Shown here: in pieces, positions 1 through 64,000 of the stretch
Layout: the number at the start of each line of letters is the position of its first letter
Position numbering within the stretch: position 1 is the stretch's first letter
DNA from: Candidatus Entotheonellaceae bacterium
GTDB taxonomy: Bacteria > Tectomicrobia > Entotheonellia > Entotheonellales > Entotheonellaceae
Length of the DNA stretch: 64,000 nt
Direction: 5' to 3'
NCBI GenBank assembly: GCA_965238075.1
Contig: OZ250173.1
Span: forward strand, 320,001 to 384,000
Position numbers and translations under genes: made by a program
The notes under the pieces: model-generated
What the model was told of the DNA's origin: nothing
The model's database searches: none
What the model saw: the letters and a program-made list of their open reading frames with translations, nothing else

Positions 1-729
1 GACCGGCATCGCTCCGCCAAGCCCTGCGTTGACATATATCCCATCGTAACCAGCACGACCTGAGCCGCCGTACGCATCGTCAGCATTAAGGTCTCCGAAA
101 CCTCGGATCATGCTCAAGAGATTGTCCTTATCCTCCATCTCCAACTCGTCGTTCAAGGCTCCCCCATTCACCGCCTTGGATAGCAGTTCGGCAATATACC
201 CGCGCTGGGCGGCATGAAGTTCCCGGCCTGTCACGGGCATGCCCTTAAAACTGCCCGGGCTCTGGAAAAACGCCCCGCGGTTGTCGTTAACAAAGACTTC
301 AAGATCGACGCCGAACTCTTTGCAGTACCCTAGAATGGTCTCGTGATGATAGGGAATGCGGGCCGGTCCCATGTTCGCGTAGAGGTAATCTTCGTCGTCG
401 AATTCAACTTGCTGCGTGCTGTTGAATTCTTCCATCACGTCACCCCTTCGAACCGTCAGGTTGCGCCCGCCAGCACGCTGGGTGGCCTCCAGAATCGTGC
501 ACTGATAGCCCAATTTGTCCAGTTCATAGGCAGCTACCAGACCGGCGATGCCAGCCCCCAGGATGACGACGTGCTTTCCGTCGCCCAGGCTCTGGGACAC
601 CGCAGAGTCAGACGAGCAGCCCGTCAGGCTCGACACCCCCAACATCCCCAGCGCCGCCATGCTCCGATATACACCTGCCGCGCCGGCTACTGAGCCAACA
701 TATTGAAGAAGCTGTCGTTTCGTTAGCAT
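1..729 (-). CDS. Flavin monoamine oxidase / L-amino-acid oxidase family protein (runs off the left edge)
   Basis: Not in ORF track. Manual translation from ATG 729: MLTKRQLLQYVG...VVILGAGIAGLVAAYELDKLGYQCTILEATQRAGGRNLTVRRGD...NMGPARIPYHH, giving the GxGxxG and RxGGR FAD motifs; RBS AAGGA upstream. Confidence 0.85.
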   Translation of the reverse strand, partial: MLTKRQLLQYVGSVAGAAGVYRSMAALGMLGVSSLTGCSSDSAVSQSLGDGKHVVILGAGIAGLVAAYELDKLGYQCTILEATQRAGGRNLTVRRGDVMEEFNSTQQVEFDDEDYLYANMGPARIPYHHETILGYCKEFGVDLEVFVNDNRGAFFQSPGSFKGMPVTGRELHAAQRGYIAELLSKAVNGGALNDELEMEDKDNLLSMIRGFGDLNADDAYGGSGRAGYDGIYVNAGLGGAMPV

Positions 730-893
730 CGCGTTTTCCTTTCGTTGCTTCGAATCACAGGTTCTGTACCAAATTCCGCAATGGCAACCAATAAATCGCA
801 CCCTATCACAGCTGGCTTTTGGGTAAAAATACACAGTCGGGACAGCCATTAAAACTCAGGTCCGACCGCCGGCAGCTCTTGGAATCTGGACAT

Positions 894-908
894 TGGCACG
901 CATATTGC
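894..908 (+). promoter_or_regulatory. sigma54 (-24/-12) promoter upstream of clpB
   Basis: TGGCACG-CATA-TTGC matches the TGGCACG-N4-TTGC consensus, 56 bp before the clpB ATG. Confidence 0.7.
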
Positions 909-964
909 GTCCTGAATCCGACAAATGAACCGAGGTCAACTTGTGACCCAGAAGGAGGCACGAC

Positions 965-3589
965 ATGAATTTCGACAAACTGACACAGAAATCACAGGCG
1001 GCTATGCAGGCGGCGCAAGGCAAGGCGTTACGGCATGGGCATGTGGAAGTGGACGGCGAGCATTTGTTGCTGGCCCTGGTTGAACAAAGCGACGGGCTGG
1101 TGCCGCGGCTGCTGGAGAGAATGGGCGTGCCGACAGCCCCGCTGGCTCAGGCGGTGGAGCAGCAACTGAACCGTCGGCCGCGCATCTCCGGGCCGGGTGC
1201 CGAGGCCGGTAAGATTTACGTCACCCAGAACCTGCAGAAGCTGCTGCTCAAGGCCGAGGACGAGGCCAAACGGCTCAAGGACGAATACATCTCGGTCGAG
1301 CATCTGATGCTGGCTCTGGCCGACGACGGCAACCAGAGCGCGGCTAGTGGCATCCTGCGCCAATTCAATGTCACGCGGGACGCGCTTCTGGAGGCGCTAA
1401 CGGCCGTGCGCGGACATCAGCGGGTCACCAGCGACACGCCGGAAACCGCCTACGAGGCGCTCGACAAGTACGGCCTCGACCTGGTGACGCAGGCCCGACA
1501 GGGTAAGCTCGACCCGGTCATCGGGCGCGACGACGAAATCCGCCGCACCATTCGGATTCTTTCCCGCAAAACCAAGAACAACCCGGTACTCATTGGCGAG
1601 CCCGGCGTCGGCAAAACCGCCATCGTCGAGGGGCTGGCGCAGCGCATCTTCAAGGGCGACGTGCCGGAGTGGCTGCGCGACCGCCGGGTCTTCGCTTTGG
1701 ACATGGGTGCCCTGCTGGCCGGCGCCAAGTTCCGCGGCGAGTTCGAGGAGCGTCTCAAGGCCGTGCTCAACGAGATCAAGGAAAGCGACGGCCACATCAT
1801 TCTGTTCATCGACGAGTTGCACAACATCGTGGGAGCCGGGCGCACCGAGGGTTCGCCGGACGCCGGCAACATGCTAAAACCCATGCTGGCGCGCGGCGAG
1901 TTACATTGCATCGGCGCCACGACACTCAACGAGCATCGTCAATACATCGAGAAAGATGCGGCCCTGGAGCGGCGCTTCCAGCCGGTGATGGTGGACGCGC
2001 CGTCGGTCGAGGACACCATCTCAATTTTGCGCGGCCTGCGTGAGCGCTACGAGGTGCACCACGGCGTGCGCATTCAGGACAACGCCCTGGTGGGCGCCGC
2101 GGTGTTGTCCAACCGCTACATCGCCGATCGTTTCCTGCCCGACAAGGCCATCGACCTGGTAGACGAAGCCTGCGCCATGGTGCGCACGGAGATCGACTCG
2201 ATGCCGACCGAGCTGGATGAGATTACCCGCCGCGTCATGCAGCTGGAAATCGAGGCGGCGGCACTCAACAAAGAGACCGACAAGACCAGCCAGGACCGCC
2301 TCGACGCATTGCGCCAGGAACTGGCCGACCTCAAGGAGCAGGGCAGCACCCTACGGGCGCAGTGGGAAACGGAGAAAGGCGCCATCGGCGAGGTGCGCGC
2401 TTTGCGGGAGGAAATCGAGCAGGTGCGGCGAGACGTCGAGCAGGCGGAACGCGCCTATGACCTCAACCGCGCCGCCGAGCTACGTCATGGGCGGTTGCCG
2501 GGGCTGCAGAAACGTTTGGAAACGGCCGAGGCGAGCATGGCCGGACGCAACGGTGGCCGGCTCCTGCGCGAGGAGGTGACCGAGGACGAAATCGCCGCCA
2601 TCGTGTCGCGCTGGACGGGTGTCCCCGTTACGCGGCTCGTAGAAGGCGAGCGCGACAAGCTGTTGCGCCTGGACGACATCCTGCACCAGCGCGTCGTGGG
2701 GCAGGACGAGGCCGTGCAACTGGTGGCCGACGCCATCATCCGGGCGCGCGCCGGCATCAAGGACCCGCGGCGCCCAATTGGCTCGTTCATCTTCCTCGGC
2801 CCCACTGGCGTGGGCAAGACGGAACTCGCCAAGACCCTGGCGGCGGCGCTGTTCGACAGCGAAGACAACATCGTGCGCATCGACATGAGCGAGTACATGG
2901 AGCGGCACACCGTGTCCCGCCTCATCGGCGCCCCGCCGGGGTACGTCGGCTACGAGGAGGGCGGCCAGCTCACCGAGGCGGTGCGGCGCAAGCCCTACAC
3001 GGTCATCCTATTCGACGAGATCGAGAAGGCGCACCACGACGTGTTCAACGTCCTGCTGCAGATACTCGACGACGGCCGCCTCACCGACGCCCACGGCCGC
3101 ACCGTGGACTTCAGGAACACCGTCATCATCATGACGTCGAACATCGGCTCGCAGCACCTGCTGGAGGGCATTTCGGCCGCCGGCGACATCAACGAAGCGG
3201 CACGCGCGGCTGTCATGCAGGAGTTGCGGCAGCATTTCCGCCCGGAATTTCTCAACCGGGTGGACGATACCGTGCTGTTCAAGACTCTGACCCTGGACGA
3301 GATCGAGCGCATCGTCGACCTGCTGGCCGACGACTTGCGCCGGCGGTTGGCCGATCGCGACGTCAAGCTCGACCTCAGCGGCGCAGCGAGGGCGCTGATC
3401 GCTCGCCAGGGATTCGATCCGGTATACGGCGCGCGCCCGCTGCGGCGGTTCCTGCAACACGAATTGGAAACCAGAATCGGACGGGCGCTGATCGGCGGCG
3501 AGGTGCGCAACGGCGCTGCCGTGCGGGTGGACGTTCAGGATGGCGCACTCAACGTGGACATCGAAAATCCACCGGACGCCGAAAGTTAA
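965..3589 (+). CDS. clpB: ATP-dependent chaperone ClpB
   Basis: 874 aa; two AAA+ modules ([16 protein letters not shown]), long coiled-coil middle domain, [12 protein letters not shown]. Confidence 0.97.
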
Positions 3590-3598
3590 CGGCTTTAC

Positions 3599-3637
3599 GG
3601 ATGCGACGTTGCCTCAGTCGCAGGCAACGTCGCATCC
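3599..3637. terminator. 16-bp perfect stem-loop after clpB
   Basis: GGATGCGACGTTGCCT-7nt-AGGCAACGTCGCATCC between convergent genes; no clear U-tract. Confidence 0.55.
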
Positions 3638-3643
3638 CACCGT

Positions 3644-4132
3644 TTAGTTGGACAAGAGAACAAGAAAAATCATCGAACCCAGCACGCCGCCGCCAGCACC
3701 TGCGGAAAGGTGTGTCGCTTCAGATAAAGCCTCGACCGGCCAACCAGCAGCACCGCCACCGGCGCCAGCGTCAAGCCGCCGTACGTCGTGGACAACAAAA
3801 TGGCCATGGCATCGAACACGCCATGCAGCGCCGTGATGACGAAAAACCAGGAAAGCAGACCCCACCAGCTAGTGGTGCCGGCGCGGGCGCGGGGGTAGGC
3901 GAAGCGCATCACGGCCAAGGCCAGAACGAGGGCGAAAGCGGCGGAATGGCTCAGGCCGCGGTGCCTTAGCGGGTGGTTTCTTCGATGGGAACCAGGTAAG
4001 AAAGGGTATCGATGTCGGGAATCCACTGGCAAAACACCGACAACAGAATGAACTCCGGGTTTCCTGGCGCAGCTCCGAGAGGGCGTAGGCCGCACCACGG
4101 CCGAACAGGGGGGGCGTGACAAAGGTCGCCAT
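3644..4132 (-). pseudogene. Frameshifted YdjM-like metal-dependent membrane hydrolase, joined to a PAP2-like C-terminal fragment
   Basis: Motifs spread over three frames: MATFVT..., WIPDIDT, HRGLSHS, LHGVFDAM; then SRLYLKRHTFPQVLA. Confidence 0.55.
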
Positions 4133-4396
4133 CGTGCCTCCGTGAGATGCCACAAGGAATGACCGATTACTTGTTCGTCCTGTGAATCCGCACGGAATAG
4201 GTATTGCCCTCGTCTTACCAGACGGTGAAAAGGGCGTGTGTAATCGGTGAAGATTGGGCGGGATGTCGTTCGATACGCCCCAAAATAGGGCGAAATGCGT
4301 GATTGGTGTGGACTGAGGAGGGGAAACCGTGCGTTAATAATAAACGTCCGCCAGCGATGGCGCCCATTCACTCTACGCACAAGGGAGGTATCCAGC

Positions 4397-4810
4397 ATGT
4401 CCGCAACGACCGAGAAACAGATGCGGCCTGTCCATGTCACGAACAAGACGGCGCCGAGCGTGCCGGGGCGGCGGTCGTTCTTCACGTACCGCGACCTCGG
4501 GGTCACCGACGCCACCCAAGGCGCTATGCGCGCGCAGATTACGGAAGCCATCACCGGCATGACGGAGCCGACCGGCTGGCATTACCACGTCTGCGAGTCG
4601 CAGTTCGTGTACGCCTTGAAGGGCTGGGTGGACTTGGAGTTCGAGACGGGCGAGCAGATTCGGCTGCAGGCGGGTGAGTCGTTGTTCATCCCCGGCGGCC
4701 TGCGCCACAACGAGATCAGCACCTCCGACAATCTGGAAATTCTGGAAATTTCGGTGCCGGCACAGATGGAAACCGTGCCGTGTGAGCGGCCGGCCGAACT
4801 GCCCGCCTAG
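4397..4810 (+). CDS. Cupin domain protein
   Basis: GWHYH...QFVYALKG and LFIPGGLRHNE cupin motifs; RBS GGAGG before ATG 4397. Confidence 0.85.
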   Translation: MSATTEKQMRPVHVTNKTAPSVPGRRSFFTYRDLGVTDATQGAMRAQITEAITGMTEPTGWHYHVCESQFVYALKGWVDLEFETGEQIRLQAGESLFIPGGLRHNEISTSDNLEILEISVPAQMETVPCERPAELPA

Positions 4811-4975
4811 GCTTTCCCTGACCCCATCGCTGCCGGATGCCGGCCCGAGCGGCGATGGGCGATCTTCGCATCCATGATCTTCCTCAAGCCGCCGTTCAGC
4901 CGCCTCTCGCGGCGGACGTCATACTCCCCAACCTCTCAAGTCTTGCCCCGCTCTCCTGCCGCAGATACCAATCAA

Positions 4976-5053
4976 GTAGGTCAGATTAGCGAAGCGTAAT
5001 CCGGCATTCCATTGCGCCGCTGTCGGGTTACGCCTACGGCTAACCGGCCCTGC
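4976..5053. repeat. Inverted pair of GTAG-type REP sequences
   Basis: GTAGGTCAGATTAGCGAAGCGTAATCCGGCA plus an inverted copy at 5021-5053; same family at 9120 and 32836. Confidence 0.75.
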
Positions 5054-5578
5054 CTAAAGCCGTCTGTCCAGCCATTCGTCCCGGCGGATGCCGTAAACCA
5101 AGGCTTCTTCCCCATAGAAATCCATGCGGTCCTGCAACCGCTGGCCGAGCTTCTCCGCCACCCGTATCGACGCCGTGTTCTGCGGGCGAATCAGACTGAT
5201 GACACGGTCCCGCCCCATCTCCTGAAATACATAAGCCAAAGCGGCACGGGCGCCCTCGGTGGCAAATCCCTGTCCCCAGGACTGCCGGCGAATCGTCCAT
5301 ATCAATTCCAAGTCGGGCCACCCTGCCGGACAAAATGGGCCGATGCGCCCCACAAGCTCACCGCTGGCGCGCTCCTCAACCGCCCAAGGGCCAAAGCCGA
5401 GCAGTTGCCAATGGCCCACCACCGCGGCCATGTTGCGCCAAGCCTCGGGAGGGGGCAGTGGCCGGCCTTGGGGCAGGTATCGCATGACCTCCGGGTCGGC
5501 CAGCATTTCCGCATAGGCGTCGAAGTCTGCTTGGCAAAACATCCGCAGGCGTAGCCGGGGCGTTTCCAGGATGGCCAC
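5054..5578 (-). CDS. GNAT N-acetyltransferase (RimJ/RimL family)
   Basis: LETPRLRLR start, WGQGFATEGA, NTASIRVAEKLG. Confidence 0.9.
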   Translation of the reverse strand: MAILETPRLRLRMFCQADFDAYAEMLADPEVMRYLPQGRPLPPPEAWRNMAAVVGHWQLLGFGPWAVEERASGELVGRIGPFCPAGWPDLELIWTIRRQSWGQGFATEGARAALAYVFQEMGRDRVISLIRPQNTASIRVAEKLGQRLQDRMDFYGEEALVYGIRRDEWLDRRL

Positions 5579-5925
5579 TATTTCGCCGCCGTGATCATAA
5601 TCTCCACCATGTACTGCGGCGACGCCAACTTACTCTCCACGCAGGCGCGGGCCGGTGGGTTGGCGGGATCGATCCAGGCGTCCCAGACTTCGTTGACGGC
5701 GCTAAAATAGGCCATGTTGGCGAGCCAAATCTGGGCCGACAGTATCTTGGACTTGTCGCTGCCGCAGCGTGCCAGATAGTTGTCCACCTTGGCCAGAATC
5801 TGCTCCGCCTGCGCCTTAGGATCGGCCACCGGTTCGCTGGCCACGAGGCCGGCGAGGTGCACGGTGGAATCGGTCTCGACCGCCTGACTCATGCGCGGGC
5901 CGGTGTCATGTCGCTTGATCGCCAT
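5578..5925 (-). CDS. RidA/YjgF family protein
   Basis: RMSQAV, VNEVWDAW, PPARACVE, VEIMITAA. Confidence 0.9.
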   Translation of the reverse strand: MAIKRHDTGPRMSQAVETDSTVHLAGLVASEPVADPKAQAEQILAKVDNYLARCGSDKSKILSAQIWLANMAYFSAVNEVWDAWIDPANPPARACVESKLASPQYMVEIMITAAK

Positions 5926-6103
5926 CGTCGTCTCCTCTTGTGTTGCATCGGTTTGCAGGCAGCAAGGGCTGCCCGGCGCGGCATCGTAGCGGCTTCACCC
6001 CAGCAGCGCAACAGGCCGAGATACCCCTTGCCAACGCCAGGCCGGACGGGTAGCCTATGCCGCTGCCGCCGTCACAGGTCTACGCAACAATAGGAGGCTC
6101 GGC

Positions 6104-6844
6104 ATGGACGACACAGCGTCACCCCAAGGCACCTCGTTTTCATACAAACGATTGATTCCCGTGGGCGTGCTGGTCCTCGGACTCGTGGCATTTTTCGTCT
6201 TTGATCTCGGTCGCTTCCTCAGCTTCGAGGCCCTGCGGGAAAACCGTGCCGCCCTGCTCAATTGGGTGGACACGTATGGCATCGTCGCCGCCCTCATCTA
6301 CATGCTCATTTATGCCGTCGCCATCGCCTTTTCGGTGCCCGGCGGCGCCATTCTGACCATCACCGGCGGCTTTCTGTTCGGCTCGGTCTGGGGTACGGCG
6401 TGCGTCATCTTTGCCGCCACCGCGGGCGCCACGGCGCTCTTTCTGATCGCCAAAACCTCGTTTGGCGACACGCTGCGGGCCAAGGCCGGTCCGGCGCTGC
6501 AAAGGATGCAGGACGGCTTCCAGGAGGGCGCCCTGAGCTATCTGCTGGTGCTGCGCCTGGTGCCGCTCTTTCCGTTTTTCCTGGTCAATCTGGTGCCGGC
6601 ATTTTTGGGCGTTTCCCTGCGCGTATACGTGGTGGGCACGTTCATCGGCATCATCCCCGGCACCTTCGTGTTCGCCACCGTGGGGGCCGGTCTGGGCAGC
6701 GTGTTTGACCAGGGCGGCGAATTCAGCGCCGCCGGCATCCTCACCCCGCAGATCATCACGGCGCTCGTCGGCCTGGCCGTTCTGGCGCTGATCCCCGTCG
6801 TATACAAGAAAATCAAGGCCCGCTCCGGCAAGGCGGCCGCATAG
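6104..6844 (+). CDS. TVP38/TMEM64 (VTT/DedA-like) membrane protein
   Basis: LRLVPLFPFFLVN motif, multiple TM segments. Confidence 0.9.
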   Translation: MDDTASPQGTSFSYKRLIPVGVLVLGLVAFFVFDLGRFLSFEALRENRAALLNWVDTYGIVAALIYMLIYAVAIAFSVPGGAILTITGGFLFGSVWGTACVIFAATAGATALFLIAKTSFGDTLRAKAGPALQRMQDGFQEGALSYLLVLRLVPLFPFFLVNLVPAFLGVSLRVYVVGTFIGIIPGTFVFATVGAGLGSVFDQGGEFSAAGILTPQIITALVGLAVLALIPVVYKKIKARSGKAAA

Positions 6845-6875
6845 CCCGGCACCGGAACAACAGGAGGACGCGAAC

Positions 6876-8429
6876 ATGGCTCCCGAATCCGCTCAACCCA
6901 CCGGCGCTGCTGCTGTCGAGGTGTGGCCTGCCGACGAGCATAACCTACAATTGCTGGCCAACACGCATCCTGCGGATTATGAGAACCCCACTCCGAACAA
7001 CCCGTACAACCTGGTGGTGTTGGGCGCGGGAACCGCAGGTCTGGTGTCGGCCATCGGCTCCGCCGGGCTGGGCGCGCGGGCGGCGCTCATCGAGAAGCAC
7101 CTGATGGGTGGGGACTGCCTGAATTATGGCTGCGTGCCCAGCAAGGGCATCATTCGCGCCGCCTCGGCGTGGGCCGACGTGCGCGACGCGCCGAACTACG
7201 GCGTGCAGCCGAACGGCGAGGCAACGGTGGATTTCGGGGCCGCCATGGCACGCATGCGGCGGCTGCGGGCGCAGATCAGCCGCAACGACTCGGTGAAGCG
7301 GTACAGCGAGGCGGGGGTGGACGTGTTCCTGGGCGAGGGGCGGTTTACGGGGCCGCGGCAAATCGAGGTTGGCGGGCAGACGCTGCGTTTCGCCAAGGCG
7401 GTAATCGCCACTGGCGGCCGGGCCGTGGCGCCGCCGGTGGAGGGACTAGCCGAAGCGGGATACCTCACCAACGAAACGGTGTTCAGCCTGACCGAACGCC
7501 CGGCGCGACTGGCCGTCATTGGCGGCGGACCGATCGGCTGCGAGCTCGCCCAGACGTTCTGCCGGCTGGGCTCGCAGGTCACTCTCATCCACACCGGCGA
7601 CCACGTGCTCAACCGGGAAGACGCCGACGCCGCCCACCTCGTGCAGGAATCCATGCTGCGGGACGGTGTCGAGCTGGCCTTGTCGGCGTCGCTGTTCGCC
7701 GTCGAGGTCAGAGGCGAGGATAAGGTGCTGCGCTACAAGGATGGCCCCGGCAACACCCGTGAGGTGGCCGTGGACACCATCGTCGTCTCCGCCGGGCGCA
7801 CGGCGAATGTCGACGGCCTCGGACTGGAAGCCGCGGGCGTGGCCTACACGCCGCGGGGCGTGCAGGTGGACGACAACTTGCGTACCAGCAACCCGCACAT
7901 CTTCGCCGCCGGTGACGTGTGCTCGCGCTTCCAGTTCACCCACGCCGCCGATTTCATGGCCCGTATCGTCATCGCTAACGCCTTATTCAAGGGGCGTCAG
8001 AAGGCATCGGCGCTGACGATTCCGTGGTGCACCTACACCGAGCCGCAGATCGCCCACGTCGGCCTGACCGAGGCCACCGCCGCGGCAGCCGGGACCGCCA
8101 TCGACACCTTCACGCAGCCCTTTGACGACGTTGACCGGGCCATCCTCGACGGCGACGACGAGGGATTCGCCAAGGTACACGTCAAAAAAGGCGGCGACAC
8201 GATCCTGGGCGCCACCATCGTAGCGCGCAACGCCGGCGACATGATCGGCATCTACGCCACGGCCATGACCCACGGCCTGGGATTGGGCAAAATTTCCAAG
8301 GTTATTCTCCCCTACCCTACGCAGGCCGAAGCGGTGCGCAAAACCGGCGACTTGTATAACCGCACGCGCCTTACCCCCACGGTTCGAAAAATTATGGGCA
8401 AATGGCTAAGTTGGCAGCGTGGCCGGTAA
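6876..8429 (+). CDS. Pyridine nucleotide-disulfide oxidoreductase (mercuric reductase/LpdA-like)
   Basis: GAGTAG, GGDCLNYGCVPSK redox disulfide, GGGPIG; no C-terminal Cys-Cys pair. Confidence 0.85.
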   Translation: MAPESAQPTGAAAVEVWPADEHNLQLLANTHPADYENPTPNNPYNLVVLGAGTAGLVSAIGSAGLGARAALIEKHLMGGDCLNYGCVPSKGIIRAASAWADVRDAPNYGVQPNGEATVDFGAAMARMRRLRAQISRNDSVKRYSEAGVDVFLGEGRFTGPRQIEVGGQTLRFAKAVIATGGRAVAPPVEGLAEAGYLTNETVFSLTERPARLAVIGGGPIGCELAQTFCRLGSQVTLIHTGDHVLNREDADAAHLVQESMLRDGVELALSASLFAVEVRGEDKVLRYKDGPGNTREVAVDTIVVSAGRTANVDGLGLEAAGVAYTPRGVQVDDNLRTSNPHIFAAGDVCSRFQFTHAADFMARIVIANALFKGRQKASALTIPWCTYTEPQIAHVGLTEATAAAAGTAIDTFTQPFDDVDRAILDGDDEGFAKVHVKKGGDTILGATIVARNAGDMIGIYATAMTHGLGLGKISKVILPYPTQAEAVRKTGDLYNRTRLTPTVRKIMGKWLSWQRGR

Positions 8430-9123
8430 GGGCAAGAGGGTTGCGATGGAGTCGATCGCCGTTGTCATCATGGCCAAGCAGCCTGTGCCGGGCACCGTCA
8501 AAACCCGTCTGCGCCCGCTTCTGTCGGACGATGACATTGCGGTGTTGTACGACAGTTTTCTGCGCGACAGAATCAGTCAGGTCAGGTCACTTTGCGGTGC
8601 CGCCCCCGTGATTGCATATACGCCGGCGGAAAGCCGTCCCTTCTTTGCGGCGCTAGCGCCCGATTTTCTCCTGTTGCCGCAGATTGGCGATGGGTTGTCT
8701 GCCCGGCTGACCTCCGCCTTTCGGCAGCTATTTGATATGGGTCACGAAGGGGCTATCGCCACCGACAGCGATTCGCCTACCCTGCCCACCGAAAGCCTGC
8801 AGCGGGCTCTCGATTCCCTCGCGGCGCACGGCGCCGACGTGGTGCTGGGACCAAGCGCCGATGGCGGCTACTACCTGATCGGCCTGCGGCAGTTGCATCC
8901 CGAGTTGTTTGACGCCATGCCGTGGAGCACTCCGCGGGTGTATGACCAGACCCTGCGTCGCGCCGCGGGGTTGGGCCTGAAAGTCTCGTCGCTGGCGGCT
9001 TGGTACGACGTAGACACGCCAGTGGAATTCGAGCGGTTGCGTGCCGAGGTGGCCCGGTTGGGAACTGCCGCACCCAGGCATACCCGACGGTTTCTCGCGG
9101 AATGGGAGACGGACAAGGTGTAG
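8419..9123 (+). CDS. DUF2064/TIGR04282-type GT-A-fold glycosyltransferase
   Basis: MAKQPVPGTVKTRL, DSPTLP, VLGPSADGGYYLIG, WYDVDT; alternative start ATG 8446. Confidence 0.85.
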   Translation: MAGKGKRVAMESIAVVIMAKQPVPGTVKTRLRPLLSDDDIAVLYDSFLRDRISQVRSLCGAAPVIAYTPAESRPFFAALAPDFLLLPQIGDGLSARLTSAFRQLFDMGHEGAIATDSDSPTLPTESLQRALDSLAAHGADVVLGPSADGGYYLIGLRQLHPELFDAMPWSTPRVYDQTLRRAAGLGLKVSSLAAWYDVDTPVEFERLRAEVARLGTAAPRHTRRFLAEWETDKV

Positions 9124-9151
9124 GTCGGATTAGCCGCAGGCGTAATCCGAC
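9120..9151 (+). repeat. GTAG-type REP sequence
   Basis: GTAGGTCGGATTAGCCGCAGGCGTAATCCGAC, overlapping the upstream stop codon. Confidence 0.75.
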
Positions 9152-9181
9152 GATCCGATAACGTCGAAACAGGAACCATCC

Positions 9182-10120
9182 ATGCGCATTGTGATTATGG
9201 GAACCGGTGGCTTGGGTGGCTACTTCGGCGCCCTGCTGGCGCGAGCTGGCGGAGACGTGACCTTCATCGCCCGAGGCGCGAACTTGCAGGCACTGCGAGA
9301 GCGCGGCCTCACGGTGCAGAGCGTCAATGGTGACTTCACTTTGCCGGTTGTTCAGGCATGCGCCGATCCGGCGGGTATGCCCGAGGCCGATTTCGTACTG
9401 TTCTGCGTGAAAACCTACGGCGTCGCCGACGCAGCGGCCCTCCTGCAACCTGTGGTAGGGCCGACCACCGTCTTGTTGACCTTGCAAAACGGGGTGGATA
9501 CGCCAACCGATTTGCAACACGCCTTCGGCCGCGGCACGGTACTGGCCGGCATCACACGGATCGGCTCAACGCTCGTCGAACCCGGTGTGATTGAGCAACC
9601 GACCCGCGACCGCGCTATCGAGTTCGGCAATCTTGACGCCCACGGCGCCGCGGTCCTCGATTCGGTACGCACCCTGCTGGAAGCCGCCGACATCCCGTCG
9701 GTGGTGTCGCCGGACATCCGCAAGAGTCTGTGGGAGAAACTGGTGCTGATCAGCGCCTTTGCCGGCCTCTCCGCCCTCACGGGTCTTTCCCCCAACCAGC
9801 TTCTGGCTCGGCAGCCGACCCGCACCGTATACACCCACGTCATGGAGGAGGCAGCTGCCGTGGCGCGCGCCGCGGGGGTGGCCTTGGCCGCCGATATCGC
9901 GACGCAAATTCTGGCCTATCTGGATGCGGAGGGCGAACTGGGAAGCGCTTCCATGGCGGTCGATTTTCAGCATCGCCGACGCACCGAAATCGAGGCTATC
10001 AACGGCGCGGTGGTGAGGCATGGCCGGCGTTTGGGCGTTCCGACGCCGGTCAACGAGACGATTTATGCCGCCCTGGTGGTCACGGACGGCTATCATCGCG
10101 AGGAAAGGGAGCAGGCATGA
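9182..10120 (+). CDS. panE: 2-dehydropantoate 2-reductase family
   Basis: GTGGLGG, TLQNG, WEKLV, SMAVD, EIEAING. Confidence 0.85.
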   Translation: MRIVIMGTGGLGGYFGALLARAGGDVTFIARGANLQALRERGLTVQSVNGDFTLPVVQACADPAGMPEADFVLFCVKTYGVADAAALLQPVVGPTTVLLTLQNGVDTPTDLQHAFGRGTVLAGITRIGSTLVEPGVIEQPTRDRAIEFGNLDAHGAAVLDSVRTLLEAADIPSVVSPDIRKSLWEKLVLISAFAGLSALTGLSPNQLLARQPTRTVYTHVMEEAAAVARAAGVALAADIATQILAYLDAEGELGSASMAVDFQHRRRTEIEAINGAVVRHGRRLGVPTPVNETIYAALVVTDGYHREEREQA

Positions 10121-10602
10121 AAATCTGGTGGATTGCCGGCATGTTACTGGTTGCCGTAACGGCGTACGCCGGGCAGTTGCAGGTGCAGATCCCGAACTTG
10201 ACCCCGGATGCGGAGGGCCGCCTCGGAGTGCTCATCGTCAATTTATGCGACAACGCGGATTGCTACAGTCACGACGGCGAGAACGGGCACACGTATCTGA
10301 ACCGGCAACGGGATGATTTACCGGCGCAACAGCCGCTCCAAAATGCCGATCCCGTAACATTTGCCTTCAGCGACCTCCCGACGGGGACTTACTCGGTGGT
10401 GCTGCACCATGACCGCGACAGCGATGGCGATGCCCGTTCCGTCACCTGTGCATTTGGCAAGCCTTACGACGGCGTTGGCTTCAGTAACAACATGGACCCC
10501 AGGCGTCTATGGCGCAAACCGCGCTGGAAAGAAGTGAAGGTCGACGTTGGCGAAGCGGACAACACCCACCTCACCATCGACCTCTTGTACATGTGCGACT
10601 GA
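10117..10602 (+). CDS. Secreted DUF2141-like protein
   Basis: Signal peptide MKIWWIAGMLLVAVTAYA; DLPTGTYSVVLHHDRDSDG...GVGFSNN; ATGA overlap with panE. Confidence 0.7.
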   Translation: MKIWWIAGMLLVAVTAYAGQLQVQIPNLTPDAEGRLGVLIVNLCDNADCYSHDGENGHTYLNRQRDDLPAQQPLQNADPVTFAFSDLPTGTYSVVLHHDRDSDGDARSVTCAFGKPYDGVGFSNNMDPRRLWRKPRWKEVKVDVGEADNTHLTIDLLYMCD

Positions 10603-10993
10603 GATGGAGGGTGATACGCCCGTGGATAACCTGCCGGCAGGAAGGCGGCAACCTCTGCATACAGACCGGTTATACAGCTCATGGGTCGGTCCTGGCGCTC
10701 ATTTTGGCCGGGGCGAACGTGGGTGTCTGTCATCCGGCAGGCGGCCCGGCGATTGTGCCCGACGTGTTTTTGAGCCCGGAAGTACAGATTGCACAGGGGG
10801 CTCCCCGCCACACGGACAAAGCGCCAAGCTGGATTTGTTTACGACTGTCCTCAACGTTACAATGCCGCCGGCAAGATATGACCCGGTGGTCGTCTGGGTC
10901 GCCCGATCCGTAACAGGCGCGCCTCCAGGGGATGTTCATGGTCACGGGCAATTGCTCCAGCAAAAGGGGCCCAAGCAAGGTGGAGGTGTCATC

Positions 10994-12703
10994 ATGAGGC
11001 AAGCACGGTTACGGCAATCCGCAGGGTTGTCCCTGGTCCTGATGCTGCTGCTGAGCATGGTGTTCCTGGGAGGCGGTGCCCAGGCGCAAACCGGCGAGGC
11101 GAAAGTGGACCGTTTGGTGATCGGTCTCATCAATCCGTTCCGGGATTACTTTCGTGCCTGGATCAGCGGCACACCCGACCACAATATCCAGCATGACCCG
11201 ATCTTGGAGTGGCTCATTGAGATCGACCCTGATACGGGCCTATACGTCCCCTGGCTGGCAAAGAGCTGGGAGATGACCCCAGATGGTCGCTTGTGGCGGG
11301 TGAAGCTGCAAGAGGGGGTGAACTATCATCAGGACTACGGTGAATTTACCGCCAAAGATGTGGTGCATAATCATGCGCTGTGGTGCGAGGAGAACTACCC
11401 GGGTCGTGCCGACCCCCCATCGAGTGCCTACCGGACCGGTATTTGCACGGTTGAGCGCGTTGAGGTGATCAATGACCACGAGGTGCTGATGCACTGTAAG
11501 GAGCCGTGCCTCGACTTCGAGTTTTATTACTCCGAAGCGGCCAACGTCATGATGTTCAGCAAGGCACAGTGGGACAAAGAAGGCGAAATGGGCTACGAGC
11601 GCAAGCCGGCCGGCACCGGGCCGTACGAGTTCAAGGAACGCAAATTGGGCCAGTACGTGCTGTACGAACGGGCGCCGACGCCGCATTGGAAACACGGCGT
11701 GGTGGACTGGAAAGAGCTCATGATGACCTGGACCATCGAGGAATCAACGCGCTATGCCCAATTGCTGGCGGGAGAAACGCATCTGACAGAGCTCAACAAG
11801 GACCTCGTGGACCAGTTGGTCTCCAGGGGATACAAGCTGGTTCGCAGTCGCGGGACGGCACAGCAGATACAGATCATCTTTGGCGGGCTCTACTTTGGTA
11901 CGGAGGATCCGCAGACCGGGCGCTACACGGAACACGGCGGCATCACGGGCAAGCTGGACCCGAGCGAGCCGTGGACCAAGAAGAAGGTGCGCCAAGCCAT
12001 GAACAAAGCCATTAACCGCGAAGAATTGCTCGAGGTGCTGTACAAGAACAGAGCGGATTATATGTACGTGCACGGCTTCTACCCCGATCTGCCCGGCTGG
12101 GACCCCACCTGGGAACAACGCTTCCCGGAGATGTATGGCTACGATCCGCAGGCCGCACAGCGCTTGCTGAGAGAAGCCGGCTATCCCAATGGGTTTAAGG
12201 CGAAGGCGTGGTTGTTCCCCTTTGCTGGAGCGCCCGAACTTATTTCGCTCGTCGAAGCGGTACAGATTCAGTTGCTCGACGTGGGGATTGAATTGAGGTT
12301 AGAAGAGGCGGACCTGGTGTCCACGATTGCGCCGATCTGGCGCGCCAGAAAAGCCCAGGGATATCTCGCGGCGGTCCCGCCCTCGAAGAAAGCGGTTGAG
12401 GCGCAGATTGCCGTCTTCAATGCCGGCAAGGCTGGCATACATCAGTTTGAGACGGATGAAATTTACCGCATGTGGGAGGAACTGAAGCAGCTCGCCGACC
12501 CCGCCGAGCGCGACGTCCTGCTGCGCAAGATCGGTAATTACAAATTTGAAAATTTCGAGATCATCCCCCTCTTCAACGTCTTCATCGAGGTGGTGGTGGA
12601 CCCCAACATCGTGGACGACTGGGCCTTCCCCGGCTGGGACGGTGGCGACATCGGTCACACCTGGCGTATCACCGCGTGTAAGCAGGCACAACCGTGCAGG
12701 TAG
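10994..12703 (+). CDS. ABC transporter substrate-binding protein, family 5 (peptide/nickel)
   Basis: Signal peptide; PWLAKSWE, FTAKDV, PAGTGPY, KVRQAMNKAINR; RBS GGAGG. Confidence 0.9.
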   Translation: MRQARLRQSAGLSLVLMLLLSMVFLGGGAQAQTGEAKVDRLVIGLINPFRDYFRAWISGTPDHNIQHDPILEWLIEIDPDTGLYVPWLAKSWEMTPDGRLWRVKLQEGVNYHQDYGEFTAKDVVHNHALWCEENYPGRADPPSSAYRTGICTVERVEVINDHEVLMHCKEPCLDFEFYYSEAANVMMFSKAQWDKEGEMGYERKPAGTGPYEFKERKLGQYVLYERAPTPHWKHGVVDWKELMMTWTIEESTRYAQLLAGETHLTELNKDLVDQLVSRGYKLVRSRGTAQQIQIIFGGLYFGTEDPQTGRYTEHGGITGKLDPSEPWTKKKVRQAMNKAINREELLEVLYKNRADYMYVHGFYPDLPGWDPTWEQRFPEMYGYDPQAAQRLLREAGYPNGFKAKAWLFPFAGAPELISLVEAVQIQLLDVGIELRLEEADLVSTIAPIWRARKAQGYLAAVPPSKKAVEAQIAVFNAGKAGIHQFETDEIYRMWEELKQLADPAERDVLLRKIGNYKFENFEIIPLFNVFIEVVVDPNIVDDWAFPGWDGGDIGHTWRITACKQAQPCR

Positions 12704-12736
12704 GGGACCCAAGGCGGAGAGGCTGAGGAGCAAGGC

Positions 12737-13657
12737 ATGCAGCGCTACATCATCATACGCCTTCTGCAGAGTCTGCTGGCGCTCTGGGTGATGAGCCTCA
12801 TTGTGTTCAGTCTGGCCCGCGTCACCGGGGACCCGATCGATGCCCTGTTGCCCATCGAAGCGACCTTGGAAGAACGCGAAACGATTAGGAAAAACTGGGG
12901 CCTGGACAAGCCGCTGCATACCCAGTACCTCGTCTTCCTCAGCAAAGCCGTGCGCGGAGATTTTGGCAACTCATGGAAATGGCAGGGTCATACCGCCATG
13001 GGTCTGGTGCTCGACCGTCTGCCGGCGACCCTGGAGCTGGCGGGCGTGGCCATCGCCATCAGCATTGTGCTGGCGCTGCCACTCGGGGTGTTAGCCGCGG
13101 TGAAGAAGGGCACGCTTTTCGATTCGGTGGGGAAAATGGTCGCGCTGCTCGGCCAATCGCTGCCGGCCTTTTGGTTGGGCATTATCCTGATGTGGATTTT
13201 CGCCGTCATGTTGGGTTGGTTACCGACCTCGGGACGCGGTGGGATCTCACGCCTGATCCTGCCGGCCGTCTCCCTGGGGTGGTTCCAAGTGGCCGTCATC
13301 ATGCGCTTGGTGCGCTCGGCCATGCTGGATGTGTTGGACAGCGAATTTGTGAAATTGACCCGCGTCAAGGGCCTCTCCGAATGGAAGGTAATCTGGAAGC
13401 ACTGTCTACGCAACGCAGCGATTGTGCCTCTGACCTACTTTGCAATCAATGCCGGGGTCTTGATGACGGGCTCGGTGGTGATCGAGAACGTCTTCGTCTG
13501 GCCGGGTACCGGACGACTCGCGCTGGAGGCGATTCAGGCGAGGGATTTCCAGGTCGTCCAGGCCATTGTGATCATTTTTGCGGCTGTCTTCCTGTTCGCT
13601 AATCTGATCGTGGATATTCTCTATGCCTACCTCGATCCACGCATCCGTTATCAGTAG
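12737..13657 (+). CDS. ABC permease (DppB/OppB-like)
   Basis: GDFGNS, RLPATLEL, YAYLDPRIR. Confidence 0.92.
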   Translation: MQRYIIIRLLQSLLALWVMSLIVFSLARVTGDPIDALLPIEATLEERETIRKNWGLDKPLHTQYLVFLSKAVRGDFGNSWKWQGHTAMGLVLDRLPATLELAGVAIAISIVLALPLGVLAAVKKGTLFDSVGKMVALLGQSLPAFWLGIILMWIFAVMLGWLPTSGRGGISRLILPAVSLGWFQVAVIMRLVRSAMLDVLDSEFVKLTRVKGLSEWKVIWKHCLRNAAIVPLTYFAINAGVLMTGSVVIENVFVWPGTGRLALEAIQARDFQVVQAIVIIFAAVFLFANLIVDILYAYLDPRIRYQ

Positions 13658-13695
13658 CAAAGGGGCTGGCCCGCTTCGATAAAGGGTAACGTCGC

Positions 13696-14592
13696 ATGGC
13701 ACAAGTACTACCGGAAAGCGTTCCCAGATCAACGCCAGACGGGATCGTACGGGCGACTCTGCCGTCCCGACAATTTCCCGCGATACCCTTGTTCATTCTG
13801 GTGTTTCTCCTGGTGCTTCCCGGTCTCTTTGCGCCGTATCTGGCGCCCCACAACCCCATAAGGGGCTCCCTACGGGAGCGTCTGAAGCCACCGGTATGGG
13901 TGCAAGGCGGCACGATCACCCACCCCCTGGGCACGGATAAAGTGGGACGTGACATCCTGAGCCGCATTATCTATGGGGCCAGGATCTCCCTGGCGGTGTC
14001 TTTGGTGGCCATCCTGGTAAGCGGCGTCATCGGGACCGCGCTAGGGCTCATGGCCGGGTATTTTGGCGGCCGGCTGGATGCCCTGATCATGCGTCTGGTG
14101 GATATCTCCCTCGGTTTGCCGGTTATTTTGCTGGCCTTGGTGTTTGTCGCCGCCATAGGAGCAAGTTTTATTACGGTGGTCGTGGTCACGACCGTGCTCC
14201 TGTGGGCGCGCTATGCCCGCCAGGTTCGAGGTGAAACCTTAAGTATTCGAGAACGCGATTTTATCGCCCGAGCTCGGGTGGCAGGGGCGTCACACTTTCG
14301 CATCATGCTGCGCTATATCTTCCCGAACATCATCAACACCCTGACCGTGCTGGCCACCCTGCAAATTGGCGCCGTCATTCTGCTGGAGTCGGCCCTCAGC
14401 TTCCTGGGAGCCGGGATTCCGCGTCCGACGCCAACCTGGGGCTCGATGATCGCGGACGGGCGTGATCTCATTGTGGTCGCCTGGTGGATCGCCATGTTCC
14501 CTGGCCTGGCCATCATGCTGACCGTGCTGTCCTTAAACTTGCTGGGCGACTGGTTGCGCGACCGTCTCGACCCGAAACTCAGGAATATCTAG
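13696..14592 (+). CDS. ABC permease (DppC/OppC-like)
   Basis: [33 protein letters not shown]. Confidence 0.92.
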
Positions 14593-14624
14593 TGCGGGCC
14601 GGCTATACGCCATAGGAAATCGGT

Positions 14625-15611
14625 ATGACCCGACACATTGGCGACGTTATCCTGCAGGTCGAGGATCTCCACACCTATTGTTTTACGCGCTGGGGTGTGG
14701 TGAAAGCCGTTGATGGCGTGAGTTTTGCCCTGCGCCAGGGCGAAACGTTGGGGATTGTGGGCGAGTCCGGCTGTGGCAAGAGCATGACGGCTCTATCTCT
14801 GTTGCGCTTGGTGCCGCGGCCAGTGGCCCGCATCGTGCAAGGCAGGGTCCTGTTGCAAGGCGAGAACCTCCTCGACAAGAGCGAACGGGAGATGCGGCAT
14901 ATCCGGGGGCGGCGCCTGTCGATGATTCTGCAGGATCCCCAGACCTCTCTCAATCCCGTCTTCACCATTGGTAATCAGCTTCTCGAAGCCATCCATATCC
15001 ACCACAAAGGGCGCGCCCGCGCGCTGCTGTCGCGTGCCATTAGCGCGCTGTCGCAAGTCAGGGTGGCCGCCCCAGAGCGTCGCGTGGAGGATTACCCGCA
15101 CCAGATGAGCGGCGGCATGAAACAGCGCGTCGTGGGCGCCATTGCATTGTCTTGCGAGCCCCATGTGATTATCGCCGACGAGCCCACCACCTCGCTGGAC
15201 GTGACGATTCAAGCCCAGTACTTGCGCTTGCTGCGGGAAATTCAAGAGCAAACCGGCCTGTCCATTATCTTTATCACCCACGACTTTGGCATTGTGGCGA
15301 AGATGTGCGATCGGGTCATGGTGATGTACGCCGGTCGGGTGGTGGAAAGTGGACCCGTGCGGGACATTTTCAATCACCCGGCGCATCCATATACGCAGGC
15401 CCTGTTGCAGTCCGTACCCACGATGGATGAACGCCCCGAACGCCTGTATGCCATCGAAGGGCAGCCACCCGCCCTGTGGGAACTCCCACCCGGGTGCCGA
15501 TTTGCCGCCCGTTGCCCCTATGTGGAAGCGCGTTGCGAGCAGACGTATCCATCCTCTTTTGCGGTTGGAGTGGACCACACCGCAGACTGTTGGAGGTTAC
15601 AAGAGGCATGA
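14625..15611 (+). CDS. ABC ATP-binding protein (DppD/OppD-like)
   Basis: [23 protein letters not shown]-terminal GCRF Cys domain. Confidence 0.93.
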
Positions 15612-16579
15612 GCGAGACGCCCCTACTGCAGGTGCACCATCTCAAGAAGCACTTCCCTGTAACCCGAGGCCTCCTGGTGATGCGAACCATCGGCTGGGTG
15701 AAGGCCGTAGACGACATCAGTTTCTCGGTGCCGCAAGGAGAAACGCTGGCGCTCGTGGGCGAATCCGGGTGTGGCAAGACGACGACGGCCAAATTGATCC
15801 TGCGTCTCGAAGAGCCGACCGACGGGGAGATCTTGATCGACGGACAATCCGTGCATGACTTACGCGGCAAGGCCTTGAAAGCATACCGCACCGCGGTGCA
15901 GGCGGTCTTTCAAGACCCCTGGTCGTCGCTGAATCCTCGCATGCGGGTACGGCAAATTGTGGCGGAACCCCTGGTGATCAATCGTAAGATGTCCCGCGCA
16001 GCGACCGCGGCGCGGGTGCAGGAGGTCCTGGACAGCGTGGGCCTGCGGCCGCAGCAGGCCAACCTGTATCCGCACGAGTTCAGCGGTGGCCAGCGGCAGC
16101 GCATTGCCGTGGCCAGTGCGCTCATTTCCCACCCCAAGCTGATCATCCTGGATGAACCGGTTTCAGCTCTGGATGTGTCCATCCGCGCGCAGATTATGAA
16201 CCTGTTGGTGGACTTGCAGCAGGCGTATCACGTCAGCTATCTCCTTATTGCCCATCACCTCGCCACCACGCGCTACATGGCGCACGAAGTCGCGGTGATG
16301 TACCTGGGAAAGATTGTCGAAAGAGCCCGCACGGAAGCGTTATTCACCGAGCCCCTGCATCCGTACACCCGAGCGCTCTTCTCAGCGGCGCTGCCAGCCC
16401 ATCCTGACATCACTCGTGAAGAGATCATCCTGCCTGGTGAAGTCCCTTCACCCATCAATCCGCCCAGCGGTTGTCGCTTCCATACGCGCTGTCCGGTCGC
16501 CAAACCCGAGTGTGCGGAGATCGAGCCGGAGGAAACCTACATCGACGGCCATATGGTGGCCTGTCACCTTTACAACTGA
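15608..16579 (+). CDS. ABC ATP-binding protein (DppF/OppF-like)
   Basis: GESGCGKT, YPHEFSGGQRQR, LDEPVSALD; ATG 15608 overlaps the upstream stop. Confidence 0.93.
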   Translation: MSETPLLQVHHLKKHFPVTRGLLVMRTIGWVKAVDDISFSVPQGETLALVGESGCGKTTTAKLILRLEEPTDGEILIDGQSVHDLRGKALKAYRTAVQAVFQDPWSSLNPRMRVRQIVAEPLVINRKMSRAATAARVQEVLDSVGLRPQQANLYPHEFSGGQRQRIAVASALISHPKLIILDEPVSALDVSIRAQIMNLLVDLQQAYHVSYLLIAHHLATTRYMAHEVAVMYLGKIVERARTEALFTEPLHPYTRALFSAALPAHPDITREEIILPGEVPSPINPPSGCRFHTRCPVAKPECAEIEPEETYIDGHMVACHLYN

Positions 16580-16673
16580 TAGCTGGCCGGACGGTTTGGC
16601 ATAAGGCTAATTCCACGGCTCCGAATGCTCAAAAACTTGCTCTGAACTCGATTCGGGGACCTGCCGCCTATGA

Positions 16674-17954
16674 TCAGTTGAGCGTGGCCTTCCGCGCGCT
16701 GACTGGCAGCACCTCCAGACCCCTCAAAATAATGTTGTCCCTAAAGACAGGTCGGTCCGTCTGCATGCGAATGTCAGCGAAGCGCTCCATGATGGCCTCG
16801 AAAGTGAGCCGTCCCTCCAGGCGCGCCAGCGACGCCCCGAGGCAGTGATGGATGCCGCGTCCAAAGGAAATGTGATTGGCTTCCTGGCGGGTGAGATCGA
16901 GCCGGTCCGGCTCGCTGAACACCTCCGGGTCGCGATTCGCTGAGCCGAGGAGCACCATGATGCCCTGCCCTTTCTTCACGTGGCGACCGTCGAATTCCAC
17001 ATCCTCCAATGCAACGCGGACATCCAACTGCACGGGGGCGTCATAGCGCAGCAATTCCTCGATCGCCGAGGGCATCAGGTCCGGCGACTGGCGCAATACC
17101 TCAAGTTGTTCGGGGTTTCGCAGCAGGGCAAGCATGCCATTGCCGATGAGCTTGGTGGTGGTTTCGTTGCCGGCCACCAGCAACAGCCGCAGCATAGCGA
17201 GCAGTTCCGCCTGGCTGAGCTTGTCCCCCGCCTCTTCAGCCGCCACCAAGCCGCTGATCAGATCGTCCCGGGGTTCCCGCCGCCGCTGGTCAATGATGCC
17301 CAGAAAATACGCATCGAGCTCCTTGCCAGCCTCCGTAACGAGGCGCCGTTCCTTATCCGTAATGTTCGGCTCCAGGCCGCGAGCCCGATGGCGCGACCAT
17401 ATCTGGAATTGCGGCCGGTCCTCAGTCGGCACGCCGAGCAGCTCGGCAATGACGATGACGGGCAATGGCGCAGCAATGGCCTCCATGAGGTCGAAGGCGG
17501 CGGGATCGTCAAGCTGGTCCAGCAGATCGTCGGCGATGGCGCGGATGTGTCCCGCAAGACCCTCGACGACTGCAGGGGTGAACGCACGACTCACCAGAGC
17601 GCGCAGCCGCGTGTGGTCCGGCGGATCCCGGAACAGCATGCTCGGCTGGCTCTGGAGATCAAACGCCTCGTCGATGTGGCTGGGGTTGCCGCGTTTGCTG
17701 GAATCGTTGGAAAACCGTTTGTGATCGCGCAGGATGCTGTCCACGTGCTTGTAACGCGAGAACACCCAGGAATCCATGAGCGGGCTCCAATGCACGGGGT
17801 CCTTGTCGCGCAGTCGCTCGTAGGTCGGATACGGATCCGTGTACACGCTCGGCGACAGCGGGTTATACGTCACACCGCTCTGCCACCATTCGCGGGCCAT
17901 GAGGGCACGGATGGCAACCGGTTTGATGATCTTCCGAAGCACGCTGGAGCTCAT
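16674..17954 (-). CDS. Cytochrome P450
   Basis: DPPDHTRLR, AGNETT, EELLR, heme motif FGRGIHHCLG. Confidence 0.95.
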   Translation of the reverse strand: MSSSVLRKIIKPVAIRALMAREWWQSGVTYNPLSPSVYTDPYPTYERLRDKDPVHWSPLMDSWVFSRYKHVDSILRDHKRFSNDSSKRGNPSHIDEAFDLQSQPSMLFRDPPDHTRLRALVSRAFTPAVVEGLAGHIRAIADDLLDQLDDPAAFDLMEAIAAPLPVIVIAELLGVPTEDRPQFQIWSRHRARGLEPNITDKERRLVTEAGKELDAYFLGIIDQRRREPRDDLISGLVAAEEAGDKLSQAELLAMLRLLLVAGNETTTKLIGNGMLALLRNPEQLEVLRQSPDLMPSAIEELLRYDAPVQLDVRVALEDVEFDGRHVKKGQGIMVLLGSANRDPEVFSEPDRLDLTRQEANHISFGRGIHHCLGASLARLEGRLTFEAIMERFADIRMQTDRPVFRDNIILRGLEVLPVSARKATLN

Positions 17955-18014
17955 GACCACCTCCTTTTGAATCCAGGGTCCACTACATGCGCAAGGTCTG
18001 CAACATGCGGCCTG

Positions 18015-19349
18015 TCAACTGAAATCTCCGGTCCACAACATCCGGCACGTTAACGATGCTACCACAACGCCGGTCACGTCTGCGCAGAGCCCCGCCAGCA
18101 GCGCGTGGCGGATGCGACTGACGCCCACAGCGCCGAAGTAAACGGCCAGCACGTAGAACGTGGTCTCGGTGCTGCCCATCAGCGTTGAAGCCACATAAGC
18201 GGCATACGAGTCGGGCGCCGCCTCGACCAGCTCGGCCATGATGCCGAAGGCACCGCTGCCTGAAAGGGGCCGCACCAGCGCCATGGGCAGAACCTCACCC
18301 GGCATGCCGATCAGGTGGGTTACCGGGTTGAGGATGGACGTCAGCAGTTCCATCGCCCCGGACGCCCGGAACATGCGGATAGCCACCAGAATGGCCACCA
18401 GGAAAGGGATGATGCGCACGGCGATGTCGAAACCCTGCTTGGCGCCTTCGGTGACCGCCTCGTAGATGCGCACGCCGCGGGCCAGTCCGTACGAAAAGAT
18501 GAGGAATATCAGCACCGGCATCAACCAATAACTGGCGAAGCGGTTTTTCAGGAAGTCGGGCAGCGAATCTGCGGTGACGGCCTGATACACGGTGGCGGCG
18601 CCGAGCAGGAGCAGCCCGGCAATGGCCAGCCGCTTGCCGATGGTGCCGGGGTCCCCTACCAAGTGGGCGTAGTCGGGTTCAGATGCCTGGTCATCCGCGA
18701 CGTTGCTTTCGGGGCTGGCGTCAACCGTTTGCGGTTGCGCCACTTGCTCCCGATAGGCGGCATCGCGGCGCCCCCACCAGGAGGCAACCAGCACGCCGAC
18801 GAGAGTCGAAGCCAAGGTCGCCACCAGCGTTGGCACGAACATTTCGAAGGGCCGCGTGCTGCCCGCCGCGGCGCGCACACCCATGACGCCCAGCGGCAGC
18901 AGCGCGACGCTGGAGGTGTTGATCGCCAGGAACAGGCACATGGCGTTGGTGGCCACTCCCGGCAACGGGTTGAGCCGGTTCAATTCGACCATCGCCTTGA
19001 TGCCGAACGGCGTCGCCGCGTTGCCGAGACCCAACATATTCGCCGAGATGTTAAGAATCATGGCGCTCATGGCGGGATGCTCGGCAGGCACGTCGGGAAA
19101 CAGGCGCACCATCAAAGGCCGGACGAGGCGGGCCAATTGCCGCATCATGCCGCCGGCTTCCAGGACGCGCACGAAGCCCAGCCACAAGGCCATGATACCG
19201 ATCAACCCGATGGCCAGCGTCACCGCACCTTTCGCCGCCGCAATGCTGGCGTCGGCTGCCTCCTGCATGCGCCCGGACACGGCCGCGAACAGGATGGCAC
19301 CCATGACAAAGACGACAAAGACAACGTTGATGGGACTGATTTTCGGCAT
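18015..19349 (-). CDS. SpmA/SpmB fusion (nucleoside-recognition Gate domain) membrane protein
   Basis: ANMLGLGNAATPFG and RPLSGSG...GSTETTFY motifs. Confidence 0.88.
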   Translation of the reverse strand: MPKISPINVVFVVFVMGAILFAAVSGRMQEAADASIAAAKGAVTLAIGLIGIMALWLGFVRVLEAGGMMRQLARLVRPLMVRLFPDVPAEHPAMSAMILNISANMLGLGNAATPFGIKAMVELNRLNPLPGVATNAMCLFLAINTSSVALLPLGVMGVRAAAGSTRPFEMFVPTLVATLASTLVGVLVASWWGRRDAAYREQVAQPQTVDASPESNVADDQASEPDYAHLVGDPGTIGKRLAIAGLLLLGAATVYQAVTADSLPDFLKNRFASYWLMPVLIFLIFSYGLARGVRIYEAVTEGAKQGFDIAVRIIPFLVAILVAIRMFRASGAMELLTSILNPVTHLIGMPGEVLPMALVRPLSGSGAFGIMAELVEAAPDSYAAYVASTLMGSTETTFYVLAVYFGAVGVSRIRHALLAGLCADVTGVVVASLTCRMLWTGDFS

Positions 19350-19440
19350 CACTCGCTTCGCTCGTGCTGCTTGATATTTTGAATACGCCCTGTCTTCGCT
19401 CGCTGGCGCTCGCTACGCAGGGCTGTGGTGAAGGCATCGG

Positions 19441-20418
19441 TCAGGCCACTCCAGCTACCTGATGGATGAACGGCTCGTCGCGCTCCCAGCGGCGCACGTT
19501 CTCGACGATGATGTCAACCAGGCGCTGTTCGTAACGCGACGTTTCGCCGCCGGTGTGTGGCGTGATGAGGACGTTGGGCGATTCCCAAAGCGGGCTTTCG
19601 GGGCGCAGGGGCTCGTCAATGGTGAGGTCCAACGCCGCGCCAGCGATGTCGCCCGTTTGCAAAGCGCTAATCAACTCGGATTCGACGACGACCTGCCCGC
19701 GCGACACGTTCACCAGGTAAGCGGACGGCTTCATGCGCCGCAATTCCGCCGCGCCGATGAGGTTGGTTGTTTCGGGCTTGAGCGGGCAGCAAAGCGCGAC
19801 ATAATCGGCGCTGTCGAGCAATTCCTCCAATCGATCGGGAGGTAACACAAGGTCGGACTGTCCCTGGTAGGCCGCGGGGTTGCCCTTAGTGCCGGTGACG
19901 CGCATGCCGAACGCCTTGGCGAGGGTGGCCAAGCGGTTGCCGATAGCGCCGAGGCCGATGATGCCCAGGGTCTTGTCGGCAACTTCGTCTTCGCGCGCCT
20001 GCGGGTCGCTGATCATTGGGCGCCAGTGCTTGCGATGCTGGTTGTCACGCGCTTCCGGCAGGCGACGGCTGAGCGCCAGGATGAGCGCCATGGCGTGTTC
20101 GCTGACAGCGTTGGCGTTGACCCCCACGGCATTGCTCAGGCGGATGCCGCGGCGCTGCAGTTCGGCGAGCGGAAACTGGTTGTAGCCGACGCCGATGGCC
20201 TGAATCCACCGCAGTTTTTCAGCGCCGTCGAGCAAATCGTCTCGCCAAGCACCGGAAATCACCAACACGTCGAGCTGGGGCATGTACGGCTTGATTGCGT
20301 CGGCGCTGTGTTCCTGAAAAACCGTCGCCTCGGGAAGCCGGGCGCTGAGTACCGGGAAGATGCGGTAGGCCGGGTGACACACGCCGATGGTCAAGTCCTT
20401 GGCCGCAACTGCCGGCAT
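19441..20418 (-). CDS. D-2-hydroxyacid dehydrogenase
   Basis: GLGAIG, VNVSRG, EPL, ITPHTG. Confidence 0.9.
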   Translation of the reverse strand: MPAVAAKDLTIGVCHPAYRIFPVLSARLPEATVFQEHSADAIKPYMPQLDVLVISGAWRDDLLDGAEKLRWIQAIGVGYNQFPLAELQRRGIRLSNAVGVNANAVSEHAMALILALSRRLPEARDNQHRKHWRPMISDPQAREDEVADKTLGIIGLGAIGNRLATLAKAFGMRVTGTKGNPAAYQGQSDLVLPPDRLEELLDSADYVALCCPLKPETTNLIGAAELRRMKPSAYLVNVSRGQVVVESELISALQTGDIAGAALDLTIDEPLRPESPLWESPNVLITPHTGGETSRYEQRLVDIIVENVRRWERDEPFIHQVAGVA

Positions 20419-20457
20419 GATGGGCTCCTTGTGAACTGGCGGTACGCCGGCACGGAC

Positions 20458-21621
20458 CTACAAGGCCGCCACAAAGGCACGCCCCACGTCCTGTGCGGAC
20501 ATGCGATTCAACGAGGGATTGATTTTGAGCCAGAAGCCACCCTGCCAGCGGGCTTGCGGCAGGTGAATGTTACGCCGGCTGAGCCGGTCGCGAAAACGTT
20601 CTGGGTCCGTGCCGGACACGTATACGGGCACGACGTGGGTGCCGTCCGGAACGGGCTCGACGCGAAAAGCAGAGTGTTCGGCCAGTATTTGGAAAATGCT
20701 TTCCGCCTTGCGCCAAGCGGCCTTGTATTCATCCAGGAAATCGTCGACGAATTCCAGGGCCACTGCGGCGTACGGCCAGGCACCGGGCAGGCCACTGCCG
20801 AACATGCGGCGCACGTGGAACAGGTTCTCGGTGAACGCCCGCGTGCCAGCCAGAATGGCCCCGGAAGCAGCATTGAAGCACTTGTACAGCGACACGTACA
20901 CGGTATCGAACAGCGCGGCGTATTGCGCGGGCGGGATGCCGGTGTGAGCGGATTCCACGAACAGGCGGGCGCCGTCGAGGTGCAGCCGGATGCCTTCCTG
21001 CCGGCCGAAGGCGGCGATGCGCCCCATTTCGTCATAGCCGAACACGGCGTCGTCCATGCGCCGTACCGGCGACTCAATGCAAATGACGCCGACATCCGTC
21101 TCTACCCTGCCGGAGCGGCTGCGCCGCACCGTGTCCTGCACCTCCGATAACGTGAAGCCGACTCGCCCCGACGCCAGGGGAATGAGGTTCAGGCCGCTGA
21201 GTTGCTGGGCGCAGTCGCCGGAATCGTTGTAGATGTGACTCTCGGCTTGCACGAGGACGCGCCGCTGCACCCCAGCCAGTTCCCGCAGCGCGATGTGGTT
21301 GGCCAGCGTGCCGGTGGGCATGAAGACGGCGCTTTCCTTGCCGAGCCAGCGCGCAAACGTGTGTTCCAGTTCCTCGACGACACCGCCGTTGGAATAAACG
21401 TCGGCGTGCAACGGCTTGGAAGTGGCGAGCTGATTCAGAAGGTGGGCGTATTCCAAGGGGCTGAGATGGGAGCCGTCGTAGATGAAATTGACCGCCTGCT
21501 GCAGCCGCGTCAACTCGTCGGGGTCGGTAGCTGCTTGGCCCGCCAAGGTCGGCGCCGCCGAAGCCCCTGCCGCCAACGCGCCGCCGAGTTTGAGTACCTC
21601 TCGTCGCCCCATGGTGGTCAT
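20458..21621 (-). CDS. Threonine aldolase-like PLP enzyme with Tat signal
   Basis: GRREVLK twin-arginine leader; FMPTGTLAN, HLDGAR, VSLYK. Confidence 0.85.
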   Translation of the reverse strand: MTTMGRREVLKLGGALAAGASAAPTLAGQAATDPDELTRLQQAVNFIYDGSHLSPLEYAHLLNQLATSKPLHADVYSNGGVVEELEHTFARWLGKESAVFMPTGTLANHIALRELAGVQRRVLVQAESHIYNDSGDCAQQLSGLNLIPLASGRVGFTLSEVQDTVRRSRSGRVETDVGVICIESPVRRMDDAVFGYDEMGRIAAFGRQEGIRLHLDGARLFVESAHTGIPPAQYAALFDTVYVSLYKCFNAASGAILAGTRAFTENLFHVRRMFGSGLPGAWPYAAVALEFVDDFLDEYKAAWRKAESIFQILAEHSAFRVEPVPDGTHVVPVYVSGTDPERFRDRLSRRNIHLPQARWQGGFWLKINPSLNRMSAQDVGRAFVAAL

Positions 21622-21650
21622 TGCTCGCTCGTTGCCCGCATCATGGGGAC

Positions 21651-22304
21651 TCAGGCCGCCGGTCCGCCGGCCAAGCGACGACTTCCGTCGCCTTGGTAGA
21701 CGTATTCAAACGTCATGCAGCCCGCCACGTTGCCGGTGCAATAGTAGCTCAGCATCCGCATTTTGGCGTACTTGCCTTCCTGTGTGCGGATGACGTAAAC
21801 CTCCGGCTTGGGGGCCAGCACGTTGGCCAGATAGCTGTAGTTGTACCATTTCTCCAGAACCGGATTGGAAGGATGCAGGCGGTTCTTGGGGTGAACGTCG
21901 GCCTGAAATTCAGCGTCTCCGGGCACCTTGGACACGGCGCCGAAATCCCGCCTGCGGAGCTTCAGCACGGCGCCTTGGCCGTCGGGATTGCTGGGGCCGC
22001 CGTTGGTCTTCATCACGTAGCGCTTGAAGGCAAGGTCCCAGGCGTCTTTTTTGGGATTGAGGACCGGCACCACGGCGCCGCGGGAGAAATCGAAATAGAC
22101 CCAGACGTTTTGGGTACGGGCGTCGATGGTATAGACGATCGGCTCGGTAAGATACTCGACGATTTCCACAGGTCTCGGCGGTGTGGGGCTGTAGGTGGCC
22201 GAGGCGGGGTCGAATCCATCGCCTGCCACCCGCTCACAGCCCGTCGCAGAGAGGGCACAAAGACCGGCCAACACCAGCAGGCAGCATCCCTTAACGGCTT
22301 CCAT
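21651..22304 (-). CDS. HmuY-family lipoprotein
   Basis: Lipobox ATGC; WVYFDF, WDLAFKRY...TNGG, YVIRTQEGKYAKMRMLSYY. Confidence 0.8.
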   Translation of the reverse strand: MEAVKGCCLLVLAGLCALSATGCERVAGDGFDPASATYSPTPPRPVEIVEYLTEPIVYTIDARTQNVWVYFDFSRGAVVPVLNPKKDAWDLAFKRYVMKTNGGPSNPDGQGAVLKLRRRDFGAVSKVPGDAEFQADVHPKNRLHPSNPVLEKWYNYSYLANVLAPKPEVYVIRTQEGKYAKMRMLSYYCTGNVAGCMTFEYVYQGDGSRRLAGGPAA

Positions 22305-22524
22305 TACGGCTCCCCTCACGAACCAGGCGGCGCAGGCGCACGTGCCGCCGCATGGGCAGGTAAATCAGGAAATAGATGCCGCAGCCGATGCCAACGTTCA
22401 GCACGCCGAGAATGAGCACGGTATGGTCGTAGCCGTGTTTCACCAAGTGATGATAGGCCAGCCAATCGGCCAGGCCCAGGAAGGCGACGTGCACTAGCAG
22501 GCCGACCATGAGGTAGAGGTTCAT
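22291..22524 (-). CDS. Small two-TM hypothetical protein
   Basis: Two hydrophobic helices; overlaps both neighbours; start could be 22533. Confidence 0.55.
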   Translation of the reverse strand: MNLYLMVGLLVHVAFLGLADWLAYHHLVKHGYDHTVLILGVLNVGIGCGIYFLIYLPMRRHVRLRRLVREGSRNGSR

Positions 22525-23039
22525 GACGCCCATGAGCCGCTCCCCGTAGAATGCATGGGCGGGTTCTCGGACCTGGCGGGCGGGCCCCCGGTTGCCTCGA
22601 TTCGCCACCAGGCTTGGCCCAATCCGGCCCACAACAGACACGCGGCGTTGATCGCTGTCAGCACCAGCGCCGCCGTGTGAAACGGCGATTTCAGGAACAG
22701 GCCACCCCGCAACAAGGCGACGACGCGGGCGCAGACCAGTAGCCCGAGCAGCAGGGTGAAACTGATCTGATAGGCTTTGTGCTGGCCGCTGGCGCGTTGA
22801 AGGAACGACACCCCGACGCCGGTGCGACGATAGATGAGGAATGGAAAGACGACCGCTATAATGCCGCCGAGGATGAAGAATACGGTGGGGTCCGACATGC
22901 CGCGCTGGGTGCTCTGCATGCTGGTGAGATACTGAGCGCCGAACAGGTAATAAATGCCATAGATGAAATAAACGATAGCGGCAATGGTGTGACGCCTCTG
23001 CAGGGGGTTTTCAGCAGGTCGGATTAGCGGTTGCGCCAT
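22521..23039 (-). CDS. Hypothetical membrane protein
   Basis: About four TM helices; operon-like coupling with downstream genes. Confidence 0.6.
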   Translation of the reverse strand: MAQPLIRPAENPLQRRHTIAAIVYFIYGIYYLFGAQYLTSMQSTQRGMSDPTVFFILGGIIAVVFPFLIYRRTGVGVSFLQRASGQHKAYQISFTLLLGLLVCARVVALLRGGLFLKSPFHTAALVLTAINAACLLWAGLGQAWWRIEATGGPPARSENPPMHSTGSGSWAS

Positions 23040-23166
23040 TGCGGGATGTCCATCGCTTCGATTCGGCCCAAAGTGTCTTGAATCCGTTGGTTAACGTGGC
23101 CGAAAGCATAGCAGCGGTACGGGTGGGGCGCAATGCTGGCACCCGTGCAAGAAAGGCATCCGGACA

Positions 23167-24216
23167 ATGACGACGCCATCCCCAATCGCGCCGACCGCGG
23201 CATACCCGCAACGCCTGAGCGTGGCGCCGATGATGGACCGCACCGACCGGCACTACCGCTACTTCATGCGCCAGATCACCCGGCACACCTTGCTGTACAC
23301 CGAAATGATCACCACCGCGGCGCTGATGCACGGCGATACCGGACGCTTCCTGGCATTCTCGGAGGCGGAAAAGCCCCTGGCCCTGCAGCTCGGCGGCGAC
23401 GATCCGGCGGCGCTGGCGCACTGCGCGCGGCTGGCCGAGGACTGGGGGTACGACGAGGTGAATCTCAACGTCGGCTGCCCCAGCGACCGGGTGAAGCAGG
23501 GTCACTTCGGCGCCTGCCTGATGGCGCAGCCGGAGGTGGTAGCGCGCGGCGTCGAGGCCATGCGGCGGACGACGCCGCTGCGGGTGACGGTCAAACACCG
23601 CATCGGCATCGACGGGCTGGAGCGTTATGAAGACATGGAGCGGTTTGTCAGCGTCGTCGCCGGGGCGGGCTGTGAGAGCTTTATCGTGCACGCCCGCATC
23701 GCCGTCCTGCGGGGTCTGAGCCCGAAGGAGAACCGCACCGTGCCGCCGTTGCGGTACGACGACGTGTATCGCCTGAAGGCGGCGCATCCGCGGTTGCACA
23801 TCGCCATCAACGGCGGCATTAAGACTCTGCAACAGGCTACCGAACATTTGCCGACGGTGGACGGCGTCATGATCGGGCGGGCAGCGTACGACGAGCCGTT
23901 TCTGTTCGCCCTGGCGGACAATGTTTTCTTCGGAGAGCAGTCCGTGCCACCGAGCCGTCGGCAAGTCCTGGAGGCGATGCTGCCGTATCTTGAGAAATGG
24001 ACGGCGGAGGGCCTGGCGCCGCACCGCATCACGCGCCACCTATTGGGCCTGTTCGCCCACCAGCCCGCCGCACGGGCCTGGCGCCGGATGCTTAGCGAGC
24101 AAGCTCTGACTGCGGGCACCGCAATCACCGTTCTGCGAGCCGCCTTGTGCGACCTCCCAGCAAGAGTTCTCGACGCCCGGCCACAGCCGCTTAGCTGTCC
24201 CCTGCCAGTGCAATAG
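23167..24216 (+). CDS. dusA: tRNA dihydrouridine(20/20a) synthase
   Basis: SVAPMMDRTDRH, NLNVGCPSDRV, VKHRIG, LSPKENRTVPPLRY. Confidence 0.93.
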   Translation: MTTPSPIAPTAAYPQRLSVAPMMDRTDRHYRYFMRQITRHTLLYTEMITTAALMHGDTGRFLAFSEAEKPLALQLGGDDPAALAHCARLAEDWGYDEVNLNVGCPSDRVKQGHFGACLMAQPEVVARGVEAMRRTTPLRVTVKHRIGIDGLERYEDMERFVSVVAGAGCESFIVHARIAVLRGLSPKENRTVPPLRYDDVYRLKAAHPRLHIAINGGIKTLQQATEHLPTVDGVMIGRAAYDEPFLFALADNVFFGEQSVPPSRRQVLEAMLPYLEKWTAEGLAPHRITRHLLGLFAHQPAARAWRRMLSEQALTAGTAITVLRAALCDLPARVLDARPQPLSCPLPVQ

Positions 24217-24469
24217 CCTCATCGATCAGCATGATCGGAATGTCGTCGCGAATCGGGTAGAAGTAATGCCGGTCTGCCCGGATCAGGGCACCGTCAATCG
24301 GCTCCCTAACCGGTGCTCCCCGCCGGGTCGCCAATTCCCGGCGAGCAATCCGTTGGTTGATGTCCGACACCTCATCCGGCTCGGCCAGAGTGAGGGATTG
24401 TTTCGTCTCCGGACAAACGAGAATATCGATTAATTCTTGATTGATGGCCATGCCGTCACCTTCTGTCAT
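24191..24469 (-). CDS. Trm112-like (UPF0434) protein
   Basis: LIDILVCPETK...YPIRDDIPIML. Confidence 0.85.
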   Translation of the reverse strand: MTEGDGMAINQELIDILVCPETKQSLTLAEPDEVSDINQRIARRELATRRGAPVREPIDGALIRADRHYFYPIRDDIPIMLIDEAIALAGDS

Positions 24470-24927
24470 CGTTGCTGCGAATCACCTATCCCCGCCGGAC
24501 CCGGCTTATGCCACCACCTGTCGTTGGCCTCCACTGGATCGTAAATTCGCCATCTGCCGTGTTTGCGAATGCGTGGCGCCACGAGCCGCTCGTTGCCCTC
24601 GTGCATAAGCCGCTCCGCCGTCAGAACGAATGCCAGCAACGCGCCGTGCTTGGCGAACGCCTGCCGCGCGGAGGCCGAGCCCAGTGGGATACATGGCGGA
24701 ACGCGCCCCGTCGACCAGCGAAATGACGGTATAAAACAAGCGCAGGTAGGCGTCGAACACCTGCACCGGAATGGAAGACGATTTGGAAATGGGAACCACT
24801 TGGAAGCGGGGGGGGGATTTTGGGGCCCGCATCGGATTGGCGTCGGGTTGCGCCAACGCCGTCGAGCCCCAGAAGAGCGTGCTCAGCGTAAAGCCCAGCC
24901 TAGCGAGACCATGAGCCGGGATATCAC
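24466..24927 (-). pseudogene. YidD-like (membrane protein insertion efficiency factor) gene, frameshifted
   Basis: ISLVDGARSAMYPTG, frame change near 24683, then SARQAFAKHGALLAFVLTAERLMHE...YDPV; 5' boundary approximate. Confidence 0.6.
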
Positions 24928-24976
24928 CGTTGCGCGCCGCTGTCGGTGCCCTGTCGCAAGCCGTCTCACCTGGCGC

Positions 24977-26227
24977 TCAACCCCAGTGCAGCAGGCGATG
25001 CGCCTGACGCGTCAACTCGGGAATGGACAACCCGTAGGGGCACGAACCGAGGCAGCGTTGGTGCGTACACTCGGCACAGGCGGCGGCGTTGTGCGCCAGT
25101 TTGGCGTAACCCTCCATCGCCATGCGCTCGGCGCCGTAATCCTCGAAGTACATTTTGTGGCGCAGCACGTCGGCAATCTGCACGTTCTCCGGGCACGACG
25201 ACTCACAGGCGTCGCACAGCGGACGGCAATAGGTGCCGTCGTTCAGGGTCACGTAGCGGCGCAGCAGGTCCATGTCGCGCCGCGTCACCTTGCTGCCGCC
25301 GGAAGCGACGAGAAACTCGTCGATGTCACTGGGCGAACGCATGGTGACGATCAAGGCGTCAACGTCGTCGTTCGACAGCACCCAGCGAAAAGCGGCCTGG
25401 GAGAACGTGGCGCCGTCCTTCTGGTACGGTTCCATGTCGTTCAGTTTGGCGCCGCGCAGCGTTTTCATGGCAATGACGCCCATACCTGCAGCCTTTGCCT
25501 TTTGCAGCATGCGTGGCAGGTCCGGGTTCACCGCGATAAAGTCGAAGCGGCGTGTTAGTTTCTGCACAAATGACGGGTCCTGGCCGAAGTTGTACGCCAC
25601 CAGCATCACGTCGAACTTGCCGCTGTCAATGGCGTAATCCAGGCACTCGATAAGCCGGCCGCCGTGGCCGGAAAGGCCAACGTAGCGAATCTTGCCCTGC
25701 TCCTTGGCGCGTTCGGTAAAGGCGTGGAATTCGGGATTCTGGACGCGCCTTACATCGTTCACGGCATGGGTGAAATAGACATCGATGTAATCGGTGCGCA
25801 GCCGCCGCAGGCTTCCCTCCAGGGTGCGCATCATTTCACCCTGCCGGACATGCGGGCCGAAGCCGCCCTTACTGGCAATGTAAACCTGGTCGCGCTTGCC
25901 CTCGAGCGCCTGACCGATGATGGTTTCGGAGTTGCCGCCGGTGTAGCTCTCGGCCGTGTCGAAGTAGTTGATACCTTTGTCCAAAGCGTAATGCACCAAA
26001 TCGCCGTCAGCGCGCAGCCGTGAGCCGCCGAAGCTGATATCCGACATGCGGATGTCGGTCGTGCCCAGCCGTCTGTGCTGCTTGATCGCGGCGGCCGCGT
26101 GCAACGTCTCCGGAGCCGCCGCAGTCAACCCGGATGCGGCGCCAAGCGCCACGCCGCCGAGGGCGAGCTGTTGCAGGAAGGTTCGACGCTTAACACCTAC
26201 AGATTTGTCACCATCGGGGGACGGCAT
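24977..26227 (-). CDS. Aldo/keto reductase with Tat signal and C-terminal Fe-S cysteine motifs
   Basis: KRRTFLQ, GINYFDTAESY, SLRRLRTDYID, CRPLCDACESSCP and CAECTHQRCLGSCP. Confidence 0.88.
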   Translation of the reverse strand: MPSPDGDKSVGVKRRTFLQQLALGGVALGAASGLTAAAPETLHAAAAIKQHRRLGTTDIRMSDISFGGSRLRADGDLVHYALDKGINYFDTAESYTGGNSETIIGQALEGKRDQVYIASKGGFGPHVRQGEMMRTLEGSLRRLRTDYIDVYFTHAVNDVRRVQNPEFHAFTERAKEQGKIRYVGLSGHGGRLIECLDYAIDSGKFDVMLVAYNFGQDPSFVQKLTRRFDFIAVNPDLPRMLQKAKAAGMGVIAMKTLRGAKLNDMEPYQKDGATFSQAAFRWVLSNDDVDALIVTMRSPSDIDEFLVASGGSKVTRRDMDLLRRYVTLNDGTYCRPLCDACESSCPENVQIADVLRHKMYFEDYGAERMAMEGYAKLAHNAAACAECTHQRCLGSCPYGLSIPELTRQAHRLLHWG

Positions 26228-26439
26228 AGTTAACTCCTCACCACACGAGTTTTAAGACAACGAGAAGCGAAATTGCGGGGATAACCTCAGGGTCGGTTTG
26301 AAAACTTCGGCCATTATGCGGCATCGCCAAGGAGGCGTGCAAGGCACCCACAGGACGCCCGGCAACGCTAGATCAATCGTAGGCCTAGGCTTGGGAATGG
26401 GAATGGGCGCCGCGTTAGCAAGAGGCGTCTGACAACTTG

Positions 26440-27372
26440 TCAGCCATGTTCCGTCCCTGATCCGAAATACGCTGCCGTCCGCGCCAAGCCGTCCGCCAGG
26501 GCCGTTCGCGGCCGCCAATCCAATTGGCGCGTAATCCGATTGATATCCAGAACGCTGCGACGCTGCTCGCCCGCTTTGGCCGGTGCGTACTCAGGATGGG
26601 CTGAGCTACGGGTGAACCCTTTGAGGTGGACGAAGATGTCGTTAATGGAGGTCTCCACGCCGGTGCCGACGTTGAAGGCCCCGTGGGCGTTGGATTGCAT
26701 GGCGAGGACGTTGGCTTCAACCACGTCGTCAACGTATACAAAATCGCGCGTCTGGCAGCCGTCACCATTGATACGCACGGGCTCGCCGCGCAGCAACCGA
26801 TCCGCAAACAGGGCAATCACCCCGGACTCGCCGCGGGTGCTCTGACGCGGACCGTAGACGTTGGCGTACCGGAGCGCTGCGTAAGACAGGCCATGCACGC
26901 TATGGAAGCACCGCAAATAGTGCTCGCAGGCCAGCTTGGCGGCGCCGTAGGGGGAGACGGGTTGCAGGGGATGGGTCTCGTCCGCCGGAAACGTTTCCTG
27001 CTCGCCGTAGATGGCGCCGCCGCTGGAGGCGAAAACGAGGCGTTCAACCCTGTGATGCTGGCAAGCTTCCAGAAGATTGAGCAGGCCGATGACGTTGACC
27101 GACGCGTCGTGTACCGGGTTGGCTACGGAATGCCGCACACTCACTTGCGCCGCATGGTGGAATACAACCTGTGGTCTTTCGTGGGTCAAAATGTCGCTCA
27201 GCGCTTGGCCGTCGCGAATATCCGTTCGGTAAAACGCCGCCTGCGGGTGAACATGCGCCGCGCAGCCGGAAGATAAATCGTCGACGGCAATGGCCTCGTG
27301 GCCATCCGCGATCAGCCGGTCAACGAGATGCGAACCGATAAACCCGGCACCGCCCGTTACCAGAACCTTCAC
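26440..27372 (-). CDS. NAD-dependent epimerase/dehydratase (GalE-like)
   Basis: TGGAGFIG, SSGGAIYG, YGAAK, LRYANVYGP. Confidence 0.9.
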   Translation of the reverse strand: MKVLVTGGAGFIGSHLVDRLIADGHEAIAVDDLSSGCAAHVHPQAAFYRTDIRDGQALSDILTHERPQVVFHHAAQVSVRHSVANPVHDASVNVIGLLNLLEACQHHRVERLVFASSGGAIYGEQETFPADETHPLQPVSPYGAAKLACEHYLRCFHSVHGLSYAALRYANVYGPRQSTRGESGVIALFADRLLRGEPVRINGDGCQTRDFVYVDDVVEANVLAMQSNAHGAFNVGTGVETSINDIFVHLKGFTRSSAHPEYAPAKAGEQRRSVLDINRITRQLDWRPRTALADGLARTAAYFGSGTEHG

Positions 27373-28715
27373 TCAGCCGCCTCGACGGAGATTTCCGGCA
27401 GGCGCCATTCCGCCTTGAAGGCGCGTTCCATGGACTGCCGCGCTTCCAGAGCCTCAAAGGTGTCCGGCAGCGTGACGTCCTGCCAGCACACCGGCGAACC
27501 GGCCGCCACGTCGCGCTTCAGGGTAACGCCGTGTGCTAAGCCGATGGGTAGACCGCCGAGCGTCAGGCTGTCGCGGGCCGTCATCAGCCTACCCCACACC
27601 GTATAGCCGCCCTCGCCGTCCAGTACCTCGCCAGCCGAGAGTTGCCGCTTTGCCGTTGCCACCACATCGCCGCGGAAGCCCGTCATGCAGCCGGTCGGCT
27701 CGCGGCGCAGGGCCGCCGAGAAGATGGACACGTTCAACTCCAGGCCGATCAGATGATACGGCTTATACATGGCGGCATAGCGCCCCGTGTCATCGGTGAT
27801 GAGGCCGTACTTCTCGAAACAGTCCGCGGCGTAGGCATTCGGCGCTTCGAACACCACATATACGCCCCAGCGCAGGTCTCGAAATACGGGTCGGCCATCG
27901 CGTTCCATGGATGAAACGACTTCCACTTGCCCCTTATGGTGCAGCAATCCGCCCTCCTCGGCAGGCCGCATGACGTGGGGCAGGTCGTCGGTGCCACACG
28001 GCGGAAACGTCAAGCCGCCGGGTGCCGGCGTCAAGCCGGTGGCGTTGCCAATGGCCGCCATTTCGATGGCCGACTTGGTGCCATCAAGGAAGGAGTTGAA
28101 CATTTGCGAATTCATGCGTGCCGCCTCGGCCTGGGCGGCGGTCAGGCCGTAGTAGTCCCACACCGTGGCCGGCGTCGAGGCGTGATAGACCGGCAAGTAC
28201 TGGGTGCCCTTCCCCGCCGCCGCCACCTCGAAGCCGCACAGGCGGCCCCAGTCCACGAGCTCGCAGGTCAGGGCCGGCTGATCGCCGTAGGCCATCGAGT
28301 ACACGATGCCGGCGGCCTCGGCTTCGCGCGCCAGCAATGGCCCGGCCAGCACGTCCGCCTCCACGTTCACCATGACGATGTCCTTACCTTCGCGCATGGC
28401 TCGTCTGGCGTGGGTCACGCCGGCGGGCGGATGTCCCGTCGCCTCGACCACCACGTCAACATCGTTCGCCGCGATCAGCGTACCGCCATCTTCCACGTAG
28501 CGGGTGCACGCAACGCGCTCCGGCTCCCAGCCGACCGCGGCACAGATGTCCCGCGCCCGCTGGGGGTCGAGGTCGGCAATGACGCTGACCTCCAACCCCT
28601 CGGTGGTCGGCACCTGCGACAGAAACATCGAGCCGAACTTGCCGGCACCGATCAGGCCGACACGCACCGGGCCGTTATCCCGCAATCGCTGCTGCAGAAG
28701 TTGGTTCAGGCTCAT
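27369..28715 (-). CDS. Homoserine-dehydrogenase-like NAD(P) oxidoreductase with C-terminal SAF domain
   Basis: GAGKFG, MVNVEAD, GDQP, DGTKSAIEM, LDGEGGYTV. Confidence 0.85.
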   Translation of the reverse strand: MSLNQLLQQRLRDNGPVRVGLIGAGKFGSMFLSQVPTTEGLEVSVIADLDPQRARDICAAVGWEPERVACTRYVEDGGTLIAANDVDVVVEATGHPPAGVTHARRAMREGKDIVMVNVEADVLAGPLLAREAEAAGIVYSMAYGDQPALTCELVDWGRLCGFEVAAAGKGTQYLPVYHASTPATVWDYYGLTAAQAEAARMNSQMFNSFLDGTKSAIEMAAIGNATGLTPAPGGLTFPPCGTDDLPHVMRPAEEGGLLHHKGQVEVVSSMERDGRPVFRDLRWGVYVVFEAPNAYAADCFEKYGLITDDTGRYAAMYKPYHLIGLELNVSIFSAALRREPTGCMTGFRGDVVATAKRQLSAGEVLDGEGGYTVWGRLMTARDSLTLGGLPIGLAHGVTLKRDVAAGSPVCWQDVTLPDTFEALEARQSMERAFKAEWRLPEISVEAAE

Positions 28716-28717
28716 GG

Positions 28718-29524
28718 CTATCCCAGGGCGGGCTGGGCGCTCTCCTGCTCAGCCAACTCCAGCAGGCAGTCGTCCGCGAGAGGTTCGATGGGCGTGAAAT
28801 CCCGGTGGGCGATAAACTCGGGGCGTTTGAATCGGCGGATGTGGTTGTTCACCTCGCACAGGCTGAGATACACGATGGCGCGCCGCCACGGGCTGATGTT
28901 CGGCGGGCTGGCGTGCACCAGATTGCCGTGAAACAGCACGACGTCCCCCGGCGGTCCGGTCGGCGCCACGATGCCGCCCTCATCCGCCAGCCGCGCGATG
29001 GTTTCGCGGTCCAGCGTCCACAGGGGATAGCTGGTGCCCTCAAGGTCATGCCCGGCGGCCAACACGCCGCGCTTGTGACTCTTGGGGATGAACAGGAGGG
29101 GCCCATTGGCAGCCGTGACCTCTTCGAGAAACACGGCGATGTTCATGGCACGCGGCTCCGGCATCTCATCGTCGCGCTGCCACACCCCGTAATCCTGGTG
29201 CCACTGCCAAACCTCGCCGTCAAAGGCCGCCTTGGCGTTGACCTTGTACTGGTGCATGTATACCTGGCCGCCGAGGAGCTGCATGACCGGCTCTACCAAT
29301 CGCGGGTGCCGGCCAAGGCGTCGGAACCCCTCGCTGTACGTGTGCGCCGCGAATGCCGTGCGGGGCGCGCCGCTGGTCTCGCGCCACACCTCTTCGCGCT
29401 GCAGCCCGAACAGCCGCTCGGCCTCTGCCCGCAAAGGAGCAATCTCTTCAGACGTAAATCGACCGGGCAAAAACAGATAGCCCTGCTCGTGATACTCGGC
29501 CAGTTGTGCGTCAGTTAGTTGCAT
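28718..29524 (-). CDS. Fe(II)/2-oxoglutarate dioxygenase, PhyH/ectoine-hydroxylase-like
   Basis: WHQD, NGPL...SH, LVHASPPN...R facial triad. Confidence 0.88.
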   Translation of the reverse strand: MQLTDAQLAEYHEQGYLFLPGRFTSEEIAPLRAEAERLFGLQREEVWRETSGAPRTAFAAHTYSEGFRRLGRHPRLVEPVMQLLGGQVYMHQYKVNAKAAFDGEVWQWHQDYGVWQRDDEMPEPRAMNIAVFLEEVTAANGPLLFIPKSHKRGVLAAGHDLEGTSYPLWTLDRETIARLADEGGIVAPTGPPGDVVLFHGNLVHASPPNISPWRRAIVYLSLCEVNNHIRRFKRPEFIAHRDFTPIEPLADDCLLELAEQESAQPALG

Positions 29525-29565
29525 AAGGATACCCTCTCAACTCTATGCCTCGATGGTTCATAATG

Positions 29566-29594
29566 AAACGGAGCCGGTTGGCGTACCGGCTCCG
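29566..29594 (-). terminator. Probable intrinsic terminator after the cyclase gene
   Basis: CGGAGCCGGT-6nt-ACCGGCTCCG perfect stem, followed by TTT on the minus strand. Confidence 0.5.
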
Positions 29595-29611
29595 AGATCA
29601 AGGTTTTTGTC

Positions 29612-30673
29612 CTACCAGGCCGCAATCGGATTGCCCGGGGAACCCGTGGCGCCGATAAGCTTGAGCGGCGACCAGGTGAACAGGAACTCGTAGGCCTGTT
29701 CCTGAGACAGAACGTCCAGGTCGAGGTTTTCGAAGTTGGTAATGCCGCGCCGGACGATCAGGTTCATGTGGCAATAGGCGGCGGAATCGGTCTGGATGTT
29801 GGGTCCGATGACCTCCAAGGCCCAGGTGTCAGAACCCACCATGGCGATCTTTTTGTCAGCCAAGTGGTCGCACACTTCCGGGCTCAGTCCGGGTTCGCCG
29901 GAGCCGTGTTCAGCGTTATTTGCCGCGCGCTCCGCGGCCGGCGCATTGTAATCTTTCCACAGGCTGTTCCAGCCGGTGCGAACCAGCACCACATCGCCTA
30001 CGTCCGCGTCGTCAATGCCCTGCGCCTCAAGAGCAGCTCGGTAATCCGCCATGGTGACGGCATAGCCCTTTTCCAAGCGATTGGTACCTTTTAACGCGGC
30101 GACGTCAATCAGGATGCCGCGGGTAAAAAAACCGACTTGGGCCACGTGCTCGGTGCCAACCTTTTTCAACCCGCGCGGATTGCCAACGTCTTCCAGTCGG
30201 AACCGATTATAGAAATAGTTGCCATCTTCCCACCCCGAGACGCCTTGCACACGGATCAATGGGTGTCCCAGACCATCCCACTGCGAACCGACCTGGCCGA
30301 TTTCCGCGGTCAAAATCTCGTCCATAAAGGTCATATCGTAGTTGTCACCGGGCCAACTGAACGGACCATGGGTGGGGGTACCGCCGCCGGGAATGCTCAG
30401 CGCGAACGTGCGACCGGGCACCAACGGCATGCCGTTGTAATAGGGCATGCCCAGCGTGGCGGTCATCCCCTTCTTCACGAGACGCGCTGCCGCAACTCTT
30501 TTCTCCGGTGTGATGCGATTGACTGCCCCAGCTTCATCCTCGGGGCCAAATTCGCTCGGCCACCAGTTTTCGTCCACCGGGTTGTTGCCGGCCAACACAC
30601 TGCCAGGAATCGAGCCAACCACGAACAGGACGACCACTGCGGAGATCAGCGACATTTTACCGAGGTTTCTCAT
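29612..30673 (-). CDS. Secreted cyclase-family (kynurenine formamidase-like) metal hydrolase
   Basis: Signal peptide; QVGSQWDGLGH, TRGILID, GDVVLVRTGW, ENL, GATGSP. Confidence 0.85.
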   Translation of the reverse strand: MRNLGKMSLISAVVVLFVVGSIPGSVLAGNNPVDENWWPSEFGPEDEAGAVNRITPEKRVAAARLVKKGMTATLGMPYYNGMPLVPGRTFALSIPGGGTPTHGPFSWPGDNYDMTFMDEILTAEIGQVGSQWDGLGHPLIRVQGVSGWEDGNYFYNRFRLEDVGNPRGLKKVGTEHVAQVGFFTRGILIDVAALKGTNRLEKGYAVTMADYRAALEAQGIDDADVGDVVLVRTGWNSLWKDYNAPAAERAANNAEHGSGEPGLSPEVCDHLADKKIAMVGSDTWALEVIGPNIQTDSAAYCHMNLIVRRGITNFENLDLDVLSQEQAYEFLFTWSPLKLIGATGSPGNPIAAW

Positions 30674-30870
30674 GTTCCCATTCTCCTCATCCCTTGCGAT
30701 AGATCCGTCGACAGAGAGACGGTTGTCCTTGTCAGAAGACAACGCACTTGACGGCGCTTGTTGTAGCATACGGACACCTGCATTACAATAATCCGGAATT
30801 CCACAAGCTCGCTATGTTCAGCCGCGTCCGCCGCGCGCTGCATCTCCCACACGACCGAGAGGAAAAGCCG

Positions 30871-31137
30871 ATGGCCAGGCAATGGACCCACACCCGGCAG
30901 GCACTGCAGCAACTCCGTCCAGCCGTCGCGGCCGCCTACCTCACCCGGCTGGCCATCAACGGCCCGCAGATTTACGCCAAAGCGCGCACCCTGCTGGCGC
31001 AATACCCCCTCCAAGACGACCGCTTCAAAATCCACATGATCAACTATCTGCGACAAACCCTGCCGGGCAGCATGGATACGGTTTACGAGGCCCTCTTGCA
31101 GGACATCATGGCCGACAAGGCGCAATTGGAAGCATGA
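30871..31137 (+). CDS. Hypothetical protein
   Basis: RBS GAGGA before ATG 30871; host-like codon usage. Confidence 0.5.
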   Translation: MARQWTHTRQALQQLRPAVAAAYLTRLAINGPQIYAKARTLLAQYPLQDDRFKIHMINYLRQTLPGSMDTVYEALLQDIMADKAQLEA

Positions 31138-31185
31138 ACCCCTGGTGTTTGGCGCGCGTCGAACGCCGATAGCAAGGAGTGAAGC

Positions 31186-31827
31186 ATGATTTTTGAACAG
31201 ATCGATGCCGGCGGCGACCGCAATTTCAGCTACCTGATCGGCGACGACGGGAACCGCACGTGCGCGGTCGTGGACCCCGGCTATGACACCTCGAAGCTTG
31301 AGGCGCGCGTCAAGGACCTCGGCTTGCAGGTGACCCATATTTTCAACACCCACACGCACCACGATCACGTCGCCGGCAACGGCGTCTTTCACACCGAAGG
31401 CGTCAAACTCGCCGCGTACAAGGACGCCAGCGTCAATCCGGACATCAAGCTGGACCACGGCAGCACCGTGCAGGTGGGGAGCAATACGGTGGAGGTGCTG
31501 TTCACACCGGGCCACTATCTGGATTCCATCTGCCTGTTGGTGAACGGCAAGCTGATGACCGGCGACACGCTGTTCGTCGGCTGCATCGGCGGCTCCGGCT
31601 TCCAGGGCAGCAGCGCCGAGAAGCAGCATCACAGCCTACTTGACGTCATCATGAAGCTGGACGACGCGGTCGAGGTCTACCCTGGCCACGATTACGGCCC
31701 GGCACCGTCCTCAACGATTGGCAACGAACGCGCCAACAACCCATTCTTGCACCGCACCGACTTGCAGGAATTCATGTGGCTGAAGGAAAACTGGGACGCC
31801 TACAAGGCCGAGCACGACATCCCATAA
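31186..31827 (+). CDS. MBL-fold hydrolase (glyoxalase II-like)
   Basis: THTHHDH, TPGH, TGDTLF, YPGHDY. Confidence 0.9.
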   Translation: MIFEQIDAGGDRNFSYLIGDDGNRTCAVVDPGYDTSKLEARVKDLGLQVTHIFNTHTHHDHVAGNGVFHTEGVKLAAYKDASVNPDIKLDHGSTVQVGSNTVEVLFTPGHYLDSICLLVNGKLMTGDTLFVGCIGGSGFQGSSAEKQHHSLLDVIMKLDDAVEVYPGHDYGPAPSSTIGNERANNPFLHRTDLQEFMWLKENWDAYKAEHDIP

Positions 31828-31851
31828 AACGCGCTGGCGATTCAAGGGGGC

Positions 31852-32808
31852 ATGGATATGGCACTGACGGGGCTGGTTCTGGCCAAGCCGCGCGGCTTTT
31901 GCGCCGGGGTGGACCGAGCCATTGACATCGTCGAGCAAGCGTTGGAGGTCTTCGGCAAGCCGGTTTATGTGCGCAGGGAGATTGTGCACAACCGGCACGT
32001 TGTCGAGGCTCTGCAGGACAAGGGCGCGGTATTCGTCGAGGAAATTTCCGATGTCCCGGCGGGCGCCACCGCCGTCTTCAGCGCCCACGGCGTCGCCCCC
32101 ACTGTCTGGGCCGAGGCTGAGGCGAGGCAATTGCACATCCTCGACGCCACCTGCCCTTTGGTCACCAAGGTGCACCTGGAAGTGCAACGCTACGCCAGGG
32201 AGAACTACAGCATCATCCTCATCGGCCACCAAGACCACGACGAGGTGATCGGCACGCGCGGCGAGGCGCCGGACCGCATTCAGGTAGTCGATTCAGTGGA
32301 TAGCGTGCGGGACTTGACCGTGCCCGATCCGCGCAAGCTGGTGTGCCTCACCCAGACGACCCTCAGCATGGACGACACCGCTGAGATCATGGAAGCCCTG
32401 CGAACGCGCTATCCGGCCATGACGCTGCCGGCCAAGGACGACATCTGCTACGCGACGCAGAACCGTCAGCGCGCCGTCAAGGCGATGGCCAGGGCGGTGG
32501 AGATGGTGCTGGTCATAGGGGCCACCAACAGCTCGAACTCCAACCGTCTGCGCGAAGTGGCCGAGATGGCCGGCGTCAAGGCGATGCTCATTCAGCAGGC
32601 CTCCGACCTTGATCCTGCCGCGTTTGCGGGCGTCACGCGGGTCGGGGTGACGGCCGGTGCCTCGACGCCTGAGTTTCTGGTGCAGGAGGTAGTTGCCTAC
32701 TGCCGGCGCCTGGGTGTGGAGGAGGTCGACGACCTCACCGTTACAGAGGAAAACGTCAAGTTCATGCTGCCCGCGGAACTGACACGGGCGAAAGCCGAAA
32801 CCTCTTGA
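31852..32808 (+). CDS. ispH: 4-hydroxy-3-methylbut-2-enyl diphosphate reductase
   Basis: PRGFCAGV, IVHN, DATCPLV, ICYATQNRQ, SSN, TAGASTP. Confidence 0.96.
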   Translation: MDMALTGLVLAKPRGFCAGVDRAIDIVEQALEVFGKPVYVRREIVHNRHVVEALQDKGAVFVEEISDVPAGATAVFSAHGVAPTVWAEAEARQLHILDATCPLVTKVHLEVQRYARENYSIILIGHQDHDEVIGTRGEAPDRIQVVDSVDSVRDLTVPDPRKLVCLTQTTLSMDDTAEIMEALRTRYPAMTLPAKDDICYATQNRQRAVKAMARAVEMVLVIGATNSSNSNRLREVAEMAGVKAMLIQQASDLDPAAFAGVTRVGVTAGASTPEFLVQEVVAYCRRLGVEEVDDLTVTEENVKFMLPAELTRAKAETS

Positions 32809-32835
32809 ATTAGGCAGAGTCAGGGATATTTCAGG

Positions 32836-32869
32836 AGGTCGGATTTACCGCAAGCATAATCCGACCTAC
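32836..32869 (-). repeat. GTAG-type REP sequence
   Basis: Reverse complement GTAGGTCGGATTATGCTTGCGGTAAATCCGAC, between convergent genes. Confidence 0.7.
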
Positions 32870-32896
32870 ATTGTGATCCGCATAGATAGCCGCGGA

Positions 32897-33886
32897 TCAG
32901 GATTCGGCGTAGGGCACGGGCACCAGTTGGTCCGCTGCCTCCTTTTGATCCGCCTGCCACATGGCCAGCAGTTTTCGGGCAATCGGCCCGGGCCGGCCGT
33001 CACCCACCACTTGATCGTCCCACCGCACGACCGGCGCCACCTTCAGTGAGCTGCCAAGCAGCAGAATCTCGCGCGCCGCTCTCCACTCTTGTATCGGCAC
33101 GTTCCTCAGGGCGATGCCTTCTAAATCCCCCGAATTGACGAGCTGCCTGGCGAGATGCAGCATGCGCTGTGCCGTGATGCCGGTGAGGATGGCGTCGAAC
33201 GTGGGATGGCACAGCACGTTATCCGAGTTTACGAACGCCACGTTCATGTGCGAGCTTTCGGCCACGTATCCCTGCGCGTCGAGGAACAATCCATGATCGC
33301 CGCCGCGATCCTTGGCCTCCAGCAGCACCAGCGCATTGGGCAGGTAATTATTCGACTTCACTTTGGCGAAAAACGGCGGCTTGATCGGCACGGTGCTGGT
33401 GACGAGCTTGACGCCCTCGGTGTAGAATTGTTCGGGCTCCGGTTCCGACCGGAAAATCATGACGTAGAAACTGCTGGCGACGCATTCCCGCGACGACAGG
33501 CCAAAGCCGCCGGGGCCGACCGACAGCCAGTAGCGGACCGAGGCGTTGCGCTGGCCGCTGACGGCGGCGGTGTCGATGATGATCTGGCGCAACTGATGCG
33601 GCTCGAAGGGCAGCGGAATGCGCGCCATTTCCGCCGACCGCAGCAGGCGCTCGAGATGCGGGTCGAGTTGGTAGAGCATGCCGCCGACGATGGCCGCGGT
33701 GTCGAATACGGCGTGGCCGCGATGCACCATGTGATCATCGAGCGGCAGCACCATGAGCGGCGGGTCCGTGACGATGCCACCCAGAACGCTGGAATACATG
33801 GCGTGGAAGTTGTCCGCCCTGTCATGCCGCCCGCTGCGCAAACGCGCCACGGCCTCATCGCTTGTTAATCGCAACGTCGCTCCCAT
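32897..33886 (-). CDS. Aminotransferase class IV (D-amino acid aminotransferase/ADC lyase-like)
   Basis: DDHMVHRGHAVFDT, HLERL, KSNNYL, LTGIT. Confidence 0.88.
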   Translation of the reverse strand: MGATLRLTSDEAVARLRSGRHDRADNFHAMYSSVLGGIVTDPPLMVLPLDDHMVHRGHAVFDTAAIVGGMLYQLDPHLERLLRSAEMARIPLPFEPHQLRQIIIDTAAVSGQRNASVRYWLSVGPGGFGLSSRECVASSFYVMIFRSEPEPEQFYTEGVKLVTSTVPIKPPFFAKVKSNNYLPNALVLLEAKDRGGDHGLFLDAQGYVAESSHMNVAFVNSDNVLCHPTFDAILTGITAQRMLHLARQLVNSGDLEGIALRNVPIQEWRAAREILLLGSSLKVAPVVRWDDQVVGDGRPGPIARKLLAMWQADQKEAADQLVPVPYAES

Positions 33887-34115
33887 ACGTTCTCCCTGAG
33901 GTATCCAAGCACGTTTATTGTGGGTGGCCGATCCGGCGCCATTGTGACCGATCGGGCGCAACCCGTCCAGACGGCGGGGGCGTCGTTTGACCGCATGGGT
34001 TGAAGCGACTATGATTGGAACCGCTCCAACCCAGAGTCACCAACGCACGGCTTGGCCGTCCGGCCAGCCACCCCGCAAACCGCCCAATCGTTCGCAACGC
34101 GCGAGGTTTTTCCCA

Positions 34116-35108
34116 ATGTCCCAGGTCTGTATCCGTGGCGTCGGCAGCTACCTGCCGTCGGCGCGCTTGACCAATGCCGACGTCGCCGAGCGATTTGGCA
34201 TCACGGAAGAGCATATCGTCAGACTTACGGGCATCCGTGAGCGCCGCCGTGCCGCGCCTGAGGAAGCCACCTCTGACATGGCCGTCAACGCCGCCCGGGC
34301 GGCGTTGATCGACGCCGGGCTGGCGCCTGACGCCGTTGAGTGTGTCATCGTCGCAACCGCTTCGCCAGACCACCTCACCCCCTCGACGGCCAATCTGGTG
34401 CAGCAAGCGCTGCAGTTGCCGACGGTCCCGGCCTATGACCTCAACGCCGGGTGCACGGGCTCCCTCTACGCCCTGATTACGGCCACCGGGTTGGCACGCG
34501 CCGGCGTCTGCGGCACTGCATTGGTCATCGGTGCCGAACTGGTTTCGCGCATGGTGAACGACGACGATCAGGAAACCGCCCTGGTTTTCGGGGATGGCGC
34601 CGGCGCCCTGGTTCTCCAGTCCGGAGAGGGGGTGAGCGGTGATCTGCGCGTCTTGGCTCATAGTTGGGCCAGCGACGGCAGCCTATCGGAGGTCATCAAA
34701 GTGCCGGCAGGGGGATCGCGGCGACCGGCCAGTCACCAGACTGTTGATGCTGGCGAACACTATTTGCGCATGAACGGCGGGCGCGTCTTCCGCTTCGCCG
34801 TGCGCGCCCTGACCAGCCTGGTGCATGACGTTTTGGAACGCGCCGGCCGCACGCTGGCGGACCTGCGGTTGCTGATCCCGCATCAGGCAAATTTGCGTAT
34901 CATTGAGGCGGCGGCGAAAAAACTGCCGCTTGATACCGCCAATATCATGGTCAACATTGACCGGTATGGAAATACGTCGGCGGCCTCCGTCATCGTGGCT
35001 TTGCACGAGGCACGTGAACAGGGGCGCTTGCAATCGGGCGACACCGTCGTCATGGCCTCATTCGGGGCCGGGCTGACGTGGGCGGCCGTCGCATTGGAAG
35101 TGGTGTAG
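34116..35108 (+). CDS. fabH: Beta-ketoacyl-ACP synthase III
   Basis: AGCTG, FGDGAGA, PHQAN, GNTSAAS. Confidence 0.93.
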   Translation: MSQVCIRGVGSYLPSARLTNADVAERFGITEEHIVRLTGIRERRRAAPEEATSDMAVNAARAALIDAGLAPDAVECVIVATASPDHLTPSTANLVQQALQLPTVPAYDLNAGCTGSLYALITATGLARAGVCGTALVIGAELVSRMVNDDDQETALVFGDGAGALVLQSGEGVSGDLRVLAHSWASDGSLSEVIKVPAGGSRRPASHQTVDAGEHYLRMNGGRVFRFAVRALTSLVHDVLERAGRTLADLRLLIPHQANLRIIEAAAKKLPLDTANIMVNIDRYGNTSAASVIVALHEAREQGRLQSGDTVVMASFGAGLTWAAVALEVV

Positions 35109-35137
35109 AGGCGGGTCGCCGCCGGGAGGAGAACAAC

Positions 35138-36987
<1,850 letters not shown>

Positions 36988-37066
36988 ACCGTCTTGTAGA
37001 GGAATGGTGGATGATGCGCCGAGCGGCGTTTCAAGTCGGGAAGGATCTAGCTTGCGGCTGGGAGCA

Positions 37067-37150
37067 TGCCGGAGGTCGGACTCGAACCGACACGAGGTTA
37101 CCCTCACGGGATTTTGAGTCCCGCGCGTCTACCAATTTCACCACTCCGGC
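37067..37150 (-). tRNA. tRNA-Leu(CAA)
   Basis: GCCGGAG...GGGA-CTCAAAA-TCCC, long variable arm, GTTCGAGT, ...CTCCGGCA; CCA not encoded. Confidence 0.95.
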
Positions 37151-37203
37151 AATGGCTGTGAGGCCGAAACCTTAGTACGGAACCCAGGGGGCTGTCAAGG
37201 CTT

Positions 37204-37316
37204 CCCCCTCCCTAACTCTCCCCCTAATGGGGGGAGGGAATCAGAGCACTAATGCTCCTCCACGAAGAGGGTTTTGTACTCCCTCTCCCCTGGAGAGAGA
37301 GGGCTGGAATGAGGGA
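37204..37316. repeat. Pair of palindromic CCCTC...CTCTCCC...GGAGAGGG-type intergenic repeats
   Basis: CCCCCTCCCTAACTCTCCCCCTAATGGGGGGAGGG and an inverted relative at 37278-37316. Confidence 0.5.
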
Positions 37317-37361
37317 GAAATATCGTCGGGCAGCCTGCCACAGCTACGGACCTACCGCGTC

Positions 37362-37994
37362 ATGGACGTTTACCCCATCTTCCTCACCGATCTGCAGTCA
37401 CGGCGCTGCGTCGTCATCGGCGACGATGCCGAGGCCGAGCGCAAAGTGGAAGGCTTGCTGGCCGCCAACGCAGCCGTGACCGTCATCAGCAAGACCCTCA
37501 CCGACAACCTGACCCTGTGGGTAGACGAACACCGCATCACCTGGCTCCCCCGTGCCTGTCAGCCAGGTGACCTGCGGGGCGTCTGGCTGGCCATCGCCAC
37601 CACCCGCGACACCGCCCTGGCCGCCCGCCTCAAAGACGAAGCGGAAACGCATGGCGTCTTGCTGAACGTCACGGACGACGTGCCCCACAGCAACTTTGTG
37701 GCCGGCTCCGTCATGCGCCGCGGGCCGCTCGCCATTGCCGTTTCCACCAGCGGCTGCTCGCCGGCGTTGGCCGCCAGGATACGGCAGCAATTGGAGCAGA
37801 CGTTTGGCCCGGAATACGCCGATTTTCTCGAATTGCTTGGCGACCTGCGCCAGTCCGTAGCAGCGCGCCACCCCGACTTCGAGGCGAGAAAAGCGCTATG
37901 GGGGCAACTGCTGGACTCCGATGTGCTCGACCTGTTGCGAAGGGGCGATGCTGAGCACGCACGTCGTCTGGCAGCCAGCTTGGCTGGGCTGTGA
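37362..37994 (+). CDS. Precorrin-2 dehydrogenase/sirohydrochlorin ferrochelatase (CysG N-terminal/Met8-like)
   Basis: YPIFL, AERKVEGLL, NVTDD, IAVSTSGCSPALA; NAD-binding glycine motif atypical (IGDD). Confidence 0.85.
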   Translation: MDVYPIFLTDLQSRRCVVIGDDAEAERKVEGLLAANAAVTVISKTLTDNLTLWVDEHRITWLPRACQPGDLRGVWLAIATTRDTALAARLKDEAETHGVLLNVTDDVPHSNFVAGSVMRRGPLAIAVSTSGCSPALAARIRQQLEQTFGPEYADFLELLGDLRQSVAARHPDFEARKALWGQLLDSDVLDLLRRGDAEHARRLAASLAGL

Positions 37995-38702
37995 GCGCGA
38001 CAGCAGGAGAGCCCAGTGCTGGCGCTAATCAATTTTCAGCTGCTGTAATCCGCTGGTAATGACAGCGGCGCCGGCACCTGCCACTGCGACCGCCTGCTTG
38101 CACATCTTCGTCTCGCCTCTTCATAAGCCGGACGCCGGAATTTCCCACCCCTCACTATCATTCCCTTCACCGCACCAATGATCAGCATTGACAACAGGCC
38201 ATTCGCGTGCGTGTTTCGATTTCTTCCAGCACAGCACGATGCGACTGCATGCGTTCCTTCAGCCTAAGATGCGCTGACCTCATGAAAGCTTCGAAATGGC
38301 AGCTCGCTTACCGTGACGAGGCGTTGGCCTGCGGATCTCCAATCCCGGAGCCAGTATGGTATCCCGGGCAGCTTGGCCCAGACACGCGCTTGTGCAGAAA
38401 TTCCGACACGCCACCGAATTGACAACGATCCTTCAGCTGCCTGAATCTCCAAAAAGTGACTGCATCGACGCCGGGTCTGGAATCCCATTGCCGAAGGGGA
38501 TATTGCGCGGTACGTGATGGGCCGCTTTCGGAACGGTGCGAAGCCCGAACTGGAGTAAGGACGAGATGTTACGCAGCCTTGAGGAGCTGGAGTTCATCAA
38601 AGGCATGACGCACGGTCTTGAGATAGAGCCGTGTCCACAAGGCAACGTGATTGAGCCCATGGGTCACACTGAGCCATGTCAAGCGGCACGCGGCAAATCG
38701 CC

Positions 38703-38744
38703 AGAGCCTGCCCCGGACTTGATCCGGGGTACGGGGCAGGCTCT
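38703..38744. repeat. Palindromic intergenic repeat
   Basis: AGAGCCTGCCCCG-GACTTGATCCGGGGTA-CGGGGCAGGCTCT; related partial copy at 63478-63508. Confidence 0.7.
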
Positions 38745-38792
38745 GTTTGGGGTCGGTTGCGGAAAAGGGCGAAATGACACGCTAAGGAGAAG

Positions 38793-41221
38793 TCAACGTC
38801 TTTTTGGCCACCTGTATTCGCCGGTAAGCAGGATGTGGCCCCATCCGAGGGGCGAGGTGTGTGGCAGGAGCTCGGGGACGACGGGCAGACCGGCGTGTCT
38901 TCGCCTGGCGACCGCTTCGCCCAGCCGGGCGATGTTCCAGTAGATGACGATGGCAGCGAGCAGGTTGAGGCCTGCCATGCGGTAGTGCTGTCCCTCCGTG
39001 CTGCGATCCCTGATTTTTCCCTGGCGGCCGATGCGCAAGGCGTTCTTCAGGGCGTGGTGGGATTCTCCCTTGTTCAGGCCGATCTGGGCACGCCGCTGCA
39101 TGGCCGGGTCCAGCGCCCAATCGATCATGAAGAGGGTGCGCTCGATGCGGCCGATTTCGCGCAGCGCCGCGGCGAGGTCATTACGGCGCGGGTAGGCGGC
39201 CAGCTTGCGCAGGATCAGACTCGGGGCGACCGTGCCGGCGGCCAGGGTCGCCCCCAGCCGCAGAACGTCGGGCCAGTTCGACGCGATCAGCGATTGTCGG
39301 AGTTTGCCGCCGATCGGGCCGCGCAGTTCCTTCGGGCAAGCGGCCGGCTCGAAGACGGAGATGCGCTTGGAAGGCAGATCGCGGATGCGCGGCACGAACC
39401 GGTAACCCAGGATCGAGGTGACGGCGAAGACGTGGTCGGTAAAACCGCCGGTGTCGGCGTACTGCTCGCGGATACGGCGGCCGGTCTCGTTCATCAGCAG
39501 GCCGTCCAGGATGTAAGGCGCTTCGTTGACCGTCGCCGGGATGATCTGCGTGGCGAAGGGTCCGAAGCGGTCCGACACGTGCGTGTACGCCTTCAGCCTG
39601 GGCTCGCTGCCGTACCTGGCATTGACCAGGTTCATGGCCTCGCCCTGGCGCGTGGTCGGAAAGAACTGGCCGTCGCTCGACGCGGTGGTTCCCATCCCCC
39701 AGAACGTCGCCATGGGCAGCTTGGCCTGTGCCTCGATCACCATCGCCAGCGCACGGTCCATGGCTTCGCCTTCGACATGCCAGCGCGACAGCCGCATGAG
39801 TTCCCAGTAGTCGTGGGTGTTGGTGGCGTCGGCCATCTTGCCGAGGCTGAGATTGATGCCTTCGGCCAGGAGCACGTTGAGCAAGCCGATCTTGTCGTTG
39901 CAGGGGGCGCCGGTGCGCAGATGGGACAGGACGGCAACCCCCCATAGCCTCTTTTCGCCCTTGGGCTGCGCATCGAGATAACGGTGCCGCTTGGAGGCCG
40001 GGCGCAGAAAGGCTCTCGGGCTGCTGTGGCTGCTGCCGTCGCGGATCAGCCTGGCGGCATCCAGCAGAGGCCGTGCAACCGGGGCGGCCTGGATATCGAG
40101 CGCCCGCAGCATTCGCGGGGCATAGCGTCGAAGGCGCCCGTGTCCCTGCGCCACGTGGGCCAGCGGGTCGTTCGACATCGTATCGGTCAAGCGTGCGGCC
40201 ACAGCCACCAGGTCGCTCAGCCCGTCCCAGCCCAGTTTTCCCGAAACGGCCTGTTCAAGCATGGCGGGTTGATGCCGGGCTTCGAGCAGTGCCTCGCCGA
40301 GATCGGCGAAGGATCGCAGGGTCCGGCGGACGGTTTTCCTGGCATCGTCGATGCGGGCATCGCAGAGTTTTTCTGCCTCGCGCCAGGTTCTGCTGACGAT
40401 GCGGTCATGGGTCTCGACGAGGGCGTCCGCAAGACCCGCCTGCCATTCCACGGCGCACACCGCCAGAATGGCCAGGCGGCGGCTGTCGAGCATCTCCCGC
40501 AGGCCGTCCGCGAAATAGCGTTCTCCCTGCCGCCTCAGGCGGGCAACGCGGTGGGCGGGTACGCCCTCGATGATCCGCTCGGAGAGACCGAGACGCTGCA
40601 GAAACTCCAGTCGATCCAGCAAGCGCCCGGCGACCGCGGCATTGTTGCCCGGCTCGGACTGCCGCAGCCAGACGAACCGCGTCACGCGGTTGTCCAGTGT
40701 TTCCGAAAGCAGCCCGTCGAGAGCCGTTCGTGCCGCGGTGTCGAGACGGCAGGCAGGATGAGTTGCCTTCGGCGGCATTCCTCGACGAGCCGTCTTGCCA
40801 GCTCCTCGTTGGACCGCGCCTCCTCGGCCTGCCCGTCGAGCCAGCCCTTCAGGTGCCGCGCCGCGCGTCCGGCGAACGTGCGGTAGCCGTAGATCGAACG
40901 CAGCGCCGTCATGTGTTCCTGGCGCGTCTGTCGCCGCGCCGCATAGGGCAGCAGCGACTCCACCGCGATGCCCAGCTGGACACCGACGAATTCCACTACC
41001 GGCGACGGGATCAGTTCGCCGGGCTGCAGCACGCGACCGGGATGGCGTAGGGCACAAAGCTGAAGGGCGAAGCCGAGGCGGTTTTCGGCGCGGCGGCGCC
41101 GGCCGATGTGTTCCAGATCATCATCAGCCAAGGTGTAGTGCTTTCGGAGCGACGTCTCATCGACCGGGAGATCGACCAAGGCGGAGCGCTGGCGGTCCGT
41201 GAGAATGGTTCGGCGGGGCAT
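38793..41221 (-). pseudogene. tnpA: Tn3-family transposase, frameshifted and internally deleted
   Basis: MPRRTILT...ENRLGFALQLC; frame change near 40750; SSDGQ, YADTGG, GRIERT, LNKGE motifs; about 810 codons. Confidence 0.9.
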
Positions 41222-41263
41222 GGTTGGGTCAGTTCCGGCAAAGGTTGGACAGGCGACATGGGA

Positions 41264-41854
41264 TCAGGCGTCGAGGAGCCGTCCTTGAGCGTGCCGTCGG
41301 CGTGCAGGTAATGGTAGAGCGTGCTCGTGGGAATGCTGCCAAGCTCACGGCAGATGTCGGGTATCGAGCGCGTCTGGTCGGCCATGAGGTTCTGGGCGTA
41401 GCGCAGCTTCTCGGGGGTCATGACGCGGGGACGGCCGCCTTTGCGTCCACGCCCGCGCCGCCTTGACACCCTCGCGGATGCGCTGTCGGATGACGTTGCG
41501 TTCCATTTCCGCGAAGGCTGCCTGGATCTGCAGAAAGGCGCGGCCCGCCGGCGCGGTGGTGTCCATCGGTGAATTGAGGGCGCGGAACCCGACGCCGCGG
41601 TGGTCGAGGTCGTCGATCAGGGCGATGAGTTCGCCCGCCCGGCGGCCCAGACGGTCGAGGTCGAGGACGACAAGGACGCCGCCCTGGCGCAGGTAATCGA
41701 GACAGGCGGCCAAGTTCGGTCGGTCAGAGGCGGCGCCGGAAGCACGGTCCTCGAACACGCGCTCGCATCCAGCGTCGTTGAGGGCGTCGAGCTGGCGGTC
41801 GAGTATCTGACGGCCTTCGGCGGTGGATACGCGGGCGTAGCCAATGAGGCCCAT
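41264..41854 (-). pseudogene. tnpR: Serine resolvase, frameshifted
   Basis: IGYARVST, LDRLGR, AEMER; GRKGGRP and the HTH (STLYHYL) lie in another frame. Confidence 0.88.
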
Positions 41855-41993
41855 GGGGTGATGTCCTCGCGGTCTCGAAAACGTTGTCTTGAGCGTATTT
41901 TATCGTAAAAAGATATTTTCGGGGTTGTCGGGAAGATTTCGCAGCAAAAGGCGGGTCGTGAGGGCGTACTTCAGCGAGTCACGACAAAGAACT

Positions 41994-43666
41994 CAGACTG
42001 TGTGAAAACACCCTTTCTTGAAACCCACATACCGAACACGGGATACTGAGAACCATGGCACATATCACAGGTGATGACCGTTCTCAGATTCTGCTTCTTC
42101 CAGAAACCGTGGAAGACTATGGCGGCCCCGACAACCCGGTGCGCTTCGTCGACGCGTTCGTCGATGGCCTTGATCTGGAGGCTGCCGGCTTCCGGCGCGT
42201 ACAACCTAAAGCGACAGGACGACCGGGGTACGATCCGGGCGATCTCCTGAAGCTCTACATCTATGGGTACCTCAACCGCATCCGTTCCAGCCGGCGCCTG
42301 GAGGTGGAGACCCACCGAAACCTCGAGGTGATCTGGCTTCTGCGTCGCCTCCGGCCCGACTTCAAGACCATCGCGGATTTCCGGCGCGACAACCGCAGGG
42401 CGTTTCGCCAAGTGTTCCGGAGCTTTGTATCGCTGTGCCGCGAACTCGGCCTGTACGGACGTGAACTCCTGGCTGTCGACGGCACCCGCATCAAGGCGGT
42501 AAACAGCCGCAAGCGCAATTTCACGCGGGCGGGGCTCGACCACAGGCTCAAGAAGACTGACGAGCGCCTTGAGCGCTACCTGAAGGAAATGGACGAAGCG
42601 GACGCCCAGGATTCCGGCGGCAGCGCGAAATCCACCACCGACCTCGCGGCGAAAATCGAATCGCTGCGTAAACGCCGAGCAGCGCTTCAGGCTCATAAGA
42701 AGGCGCTCGAACAGAGCGGCGAGAGTCAACTCTCGCTCACCGACCCGGATGCCCGGGCGATGGAAGCACGCACCCGCGTTGCAGTGGGGTACAACGCCCA
42801 GATCGCGGTGGACACCAAACACAATCTGATCGCTGAACAGCAGGTCCACAGCAAGGTCTCGGACCTGGGCCTGCTGACCGAAACTGCGAGCGTGGCGCGT
42901 GGGAATCTCAAGGCGGAACGCATGGCTGTCGTGGCTGACAAAGGCTACTTCAAGATCGAGGACATCGAAGCTTGCGAAGCCGAGGGCGTAACGCCGTACG
43001 TGCCAAAGCCCAACCGCAGCCCTGCCCGTTCAGCCGGCCGCTTCCCGAAGTCGGCGTTCCATTACGACAAGGAAACCGACACCTATATATGTCCCAACGG
43101 CCAGCGCCTGTCGCCCACGTACGCCACGAAAGTCCGCAACACGCCTTTGACATGTTACGCCAATTTCCAGGCTTGTCGGGAATGCGGCATACGCGAGCGC
43201 TGCACGAAGTCATATTACCGAGGCATTGTGCGCTACGTGAACGAGGCCGTTCTGGAACGCATGGCGGAACGGCTCGCCAGGCGCCCCGAGATCCTGAAGC
43301 GCCGTGGCGAGAGCGTGGAGCATCCTTTCGGCTCCATCAAACAGTGGATGGGACAGGGCGCGTTCCTGATGCGGCGCCTTGAGAACGTGCGCGGCGAGTT
43401 CAGCCTTACCGCCCTTGCGTACAACATGCGGCGCGCGATCAACCTTGTCGGAGTTCCCACGCTCGTTGAAGCCGCGCACCCCTGATCGGGGTGTCCCCGG
43501 CCAAATCTCACCTCACACCGCGATTGAACCACCCAGTGCCTGCCATGAGCGACAAATCCGAGCCGCCTGGATTCCCCTGCAGCCGAATTATGGATGCTAC
43601 CAATCGACGACCGCATCACCTCTGAAGAGCTCAGGTCTCGCGCCCCGTGACTTTTCGCACGGTCTG
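41994..43666 (+). mobile_element. IS1182-family insertion sequence
   Basis: TIRs CAGACTGTGTGAAAA / TTTTCGCACGGTCTG (13/15); 4-bp target duplication AACT. Confidence 0.92.
42055..43485 (+). CDS. IS1182-family transposase
   Basis: GRPGYDP, SSRRLE, PDFKTIADFR, DGTRIKA, SLTDPDAR, ADKGY, VEHPFG; uninterrupted. Confidence 0.95.
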   Translation: MAHITGDDRSQILLLPETVEDYGGPDNPVRFVDAFVDGLDLEAAGFRRVQPKATGRPGYDPGDLLKLYIYGYLNRIRSSRRLEVETHRNLEVIWLLRRLRPDFKTIADFRRDNRRAFRQVFRSFVSLCRELGLYGRELLAVDGTRIKAVNSRKRNFTRAGLDHRLKKTDERLERYLKEMDEADAQDSGGSAKSTTDLAAKIESLRKRRAALQAHKKALEQSGESQLSLTDPDARAMEARTRVAVGYNAQIAVDTKHNLIAEQQVHSKVSDLGLLTETASVARGNLKAERMAVVADKGYFKIEDIEACEAEGVTPYVPKPNRSPARSAGRFPKSAFHYDKETDTYICPNGQRLSPTYATKVRNTPLTCYANFQACRECGIRERCTKSYYRGIVRYVNEAVLERMAERLARRPEILKRRGESVEHPFGSIKQWMGQGAFLMRRLENVRGEFSLTALAYNMRRAINLVGVPTLVEAAHP

Positions 43667-44078
43667 AACTGTTTGTCGTGGACCCGGAAGCGGGTTATAG
43701 GGGGCGGAAAAGAGAGCCCTCGAGGCTTAGAGTGTCATTTCGCCCTTTTCCGCAACCGACCCCGTTTTGTGAGAGGGTCCGATGCGGGTAGGCGGCATTC
43801 TGACGGTCTCGGAACCAGAGTGCCTACCCCCCGCTGTGCCTGAGGCGCCTCCGCCATCGCCGGTCCAGTTAAACGGGAAGTGCGTGAAGCTGGGCTCCAG
43901 GCTACGCCGTCTAACCCCACTGATTCGATGGGCAAGTTTCCAAGCCGAGACTTTCTTGGACCCAGCGGCCCAACATCGCGGGCAAGGCATAACTTGCTTA
44001 TCCCACAAGGTCGGGATGGATCACTTTGAGGGTGATGGCTCAGCACGGCTCATGGCGTAGATAAGCCTGCCGGACATT

Positions 44079-45167
44079 TCAGGCATGCTGAAGAGGCTTG
44101 GCAGGCCGTCTTGCCCTGTTCTGCCGTCCCGTTTTGAAGCCCACCAGTCGTTGTTGCTCCTCATCCCATAACTTGAGTGACGCCAGGCGCCAACATTGCC
44201 CGAGTTTTATGCGCGGCGGATGTTGCAACTGTGGGATGCCTCGAAAGCAGGCCTCGAGGTTGTAATTGGGAATGCGCGCGCTCAGATGGTGGATGTGGTG
44301 AAAGCCGATATTGGCGCTGAACCACTGCAGAAGACGGGGCAACTCGAGATAGCTACTTCCCAGCAGGGCCGCTTGGTGGAAATTCCACTCGTCGTGCGGG
44401 CGCCAATAGGTGTCCTCAAATTGATGCTGCACGTAAAACAACAAGCCTCCGCAACACGACGCAATCAGCATGATGGGGACCAGGATCATCAGAAAGGACG
44501 TGAAACCGATGGTGAACGCCATCACAACGGCGACCAGCGCCAGCATGGCATTCGTCAGATGGGCGCTGCGCCACTCGCGCTTCCAAGCCGACGGGATCCT
44601 CCACGGAAAGCGGTGAAACACCAGAAAAAGCAAGAAAACGCCAATGCCAAACATGAACAGCGGGTGCCGATAAAGACGGTACAGGCGCTGTCGTGCCTTG
44701 GGGAGCGCGGCGTACTCCCTGACGGTCAAGGTTTTGACATCGCCGTGCCATCTGCGATTGAGGTCGCCGGAGGTGGCATGGTGGATGAGGTGCGTTTTGC
44801 GCCAGAAGGCGAAGGGCGCCAGCGTCAGCACGCCGAGCACGAACCCCAGCACGTTATTCGCCCTGCGCGAGGAAAAGAACGACCCGTGCGCGCAATCGTG
44901 CAGGATCATGAACAACCGCAGGTAAAAGCCGGCGGCCGGCACGGCCAGCAAGCACGTCAGCCAGTAGCCGTACTGCAGGCTATGGAACATCAGGTACCAG
45001 CACATGGCGTAGGGCAGTACCGAGGTGAGGATCTGGCAGATTGCGCGGCGCCGGCTCGAACGCTGGTAGGGCGCTAACGCCCCTCCTATCGAACTGTCCG
45101 CCGGTGGCATTTTTGCGGGGCTGGCAGCGGGTTGTACGTCCTTTTCCGGGGGATGTTTGGCAGTCAT
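44079..45167 (-). CDS. Membrane fatty acid desaturase
   Basis: Three His boxes HDCAH, HLIHH, HHIHH; IPNYNL. Confidence 0.92.
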   Translation of the reverse strand: MTAKHPPEKDVQPAASPAKMPPADSSIGGALAPYQRSSRRRAICQILTSVLPYAMCWYLMFHSLQYGYWLTCLLAVPAAGFYLRLFMILHDCAHGSFFSSRRANNVLGFVLGVLTLAPFAFWRKTHLIHHATSGDLNRRWHGDVKTLTVREYAALPKARQRLYRLYRHPLFMFGIGVFLLFLVFHRFPWRIPSAWKREWRSAHLTNAMLALVAVVMAFTIGFTSFLMILVPIMLIASCCGGLLFYVQHQFEDTYWRPHDEWNFHQAALLGSSYLELPRLLQWFSANIGFHHIHHLSARIPNYNLEACFRGIPQLQHPPRIKLGQCWRLASLKLWDEEQQRLVGFKTGRQNRARRPAKPLQHA

Positions 45168-45353
45168 ATGGTGGCGGCCTGTTTAGGGGCCGTTTTTTCA
45201 GGCGGCTTGCGCCCGGTGGGAGAAAAAAGTTTGAAGGTATAGAGACCTATTTGTGAGCATGGGAGATGATGTACCGGATTTCTGCCGGTATTCTCATTTT
45301 CGACGTATCGTCGACCTCGGCGAGTGCGTCCAGTTACCACAAGACGACCTCCG

Positions 45354-45767
45354 TCATCGTGTTCGGGTTTTCAGCAGGTCGGCATCACCAATCACCACAG
45401 CCAAGATTGAAGGCTCCCCAAATTCAAAAGCGGTATTCAATCTATGCGCACCGTCGAGGCGCTCATATCCGTGTAGCCCCACCTTTAGCAGCAGGATGGG
45501 CAGGTAACGGTATTTTGTCTGCCAGTCCGCCCGGACGACGGCCAGTTTCGGGGAACGCAAGAATTTGAGAAGCGGGGCGTCTAGGTCTCTCAGTAGGACG
45601 CGCTGCGCTGGCAAGAGTTCAAGAACCGCCCTCCATCCCCTCACAAATAATTCCCCGCCGTGCTGATTCATGGAACACTTCCGAACGCGGCGGCGCTCGT
45701 CGGCAGTCGGAATGTCACCAGCTTCCCACCCCTCGATTGTGCGTTCAAGGTCGGCCCATGGTCGCAT
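45354..45767 (-). CDS. Hypothetical protein with ParB/Srx-like motif
   Basis: RBS GAGGAGG; PILL...LDGAHRL...FGEPSILAVV. Confidence 0.45.
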   Translation of the reverse strand: MRPWADLERTIEGWEAGDIPTADERRRVRKCSMNQHGGELFVRGWRAVLELLPAQRVLLRDLDAPLLKFLRSPKLAVVRADWQTKYRYLPILLLKVGLHGYERLDGAHRLNTAFEFGEPSILAVVIGDADLLKTRTR

Positions 45768-45932
45768 AACAGGTTGCCCTCCTCGATGCGGCAATCACCC
45801 TGCCGTCAGCACTCGGCGCTGCAATCGCTTCCGCACAGGATGTTGCGCCGCTATACTGTGGCGTCCTCGGCAAGTCTCGAATTTTGACGACTCGAACCTT
45901 CATTGCCTCACATTCTCATTGCGTCCTGCATC

Positions 45933-46122
45933 TCAATCGGCATCACCAATCGGCAGCCAGCACACCTTAATCTCCGTCTCCCCCAACTCTCGTGCCAGCA
46001 AGAGCCGCGAATGACCTTCAAGGTCGTCTATCCGTGGTGGTCGGCCTCGCCGCCGTTGCAATAGTATCGGCCAGCGGCGATGTTTCGGCCAGTTCCCCCT
46101 CATCCTGCCCTGAGTCCATTTC
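45933..46122 (-). pseudogene. 5'-truncated ParB/Srx-like gene fragment
   Basis: PILL...EGHSRLLLARELGETEIKV; cut by the Tn3 IR at 46123. Confidence 0.4.
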
Positions 46123-46380
46123 GGGGTCGTTTGCGGGAGAGGGCGATTTAATACCCTAAGCGCAAGGATACACTTTCCGTGTCCGCGCAGCTTGCTTCTC
46201 AGTCCAACATGGCGGTAAAGCGTGACAGGTTTGACACGGATTCTCGGTGGCAACGGATATGTCCCGACTTTTCATCGTAGCTTGAAGAGGCGGACTTGGA
46301 CCTTTCGTTCCCTGGCACAGGCGGCGAAGATGCCGAAAACGAGGCATCCGGTCACTATTGTCGTATCGATCCGCTCGTCG
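46123..46380. mobile_element. Orphan Tn3-family end (Tn5393-like IR) with resolvase remnants
   Basis: 38-bp GGGGTCGTTTGCGGGAGAGGGCGATTTAATACCCTAAG; minus-strand fragments IDTTIVTGCLVFGIFAA and VKPVTLYRHVG. Confidence 0.75.
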
Positions 46381-46723
46381 TTGAATAGCACTGGCGCCCT
46401 TAAGAGGGTATTAGCCCGATTCGTGGAAAAATGCACGGCAAGAAACGATAAAGCCAAGAATTTCAACGCCATTCTCTTGAGGTTTGCCGAGGCAACCTCC
46501 GCTCCCGGGAATCTCGTTCCCACCCGCACGGCTCGGTGTCTGCAAGAGTGCTATCGTCAAGATAACCGGCGTGTTACAGCCTCCCGTGCATCATTTCATC
46601 GACTCAAGAAACGTCAAGCCGAGTCCTTAACGGGCAAAATTACACCAATCGGGGTGGTACCCTTACAACAAGCATGCGGTGCGTTCGCACGGGGTGAGGT
46701 TGAAAGAATGAAGGGGGGATGTG

Positions 46724-46891
46724 ATGGCGAAGGATTACGAGGCGGCGGAAGCGTTGGCCGCAAGGTTGATGGAAATCGAGGCTGAGATAAGCAAGCAAGG
46801 GCACAAGTTGGACGCGGTTGCGCGGGAAGTCGAGGCGGTGGAGAACACGGTGGGGGTGCTCGTCGAGGCGCTAGAGGCGACGGGGGGGTGA
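46724..46891 (+). CDS. Small coiled-coil phage-like hypothetical protein (55 aa)
   Basis: Not in ORF track; MAKDYEAAEALAARLMEIEAEISK...; purine-rich RBS; TGATG coupling to the next ORF. Confidence 0.45.
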   Translation: MAKDYEAAEALAARLMEIEAEISKQGHKLDAVAREVEAVENTVGVLVEALEATGG

Positions 46892-47076
46892 TGAGTGACG
46901 ATAAGGAAGTAACGCGGGCCGAACTGGAAGGCTTGTTGTGGGAGTGGATCAAAGACAGGACGCATGAGGATGACCAGAAGATAGCCGTTGCGCGTCTCTT
47001 GCATGAGTCTATCAGTGTAAGGGAGCGGATGCGCTCAGGGGCGCACAATGACGCGCGAGGGCCGCTTGCAGGATAA
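46891..47076 (+). CDS. Small phage-like hypothetical protein
   Basis: Coupled to the previous ORF; lies directly upstream of the terminase remnant. Confidence 0.4.
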   Translation: MSDDKEVTRAELEGLLWEWIKDRTHEDDQKIAVARLLHESISVRERMRSGAHNDARGPLAG

Positions 47077-47154
47077 AATGGGAGCCCACGGCGCCAGCCG
47101 ACTAGGGAAGGTAACGGAAGGGTGGCCTTTTGTGTAACGAGAAGGGCGATAGAG

Positions 47155-48281
47155 GTGATTGAACTCCGACCTTTTCAACACCAATTCATCCGTGAGGCGA
47201 CGGCGCCGGGCATTTGGCTGCCCGTGTTCTTTCTCCTGACGACCCCCTTTTTGTCCCCGGCACTGAGTCTGTCCTATGCGCAGCGTCCATCGAACAGGCA
47301 AGAATCACGTTCAGGTTTGCCCGCGGTGAGTTAGAGCCGAGAGGCGGGTATAGGTTCCTGGATTCTCACACGCGGATTGGGATAACGCACCGGGACACCA
47401 ACACGCGCTTGCGGGTGATTGGTTCCAATGGCCGGACGGCTATGGGGCTTGTCGAGTGTCCCTGGGCGATATGCGACGAACCGGGCGCATGGGAAACCAA
47501 CGGCGGACAACTACTGCATGACGCCATAGAGACGGCGAAGGGCAAGCCGGGCTCGCCATTGCGGGCACTGCACCTTGGCACCTTGGCGCCTGCCGAAAGT
47601 GGTTGGTGGCATGACCTGGTTGACGGTGGAAGCCATAACACGACCTATGTTCAAGCCTTGCGCGGGGATCCCGAGAAGTGGGATCAGTGGCAGGAAATAC
47701 GACGATGCAATCCGTTGACGGCCGTATCGGCTGCGTTTCGCCAGAAGCTATTGCAGGAACGCGACGCGGCGCGGCGTGATAGTCGGCTCAAGGCGCGGTT
47801 CCTGTCATACCGTCTCAACATACCAAGCGCCGACGAAGCCACCATGTTGTTGCATGTAGACGATTGGCAGCGGGTGCTAGACAGACCTGTACCACGGCGC
47901 GAAGGGCGGCCCATATTTGCCTATGACCTTGGCGGCGGCCGGGCGTGGTCGGCTGCGGTGGTGTTGTGGCGCAATGGTCGAGTTGAAGCGTTGGCGGTGG
48001 CGCCCGGCATCCCTGGCATTGACGAGCAAGAAGCGGGACCGGATGGCGCGGGGAACGTACCGTATGCTGCTACAGAACGGCTCCCTGCACGTTGCTGAGG
48101 GCCTGCGGGTAACAGCCACCTGCTGCGCTTCATGGTGCTGCATGCCGAGCGTTTGGGGTGCCTGATGGCATAATCTGCGATAGGTTTCGGCTCGGAGAAT
48201 TGCGCGACGTTGTGGGCGCGGTAGGTGTTTACCCGCGTATAGCAAGATGGAGTGATGCGACGGCGGACATACGGGCCTTGC
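47155..48281 (+). pseudogene. Phage terminase large subunit remnant
   Basis: IELRPFQ Q-motif, AASIEQAR, Walker B AICDE, NP, nuclease AYDLG, ICDRFR; Walker A missing, several frameshifts, cut by Tn3 IR. Confidence 0.75.
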
Positions 48282-48301
48282 GGGGTCGGTTGCGGAAAAG
48301 G

Positions 48302-48419
48302 GTAGAGTCGGCGACTGGCGCGGTTGCGGTAGGCGGACGGGGGTAGCTGTTCCCGGCGGCTTTCGCAATGCCGGTGCCTCACTCCTCGCCGTGGCTCCGT
48401 TTCCAGTCGCCGCTCTCCG
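48302..48419 (-). ncRNA. Group II intron 3' remnant A (domain VI)
   Basis: Minus strand GAGCGGCGACUGGAAACGGAG...UGAGGCACCGG...GCGAAAGC...ACCGCGCCAGUCGCCGACUCUAC; long hairpin, candidate branch A at -7, AC terminus. Confidence 0.75.
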
Positions 48420-48566
48420 GTAGGGTCGAAAACTGGCGCGGTAGCCACAGGGGCGGGGAGTCGCAGTTGGCCGGAGGCTTTCGCCATCTCCCGGTGCCTC
48501 AGTCCGCCCCTTAACTCCGTTTCCAGCTTCCGCCACGTCGTACGCAGCATGCGGATTTCCCGCACT
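48420..48566 (-). ncRNA. Group II intron 3' remnant B (partial domain V plus domain VI)
   Basis: Minus strand AGUGCGGGAAAUCCGCAUGCUGC (D5-like) followed by GCUGGAAACGGAG...ACCGCGCCAGUUUUCGACCCUAC. Confidence 0.8.
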
Positions 48567-48600
48567 AGGCCTTTGAGTAGTAATGGAACAGAAAATAGTG

Positions 48601-49272
48601 TTAAGCGTTGCTGAGTTGACGGCCGGCGTCTTTCGGCGACCCGGTGCCGTTGGCGTATTGACCTCGGGGCATGAGATGGCGAGAGCGCATGAAATGATAG
48701 AGCGTCGAGTGGTCTACTCCGGTGATCTTGGCAATCGACGCCTTTGAGACCTTGAGGTCCAGGAGCCTTTGAATTTCGTCTTCCTTGCCATTGAATCTTG
48801 ACTGCCCCAATTGTCCCTTTGGACGCCCCAGGCGTTTACCCGAAGCCCGTGCTGCCGCCAGTCCTTCCTTCGTTCGCATGGAAATGAGTTCCCGCTCGAT
48901 TTCCGCAAACAAGCCGAACAACGTCACCATGACCTTGCTGTGCAAATCCTGCTTGCCCGCCAGACGAATGCCTTCCTTGATCGCCAGAAACCGGACCTGT
49001 TGCTTCAGCAAGGCATCCACCGTGGCAATCACCTCGCCTACCGAGCGGCCCATGCGGCTCAACTCGCTGACAACGAGGGTGTCGCCCGGCTCCAGCCGTG
49101 CCATCCAGAGGTCGATCTGTCGTGCTTTGGGCGAGCGCCTCGACGACACGCTGAGCTCCATGAAGGCGCTGACCTCGAACTTTTCCTGGCGGGCAAACTC
49201 CAGGATCGCCAGGCGTTGATTTCCGACATCCTGCGAGTCCTTCGAGACGCGTAAATAGGCGATCGTCTTCAT
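48601..49272 (-). CDS. Serine recombinase (resolvase/invertase)
   Basis: AYLRVS, SELSRMGRS, AEIERELISMRTKEGL, LGRP, C-terminal HTH. Confidence 0.93.
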   Translation of the reverse strand: MKTIAYLRVSKDSQDVGNQRLAILEFARQEKFEVSAFMELSVSSRRSPKARQIDLWMARLEPGDTLVVSELSRMGRSVGEVIATVDALLKQQVRFLAIKEGIRLAGKQDLHSKVMVTLFGLFAEIERELISMRTKEGLAAARASGKRLGRPKGQLGQSRFNGKEDEIQRLLDLKVSKASIAKITGVDHSTLYHFMRSRHLMPRGQYANGTGSPKDAGRQLSNA

Positions 49273-49624
49273 GGCGCGGCCATTCTGTGGAAGCTATCCT
49301 TTATTTGGGACTATTTCCTACGGTATGGATGGAGTAATCCTGAGCCTTTCCTTTCGGCATATCCGTTTGGAAGAAACGTTCGTTTTGTCCTGACAAGTCA
49401 TGGCCGCCATCGACCCTGAGAGCCCCTCTCGTTTGATCCGAGGCACCGGGTTCCCGGAAACTGAAGGCATGATTGATTGGAAGTTTGCCAACAGTATCCG
49501 GTCCTTTGATGACACGGCGCCCCACCGGTTGATCCATCCAGGCTTACAAGAGGTCATCCAGTCAGAGTTCGCCCCCGTGTACAATTCTTTGTACAAATCT
49601 TGCGATGATGCCAGCATCTCTACA

Positions 49625-51094
49625 TCAACGTATGTCCGTCCACGGCTGGGGGATTCTCAGCGAGATATGGAAGCTCTGAATAGGATCGAGACCGACGGTG
49701 ACCTCGATATCCAGCAGCCGGGCGAGGGCCTGCACGATTGACAGCCCCAGTCCCCCGTGCTGCTGGGCAGATCGAGCGGGATCCTTTTGCCAGAAACGGT
49801 CGAACAGGTAGGGCAGATCGGATTCGACAAGTTCGTCCGAGCGGTTGGCGATGGTCAATTTCACGCACCCCTTCTCTTGGGTAGCAAAACAGCGAATGCC
49901 TTGTCCCCGTTTGCCATGGACGATTGCGTTGGATAACAGGTTGGTGACCATAAGCCGCAACTTGTCGCGATCCGTTTCCACTGTGCAGTCATCCGCAACC
50001 TCCAGGTGCAACGAAACGGTCCGCTCGGCGGCCTGTGTCTTGAGATCCTGCCAACAGCCTTGAACCAGGGAAGCCAGTAAAAACCGGCTTTTGTCGGCCA
50101 TCTCGATGCCCGCCTCCATGCGCGATAGCGACAGCAGGTTGACGACTATGCACTCCATCTGGTTGGCGATCTCACGAGTATCCTCGAAGTACTGGCGCAC
50201 GGCCGATACGTCGTCTGGCCAACGAAAACCGATTTCCGACAAGTTGCGCAACTCAGCTATCGGGGTTCGTAATTCATGTGCGAGGTTGCTCGACAGTGCC
50301 CGTTCGCGAGCGAAGGCTATATTCAGACGTTCAAGCAAATCGTTCAGGTACTCCAAGAGCGGCACGAGTTCCTTCGGTTGGAAAAGGAGAGAAATCCGCG
50401 CGTCGAGCGATTCAGCGTCGAGTTCGCGGATCTGCCGGGTCACGATTCCCAGCGGTCGCAGTCCGATACGAAGCGCGGCTGCGACCAGCCAGGCAAGGAA
50501 AGCCAGGAAGGTGACCACAAAGCCGGCAAGGAAAAGAATCAGTGTCCTGAACTGGGCATCAAGGTGCTCCCGGCTGCGAGCCACAGCGATGGATGCCACA
50601 TGCAAACCCGTATTGGCGCCGATTCTGGTCGGATCGAGTGGAACATCGACATCCACACCGTTGTCGTCGTCAATTTGCGGTACGAAGTCCAGTTGGATCA
50701 ATCGCCCGCGATGACCATCCGGCAGTTCCAGGTTGAGAAATCTCGGCTGTGGGAGGCGAGGGCTGAGGTGAGGGAGGTTGAGGACGCCGAGGGACCGGGA
50801 ACGCTCGAGTACATGTTCGTCGTCGATCCAGAGCTGGAAGTACTCCGGCTTTTGAATTCGTTCGAACTCCGGCATGTATTCGTCGGCGAAATTGAACTCG
50901 ACTCCGGATATATCCTGCTCTGTCAGGGTCATCAACGCCCTGGCCTTACTCTCCAAAGCCTGATCGAATTCCCGTTGCAGCCAGTCCTCGATTATCAGGT
51001 ACAAGATAACGGTCACCAGCAGCAAGAGCAGACCTGCCCCGGAGAGCAGCCATCGCCTCAACCTGTGATGAATTGACCACTCTCTATGTCTCAT
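49625..51094 (-). CDS. Sensor histidine kinase (CusS/QseC-like)
   Basis: Two TMs, AHELRTP, NLLSNA, FDRF, GLGLSIV. Confidence 0.92.
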   Translation of the reverse strand: MRHREWSIHHRLRRWLLSGAGLLLLLVTVILYLIIEDWLQREFDQALESKARALMTLTEQDISGVEFNFADEYMPEFERIQKPEYFQLWIDDEHVLERSRSLGVLNLPHLSPRLPQPRFLNLELPDGHRGRLIQLDFVPQIDDDNGVDVDVPLDPTRIGANTGLHVASIAVARSREHLDAQFRTLILFLAGFVVTFLAFLAWLVAAALRIGLRPLGIVTRQIRELDAESLDARISLLFQPKELVPLLEYLNDLLERLNIAFARERALSSNLAHELRTPIAELRNLSEIGFRWPDDVSAVRQYFEDTREIANQMECIVVNLLSLSRMEAGIEMADKSRFLLASLVQGCWQDLKTQAAERTVSLHLEVADDCTVETDRDKLRLMVTNLLSNAIVHGKRGQGIRCFATQEKGCVKLTIANRSDELVESDLPYLFDRFWQKDPARSAQQHGGLGLSIVQALARLLDIEVTVGLDPIQSFHISLRIPQPWTDIR

Positions 51095-51761
51095 GAAGGG
51101 TCGCTACCAGATAGCCGTAGCCGCGACGCGTGACGATGACAGGAGGCTCACCGGGGATCTGGATCTTCTTGCGCAAACTCGAAACCAGAACCTCGACAAC
51201 GTTGCTCGAAACTTCGGCATCGCTGGGATAGAGCCGATCCAGCAGAACTGACTTGGAAAAGATATGGCCAGGGCGCAGGGCAAGCACGTGGAGGAGTTTG
51301 TATTCGGATGGCGTCACATGAATGAGTTTCCCGGCTCGCTCCACCTGCTTTCGCACGATGTCTATCACGACTGGACCAATTTCAATCCGGGTTTTTTTCT
51401 GTTCGTAGCGGCGCCGAATCAGAGCGTGAAGCCGTGCGCACAGCTCGTCGAAGTCAAAAGGTTTGACCAGATAGTCATCCGCGCCCATCTCCAACCCGCA
51501 AATCCTGTCCTCGACCTGATCCCTGGCAGAGAGAATAAGCACATGAGTCTGATGGGTTTTTCTGATCGTCTCCAAGACGTCGAGGCCGCTGATGCCGGGC
51601 AGCATGAGGTCCAGCACGACGACGTCATATTCGTAGGCGCGCAAGTAGCCCAGACCTTCGACGCCGTCGGCAGCAAGATCCACCGCGAAGTTGGCTCTCT
51701 TGAGGCCGTGCCCAAGCGACCGCCGCAAGCGCTCGGAATCCTCGATTACCAGAACCTTCAT
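51084..51761 (-). CDS. OmpR-family response regulator
   Basis: LVIED, VLDLMLP, GADDYLVKPF, TRRGYGY. Confidence 0.94.
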   Translation of the reverse strand: MKVLVIEDSERLRRSLGHGLKRANFAVDLAADGVEGLGYLRAYEYDVVVLDLMLPGISGLDVLETIRKTHQTHVLILSARDQVEDRICGLEMGADDYLVKPFDFDELCARLHALIRRRYEQKKTRIEIGPVVIDIVRKQVERAGKLIHVTPSEYKLLHVLALRPGHIFSKSVLLDRLYPSDAEVSSNVVEVLVSSLRKKIQIPGEPPVIVTRRGYGYLVATLHET

Positions 51762-52009
51762 GGATGTCTCCTCTTGCCGACCTGGGAAATTTGCCAAGGC
51801 TCCAGGCGCTTTCGTTGCGACGCACCCGCACCAAAGCGTGCTTGTGGTCCTCCGTGCCGGCTCGGGTGGTGCGGCCAGTACTCGGCGCCGACTCCCGGAC
51901 GCCGGGTTCTCTGGTTCAAGGGCTCGAAGCGCCGGCCAACCGGCCATCTGGCGTCGACCGATGCGGGACTCCGCAACTCTCGACGATCAGACCTGCCTCC
52001 ATTTGTACG

Positions 52010-52717
52010 TCACCATGCGTATTGCAGGCCGAGGAAGAATCCAAACTCATTGTAGTTTCCGATTTCGCGGCTCAGGTTTTCATCGACGCTATCAATGGTC
52101 GTCGTTGCCGATACGTCCACCTTGCCAAAGTGGTAATCATCCTGGATGCCCAATTCCAAGCGTAGGCGATCGGATAAGTCGTAACGCAAGCCGGCACCAA
52201 ATGTCGGTACCATCTCCCACCCACTGCCGGCATGGACTCGATAGTCGCCACCGTCGACCAAATCGCCTCTCACCCCGCCATACGTGAAATAGGCCAGCCC
52301 CAGACCAGCGGACGCGAAAACGCTGGTTCTGCCGCCATCAAAAGGTCGCCATGACCTTTCTGCGCGTACGCCGAGAACGTGAAACCGGGCGCTGGAATCG
52401 ATCTCCGTCGTCTTTCCGAAAGCGTCTCTGTCGTTGGTCACCAAGCCGAGAACTCTTGTAGCGGGCACCTCGAAATCGAGCATTCGGAGACCGTAGTATA
52501 AATCGAACGCTATGCTTTCTTTCCATGGATAGCGCAGATAAATCTCACTACCCAATGCATCGTTGCCCGGCTTGCCATTGCCGAGTTGCACTATCCCCCG
52601 CAAGCCTACGGAAAATTCGTCTTCGTCTGCCGCTGCTGGGACTGCGGAAAAGGCCGCCGTGCACAGAAGAGCGATGACAAAACAGATATTCCAATGTCGT
52701 GTGATTCTCGTCTTCAT
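52010..52717 (-). CDS. Outer-membrane beta-barrel protein
   Basis: Signal peptide, alternating beta strands (FASAGLGLAY, FGAGLRYDL), C-terminal aromatic (GLQYAW). Confidence 0.75.
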   Translation of the reverse strand: MKTRITRHWNICFVIALLCTAAFSAVPAAADEDEFSVGLRGIVQLGNGKPGNDALGSEIYLRYPWKESIAFDLYYGLRMLDFEVPATRVLGLVTNDRDAFGKTTEIDSSARFHVLGVRAERSWRPFDGGRTSVFASAGLGLAYFTYGGVRGDLVDGGDYRVHAGSGWEMVPTFGAGLRYDLSDRLRLELGIQDDYHFGKVDVSATTTIDSVDENLSREIGNYNEFGFFLGLQYAW

Positions 52718-53106
52718 TTGAAGCTGTCCTCCCGTTTCCTGCCGGTATAGAAACTTGCGAACTGAACCTTGTCGCCGAAACCACGTTGGCGGTTGTCTTC
52801 TTGTATTTAATTCCATCAACCTGAAGATTTGCTGAACATTCGCGGCCCGGCAACGTCTCTGCGAACGAAAGCGGAACTGAGGTGGCGCGCGCCCCGCCCT
52901 CGACCCCGACGTTGCCCCCTGGCGCAAACGACCACGGCTACGCCCGGTACGGGGACCAAGCAGCAGGATTCCTTAACGACCAAAATTGTTCCATTGCTAT
53001 CGGAAAGCCAACATGGCCCCATTGCGTCCGGTCGGCGGCGTGTGGCAAGGTATCCGGGCGCGTGAATCGCCACGCGCCAATGGTTTGCTCACAGGGAGGA
53101 TGCAGG

Positions 53107-53550
53107 ATGCAGAAACGTCGCTTCATGGGTATTGGTATCACTGTTCTGGGTGGTCTTTTGTTGCTGTCTGTGCCCGACGAGAGCGTGGCGGGCGCCCACC
53201 TCATCTACGAAAGAATCGGTTACCAGTCTGGTGTGGAAACCGTGGTCGATTATTTCCTTGCCAATGTCGGCAGGGATAACCGGGTCAACGGTCGTTTCGC
53301 CGACACGGACATGGCCCAACTCAGAGGCTACCTGATCGACCAGGTGTGTGAAGCCACTGACGGCCCGTGCACCTATAAGGGGAAAAACATGCGGGAGGCC
53401 CATGCGGGCATGGGAATTACCGAGGCGGAGTTTGCCATCATCGCCGGGCATTTCGCCGCGGCGATGGAGAAGGCCGGTGTCAGCGCGTCGGATCACGCCG
53501 CGATTATGGGTGTGCTCTCGGGCATGCACGACGACATCGTTGGGCACTGA
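53107..53550 (+). CDS. Group I truncated haemoglobin with signal peptide
   Basis: IYERIG, D-x-R-V-N-x-x-F, GPCTYKG, proximal EAHAGM, ITEAEF. Confidence 0.88.
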   Translation: MQKRRFMGIGITVLGGLLLLSVPDESVAGAHLIYERIGYQSGVETVVDYFLANVGRDNRVNGRFADTDMAQLRGYLIDQVCEATDGPCTYKGKNMREAHAGMGITEAEFAIIAGHFAAAMEKAGVSASDHAAIMGVLSGMHDDIVGH

Positions 53551-53798
53551 CCCTAAGCGCTTATCAGAACCTGCCCGCATCGCCCCCAGTCGGCGACGTG
53601 TGGCAGGGTATTCGGGCGCGCTTGTAGCGCGCCAATAGCTTGAAGGTATGCCGCCCCGGTCGCCGGAAGGTCGCCGACGGTGCCGGGGCGGTCGCGTCGG
53701 ATCGCGCTTTTCACCGGCCATCAAGCCGACCCCACCAGGCCGGAATGTTGACATATCATCCCTTATTGGAAGTTGGGAGAAAGTTGTGAGCGTACGTA

Positions 53799-55056
53799 CT
53801 AGTGTCCTGGTCTTGAAGTTCAAGTTGAGTGTCCTGGTCTTGAATTATGAGTACAGATTAAGAACCTGCGCGATTGCCACACATTTCGGAAGCCGGAAGC
53901 GGAGGCAACAGAGCAGAGCCTTCGAGTCGCCATACGATCTCCGGAGGCAACACATGAGCAGAGCCGCTTGTCGGCGACCGAACGGCGGGAACTCGAAAGC
54001 CTGGCACGGCGGCGCAAAACCGCCCAGGGTCTGGCACGGCGGGCGCGTATCATCTTGGCGGCCGCACAGGGACTCGAAAACAAGGCCATTGTGGAGCGCT
54101 TCGGCGCCGACGCCAACACAGTCGGCAAGTGGCGCCGACGTTTCGCCGCACAAAGGCTCGACGGCCTCTACGATGAGCCCCGGCCCGGAACGCCGAGACG
54201 CATCGGCGATGACGACATCACCGAGGCGGTTCGCCGCACCCTGGAAGAAACCCCGTCCGACGCCACCCACTGGAGCCTGCGTTCCATGGCCCGCGCCGTG
54301 GGCCATGCCCCCTCGACCATCCACCGCATCTGGCGCGCCTTCGGATTACAGCCGCAGCGCAGCGAGACCTTCAAGCTCTCCAGCGATCCTGTCGATAAAG
54401 TGCGCGATATCGTCGGCCTGTACTTGGCGCCGCCCGACCGAGCCTTGGTACTGTGCGTCGATGAAAAAAGCCAGATCCAGGCTCTGGAGCGCACCCAGCC
54501 GATCGTGCCCATGCGACCGGGCCAAGCGGAGCGGCGGAGCCACGACTACAAACGTCACGGCACGACGACGTTGTTCGCAGCCCTCGACGTCGCCACCGCT
54601 TCGGTCATCGGGCAGTGCCTGCCGCGTCACCGATCACAGGAATTCCTGACCTTCCTTGGCATGATCGAGGGCAACGTTCCCAGCGACCTCGACTTGCACT
54701 TGGTGATGGACAACTATGCAACTCACAAGACTGAGGCGGTGCAGCGTTTCTTTGCCCGCCATCCGCGCTGGCACGTCCACTTTACGCCGACCGGGGCCTC
54801 ATGGTTGAATCAGGTGGAGCGTTTCTTTGCCCTGTTGACCGAAAAACAACTTCGGCGTGGCGTGCATCGCAGCACCGAGGAACTCGAAGCGGCTATCGAG
54901 CACTACATCGCCACCGTCAATGCGGAGCCCAGGCCGTTTCGCTGGACCCAATCGGCTAACGACATTGTCGCTACGATCAAGCGTTTCTGCCTGCGAACCT
55001 TGGAGACCGCTGACCGTCAGAACATAATCAATAAAACTTCGGAATCGGAACACTAG
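53799..55056 (+). mobile_element. IS630-family insertion sequence
   Basis: Imperfect ends CTAGTGTCCTGGTCTTGAAGTT / AACTTCGGAATCGGAACACTAG (16/22). Confidence 0.8.
53968..55056 (+). CDS. IS630-family transposase (start uncertain, possibly 5'-damaged)
   Basis: [36 protein letters not shown]. Confidence 0.9.
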
Positions 55057-55305
55057 CAAGTTAATATAGATCAGGATCCTTAGCGTCATTCTGGGTACAA
55101 ACCTTGCGATGACGCCACTTAGCCAGTGGCTGGTTACTACGTCCATGAGTTGTTCGGGAAGTGGAATCCGGCCAGGAAGCGGACACCGGAGACTTGGGGT
55201 CTTGTAGAAGAACAAAGATCGGGTGTGATATGAAGACATTGGCAAAAGCGGTTACAGTCTGGACGACGGCCGAGATATCGGGAATTTATCTGTAAAGGAG
55301 ATCTC

Positions 55306-56349
55306 ATGGGTTTTCCGGAGTCGTTGTTGAATGCCGGTAACGTGGCGCTTTTTGTTGTCATCATCATTGGACTCATGACGCTCAAGCGGGTGGTGTACAT
55401 CGTTCCGCAATCGAAGAACTATGTTATTGAGCGTTTCGGCCGATTTCAACAGGTACTCAAGCCCGGGTTGAACGTCATTGTGCCGTTTGTTGACCGCGTG
55501 GCGTACCGTATTTCGGTGCTCGAGCGCCAGACCGACCCGTCGAGCGTCAGTGTGTTTTCGAGCGATAATGTGGAGGTTGATATTGTCACGGTCGTTTACT
55601 GGCGGGTAATCGATCCGGAACTGTCGGTTTATCGTATCGAGGACATCAACGCGGCGATCATGGTTGCTACCGGGTCGATCGTTCGCAACATCGGCGCAGG
55701 GTTGGAGCTCGACAATTTGCAAGGCAGTCGGGAAGAAATCAATTTCAAGATTCTCGCGTCGCTAGGCGAAACAGCGGAAGCGTGGGGTATTTCGATCACG
55801 CGGACGGAGATTGTAGACATTGTTCTAGACGAGAAAACCAAGCAAGCTCAGCGCCAGCAGGTGGAAGCCGAGCGTGCGAGGCGTGCTCAGGTGACCGGCG
55901 CTGAAGGGAGTGCTGCCGCCGTAAAATTGCAGGCTGACTCGGTCCTTTACCGGTCGAACCAGGAATCGGAGGCGGCGGTCGTGGCCGCACAAGCGCGGGC
56001 CAAGGAAATCGGTCTGGTTTCCGAGGCGCGGGCAAAGGAAATCGAGGTTGTAGCCGCTGCGCAGGCGAAAGAGTTTGAGCTCGTTGGTTCGGCGATACGA
56101 AACTATGGCGAGGTGGCGGCGCTTTTCGAACTGGGCAAGCGTCAGGTAAGTGCGATGGAGCAGTTGGCAGCGAGCCGTGGTGCCAAGGTCTTGGTGTTGC
56201 CGACGGACGTGACCAAGATGCTGGGAAGCCTGACTGCGGTGGTTGAGGGCTTAGGCTTTGGCGCTTTTGTCGGTGCTCAGGGAACGCTGATAGCGGAAGG
56301 AGATGTTGCTGAGGTTTCGGAGACAGGAGGTAAGGAAGGAGGAGCATGA
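55306..56349 (+). CDS. SPFH/band 7 (stomatin/QmcA-like) protein
   Basis: N-terminal TM, IVPQ, IERFG, PGL, WGISITRTEI, AERARRA. Confidence 0.92.
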   Translation: MGFPESLLNAGNVALFVVIIIGLMTLKRVVYIVPQSKNYVIERFGRFQQVLKPGLNVIVPFVDRVAYRISVLERQTDPSSVSVFSSDNVEVDIVTVVYWRVIDPELSVYRIEDINAAIMVATGSIVRNIGAGLELDNLQGSREEINFKILASLGETAEAWGISITRTEIVDIVLDEKTKQAQRQQVEAERARRAQVTGAEGSAAAVKLQADSVLYRSNQESEAAVVAAQARAKEIGLVSEARAKEIEVVAAAQAKEFELVGSAIRNYGEVAALFELGKRQVSAMEQLAASRGAKVLVLPTDVTKMLGSLTAVVEGLGFGAFVGAQGTLIAEGDVAEVSETGGKEGGA

Positions 56350-56756
56350 TGAGCCAGGAATTGGTTCAGGACTGGCTGCTGAACCCGCTTTTATGGGTGG
56401 CGGTGGCGGTCGTGGTCTTGACGCTTGAGCTTTTCGTCATCAGCGGCTTCAGCTTGGCCATTGGCCTTGCGGGAATTGTTGTGGGCGTTGTCATGACCTG
56501 GTTTGTGCCGTCTCTCGAGGGCGGTTCGATGGATGCGGCAGGAAGAATGGTTCTGGTCGGTGCTGCGGTCTGGAGCCTTTTTTCGCTGGTGATGATCATG
56601 GTCTTGAAACTTTGGTTCCTGAAGTCGAAAGGAATTGAGGACCCGAATGAGTACGACCGCGGCGTAGGGGTCGAAACCGGCGATCGGAAGACGGCGGCGG
56701 TCGAGGTCCCGGGTTACGAGGATGTGCTCAAGGACTACAAACCGCGTATTGAATGA
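56346..56756 (+). CDS. NfeD/YbbJ-like membrane partner of SPFH
   Basis: W...L...E hydrophobic N-terminus; ATGA overlap with the SPFH gene. Confidence 0.6.
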   Translation: MMSQELVQDWLLNPLLWVAVAVVVLTLELFVISGFSLAIGLAGIVVGVVMTWFVPSLEGGSMDAAGRMVLVGAAVWSLFSLVMIMVLKLWFLKSKGIEDPNEYDRGVGVETGDRKTAAVEVPGYEDVLKDYKPRIE

Positions 56757-56776
56757 GAACGTTTGACATTGAATCT

Positions 56777-57638
56777 GGCCCAGTAACAACATAGCTGTCA
56801 TAGAGTGCCAAATTGACGGTGCTCGCCGCAGAGCACTCTGACTCACCCTTTGACTCATGTCTCCCACAGTCCCTCGAATCGAACGCCAGCGACACGCGTA
56901 TAGTGAACCGTGTGTTTGGGGTCTCGATGCCCAAGATGGTCCTGGATCAGCCTCAGGTCATAGCCTTGATTGGCCAGATAAAACCCACAGGAATGCCGCA
57001 GCATGTGGGGATTAGGCGCACCGAGTCCGGCACGCCGGGCAGCGCGCCGATGAGGTAGTTGACCGATTGTCGGGTCATCGGCTGCCCGCGCTCAGACAGA
57101 AACAGCCACGGCAACGCGTCGTGGCGCGTGTGCAGGTAGCGCTTGATCGCCCGCAGTTCATCGCCGGCGATCGGATGTTCCACAGACAGGCCACTTTTGA
57201 GGCGCCGAATCCACACCCAGGCGCGTTTGAGGTTCAGGTCCTGGCGCCGCATGCGGACGGCTTCGCTGACGCGCAAGCCGTGGCGATACATCATGAGCAA
57301 CAGCAGAAAATCCCGGACGCCATGGCGGTCTTTCCTGGCCGCTTCAAGGAGGGCATCCATTTCGGCATCGCTTAGGAAGTTGCGGGCGCGTTCATGCCCG
57401 TCCGTCAGCCAGACATCCTCACTTTTTACATTTCGCCTTCTGGGCACGACGTCTCACCCCCTCTCGAAGCCGCGCGGTGACTCGCCCTGTTACCCGGCAC
57501 TCTTGACAAAAGGCGTGTTAGGTAAAGAGAGTCAGGCAGCCACCTGTCTTTCAATTGACAAGCGCTCACGCATGTCCAGCTCAAAGATGCCGTAGCCCGA
57601 AGTCTGGCACCTTATGACCGCTATGTTGTTACTGGGCC
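56777..57638. mobile_element. 862-bp TIR-bounded, transposase-less cassette
   Basis: 34-bp TIRs GGCCCAGTAACAACATAGC..., 31/34 identical, at 56777-56810 and 57605-57638. Confidence 0.8.
56855..57447 (-). pseudogene. FimB/FimE-like tyrosine recombinase, single frameshift near 57043
   Basis: RHGLRVSE in the first frame; [25 protein letters not shown] in the second. Confidence 0.88.
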
Positions 57639-57688
57639 GAAAAGGTGGGTCGTGAGAGCGTACCGCAGCGTGTCGCGACAAAGAGTTG

Positions 57689-57840
57689 GATACTGTTGGC
57701 GAACCCCAATTGAATCGCCAAGTGGCCAAGTTTGGACAATGGCCGCGAGCCCCGACATGGGCCTCACCATTGGCATTGCTGGCTCCCTCCTGTACGACAA
57801 GGGGGGCAAATGACAGTAAGCAGGGTTTGCCAACAGTATC
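57689..57840. mobile_element. 152-bp MITE
   Basis: 18-bp TIRs GATACTGTTGGC(G/A)AACCC (17/18); 6-bp duplication GAGTTG on both sides. Confidence 0.85.
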
Positions 57841-57957
57841 GAGTTGTTTGTCGTGAATGATTCCTGCCATCCAGACCCGGTCGAGAGAGCTGCGAGGGTA
57901 GGGAAAGAGGGCTCGGGTGCGTGGAGTGTCTTTTCGCCCTTTTCCGCAACCGACCCC

Positions 57958-58070
57958 TTTAAGCGCGCCAGGATGTCACGCACGGTATCGCGGGGGTCGG
58001 CATGAATACGTCCCTTGTCGCCGCGCTCGAAAAATCGCTTGAGCCGGTTGCTCCCGAAGTTGTGTATCAT
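57958..58070 (-). pseudogene. HigB/RelE-family toxin, 3'-truncated by the Tn3 IR
   Basis: MIHNFGSNRLKRFFERGD...ILARL resembles the HigB N-terminus and runs directly into the IR. Confidence 0.7.
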
Positions 58071-58096
58071 GCCTGATCGTAATATGTATTGTTACG

Positions 58097-59000
58097 CTAG
58101 ACAACCTGAATGACCGGATGACATGTGGGATATTTCTGAGCAGGAAGAACGTCAGGTACCAGAGCATCTGGTTCGCGTTTACCAGCAATAAGCGGGGTCC
58201 ACGGCACTGCCTCCGCGATTCGCGTTCGGATCGCATTGCCCCATAAATCTGCTGCGTCGCTCTTGTCAGGAAGATCGGTCACCTGAACCAGCTTGACCTC
58301 GAAACCCATGCTTGCCAATGCCGTACCAATCCGATCCATATGCTTCAAACCATCGGAGTCGTGATCGGGCCATAGGGTGACGGTATCCAACCCTTCTAAG
58401 GCGCGCCTCAGTGCTCTGGACGTAGGTCTGGTTGCCGCTCCGCAGACAGTACCCAGGGCACGAACAGACGGGAGTGCACCTGCTGCGGCCTCCGTCGCTT
58501 TTTCACCCTCGGTAATGACCGCGTGGGTGCTGTCTTTGTTGCCGGAGAAATAAAGAAAGTCGACAGCCTTGCATCCAGAGGGTAGTCCCTTGGCAGTGCG
58601 GCCGTTGGCGTCTCTGTACTGCCAAAATATCCGTTTAGGGCCTTGACGATAATCAAGGCGCACGTGCTGCGCCTCAATCCCATCCAGAGTGCGGCAAACC
58701 CAAACAGTCTTGGACGATGCAGGACCTGTTATAGGTGGGGGGCGCGAAGGAGAAGAGCCTGGGCAGATATTCTCTTCAAAAGCCCGCATGATTTGTTCAA
58801 AGGTGCAACCCTCCGAAAAACACTTTACTACCGGTCTATCGTCATCCCCGCGGCGGACAGACAAGTTTTTCTTTGTGCCGTTGTGAGCCGGACAAGGGAT
58901 GGAAAATTTATCACCGGATTTACCATAATGCGATGCGATCTGCGTGAAGTTGAGCCCGCCTTTGTATTGCCGTATCCCCGCCTTTGTATTGCCGTATCAT
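58097..59000 (-). pseudogene. Phage-type primase (Zn finger plus Toprim), frameshifted by a 22-bp duplication
   Basis: RBS GAGGAG before ATG 59000; CPAH...KCFSEGC; ITEGEK; WPDHD...G; KSDAAD. Confidence 0.8.
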
Positions 59001-59432
59001 TGTGCTATCTCCTCGCGCACAGCCGGGCGAGGGCGGCGCGGTGGATGTTGGGTCGACGCCCTGGCCGTCATGGTCGGCCAGGGCGTTTCTGCGTCTGTTC
59101 CGTCTGTTCTGGAAATGGGGAATGTCAGTCCGGTCCAAACTCGACTTAAATCATGTCGGACTCGGGGCTTCCCTTCTTTATATCAAGGCGGACGTTTTCT
59201 GCGGACAATGGCCAGGATGCGCCGTTGGTTCTTCCACGACAGACTGAGCCAGGCGCTGGCAGATGCGGGCAGAGGGGGGGCGTTTTGAGGCACCCCTCCG
59301 GCACTCCGATTGCGAAATGGGTGTCGATCGGGTGGTCAGCGGATGGTGTGTGGATGCAGAGGGATACTTCTGGACAGCAAGTAACGGCGCAGAATAGCGC
59401 CGTTTTATGCGGAAATGATGGAAGAGGAAAAA

Positions 59433-59792
59433 TGGAGGCGGCGGGAATCGAACCCGCGTCCGAAAGCCTTCGGTTACAGTGTCTACATGCTTAGCATGGG
59501 GAAGATGATTTCGCCTCTCCCCGACCTCCCCAGCCGGGCAAGGAAGACGCTAGCCTGGATTAATTTCGCACCGTGCTCTCCCCAGGCAGGGGGAGCAGGG
59601 GCTATCCCACATCGTGACGCCTGATCCTGACACCGTGGGCAAGTGACAGGGAGACGCTGGCCGGGATTAAGCGGCCAGGGCTACCTCATAATCGTTGGCG
59701 ATTATGTTTTGTTCCGCTTTTTTACGAGGCCAGCGGAGTCCTCGGCATGCAACCGTAACGTCATGAACTCCCGTCGAAATCCTTTCGCCCCC
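59433..59792 (-). ncRNA. ssrA: tmRNA; tag peptide ANDYEVALAA
   Basis: 5' GGGGGCGAAAGGATTTCGAC, 3' GGGTTCGATTCCCGCCGCCTCCA; tag ORF 59699-59667; directly downstream of smpB. Confidence 0.96.
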
Positions 59793-59800
59793 GTTGGTGG

Positions 59801-60262
59801 TTACTCACCGGCCAGCGCCCGCGCGATGTCGCGCTGCGCGTCGCGGCGTTTCATGTCCTGCCGCTTGTCGTACTGCCGCTTACCCTTGGCGAGGCCCAGT
59901 TCGACCTTGGCTTTGCCGCGGCTGAAATACATACGGGTCGGAATCAGCGTCAGCCCTCGTTCCCGCGCCTTGCCGGCGAGACGGTGAATCTCGCGCTTGT
60001 GCAGGAGGAGCTTGCGGGGCCGTTCCGGCTCGTGGTTGAAGCGGTTGGCCTGTTCGTACTGATTGATGTGCGCATGCAGCAAAAACATCTCACCGTCACG
60101 AGCCTCGGCGTAGGCATCCTTCAAAGTCGCCCGGCCGGCCCGCAGGGATTTGACTTCCGTCCCCTGCAAAACGAGGCCCGCCTCGAATACCTCGTCGATG
60201 GCGTAGTCGAAGCGCGCCCGCCTGTTGACGCAGATGATTTTCTTTCCACCCTTGTCTGCCAT
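59801..60262 (-). CDS. smpB: SsrA-binding protein
   Basis: NRRARFDY, GTEVKSLR, RKLLLHKRE, GKRQYDKR. Confidence 0.97.
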   Translation of the reverse strand: MADKGGKKIICVNRRARFDYAIDEVFEAGLVLQGTEVKSLRAGRATLKDAYAEARDGEMFLLHAHINQYEQANRFNHEPERPRKLLLHKREIHRLAGKARERGLTLIPTRMYFSRGKAKVELGLAKGKRQYDKRQDMKRRDAQRDIARALAGE

Positions 60263-60294
60263 GCGTCCGACCCTTCTCCTGAGATAAGGCAGCT

Positions 60295-60323
60295 ACTATA
60301 TCCCGCCGACCCGGTCTTGGCAA
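60295..60323 (-). promoter_or_regulatory. Putative sigma70 promoter for smpB-ssrA
   Basis: TTGCCA-17bp-TATAGT on the minus strand. Confidence 0.5.
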
Positions 60324-60447
60324 CCCAACGGCCTCGGTCGTACGGTTTACAAGTGTGTTACTCAGAATTGATAATGGACGAATCCAGCCAGAACCCCTGG
60401 CCAAGATACCCACTTGCAGGACCCCTGCAGAGGAAGGAACGGCTCAC

Positions 60448-61245
60448 ATGATCATGACCAACACGCTGCGCGAAAAGTTGAACGCCGGCAAACCCACCAT
60501 CGGCACGCATTACCTGTCGTCCGATCCCGACCTGCCCGAAATCATCGGCGACACCGGCCTGTACGACTACGGCGAATTCTGCGCCGAGTACAGCGCCTTC
60601 GACATGCAACTGCTCTACCACATGGCGCGCGCCGGCCAGTGCGGCAACCTGCCCCTGATGATCAAGCCGGATCAACGCAGCCAGGCCTTCTGGGCCCAGG
60701 CCGCCATCGGGGCGGGGTTCAAATCGGTGCTGTTTACGGACGTCCGCACCGTGGAGGACGTGCAGCTTTGCCACCAGGCAATCCGCGCCGACATGCCGGA
60801 CATTGGCGGGCACATGGGCGTCAAGCTGCGCCGCCCGGCGCTGACGAGCTACAACCCCACCGGGTACCTGGATGATCTGCAATCGGTCGTGTTTCTGATC
60901 ATGATCGAGAAGGACGTTGCGGTTGACCAACTGGACGCAATTCTTGAGACGGCTAAAGGCAAGGGCGTTGACATGAACCAGTGGGGGCCGGCGGACTTCG
61001 GCTTCTCGCGGGGCAACCCCAGCCTCATGTTCACGCCGGAGATCCGGCCCTTTGAAGAGATGGTCATCAAGAAGTCCATTGAATACGGTGTGCCGCCGCG
61101 CATGGAGATATCCGACGTGGAGCAGGCCAAGCGGTACGTGCAGTTGGGGGTGCGCCACTTCTGCATCGGCTGGGACCGCTTCATCTATCAGGCGGCGCTG
61201 ATGAATCTGGGCGAGGGACTGCGTAAGGTCATCGATACGCTCTAA
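60448..61245 (+). CDS. HpcH/HpaI aldolase family protein
   Basis: NTLREKL...G, AEY, IMIEK, WGPADF. Confidence 0.82.
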   Translation: MIMTNTLREKLNAGKPTIGTHYLSSDPDLPEIIGDTGLYDYGEFCAEYSAFDMQLLYHMARAGQCGNLPLMIKPDQRSQAFWAQAAIGAGFKSVLFTDVRTVEDVQLCHQAIRADMPDIGGHMGVKLRRPALTSYNPTGYLDDLQSVVFLIMIEKDVAVDQLDAILETAKGKGVDMNQWGPADFGFSRGNPSLMFTPEIRPFEEMVIKKSIEYGVPPRMEISDVEQAKRYVQLGVRHFCIGWDRFIYQAALMNLGEGLRKVIDTL

Positions 61246-62120
61246 CCGCGGAATTTAGGTTCCGGTAGGCCGCGCACGCCAGGTTCGCAGGCGAAGAGGC
61301 TGCCGGCCTGCGGCTGGCCCGGCTGCAGGGGCGTGCTGCCGCCGGAACCAATGGTGGTGATGTACATGACCTCCAGATTGTCGCCCCCGAAGGCAGGCAT
61401 GGTCGGCTTCTGCACCGGCAGCTTCACCGTGCGGTCCACGCTGCCGTCCGGCGCAAATCGCACCATCTGCCAGCCGTCCACATTTGCCGACCAGTAGAAG
61501 CCATCGGCGTCCACACAGCCGCCGTCGGGACGGCCCGGCAGATCGTGCGTGGTGGCGAACACCCGGCGGTTGCTAAGGGTTCCGTCTTCAGCCTGGAAAT
61601 CAAACGCCCAGATGGTCTCCTGCCTGGTATCGGCGTAATACATCGTGCCGCCGTCGGGACTGAAGGCCAGGCCATTGCTGACGCCGATGTCAGGCACCAT
61701 GGTGCGCCAGCTCAGATCCGTGTCGAGGCAATACAGCGCACCGCTGCGCTGCGCCGGGTCCTGGGGGTCGCGCATGGTGCCGACCCAAAATCGCCCGCCC
61801 GGTCCGCAGCGGCCGTCGTTGAACCGATTGTCCGGCTTGTCTGCCTCCGGGTCGACGATTGCGGTGAGTGCCGCGGTGTCGAAATCGAGGAAGTGGAAGC
61901 CTGAGCGCAGTGCCGCCACCAAGCCGCCCCGCTCGCGCAGCACGAAGGAGCCAACCTGCTCGGGCAATTGGCAGACCTCGTTGTCGCCGGTCGCCGGATC
62001 GAACCGATTGACCGTGTGCCCGTTAATGTTCACCCAATACAACCGTCGCTCTTCGCTGCTCCACACCGGGCATTCGCCCAACTCGGCCCGTACGTCCAGC
62101 ACACAACTGACATCCGTCAT
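61242..62120 (-). CDS. SMP-30/gluconolactonase family protein
   Basis: LGECPVW, RFNDG, SNGLAFSPDG, PDGGCVD, AFGG. Confidence 0.92.
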   Translation of the reverse strand: MTDVSCVLDVRAELGECPVWSSEERRLYWVNINGHTVNRFDPATGDNEVCQLPEQVGSFVLRERGGLVAALRSGFHFLDFDTAALTAIVDPEADKPDNRFNDGRCGPGGRFWVGTMRDPQDPAQRSGALYCLDTDLSWRTMVPDIGVSNGLAFSPDGGTMYYADTRQETIWAFDFQAEDGTLSNRRVFATTHDLPGRPDGGCVDADGFYWSANVDGWQMVRFAPDGSVDRTVKLPVQKPTMPAFGGDNLEVMYITTIGSGGSTPLQPGQPQAGSLFACEPGVRGLPEPKFRG

Positions 62121-62298
62121 GAGGCTCCCCTCTTCTGGGTTGTTTCGATCCGCGCGTTGCGGCGCGGGGGCATTCTACTTGGCCCCGTTTCTCGGGTCAA
62201 AACGCCGGGCGGGGCATCTGTGGCCGGTATTGACAACAGTTTAGCGGGCTTATAACGTGGGGCCAATCTACACATGCCATCACTCAGGGAGACCATTC

Positions 62299-63432
62299 AT
62301 GCACAAGCTTACGCTTGGATTCCTCGCGGTATGCGCCGTGACCCTTCTTCTGGCCGTGCCTTTCCCGCAACACCCCCTGACGCCCACTGACGCGATGGCG
62401 CAGGGCGATACTACCGTCCTCAAGATTCAGGCGAGCTTTCCGCCTTCCAGTTTGTTGTTCACCAACATGCTGAAATTCGCCCGGGGGGTCGAGGAGATGT
62501 CGGGCGGGCGCGTAAAGATCGACGGGTTTCCGGCGGGGGCTATCGTTGGCGCCTTCGACGTGGCCGACGCCACGCACCGCGGCGTTCTGGACGGCGCCCA
62601 TACCTGCACGTATTACTTCATGGGCAAGCACATGGCGGCGGCCCTGTTCACCTCGGTGCCCGGCGGCCCCTTCGGGATGAGCACCATCGACTTCTGGGGC
62701 TGGGAATTCCAGGGCGGCGGTTTCGAGCTGTTGAACGAGTTTTACCAACAGATTCTCGGCATGAACATCGTCGCCTTCCCCATATTCCCGACCACGCCCC
62801 AGTCACTCGGCTGGTTCAAAAAGCCGCTGACTAGCGTTGACGACCTCAAGGGTCTCAAGTACCGGGTTCCCGGCCTGGCCTCCGAGGTATACAAGGACAT
62901 GGGGCTTTCCGTCGTCACACTACCGGGTGGCGAGGTGCTGCCCGCCGGCGAACGCGGCGTGCTGGACGCCACCGAGTGGTACACCCCGGCCGAGGACCTA
63001 CGGCAGGGATTCGACACGGTATGGAAGTTTTATCATTACCCCGGCGCACACGAGATTGCCGGCTCCTGCGACTTGCTGATCAACAAGGACGTCTGGGACA
63101 ACCTGTCGCCGGAACTGCAGGCCATTGTCAAGGCGGCGGCCTTCCAGGCGGCGTTCCAGTCGCTGCTGGAATTCAACCGCATGGACGCCGAGGCGCTGAA
63201 TACTTTTACCGACAAGCGCGGTGTAACGTTGGTCAAAACGCCCGACGACATCCTTCTGGCACACTTGAAATCGTGGGACAAGATCGCGGCGCGCGAATCC
63301 GCCAAGGACCCGTTCTTCAAGAAGGTGCTGGACTCGCAGCGGGCCTACGCCGAGCTTGTGGTTCCGGCACGGTTGTTTATGAGCCCGTATGACACGATCG
63401 CCGATTACTATTGGGGCGACAAGCAACCGTAG
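62299..63432 (+). CDS. TRAP transporter substrate-binding protein (DctP family)
   Basis: Signal peptide, MSGGRVKI, GWFKKP, DLKGLKYR, GVLDATEW. Confidence 0.9.
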   Translation: MHKLTLGFLAVCAVTLLLAVPFPQHPLTPTDAMAQGDTTVLKIQASFPPSSLLFTNMLKFARGVEEMSGGRVKIDGFPAGAIVGAFDVADATHRGVLDGAHTCTYYFMGKHMAAALFTSVPGGPFGMSTIDFWGWEFQGGGFELLNEFYQQILGMNIVAFPIFPTTPQSLGWFKKPLTSVDDLKGLKYRVPGLASEVYKDMGLSVVTLPGGEVLPAGERGVLDATEWYTPAEDLRQGFDTVWKFYHYPGAHEIAGSCDLLINKDVWDNLSPELQAIVKAAAFQAAFQSLLEFNRMDAEALNTFTDKRGVTLVKTPDDILLAHLKSWDKIAARESAKDPFFKKVLDSQRAYAELVVPARLFMSPYDTIADYYWGDKQP

Positions 63433-63645
63433 CACTCGCAGTTGCCCTGTGCTATATAAGGGAGGTCCGACCCAAGCTCCGAACCTGATCCGGGGTCCGG
63501 GGCAGGCTTTCCACCACCGGAAAAGCCCTGCACGCCGGCAGAAGCCGGAGTGACGGCGGGCAGGCGAACCTTCCGTTTTCCCTACGAGCCGCTCGCCTCT
63601 GTCGAGGCTCTGGCGTCCATCCACCAAACTACAGGAGGCACCTCC

Positions 63646-64000
63646 ATGTTGTTCCACATTCTTCTCGCCGGCTTGGTGGCGCTGCTGACGATGCCACTGT
63701 CGCCTGCTGCAGACGCCGCCGAGCGTATCCACCTTGGCCCCGGACCGGTCGATTGGCAAGGCGACCTGTCGCCCATCGCGTCGAGCGAGTGGGGCTACGA
63801 CCGCGCGGCGCACTTGCTGGAGCGCGCCGGTTTCGGCGGTACCCCGGAGGACATCGAACGGCTGGCCGCCATGACGCCGGAACAGGCGGTGCGGCACCTG
63901 GTACACTACGAATCGATCGACAACAGCCACCTGCAGCCGTTTGACGAATCTGGCGTGCACGACCCCGGTCTGGTGCCCTTCCCGCCCAGCCGCCCGGCCA
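63646..64000 (+). CDS. DUF1800-family protein (runs off the right edge)
   Basis: Not in ORF track; signal peptide, then AAHLLERAGFGGTPEDI. Confidence 0.8.
   Translation, partial: MLFHILLAGLVALLTMPLSPAADAAERIHLGPGPVDWQGDLSPIASSEWGYDRAAHLLERAGFGGTPEDIERLAAMTPEQAVRHLVHYESIDNSHLQPFDESGVHDPGLVPFPPSRPA

Follow-up and report, generated by a model that had tools for sequence, protein, structure and literature searches.

Tn5053 and Tn402 are known as 'res hunters'; their insertions fall at varied positions within or close to the res regions of plasmids and Tn21-type transposons, and they require both a resolvase–res complex and the TniABQ machinery. IS4321 and IS5075 of the IS1111 group reside in the terminal repeats of Tn21-family transposons; these and the IS1111-attC group have a DEDD transposase, are sequence- and orientation-specific, and are not known to make a target duplication. 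The IS1182 family comprises insertion sequences (IS) of about 1.3–1.9 kb (ISfinder) that have inverted repeats at their ends and make a short duplication.

Among the closest described systems is IS1272/TnSha1 of the IS1182 family. According to excerpts of PMC4923244, its targets are hairpins with no primary consensus, and at least four independent hits fell on one repA terminator. Excerpts of PMC5678879 state that IS1272 targets inverted repeats, with Siguier 2015 cited there for the palindromic targets of the family. Targeting of palindromes or hairpins, with a single hairpin hit more than once, is published behavior of the IS1182 family. Another family member, ISPse1 of Paracoccus seriniphilus, is 1653 bp long, with terminal repeats of 16 bp and a duplication of 4 bp (PMC3281130); in that paper we found no target-site rule for ISPse1, and the string 'palindrom' occurs zero times in its text. 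The same paper describes Tn3434 of Paracoccus, a small cryptic Tn3-family transposon of 3695 bp with 38-bp repeats.

The window analyzed here, the whole 64,000-nucleotide stretch of DNA, contains an IS1182-family IS and a MITE, which interrupt the same palindrome in two decayed copies of a Tn3-family transposon. The locus is like IS1272/TnSha1 of staphylococci, which belongs to the same family by its domains, uses inverted-repeat or hairpin targets, and hits the same hairpin repeatedly, there in both orientations. The insertion itself differs in that IS1272 is described as inserting at the stem and deleting part of the hairpin with no duplication, whereas both window elements sit at the dyad axis between two preserved arms and have duplicated 4 or 6 bp of the center. 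ISPse1 resembles the window IS in size and 4-bp duplication, and homologues on Paracoccus plasmids are 66–69% identical to the window transposase. With Tn5053/Tn402 the locus has in common a passenger element inside another transposon; unlike them, the window IS has one DDE transposase and inserts exactly at the dyad center, and the targets of its clade are mostly not res. The likeness to IS4321/IS5075 and the IS1111-attC group is that an IS homes to a particular sequence within a different mobile element, but those elements are of the DEDD type and are not known to make a duplication.

Results

The IS occupies 41994–43666 (+), is 1673 bp long and apparently intact, and has a transposase ORF at 42055–43485 (476 aa). 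One terminus reads CAGACTGTGTGAAAAC and the other, in reverse complement, CAGACCGTGCGAAAAG, with 14 of 18 positions matching between the two. It is flanked by a duplication of AACT, of which the left copy (41990–41993) equals the central 4 bp of a putative res site I, with the expected crossover dinucleotide inside, and the right copy (43667–43670) is read from the sequence. The outer flanks are the left arm of the putative site I, CACGACAAA(G), at 41980–41989 and its right arm, (G)TTTGTCGTG, at 43671–43680. The arms cannot be part of the IS itself, as the empty palindrome is present in 39 loci. The MITE occupies 57689–57840 (152 bp) in the second Tn3-family copy, has the ends GATACTGTTGGC(G/A)AACCC, and derives, as a non-autonomous element, from another clade of IS1182-type elements. 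Here the duplication is GAGTTG (57683–57688 and 57841–57846), which equals the entire 6-bp spacer of the putative site I, and the arms are CGCGACAAA at 57674–57682 and TTTGTCGTG at 57847–57855. The res remnant of element 2 spans 57640–57682, and its homology to element 1 ends at 57640.

The sequence-only reading had stated that removing the IS and one AACT restores a palindrome and that two independent insertions sit in one 6-bp spacer. The former is read directly from the sequence. The latter is borne out by the alignment of 41946 onward with 57640 onward, which has 50 of 58 identities across the junction once the inserts are removed (blastn): both inserts lie on the dyad axis of homologous 9+6+9 palindromes and in the same spacer, of which the IS duplicated the central 4 bp and the MITE all 6 bp. 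The two insertions are independent, differing in element, duplication length, and spacer sequence.

Element 1, the host of the IS, is bounded by 38-bp terminal inverted repeats of the GGGG...CTAAG type, identified by blastn between loci. The repeat on the tnpA end is at 38749–38786 (+), and that on the res end is at 43726–43763 (−), with the palindrome 45 bp inside it. Element 2 has a sole end present, at 57920–57957 (−, 38 bp), and a genome-wide repeat search gave only three copies of the repeat. The tnpA pseudogene (38793–41221, −) is in two frames, 40682–41221 with DUF4158 (Pfam, 2.5e-50) and 38793–41057 with DDE_Tnp_Tn3 (8e-120), and has deletions of ~62 and ~375 bp relative to its closest relative, L202 (blastn). 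The serine resolvase gene tnpR (41345–41854, −) encodes the Resolvase N-terminal domain only (Pfam). Comparison of its translation with L202, L203, L204, and L206 places a frameshift after about residue 134, with loss of the C-terminal DNA-binding domain; intact TnpR relatives have 199–200 aa. The nearest TnpR found is that of L202 (92%), and TnpR relatives are also present on Paracoccus plasmids. The 38-bp GGGG...TAAG-type repeats and the Tn3-type DDE transposase assign the host elements to the Tn3 family, while the flanks of element 1 (...CTGTTT and GTTTTG...) have a common part of 4 bp, GTTT, versus the 5-bp duplication used as a criterion for this family. The host element is a minimal tnpA-tnpR-res transposon of ~3.3 kb after decay, similar to the 3695-bp Tn3434, another small Tn3-family transposon with 38-bp repeats.

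The IS transposase is composed of an N-terminal DUF772 (1.7e-16) and a C-terminal DDE_Tnp_1_6 (6.7e-15), and also matches DDE_Tnp_1 (Pfam). All 40 listed plasmid homologues, with identities of 62–69%, are annotated as 'IS1182 family transposase'. These domains and annotations, together with the length of 1673 bp, the terminal repeats, and the 4-bp duplication, place the IS in the IS1182 family. As for the MITE, its 18-nt ends also bound 1.72–1.84 kb elements (eight pairs). The full-length partners L116 and L137 encode DUF772 and DDE_Tnp_1_6 and hence are IS1182-type, with a transposase only 27.6% identical to that of the window IS; the modal duplication length of the MITE family is 6 bp. The IS is single-copy in genome G000 (3.35 Mb; one blastn/tblastn match). 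No other copy of the IS or the MITE was found in G000, and hence no within-genome list of empty sites exists.

Next to tnpR, the palindrome is intact ~135–150 nt upstream of the gene in 39 of 80 TnpR-relative loci. In these 39 copies the arms of the dyad are conserved and its central dinucleotide is variable. Half-site repeats recur nearer tnpR at +71/72 (or +60) in 35 and at +121 (or +110) in 36 of the 39 relatives; 34 have both, and in these the 9-mer is found in either orientation at constant spacings as far as the start of tnpR. The corresponding region of element 1, 41855–41979 (−), has degenerate site I half-sites in an alignment with 25 relatives and would constitute the rest of res, i.e., accessory sites II and III. 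The palindrome is the conserved dyad most distal from tnpR in a res-tnpR-tnpA order of the Tn21 type. This position and the half-sites at fixed offsets support the earlier assignment of the palindrome as res site I, which it very probably is, in a res-tnpR-tnpA Tn3-family transposon; TnpR would accordingly be expected to bind it. The comparison offers a testable res architecture for a widespread small Tn3-family group, with site I being C(A/G)CGACAAA-CANNTG-TTTGTCGYG and half-sites found again at ~+71 and ~+121. The palindrome might instead be another conserved transposon dyad, such as a terminator or other operator, with targeting still being generic. The half-site read outside-in, CACGACAAA, is unlike the TGTCYNNTA-type consensus of gamma-delta/Tn3 resolvase half-sites, the restored site as single-stranded DNA folds to a hairpin (-8.9 or -7.5 kcal/mol), and the identity of site I is a putative one from sequence comparison. 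We consider this other identity unlikely, since in 34 of 39 relatives the 9-mer repeats both ways at constant spacings that reach the start of tnpR, and a most tnpR-distal dyad with a variable center and conserved arms is what a crossover site with accessory sites should look like.

We then inspected where relatives insert. For the IS clade, 80 of at least 589 transposase relatives were sampled, and both ends were located in 58 of the 80 loci. Removal of two short-flank loci and two duplicates left 54 sites, of which 38 have a 4-bp duplication. A 69% identical copy in one of 100 genomes of relatives (L283) has only one recognizable end and was left out of the target table. The mean number of paired positions in 10-nt arms is 5.24, versus 2.62 for controls (15,697 positions of these flanks), and at least 7 of 10 arm positions are paired at 9 of 38 sites versus 0.66% of controls (binomial 3e-12). 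Since fewer than 7 of 10 are paired at the other 29 duplicated sites, the preference for palindromes is a bias rather than a strict rule. The inner arms have the consensus A-A-A-(C/T) N4 (G/A)-T-T-T, with which the window site agrees in 7 of the 8 positions. Among the 19 non-duplicate MITE-clade copies that have a duplication (modal 6 bp), pairing averages 5.74, and 7 copies reach 7 or more of 10 positions. Four more MITE-clade copies lack a direct duplication and have strongly palindromic flanks. The genes flanking IS-clade sites are mostly ordinary. The clade has a hot spot within IS21-type istA genes, with repeated hits and four different duplications, and one palindrome was hit with two different duplications (ACAA, L393; GCAT, L392 and L012).

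The sequence-only reading had suggested that resolvase-bound site I may be the target of IS1182-type elements. The transposase would then recognize the bound resolvase, or a synapse or structure made by it, in the manner of Tn5053/Tn402, and the IS would ride on Tn3 elements and plasmids. Consistent with this proposal, two of two site I copies of G000 are occupied, and a serine-recombinase gene lies ~40–310 nt downstream of three of the 54 IS-clade sites (L010, L052, and L062), which is far above the ~0.3% of a genome lying so near its few resolvase genes (four in G000). In addition, 28-bp TGTC...GACA outlines typical of resolvase or invertase sites occur at L010, at L052, and at L391, a plasmid site; at L391 and L010 they read TGTCCG...CGGACA. 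Lastly, a metagenome contig (L387), one of three metagenome matches to a lengthened junction pattern, has an IS end adjoining a site-I-like half, with the far side of the IS outside the locus; the two other matches, L385 and L386, are one unrelated site.

Against it, no recombinase gene starts within ~350 nt of 51 of the 54 sites, none of the five distinct plasmid sites examined is just upstream of a resolvase, and all 39 intact copies of site I in related Tn3 elements are free of inserts. The species genomes gave 100 matches to the junction pattern (arm + N4 + IS end), nearly all of them chance and with no clear further site I case; only four loci, representing three distinct sites, match at least 14 of 16 IS-end positions. 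Of the candidates rejected, L337 has an arm resembling site I but lacks a clear right end, with no resolvase closer than 2.6 kb, and L297 and L295/L375 are not site-I-like. Insertions of the IS clade are not concentrated at res or par sites, and the only ORF of the IS encodes a single DDE transposase, with no TniB/TniQ-like targeting proteins. The local TnpR is frameshifted and without its DNA-binding domain, though at the time of the IS insertion it may still have been intact. At recombinase and non-recombinase palindromes alike, the inserts lie exactly at the dyad axis in every case. The proposal is therefore unsupported, and recognition of resolvase at site I is in our view very unlikely; the copies occupy unrelated palindromes, an outcome the sequence-only reading itself had named as refuting it.

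Perfect 9+6+9 palindromes number only 50 in G000, and only 20 sites have at least 9 of 10 arm positions paired with a 4-nt center and A/T-rich inner arms. Because strong palindromes are this scarce, the double hit exceeds chance. Without any targeting, the two elements would have landed by chance and survived in a 20-kb neutral graveyard of mobile DNA. The region is indeed rich in decayed mobile DNA, both elements are single-copy in G000, and the IS, being found in one of 100 relatives' genomes, may have arrived already inside the Tn3 element. Yet two hits in the same 6-bp spacer within ~5 kb of neutral DNA would be a ~1 in 1000 event, and the strong dyad-centered bias of relatives and the palindrome statistics contradict a chance origin, which we consider extremely improbable. 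Scored with a mononucleotide weight matrix from 37 sites (or from 12 close ones), the restored site comes out only within the top 1.2% (0.24% for the 12) of positions in the genome, and the ranks of the restored sites overall are in the top 0.13–1.2%. Independent base preferences were rejected as an explanation of the hit, the dyad pairing signal being stronger than the weight matrix.

Discussion

The joint reading we favor, at a probability of about 0.75, is that IS1182-family transposases target short-palindrome dyads generically and that the site I palindrome was struck twice without a role of resolvase. The DDE transposases of these elements would direct insertion to the dyad axis of short palindromes and cut both strands symmetrically, with a stagger of 4 bp in the IS clade and mostly 6 bp in the MITE clade. 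The transposase may read the symmetry of the duplex or an extruded hairpin, either being possible. We suggest that this palindrome was struck twice because it is among the best in the genome, with 9–10-bp arms, A-tract inner arms of AAA(C/G)-N4-GTTT, and a short spacer. As it lies in dead mobile DNA, insertion would be without cost, and resolvase would not be required. With the half-sites of site I now split by 1677 or 158 bp, resolution there is presumably abolished.

Several points count against generic targeting. The only two site I copies of G000 are both occupied, each by a single-copy element, and uniform choice among the ~22 top palindromes would make this a ~1-in-100 coincidence. The weight-matrix rank, the 3/54 recombinase-adjacent sites, L387, and the 29/38 weakly paired sites were counted on the same side. 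Nevertheless, the locus is a tidy example of a known IS1182-family habit, not of a new kind of recombination-site hunting. The alternative offered in the sequence-only reading, that the elements target the hairpin of site I, is essentially right as to the hairpin, but such targeting is generic for the family and already published (PMC4923244, PMC5678879).

One palindrome hit by two distant IS1182 clades with staggers of 4 and 6 bp, both centered on the dyad, amounts to a clean natural experiment, and dyad-centered hits with two staggers fit a symmetric transposase complex that reads a symmetric target. Recombinase crossover sites, such as res site I and hix-like sites by invertase genes, might form a recurrent niche for dyad-seeking IS1182 elements because they are among the few strong conserved palindromes on plasmids and transposons. 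We hold this only tentatively and think it rather doubtful. If it is true, the IS disables the resolution of its carrier and travels with it, and if recombinase sites are a preferred target subclass, IS1182 elements would be a regular source of transposons and plasmids with defective resolution. For annotation, an IS within a res site need not imply res hunting.

The same 20-kb stretch of the window holds two decayed Tn3 copies, a tyrosine-recombinase fragment, a further resolvase gene, and a third MITE fragment. This fragment (49383–49498) lies upstream of another resolvase, but its flanks are non-palindromic and its left end is decayed, so it was not counted as a res hit. At five of the IS-clade sites (L008, L018, L040, L041, and L057), the two 4-bp flanks are not direct repeats but reverse complements of each other. 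At L008, and at L034 with its near-complementary flanks, one and the same half of the istA target lies on either side. An IS1272-like replacement mode was rejected for these sites, which are best explained by inversion between oppositely oriented IS copies.

Two elements interrupt the same palindrome

The IS1182-family insertion sequence (IS; 41994-43666, 1673 bp) has the ends CAGACTGTGTGAAAAC and the complement of CAGACCGTGCGAAAAG. It is bounded by AACT on both sides, outside which lie the arms CACGACAAAG and GTTTGTCGTG. The 152-bp MITE (57689-57840) has GATACTGTTGGC(G/A)AACCC ends, is bounded by GAGTTG on both sides, and is flanked farther out by the arms CGCGACAAA and TTTGTCGTG. With the inserts removed, the two regions can be aligned through the junction, with 50 of 58 positions identical in the pairwise alignment. 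Of the 6-bp spacer, insertion of the IS duplicated the middle 4 bp and that of the MITE the whole, each cut being symmetric around one common dyad axis. Direct reading of the sequence confirms to the base how the sequence-only reading had described both insertions, including its core observation that the two lie in the same spacer.

The IS product of 476 aa contains DUF772, DDE_Tnp_1_6, and DDE_Tnp_1 (Pfam), and its plasmid homologues (62-69% identity) are annotated as 'IS1182 family transposase'. The 18-nt end of the MITE occurs at least 122 times in many phyla, and in eight loci paired ends of this type enclose elements of 1.72-1.84 kb. Two of the eight (L116 and L137) encode DUF772 and DDE_Tnp_1_6, and the MITE is therefore derived from a second IS1182-type clade, whose transposase shares just 27.6% identity over 294 residues with that of the IS. 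The IS and the MITE are each single-copy in the genome (G000), and the 100 related genomes searched contain one relative of the IS, 69% identical. A decayed third MITE copy (49383-49498) is located upstream of a second serine-recombinase gene (48601-49272, 223 aa, minus strand), at a distance of 226 nt. An intact GTTTGCCAACAGTATC end is kept in the right part of this copy; the left end is indistinct, and neither flank is palindromic.

Both carriers are decayed Tn3-family copies. Element 1 is a Tn3-family transposon with 38-bp terminal repeats of the GGGG...CTAAG type (38749-38786 and 43726-43763), arranged as repeat, 45 bp, palindrome, ~125 bp, tnpR, tnpA, and repeat. Its tnpA is split over two frames (DUF4158 and DDE_Tnp_Tn3; Pfam) and misses ~62 and ~375 bp compared with the closest relative, L202. 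In tnpR (41345-41854, minus strand), a frameshift that follows residue ~134 removes the C-terminal DNA-binding domain; intact TnpR of four close relatives has 199-200 aa. The flanks of element 1 have GTTT alone in common, with no clean 5-bp duplication. A GC-rich inverted repeat of ~45 nt (GCCAGAGCCTGCCCCGGA...TCCGGGG..GGGGCAGGCTCTG; 38700-38748) abuts its left end from outside. Element 2 is an end fragment, in which 45 bp of homology and the palindrome accompany the repeat (57920-57957); what follows is unrelated DNA and a tyrosine recombinase fragment. The latter (56953-57447; Phage_integrase domain, 164-aa ORF) adjoins 57640, where the homology ends. Genome-wide searches of G000 found these three 38-bp repeats only, and the palindrome nowhere without an insert.

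The palindrome is probably site I of res

We inspected 80 loci encoding TnpR relatives, allowing at most two mismatches per arm. The dyad C(A/G)CGACAAA-CANNTG-TTTGTCGYG is uninterrupted in 39 of them, in most cases ~135-150 nt upstream of the tnpR start; the other 41 are mostly a group at ≤57% identity or truncated loci. Across the 39 relatives the arms are conserved and the central dinucleotide is variable. A left-type half-site recurs at +71/72 (or +60) in 35 of these loci, a right-type half-site at +121 (or +110), immediately ahead of the start codon, in 36, and both in 34. Such a layout would be expected of a crossover site with accessory sites overlapping the tnpR promoter. With a conserved distal dyad and half-sites at fixed offsets, the earlier assignment is probably right: judged from sequence, the most symmetric, tnpR-distal dyad would be site I of a res-tnpR-tnpA element, presumably bound by TnpR.

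Two deviations were seen among the relatives. In L236, L238, L239, L244, and L250, the distance between the res half-sites and tnpR exceeds that of other relatives by ~500 bp, as if a ~0.5-kb insertion separated res from tnpR. L229 (~2355-2385) keeps the spacer and right arm of site I but has unrelated sequence in place of the left arm; this locus may be a product of crossover-point recombination with a different partner.

Relatives of both elements tend to insert at palindromes

Of at least 589 transposase relatives of the IS, 80 listed loci (43-72% identity) were taken, and both ends were recognisable in 58. Exclusion of two loci with flanks shorter than 30 nt and two duplicates left 54 sites, 38 with a direct 4-bp duplication. 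The 10-nt arms around the duplication have on average 5.24 complementary positions, compared with 2.62 in 15,697 control positions from the same flanks, and at least 7 of 10 are paired in 9 of 38 sites versus 0.66% of controls (binomial 3e-12). The inner arms prefer A-A-A-(C/T) N4 (G/A)-T-T-T. The 16 sites lacking a direct duplication are more palindromic still (mean 7.0). One and the same half of an istA target stands on both sides of the IS in no fewer than two of them, L008 and L034, suggesting a later inversion between two IS copies. The IS-flanking 4 bp of L008, L018, L040, L041, and L057 (and L034, L047, and L076) are reverse complements rather than direct repeats, and farther out the two flanks mirror each other almost perfectly. 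In the MITE clade, 19 non-duplicate copies carry a duplication, of 6 bp in 10; mean arm pairing is 5.74, and at least 7 of 10 are paired in 7 of 19, with the IS-clade flank positions as control.

Single targets were also hit more than once. One position in IS21-type istA genes carries four different duplications (GATG, CATT, AATC, and CATG). This hot spot (L005, L007, L008, L028, L030, L031, and L034; junctions near 1135 and 2690-2800) is in the N-terminal part of a gene of another mobile element. One plasmid palindrome, GGCCGAACAC N4 GTGTTCGGAC, carries two different duplications, ACAA (L393) and GCAT (L392 and L012); the L393 copy is ~690 bp downstream of a Tn3-type tnpA-recombinase pair. 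The target of L390 is a perfect 12+4+12 palindrome. In L046 (junction 2854) and L068 (junction 2726), an IS copy abuts another copy's end and the same 4-bp target is re-used, giving tandem elements.

Target choice and recombinase genes

The sequence-only reading had further proposed that IS1182-type elements may target resolvase-bound site I or its hairpin. Tblastn or Pfam places a Resolvase-domain gene in the flanks of L010, L052, L062, L015, and L072, and in three the IS is upstream of the gene start (L010, ~135-150 nt; L052, ~40-65 nt; L062, ~305 nt). Three of 54 is well above random placement because the 3.35 Mb of G000 contain just four Resolvase genes. The 12+4+12 sites of L010, L052, and plasmid locus L391 have TGTC...GACA-type outer ends and, judged by known consensus sequences, resemble resolvase or invertase sites. 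Against this stand the other 51 sites, located elsewhere and mostly among ordinary chromosomal genes. None of six inspected plasmid copies (five distinct sites) is directly upstream of a resolvase, and all 39 related site I copies are uninterrupted. The tabulated homologue targets thus display a dyad bias and are mostly unrelated, and targeting of res is not supported. The 100 junction-pattern matches in species genomes contained no second clear case, and three metagenome matches gave one candidate, L387, seen from one side of the IS only. To our knowledge, no publication places an IS1182 element in res site I, and the passages of PMC3281130 are silent on the matter, although a full-text search cannot prove absence from print.

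In G000, a 4-nt centre is enclosed by arms with 9 or more of 10 positions paired in 241 places, just 20 of which have A/T-rich inner arms; perfect 9+6+9 palindromes number 50. Comparably good palindromes being few, the two site I copies are among the ~twenty best targets, in dead mobile DNA where insertion would be harmless. A mononucleotide weight matrix ranks the restored sites in the top 0.13-1.2% of positions and does not single them out; therefore dyad symmetry weighs more than base preference. A double hit on site I is somewhat improbable under uniform choice among the best palindromes (~1 in 100). Mainly for this reason we keep targeting of res in consideration, together with the modest possibility that recombinase crossover sites are a favoured subclass of IS1182 targets. 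The IS and the MITE may also have arrived already within the Tn3 copies. The insertion anatomy and the palindrome bias of relatives were read directly from the sites, and we infer that targeting is independent of TnpR.

Relation to known systems and proposed mechanism

Passages in PMC4923244 and PMC5678879 describe IS1272/TnSha1, of the IS1182 family, as targeting hairpins or inverted repeats without a primary consensus, with one hairpin hit independently and repeatedly in both orientations; they credit palindromic targets in the family to Siguier et al. 2015. In those accounts part of the hairpin is deleted and no duplication arises, whereas in the clades studied here the arms survive and the centre is duplicated, more like the 4-bp repeat reported for ISPse1 in a passage of PMC3281130. 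The double insertion is a well-documented case of already known target-selective insertion.

A symmetric transposase complex would engage a symmetric target and make mirror-image cuts in its strands, offset by 4 bp for the IS clade and usually by 6 bp for the MITE clade. With half-sites 1677 or 158 bp apart, assembly of a resolvase dimer at site I should fail, and the carrier would then be unable to resolve cointegrates. Recognition may be of a duplex dyad or of a cruciform or hairpin extruded from the DNA; folding of the restored sites as single strands gives -8.9 and -7.5 kcal/mol.

Follow-up and report, generated by a model that had tools for sequence, protein, structure and literature searches.

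A segment of the window (the whole 64,000-nucleotide stretch of DNA analyzed here) very probably represents the inert remains of selfish DNA in three layers: a group II intron (A) in a terminal inverted repeat of a Tn3-family transposon (IR1), a second group II intron (B) inside the first, and an event at a terminal inverted repeat of a second Tn3-family type (IR2). Read on the minus strand, the order 3' of a resolvase gene is IR2, unit B, unit A and the outer 20 nt of IR1. Comparison with related sequences identifies 48302-48419 and 48420-48567 as the 3' ends of group II introns. Both remnants are inert, since neither can splice or move. A tRNA gene (37067-37150) and a tmRNA gene (59430-59792) bracket the dense cluster of mobile DNA in which the relic is found; this cluster also holds an IS630-type transposase, the passengers of the IR2 element (a two-component system and other genes), an 862-bp element (56777-57638) in which 34-nt inverted repeats (GGCCCAGTAACAACATAGCTGTCA...) surround a phage-integrase fragment, and a res-like region before an IR1 copy at 57920-57957. 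The relic does nothing now, and its interest lies in recording how layers of selfish DNA colonise one another.

Two intron 3' ends and their relatives

The two units had been described as imperfect tandem repeats of about 118 bp, and this description holds: the minus strands of 48302-48419 and 48420-48540 have 81 identical columns in a 121-column alignment, and BLAST aligns unit A with unit B at 75% identity (E 5.5e-12). Tandem Repeats Finder did not report them, given their divergence, which amounts to about 30% between A and B and to only 3-9% between each unit and its own family. The four common motifs listed for the minus strand are all present in both units, together with the ends CGACTCTAC (unit A) and CGACCCTAC (unit B). 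The intron A remnant (48302-48419, minus strand) is the last 118 nt of the intron, with a linker CGGA (48416-48419) and an oversized D6 (48302-48415) finishing in CTAC; it reads CGGA-GAGCGG...CGACTCTAC from 48419 to 48302, is directly followed by CCTTTTCCGCAACCGACCCC at 48301-48282, and is 97% identical to the 3' ends of three full A introns (L032, L035, and L063). The intron B remnant (48420-48567, minus strand) is the last 148 nt of an intron located between the D5 site and the linker of A, and consists of a D5 part (48540-48567), a linker GAC (48537-48539) and a D6 (48420-48536), reading ...TAGTGCGGGAAATCCGCATGCTGCGTAC-GAC-GTGGCGG...CGACCCTAC from 48567 and finishing at 48420. The earlier note had placed one limit of unit B correctly at 48420, but the other, at 48540, falls short of 48567; likewise, the hairpin that it called D5-like and set beside unit B is indeed linked to D5, but as the distal and 3' part (28 nt, 48540-48567) of the real D5 of B, according to the full B intron at a locus of a sister genome (L051). 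These last 28 nt are all that B retains in the window of a domain usually about 34 nt long, with a 2-nt bulge and a tetraloop, A retains none of it, and no further A or B sequence was found in the window beyond the two remnants.

At gathering score, Rfam matches no intron family anywhere in the window, and a search of 47800-49000 at E values up to 10 yielded no RF00029 or RF02003 match, only chance-level matches. This is the result expected for fragments without D1-D5, and the evidence for intron identity is therefore drawn from relatives. The covariance-model check suggested for RF00029 thus has a divided outcome, with no match in the window itself and scores of 42.8-44.6 bits for homologues in sister genomes, which also match RF02003 (D1-D4, type 4) at 88-113 bits; the gathering scores of these models are 40 and 49, respectively. 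Once relatives are included, every check put forward in the earlier note comes out in its favour. A copies from sister genomes of the same genus are 94-97% identical to unit A and score 88-92 bits with RF02003. In the genome under study, a further locus (L003) shares 91% identity with unit A and is preceded by a canonical D5, with a score of 44.6 bits for RF00029. Canonical D5 hairpins are carried by A-family relatives, and the full D5 of B at L051 pairs, yet it is not reported by RF00029 at E values up to 0.1. At the 5' end of full relatives, all eight copies start with GTGCGCCGTG, in accordance with the GUGYG consensus, a feature observed in the relatives only.

Relatives encoding a reverse transcriptase (RT), which the intron reading had led the earlier note to expect, were also found. 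Frameshifted RT/maturase open reading frames with RVT_1 and GIIM domains lie upstream of L003, the same two domains occur in relatives L045 and L021, and a continuous RT frame of 463 aa is present at L072. Both A-lineage RT frames examined in this genus (L021 and L069) are broken, and the only RT match in the genome under study is the one degenerate A copy at L003/L021, with none in the window. ORF-less forms of 877 nt (A) and 848 nt (B) are common in the family. Searches at the family and order level, which covered the same 14 genomes, gave matches in one genus only. In plasmids of Bradyrhizobium, Acidithiobacillus caldus, and Paraburkholderia, homologues of the units are found 20-60 nt after annotated ltrA or group II intron RT/maturase genes; a plasmid BLAST with a 285-nt query returned 47 records with unit homologues, none of which reached into the inverted repeat part.

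The best 80 RT loci elsewhere (L069-L148, from other phyla) are introns of the same family, about 1990 nt long, with RTs 76-84% identical. The family is multicopy per genome in the Vicinamibacterales, the Terriglobia, the Binatia, and proteobacterial MAGs, and every sublineage occupies a conserved multicopy target particular to it; frequently, a stop codon precedes the insertion site by about 15 nt.

Intron B inside intron A and the loss of the 5' parts

The proposal that intron B homed into intron A near the D5/D6 junction, generating a twintron, is supported by exact boundaries at L051 (sister genome G007), where a complete twintron has an 848-nt ORF-less B between the D5 and the linker of A. 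At the 5' junction (...GTCCGGTT / GTGCGTCC) B starts with GTGCG directly after the D5 of A, and at the 3' junction (CGACCCTAC / CGGAGAGCGG) CCCTAC directly precedes the CGGA linker of A; the whole reads A-D5 GAGCCGGATGCGGGAGAGCCGCACGTCCGGTT / GTGCGTCC...(848 nt)...TTTCGACCCTAC / CGGAGAGCGG...A-D6. The inner intron hence has 5' and 3' boundaries of its own, and it also has its own D1 region (RF02003, 113 bits). The window is 95.5% identical to this twintron over 266 nt and keeps only the 3' junction, CCCTAC / CGGAGAGCGG. By base complementarity, the B loop GCAACCGAG could pair with CGGTT at the end of the D5 of A. Six of the eight B 3' ends in the genus occupy this site of A, the linkers of their hosts being CGGA, CGAT, CGATAT, and TGAT, and the remaining two (L002 and L027) lie elsewhere. 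As these hosts include both A subtypes, the distribution suggests more than one B insertion, although recombination between A copies could also account for it.

Homology to B stops at 48567, and the next base, 48568, is the tip of IR2, an intact 38-bp Tn3-family inverted repeat of the second type (48568-48605, plus strand; GGCC...GTTAAG) that occurs only once in the window, the outer tip of which thus abuts the 5' cut of B. The IR2 boundary is corroborated by a second genomic copy, which begins at the same base and is flanked differently, and by intron-bearing IR2 copies, the flanks of which diverge after ...AAAGGCC. The serine resolvase gene of the IR2 element (48601-49272, minus strand; Pfam Resolvase, 110.5 bits) has its stop codon inside IR2 and reads toward the intron relics. 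No partner of IR2 was found in the window at up to 10/38 or 4/20 mismatches, and the genome holds two forward and no reverse copies, the second at G000:C1:3297474 (L061, 1501-1538). Both genomic copies are lone ends beside the tail of a resolvase-like gene. Because B ends at the IR2 tip, the window holds no other A or B sequence, and the sole RT match of the genome is the degenerate L003/L021 copy, the loss of the 5' parts is attributed to the IR2 element, either by insertion into the D5 of B or by an adjacent deletion; the two are indistinguishable, given that IR2 lacks a partner and a 5-bp duplication is not apparent. The earlier note had suggested that the 5' parts and RT frames were later deleted. 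The loss itself stands, but a transposon event at IR2 fits better than an unspecified deletion, and RT frames need not have been present at all, since the ORF-less forms of about 877 nt (A) and 848 nt (B) are the common ones.

An alternative that we regard as rather unlikely is that twintron RNA, with B unspliced, retrohomed into IR1, that the cDNA was aborted inside the D5 of B, and that IR2 arrived later. It accords with the various cuts seen in B+A composites at A-type targets of sister genomes (219 nt of B in L025, 6 nt in L041, and about 45 nt in L026 and L031), with the nearly identical cut point of L002, where IR2 is absent, and with the mobility of composite twintrons discussed for Thermosynechococcus elongatus (PMC2882425). 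Had the cDNA been aborted, however, the inner 18 nt of IR1, as the 5' exon, should adjoin the cut, and they are missing; a cut meeting the very first base of an intact IR2 would be an unlikely coincidence. The locus in question, L002 (G000:C1:2805102-2805245), is a solo 3' B fragment flanked by unique DNA and cut within about 2 nt of the cut in the window, which hints at a hot spot of cDNA abortion. A palindromic repeat of about 90 nt was considered as the cause of the L002 cut and rejected, for it lies 96 nt upstream and the DNA abutting B is unique. This REP- or MITE-like repeat has at least 40 copies in the genome, including 4976-5051 and 9119-9158 in the window and the copy upstream of L002, and a related GC-rich hairpin motif is found at 38710-38742 and 63476-63508. 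The 34-nt repeat type of the 56777-57638 element also abuts truncated B copies in sister genomes, with its inner part upstream of B in L025 and L041 and its outer end 1 nt downstream of B in L027.

Transposon ends as the target of intron A

The outer 20 nt of IR1 (48282-48301, plus strand) are, on the minus strand, the 3' exon of intron A. They match the outer end of the 38-bp IR1 copies at 20 of 20 positions and stop where unit A ends, in agreement with the initial observation that a Tn3 inverted repeat breaks off there after about 20 of its 38 nt. Complete 38-bp IR1 copies are present in the window at 38749-38786, 43726-43763, and 57920-57957. The first two are the uninterrupted ends, 97% complementary to each other, of an IR1-type Tn3-family element (38749-43763) that carries an IS, a resolvase (41345-41854, minus strand), and a tnpA gene (38793-41057, minus strand; DDE_Tnp_Tn3, 400.6 bits) adjoining IR1 38749-38786, the product of which reaches 69% identity with annotated transposases of the Tn3 family. 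The third copy (57920-57957, minus strand) has four mismatches and the opposite orientation, is preceded by res-like repeats, and is a possible former partner of the end at 48282. The 5-bp flanks at 48282 and 57957 differ (CTTGC versus TTTAA), indicating that the present layout is not one simple insertion, and those at 38749 and 43763 (TGTTT versus GTTTT) have only 4 nt in common. No clean 5-bp target duplication was found at the IR1 and IR2 ends of the window; this has no bearing on the identity of the inverted repeat sequences, and the region is a mosaic. Both repeat types end Tn3-family transposase genes (DDE_Tnp_Tn3, 436.8 and 496.7 bits), the higher score being that of a gene at L045 whose terminal IR2-type repeat holds an A intron at 18|20, and both present the hallmarks of Tn3-family ends, that is, a repeat of about 38 bp with a TAAG end beside a DDE_Tnp_Tn3 transposase or resolvase gene. 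A putative third repeat type, taken from L043 and L044, is absent from the window. Another stranded transposon end is apparent at 46123-46160, a degenerate IR1-like repeat with 8/38 mismatches and the orientation of the 48282 end. Mutually similar res-like inverted repeats occur at 49471-49508 (upstream of the resolvase gene), at 57673-57716, and at 57823-57856, just inside IR1 57920-57957.

The earlier note had proposed that intron A homed into the transposon repeat and belongs to a lineage that targets Tn3 ends, in which case the exons of full-length copies should reconstitute the 38-bp repeat. They do so exactly, split 18|20, for two unrelated repeat sequences. In sister genome G011, the exons CTTAGCGTGTCATTTCGC / CCTTTTCCGCAACCGACCCC are exactly IR1, around two A copies, one of 1994 nt and one of 363 nt, that occupy opposite ends of a single element, and the exons CTTAACACAGTTTTCTGT / TCCATTGCTACTCAAAGGCC are IR2, around an 877-nt ORF-less copy. 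In these copies the intron follows the tnpA stop codon by 23-24 nt and has the direction of tnpA, with which it would presumably be co-transcribed. On the G011 contig L045, the IR1 element spans 3245-9413, its 1994-nt intron has a frameshifted RT and its 363-nt intron is an internal-deletion form, and the IR2 end with the 877-nt intron lies directly beside it (11271-12185).

Twenty A 3' ends were scored in five genomes of the genus, leaving out L026 and L031, with degenerate ends, and L028, which is cut. Six, one of them degenerate, are followed by the IR1 tip (16-20 nt), three by the outer 20 nt of IR2, and two by a third 20-mer that starts with GGCC on the other strand and is a putative inverted repeat; what follows the other nine is different, in most cases AAGTTG..., where the 5' exon has a hairpin ...ATAAC-N5-GTTATCAG. 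Since the copies are related, these counts are not independent and overstate the number of separate events. The same 20-nt IR1 tip follows the A introns of L029, L030, L037, and L041, the DNA outside the tip is different at every A copy, and in one further contig (L070) an A intron likewise rebuilds the repeat at 18|20. Among the best 80 RT loci, a tblastn search with three Tn3 transposases placed one next to the intron only at L069, which confines homing into inverted repeats to this sublineage, and exons of the IR1 type were found only at L069 and L070 among 57 scorable sites.

This restricted distribution is also what would be seen if no lineage targeted the repeats and a single chance insertion had been copied with the transposon or by recombination, so that its recurrence reflected descent. 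A Tn3-family inverted repeat interrupted at base 20 is unlikely to support transposition. The repeat-borne copies do all come from one genus and one contig, are 88-97% identical, and have a Tn3 transposase beside them at only one of the best 80 RT loci elsewhere, but descent leaves unexplained that two unrelated repeats are occupied at one register by introns whose EBS1 differs and matches each repeat, that the two ends of one element hold introns of unequal length (1994 and 363 nt), and that the outside flanks differ at every copy, besides requiring a repeat split at base 20 to transpose. Descent from one chance insertion is hence considered unlikely, and homing by a lineage that targets Tn3-family ends is the reading adopted here.

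The match between intron and target resides in a D1 loop, CCGCC-N7-CGGGG, the seven variable positions of which are EBS1. In all seven genus copies that keep D1, EBS1 pairs at 7/7 positions with exon positions -7 to -1 of its own site, counting one G-U pair in two of them. The pairs are GTGAAAT with IBS1 ATTTCGC for the IR1 target, ACAGAAA with TTTCTGT for the IR2 target, and CTGATAA with TTATCAG, or its variant CGGATAA with TTATCCG, for the hairpin sites, so that the EBS/IBS pairing put forward as a check fits IR1 and IR2 alike. In other taxa, 44 of the best 80 RT loci (RT 76-100% identical) have both intron ends and the EBS1 loop, providing 32 distinct pairs with a mean of 5.44 of 7 positions paired, whereas partners shuffled 1000 times gave 3.20 +/- 0.21 and never more than 4.0. 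A candidate EBS2, ACGCGC with GCGTGT, fits IR1, pairs at only 4/6 positions in IR2, and has no match at hairpin-type sites. Intron position 11 changes from one target type to another, but it was rejected as the partner of exon +1, with which it does not pair.

The distal 5' exon is also biased. Across 46 distinct sites, which are not independent, T is found at -16 in 20, A at -15 in 24, A or G at -14 in 33, and C or G at -13 in 38, with T never seen at the last position. In IR1 and IR2, positions -16 to -13 are the conserved ...TTAG/TTAA of the inner end of the repeat. A requirement for T-15 has been reported for the RmInt1 protein (PMC4615759), and from these base frequencies it appears that the RT of this family may read a T-A-R motif located some 15 nt before the insertion site, which would explain the identical register in unrelated repeats.

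The enlarged D6, the proposed history and known systems

The D6 of each unit is about 115 nt long. Its basal helix has 13 bp, the A situated 7 nt from the end is left unpaired, an internal loop reads GAAAC, and GCGAAAGC caps the distal helices. Covariation of the stems had been pointed out within the two units and is borne out by an alignment of 12 sequences from four bacterial classes and this genus, in which 30 pairs have 97.5% of cells paired and 11 vary on both sides; not one of these measures was reached in 500 shuffles, and slid registers have 31-51% of cells paired. The 13 pairs of the basal helix have 99.4% of cells paired. Both units end ...CG-A-C(U/C)C-UAC, with the A unpaired at column 119 of 125, and thus show the bulged branch-point A, 7-8 nt from an AY 3' end, that characterizes a D6. 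Relative to shuffled sequences, the minus strands fold with z of -2.9 and -3.1, versus -2.2 and -1.0 for the plus strands, and the predicted folds of the relic units have -52 and -57 kcal/mol.

Such stable folds (z about -3), directly downstream of the resolvase stop codon and on the same strand, could also suggest that the resolvase gene now uses the relic as a structured 3' untranslated element or as its terminator. This is very unlikely: the resolvase-IR2-relic layout was not seen at the other IR2 copy of the genome or in sister genomes, no T run follows the hairpins, and D6 ancestry fully accounts for the structure. Finally, adjacency, similar length, and a common fold might suggest that the units are a tandem duplication of one D6, or of a repeat unrelated to introns, and not two introns, but this can be dismissed with near certainty, for at L051 B has its own 5' GTGCG, D1 (113 bits), and D5 between the D5 and linker of A, solo copies of each unit occur elsewhere (L002 and L003), and each unit is far closer to its own family than to the other.

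Taken as two introns in a transposon end, the remnants are consistent with a history in three steps. A lineage A intron would first have reverse-spliced into IR1 DNA between bases 20 and 21 from the tip, in the direction of the terminal gene of the transposon, guided by the 7-bp EBS1-IBS1 pairing and probably by protein recognition of T-A-R about 15 nt upstream, a motif that coincides with the conserved TAAG inner end of Tn3-family inverted repeats. An ORF-less lineage B intron would then have reverse-spliced just after the D5 hairpin of A, forming the twintron. Lastly, the IR2 element, with its resolvase and passenger genes, would have inserted into the D5 of B or deleted up to it, reducing B to its final 148 nt and A to its final 118 nt, in an IR1 that is split and presumably dead as a transposase substrate.

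These elements can be joined in a broader reading, offered tentatively as something possible but not probable. The family would use its protein to read a stop-codon-like T-A-R, and so settle past the last gene of multicopy elements; one sublineage would have locked onto the TAAG of Tn3-family ends at 18|20, re-tuning EBS1 to each repeat; the introns would split, and probably sterilise, transposon ends, while Tn3 elements cut introns; B would have specialised on the D5/D6 junction of A; and a conserved D6 of about 115 nt is a further trait of the family. If true, this would amount to reciprocal parasitism between two classes of mobile DNA. Furthermore, if intron insertion inactivates Tn3-family ends, it would act as a natural brake on a transposon family with an important part in spreading genes. 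The relatives, for their part, form a natural series in which one intron scaffold is re-aimed at three target types through a 7-nt loop, and are ready material for the study of target change in group II introns.

No paper describing group II introns in Tn3-family inverted repeats was found in the open-access literature. The target of RmInt1 reportedly lies within ISRm2011-2 and not in its terminal repeat. RmInt1 nonetheless provides a likeness, as its natural target is inside another mobile element (PMC1802570). The closest parallel is RmInt2 of Sinorhizobium meliloti (class D), which sits in the inverted repeats of ISRm17 and for which the advantage of two sites per element has been discussed (PMC4615759). 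As described there, it has an RT without endonuclease, uses terminal inverted repeats as its homing site, and combines EBS/IBS pairing with a distal exon read by the protein (PMC4615759). It differs in that its host is an IS and not a Tn3-family transposon, whereas the introns described here occupy two or three unrelated repeats at a fixed 18|20 register by means of retargeted EBS1 variants, have a ribozyme with a D6 of about 115 nt, and are known from sequence alone. EcKTE56.groEL (IIB1) resembles them in being inserted at the very end of a gene and co-transcribed without breaking the coding sequence, but its target is the stop codon of groEL, a housekeeping gene (PMC12584367), and not a site 23-24 nt past the tnpA stop codon, inside an inverted repeat.

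The introns of T. elongatus are reported to have multiplied as ORF-less forms, to have diverged into families by their EBS, and to have entered an IS or another intron (PMC2882425). TeI3/TeI4 are alike in that ORF-less derivatives outnumber their RT-bearing parents and the EBS has diverged between families (PMC2882425), but their inner introns are described as entering the start of the outer ORF in domain IV, whereas B lies between D5 and D6, and they belong to another intron family and another host phylum. No description of an enlarged D6 in group II introns was found in the open-access literature. The 'domain VII' of B.c.I4-type introns (PMC1865049; PMC2691827; PMC4424553) likewise enlarges the 3' end of a bacterial group II intron in an unusual way, but its extra 53-56 nt are reported to come after D6, shifting the splice site, while the extra 80 nt or so of the present family are inside D6, beyond a normal basal stem with the bulged A. 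With its added length and its covariation, this D6 represents a structural variant of the domain that holds the branch site, and it may interest structural biologists of ribozymes. The new elements are the Tn3-family inverted repeat as a target class, the fixed register across unrelated repeats, the D5/D6 junction as the site of an inner intron, and, as graded by the open-access literature only, the large D6. The targeting of IS repeats, ORF-less proliferation, and bacterial twintrons are already in print, truncated intron copies amid other mobile DNA are the norm in bacteria (PMC4424553), and current understanding is not overturned. A second kind of twintron may be present in sister genome G011, where an A-type intron (L049, around 1207-2529, minus strand) is split near nt 415 by about 2 kb of DNA encoding a different RT/maturase of 440 aa with a YADDWLL motif.
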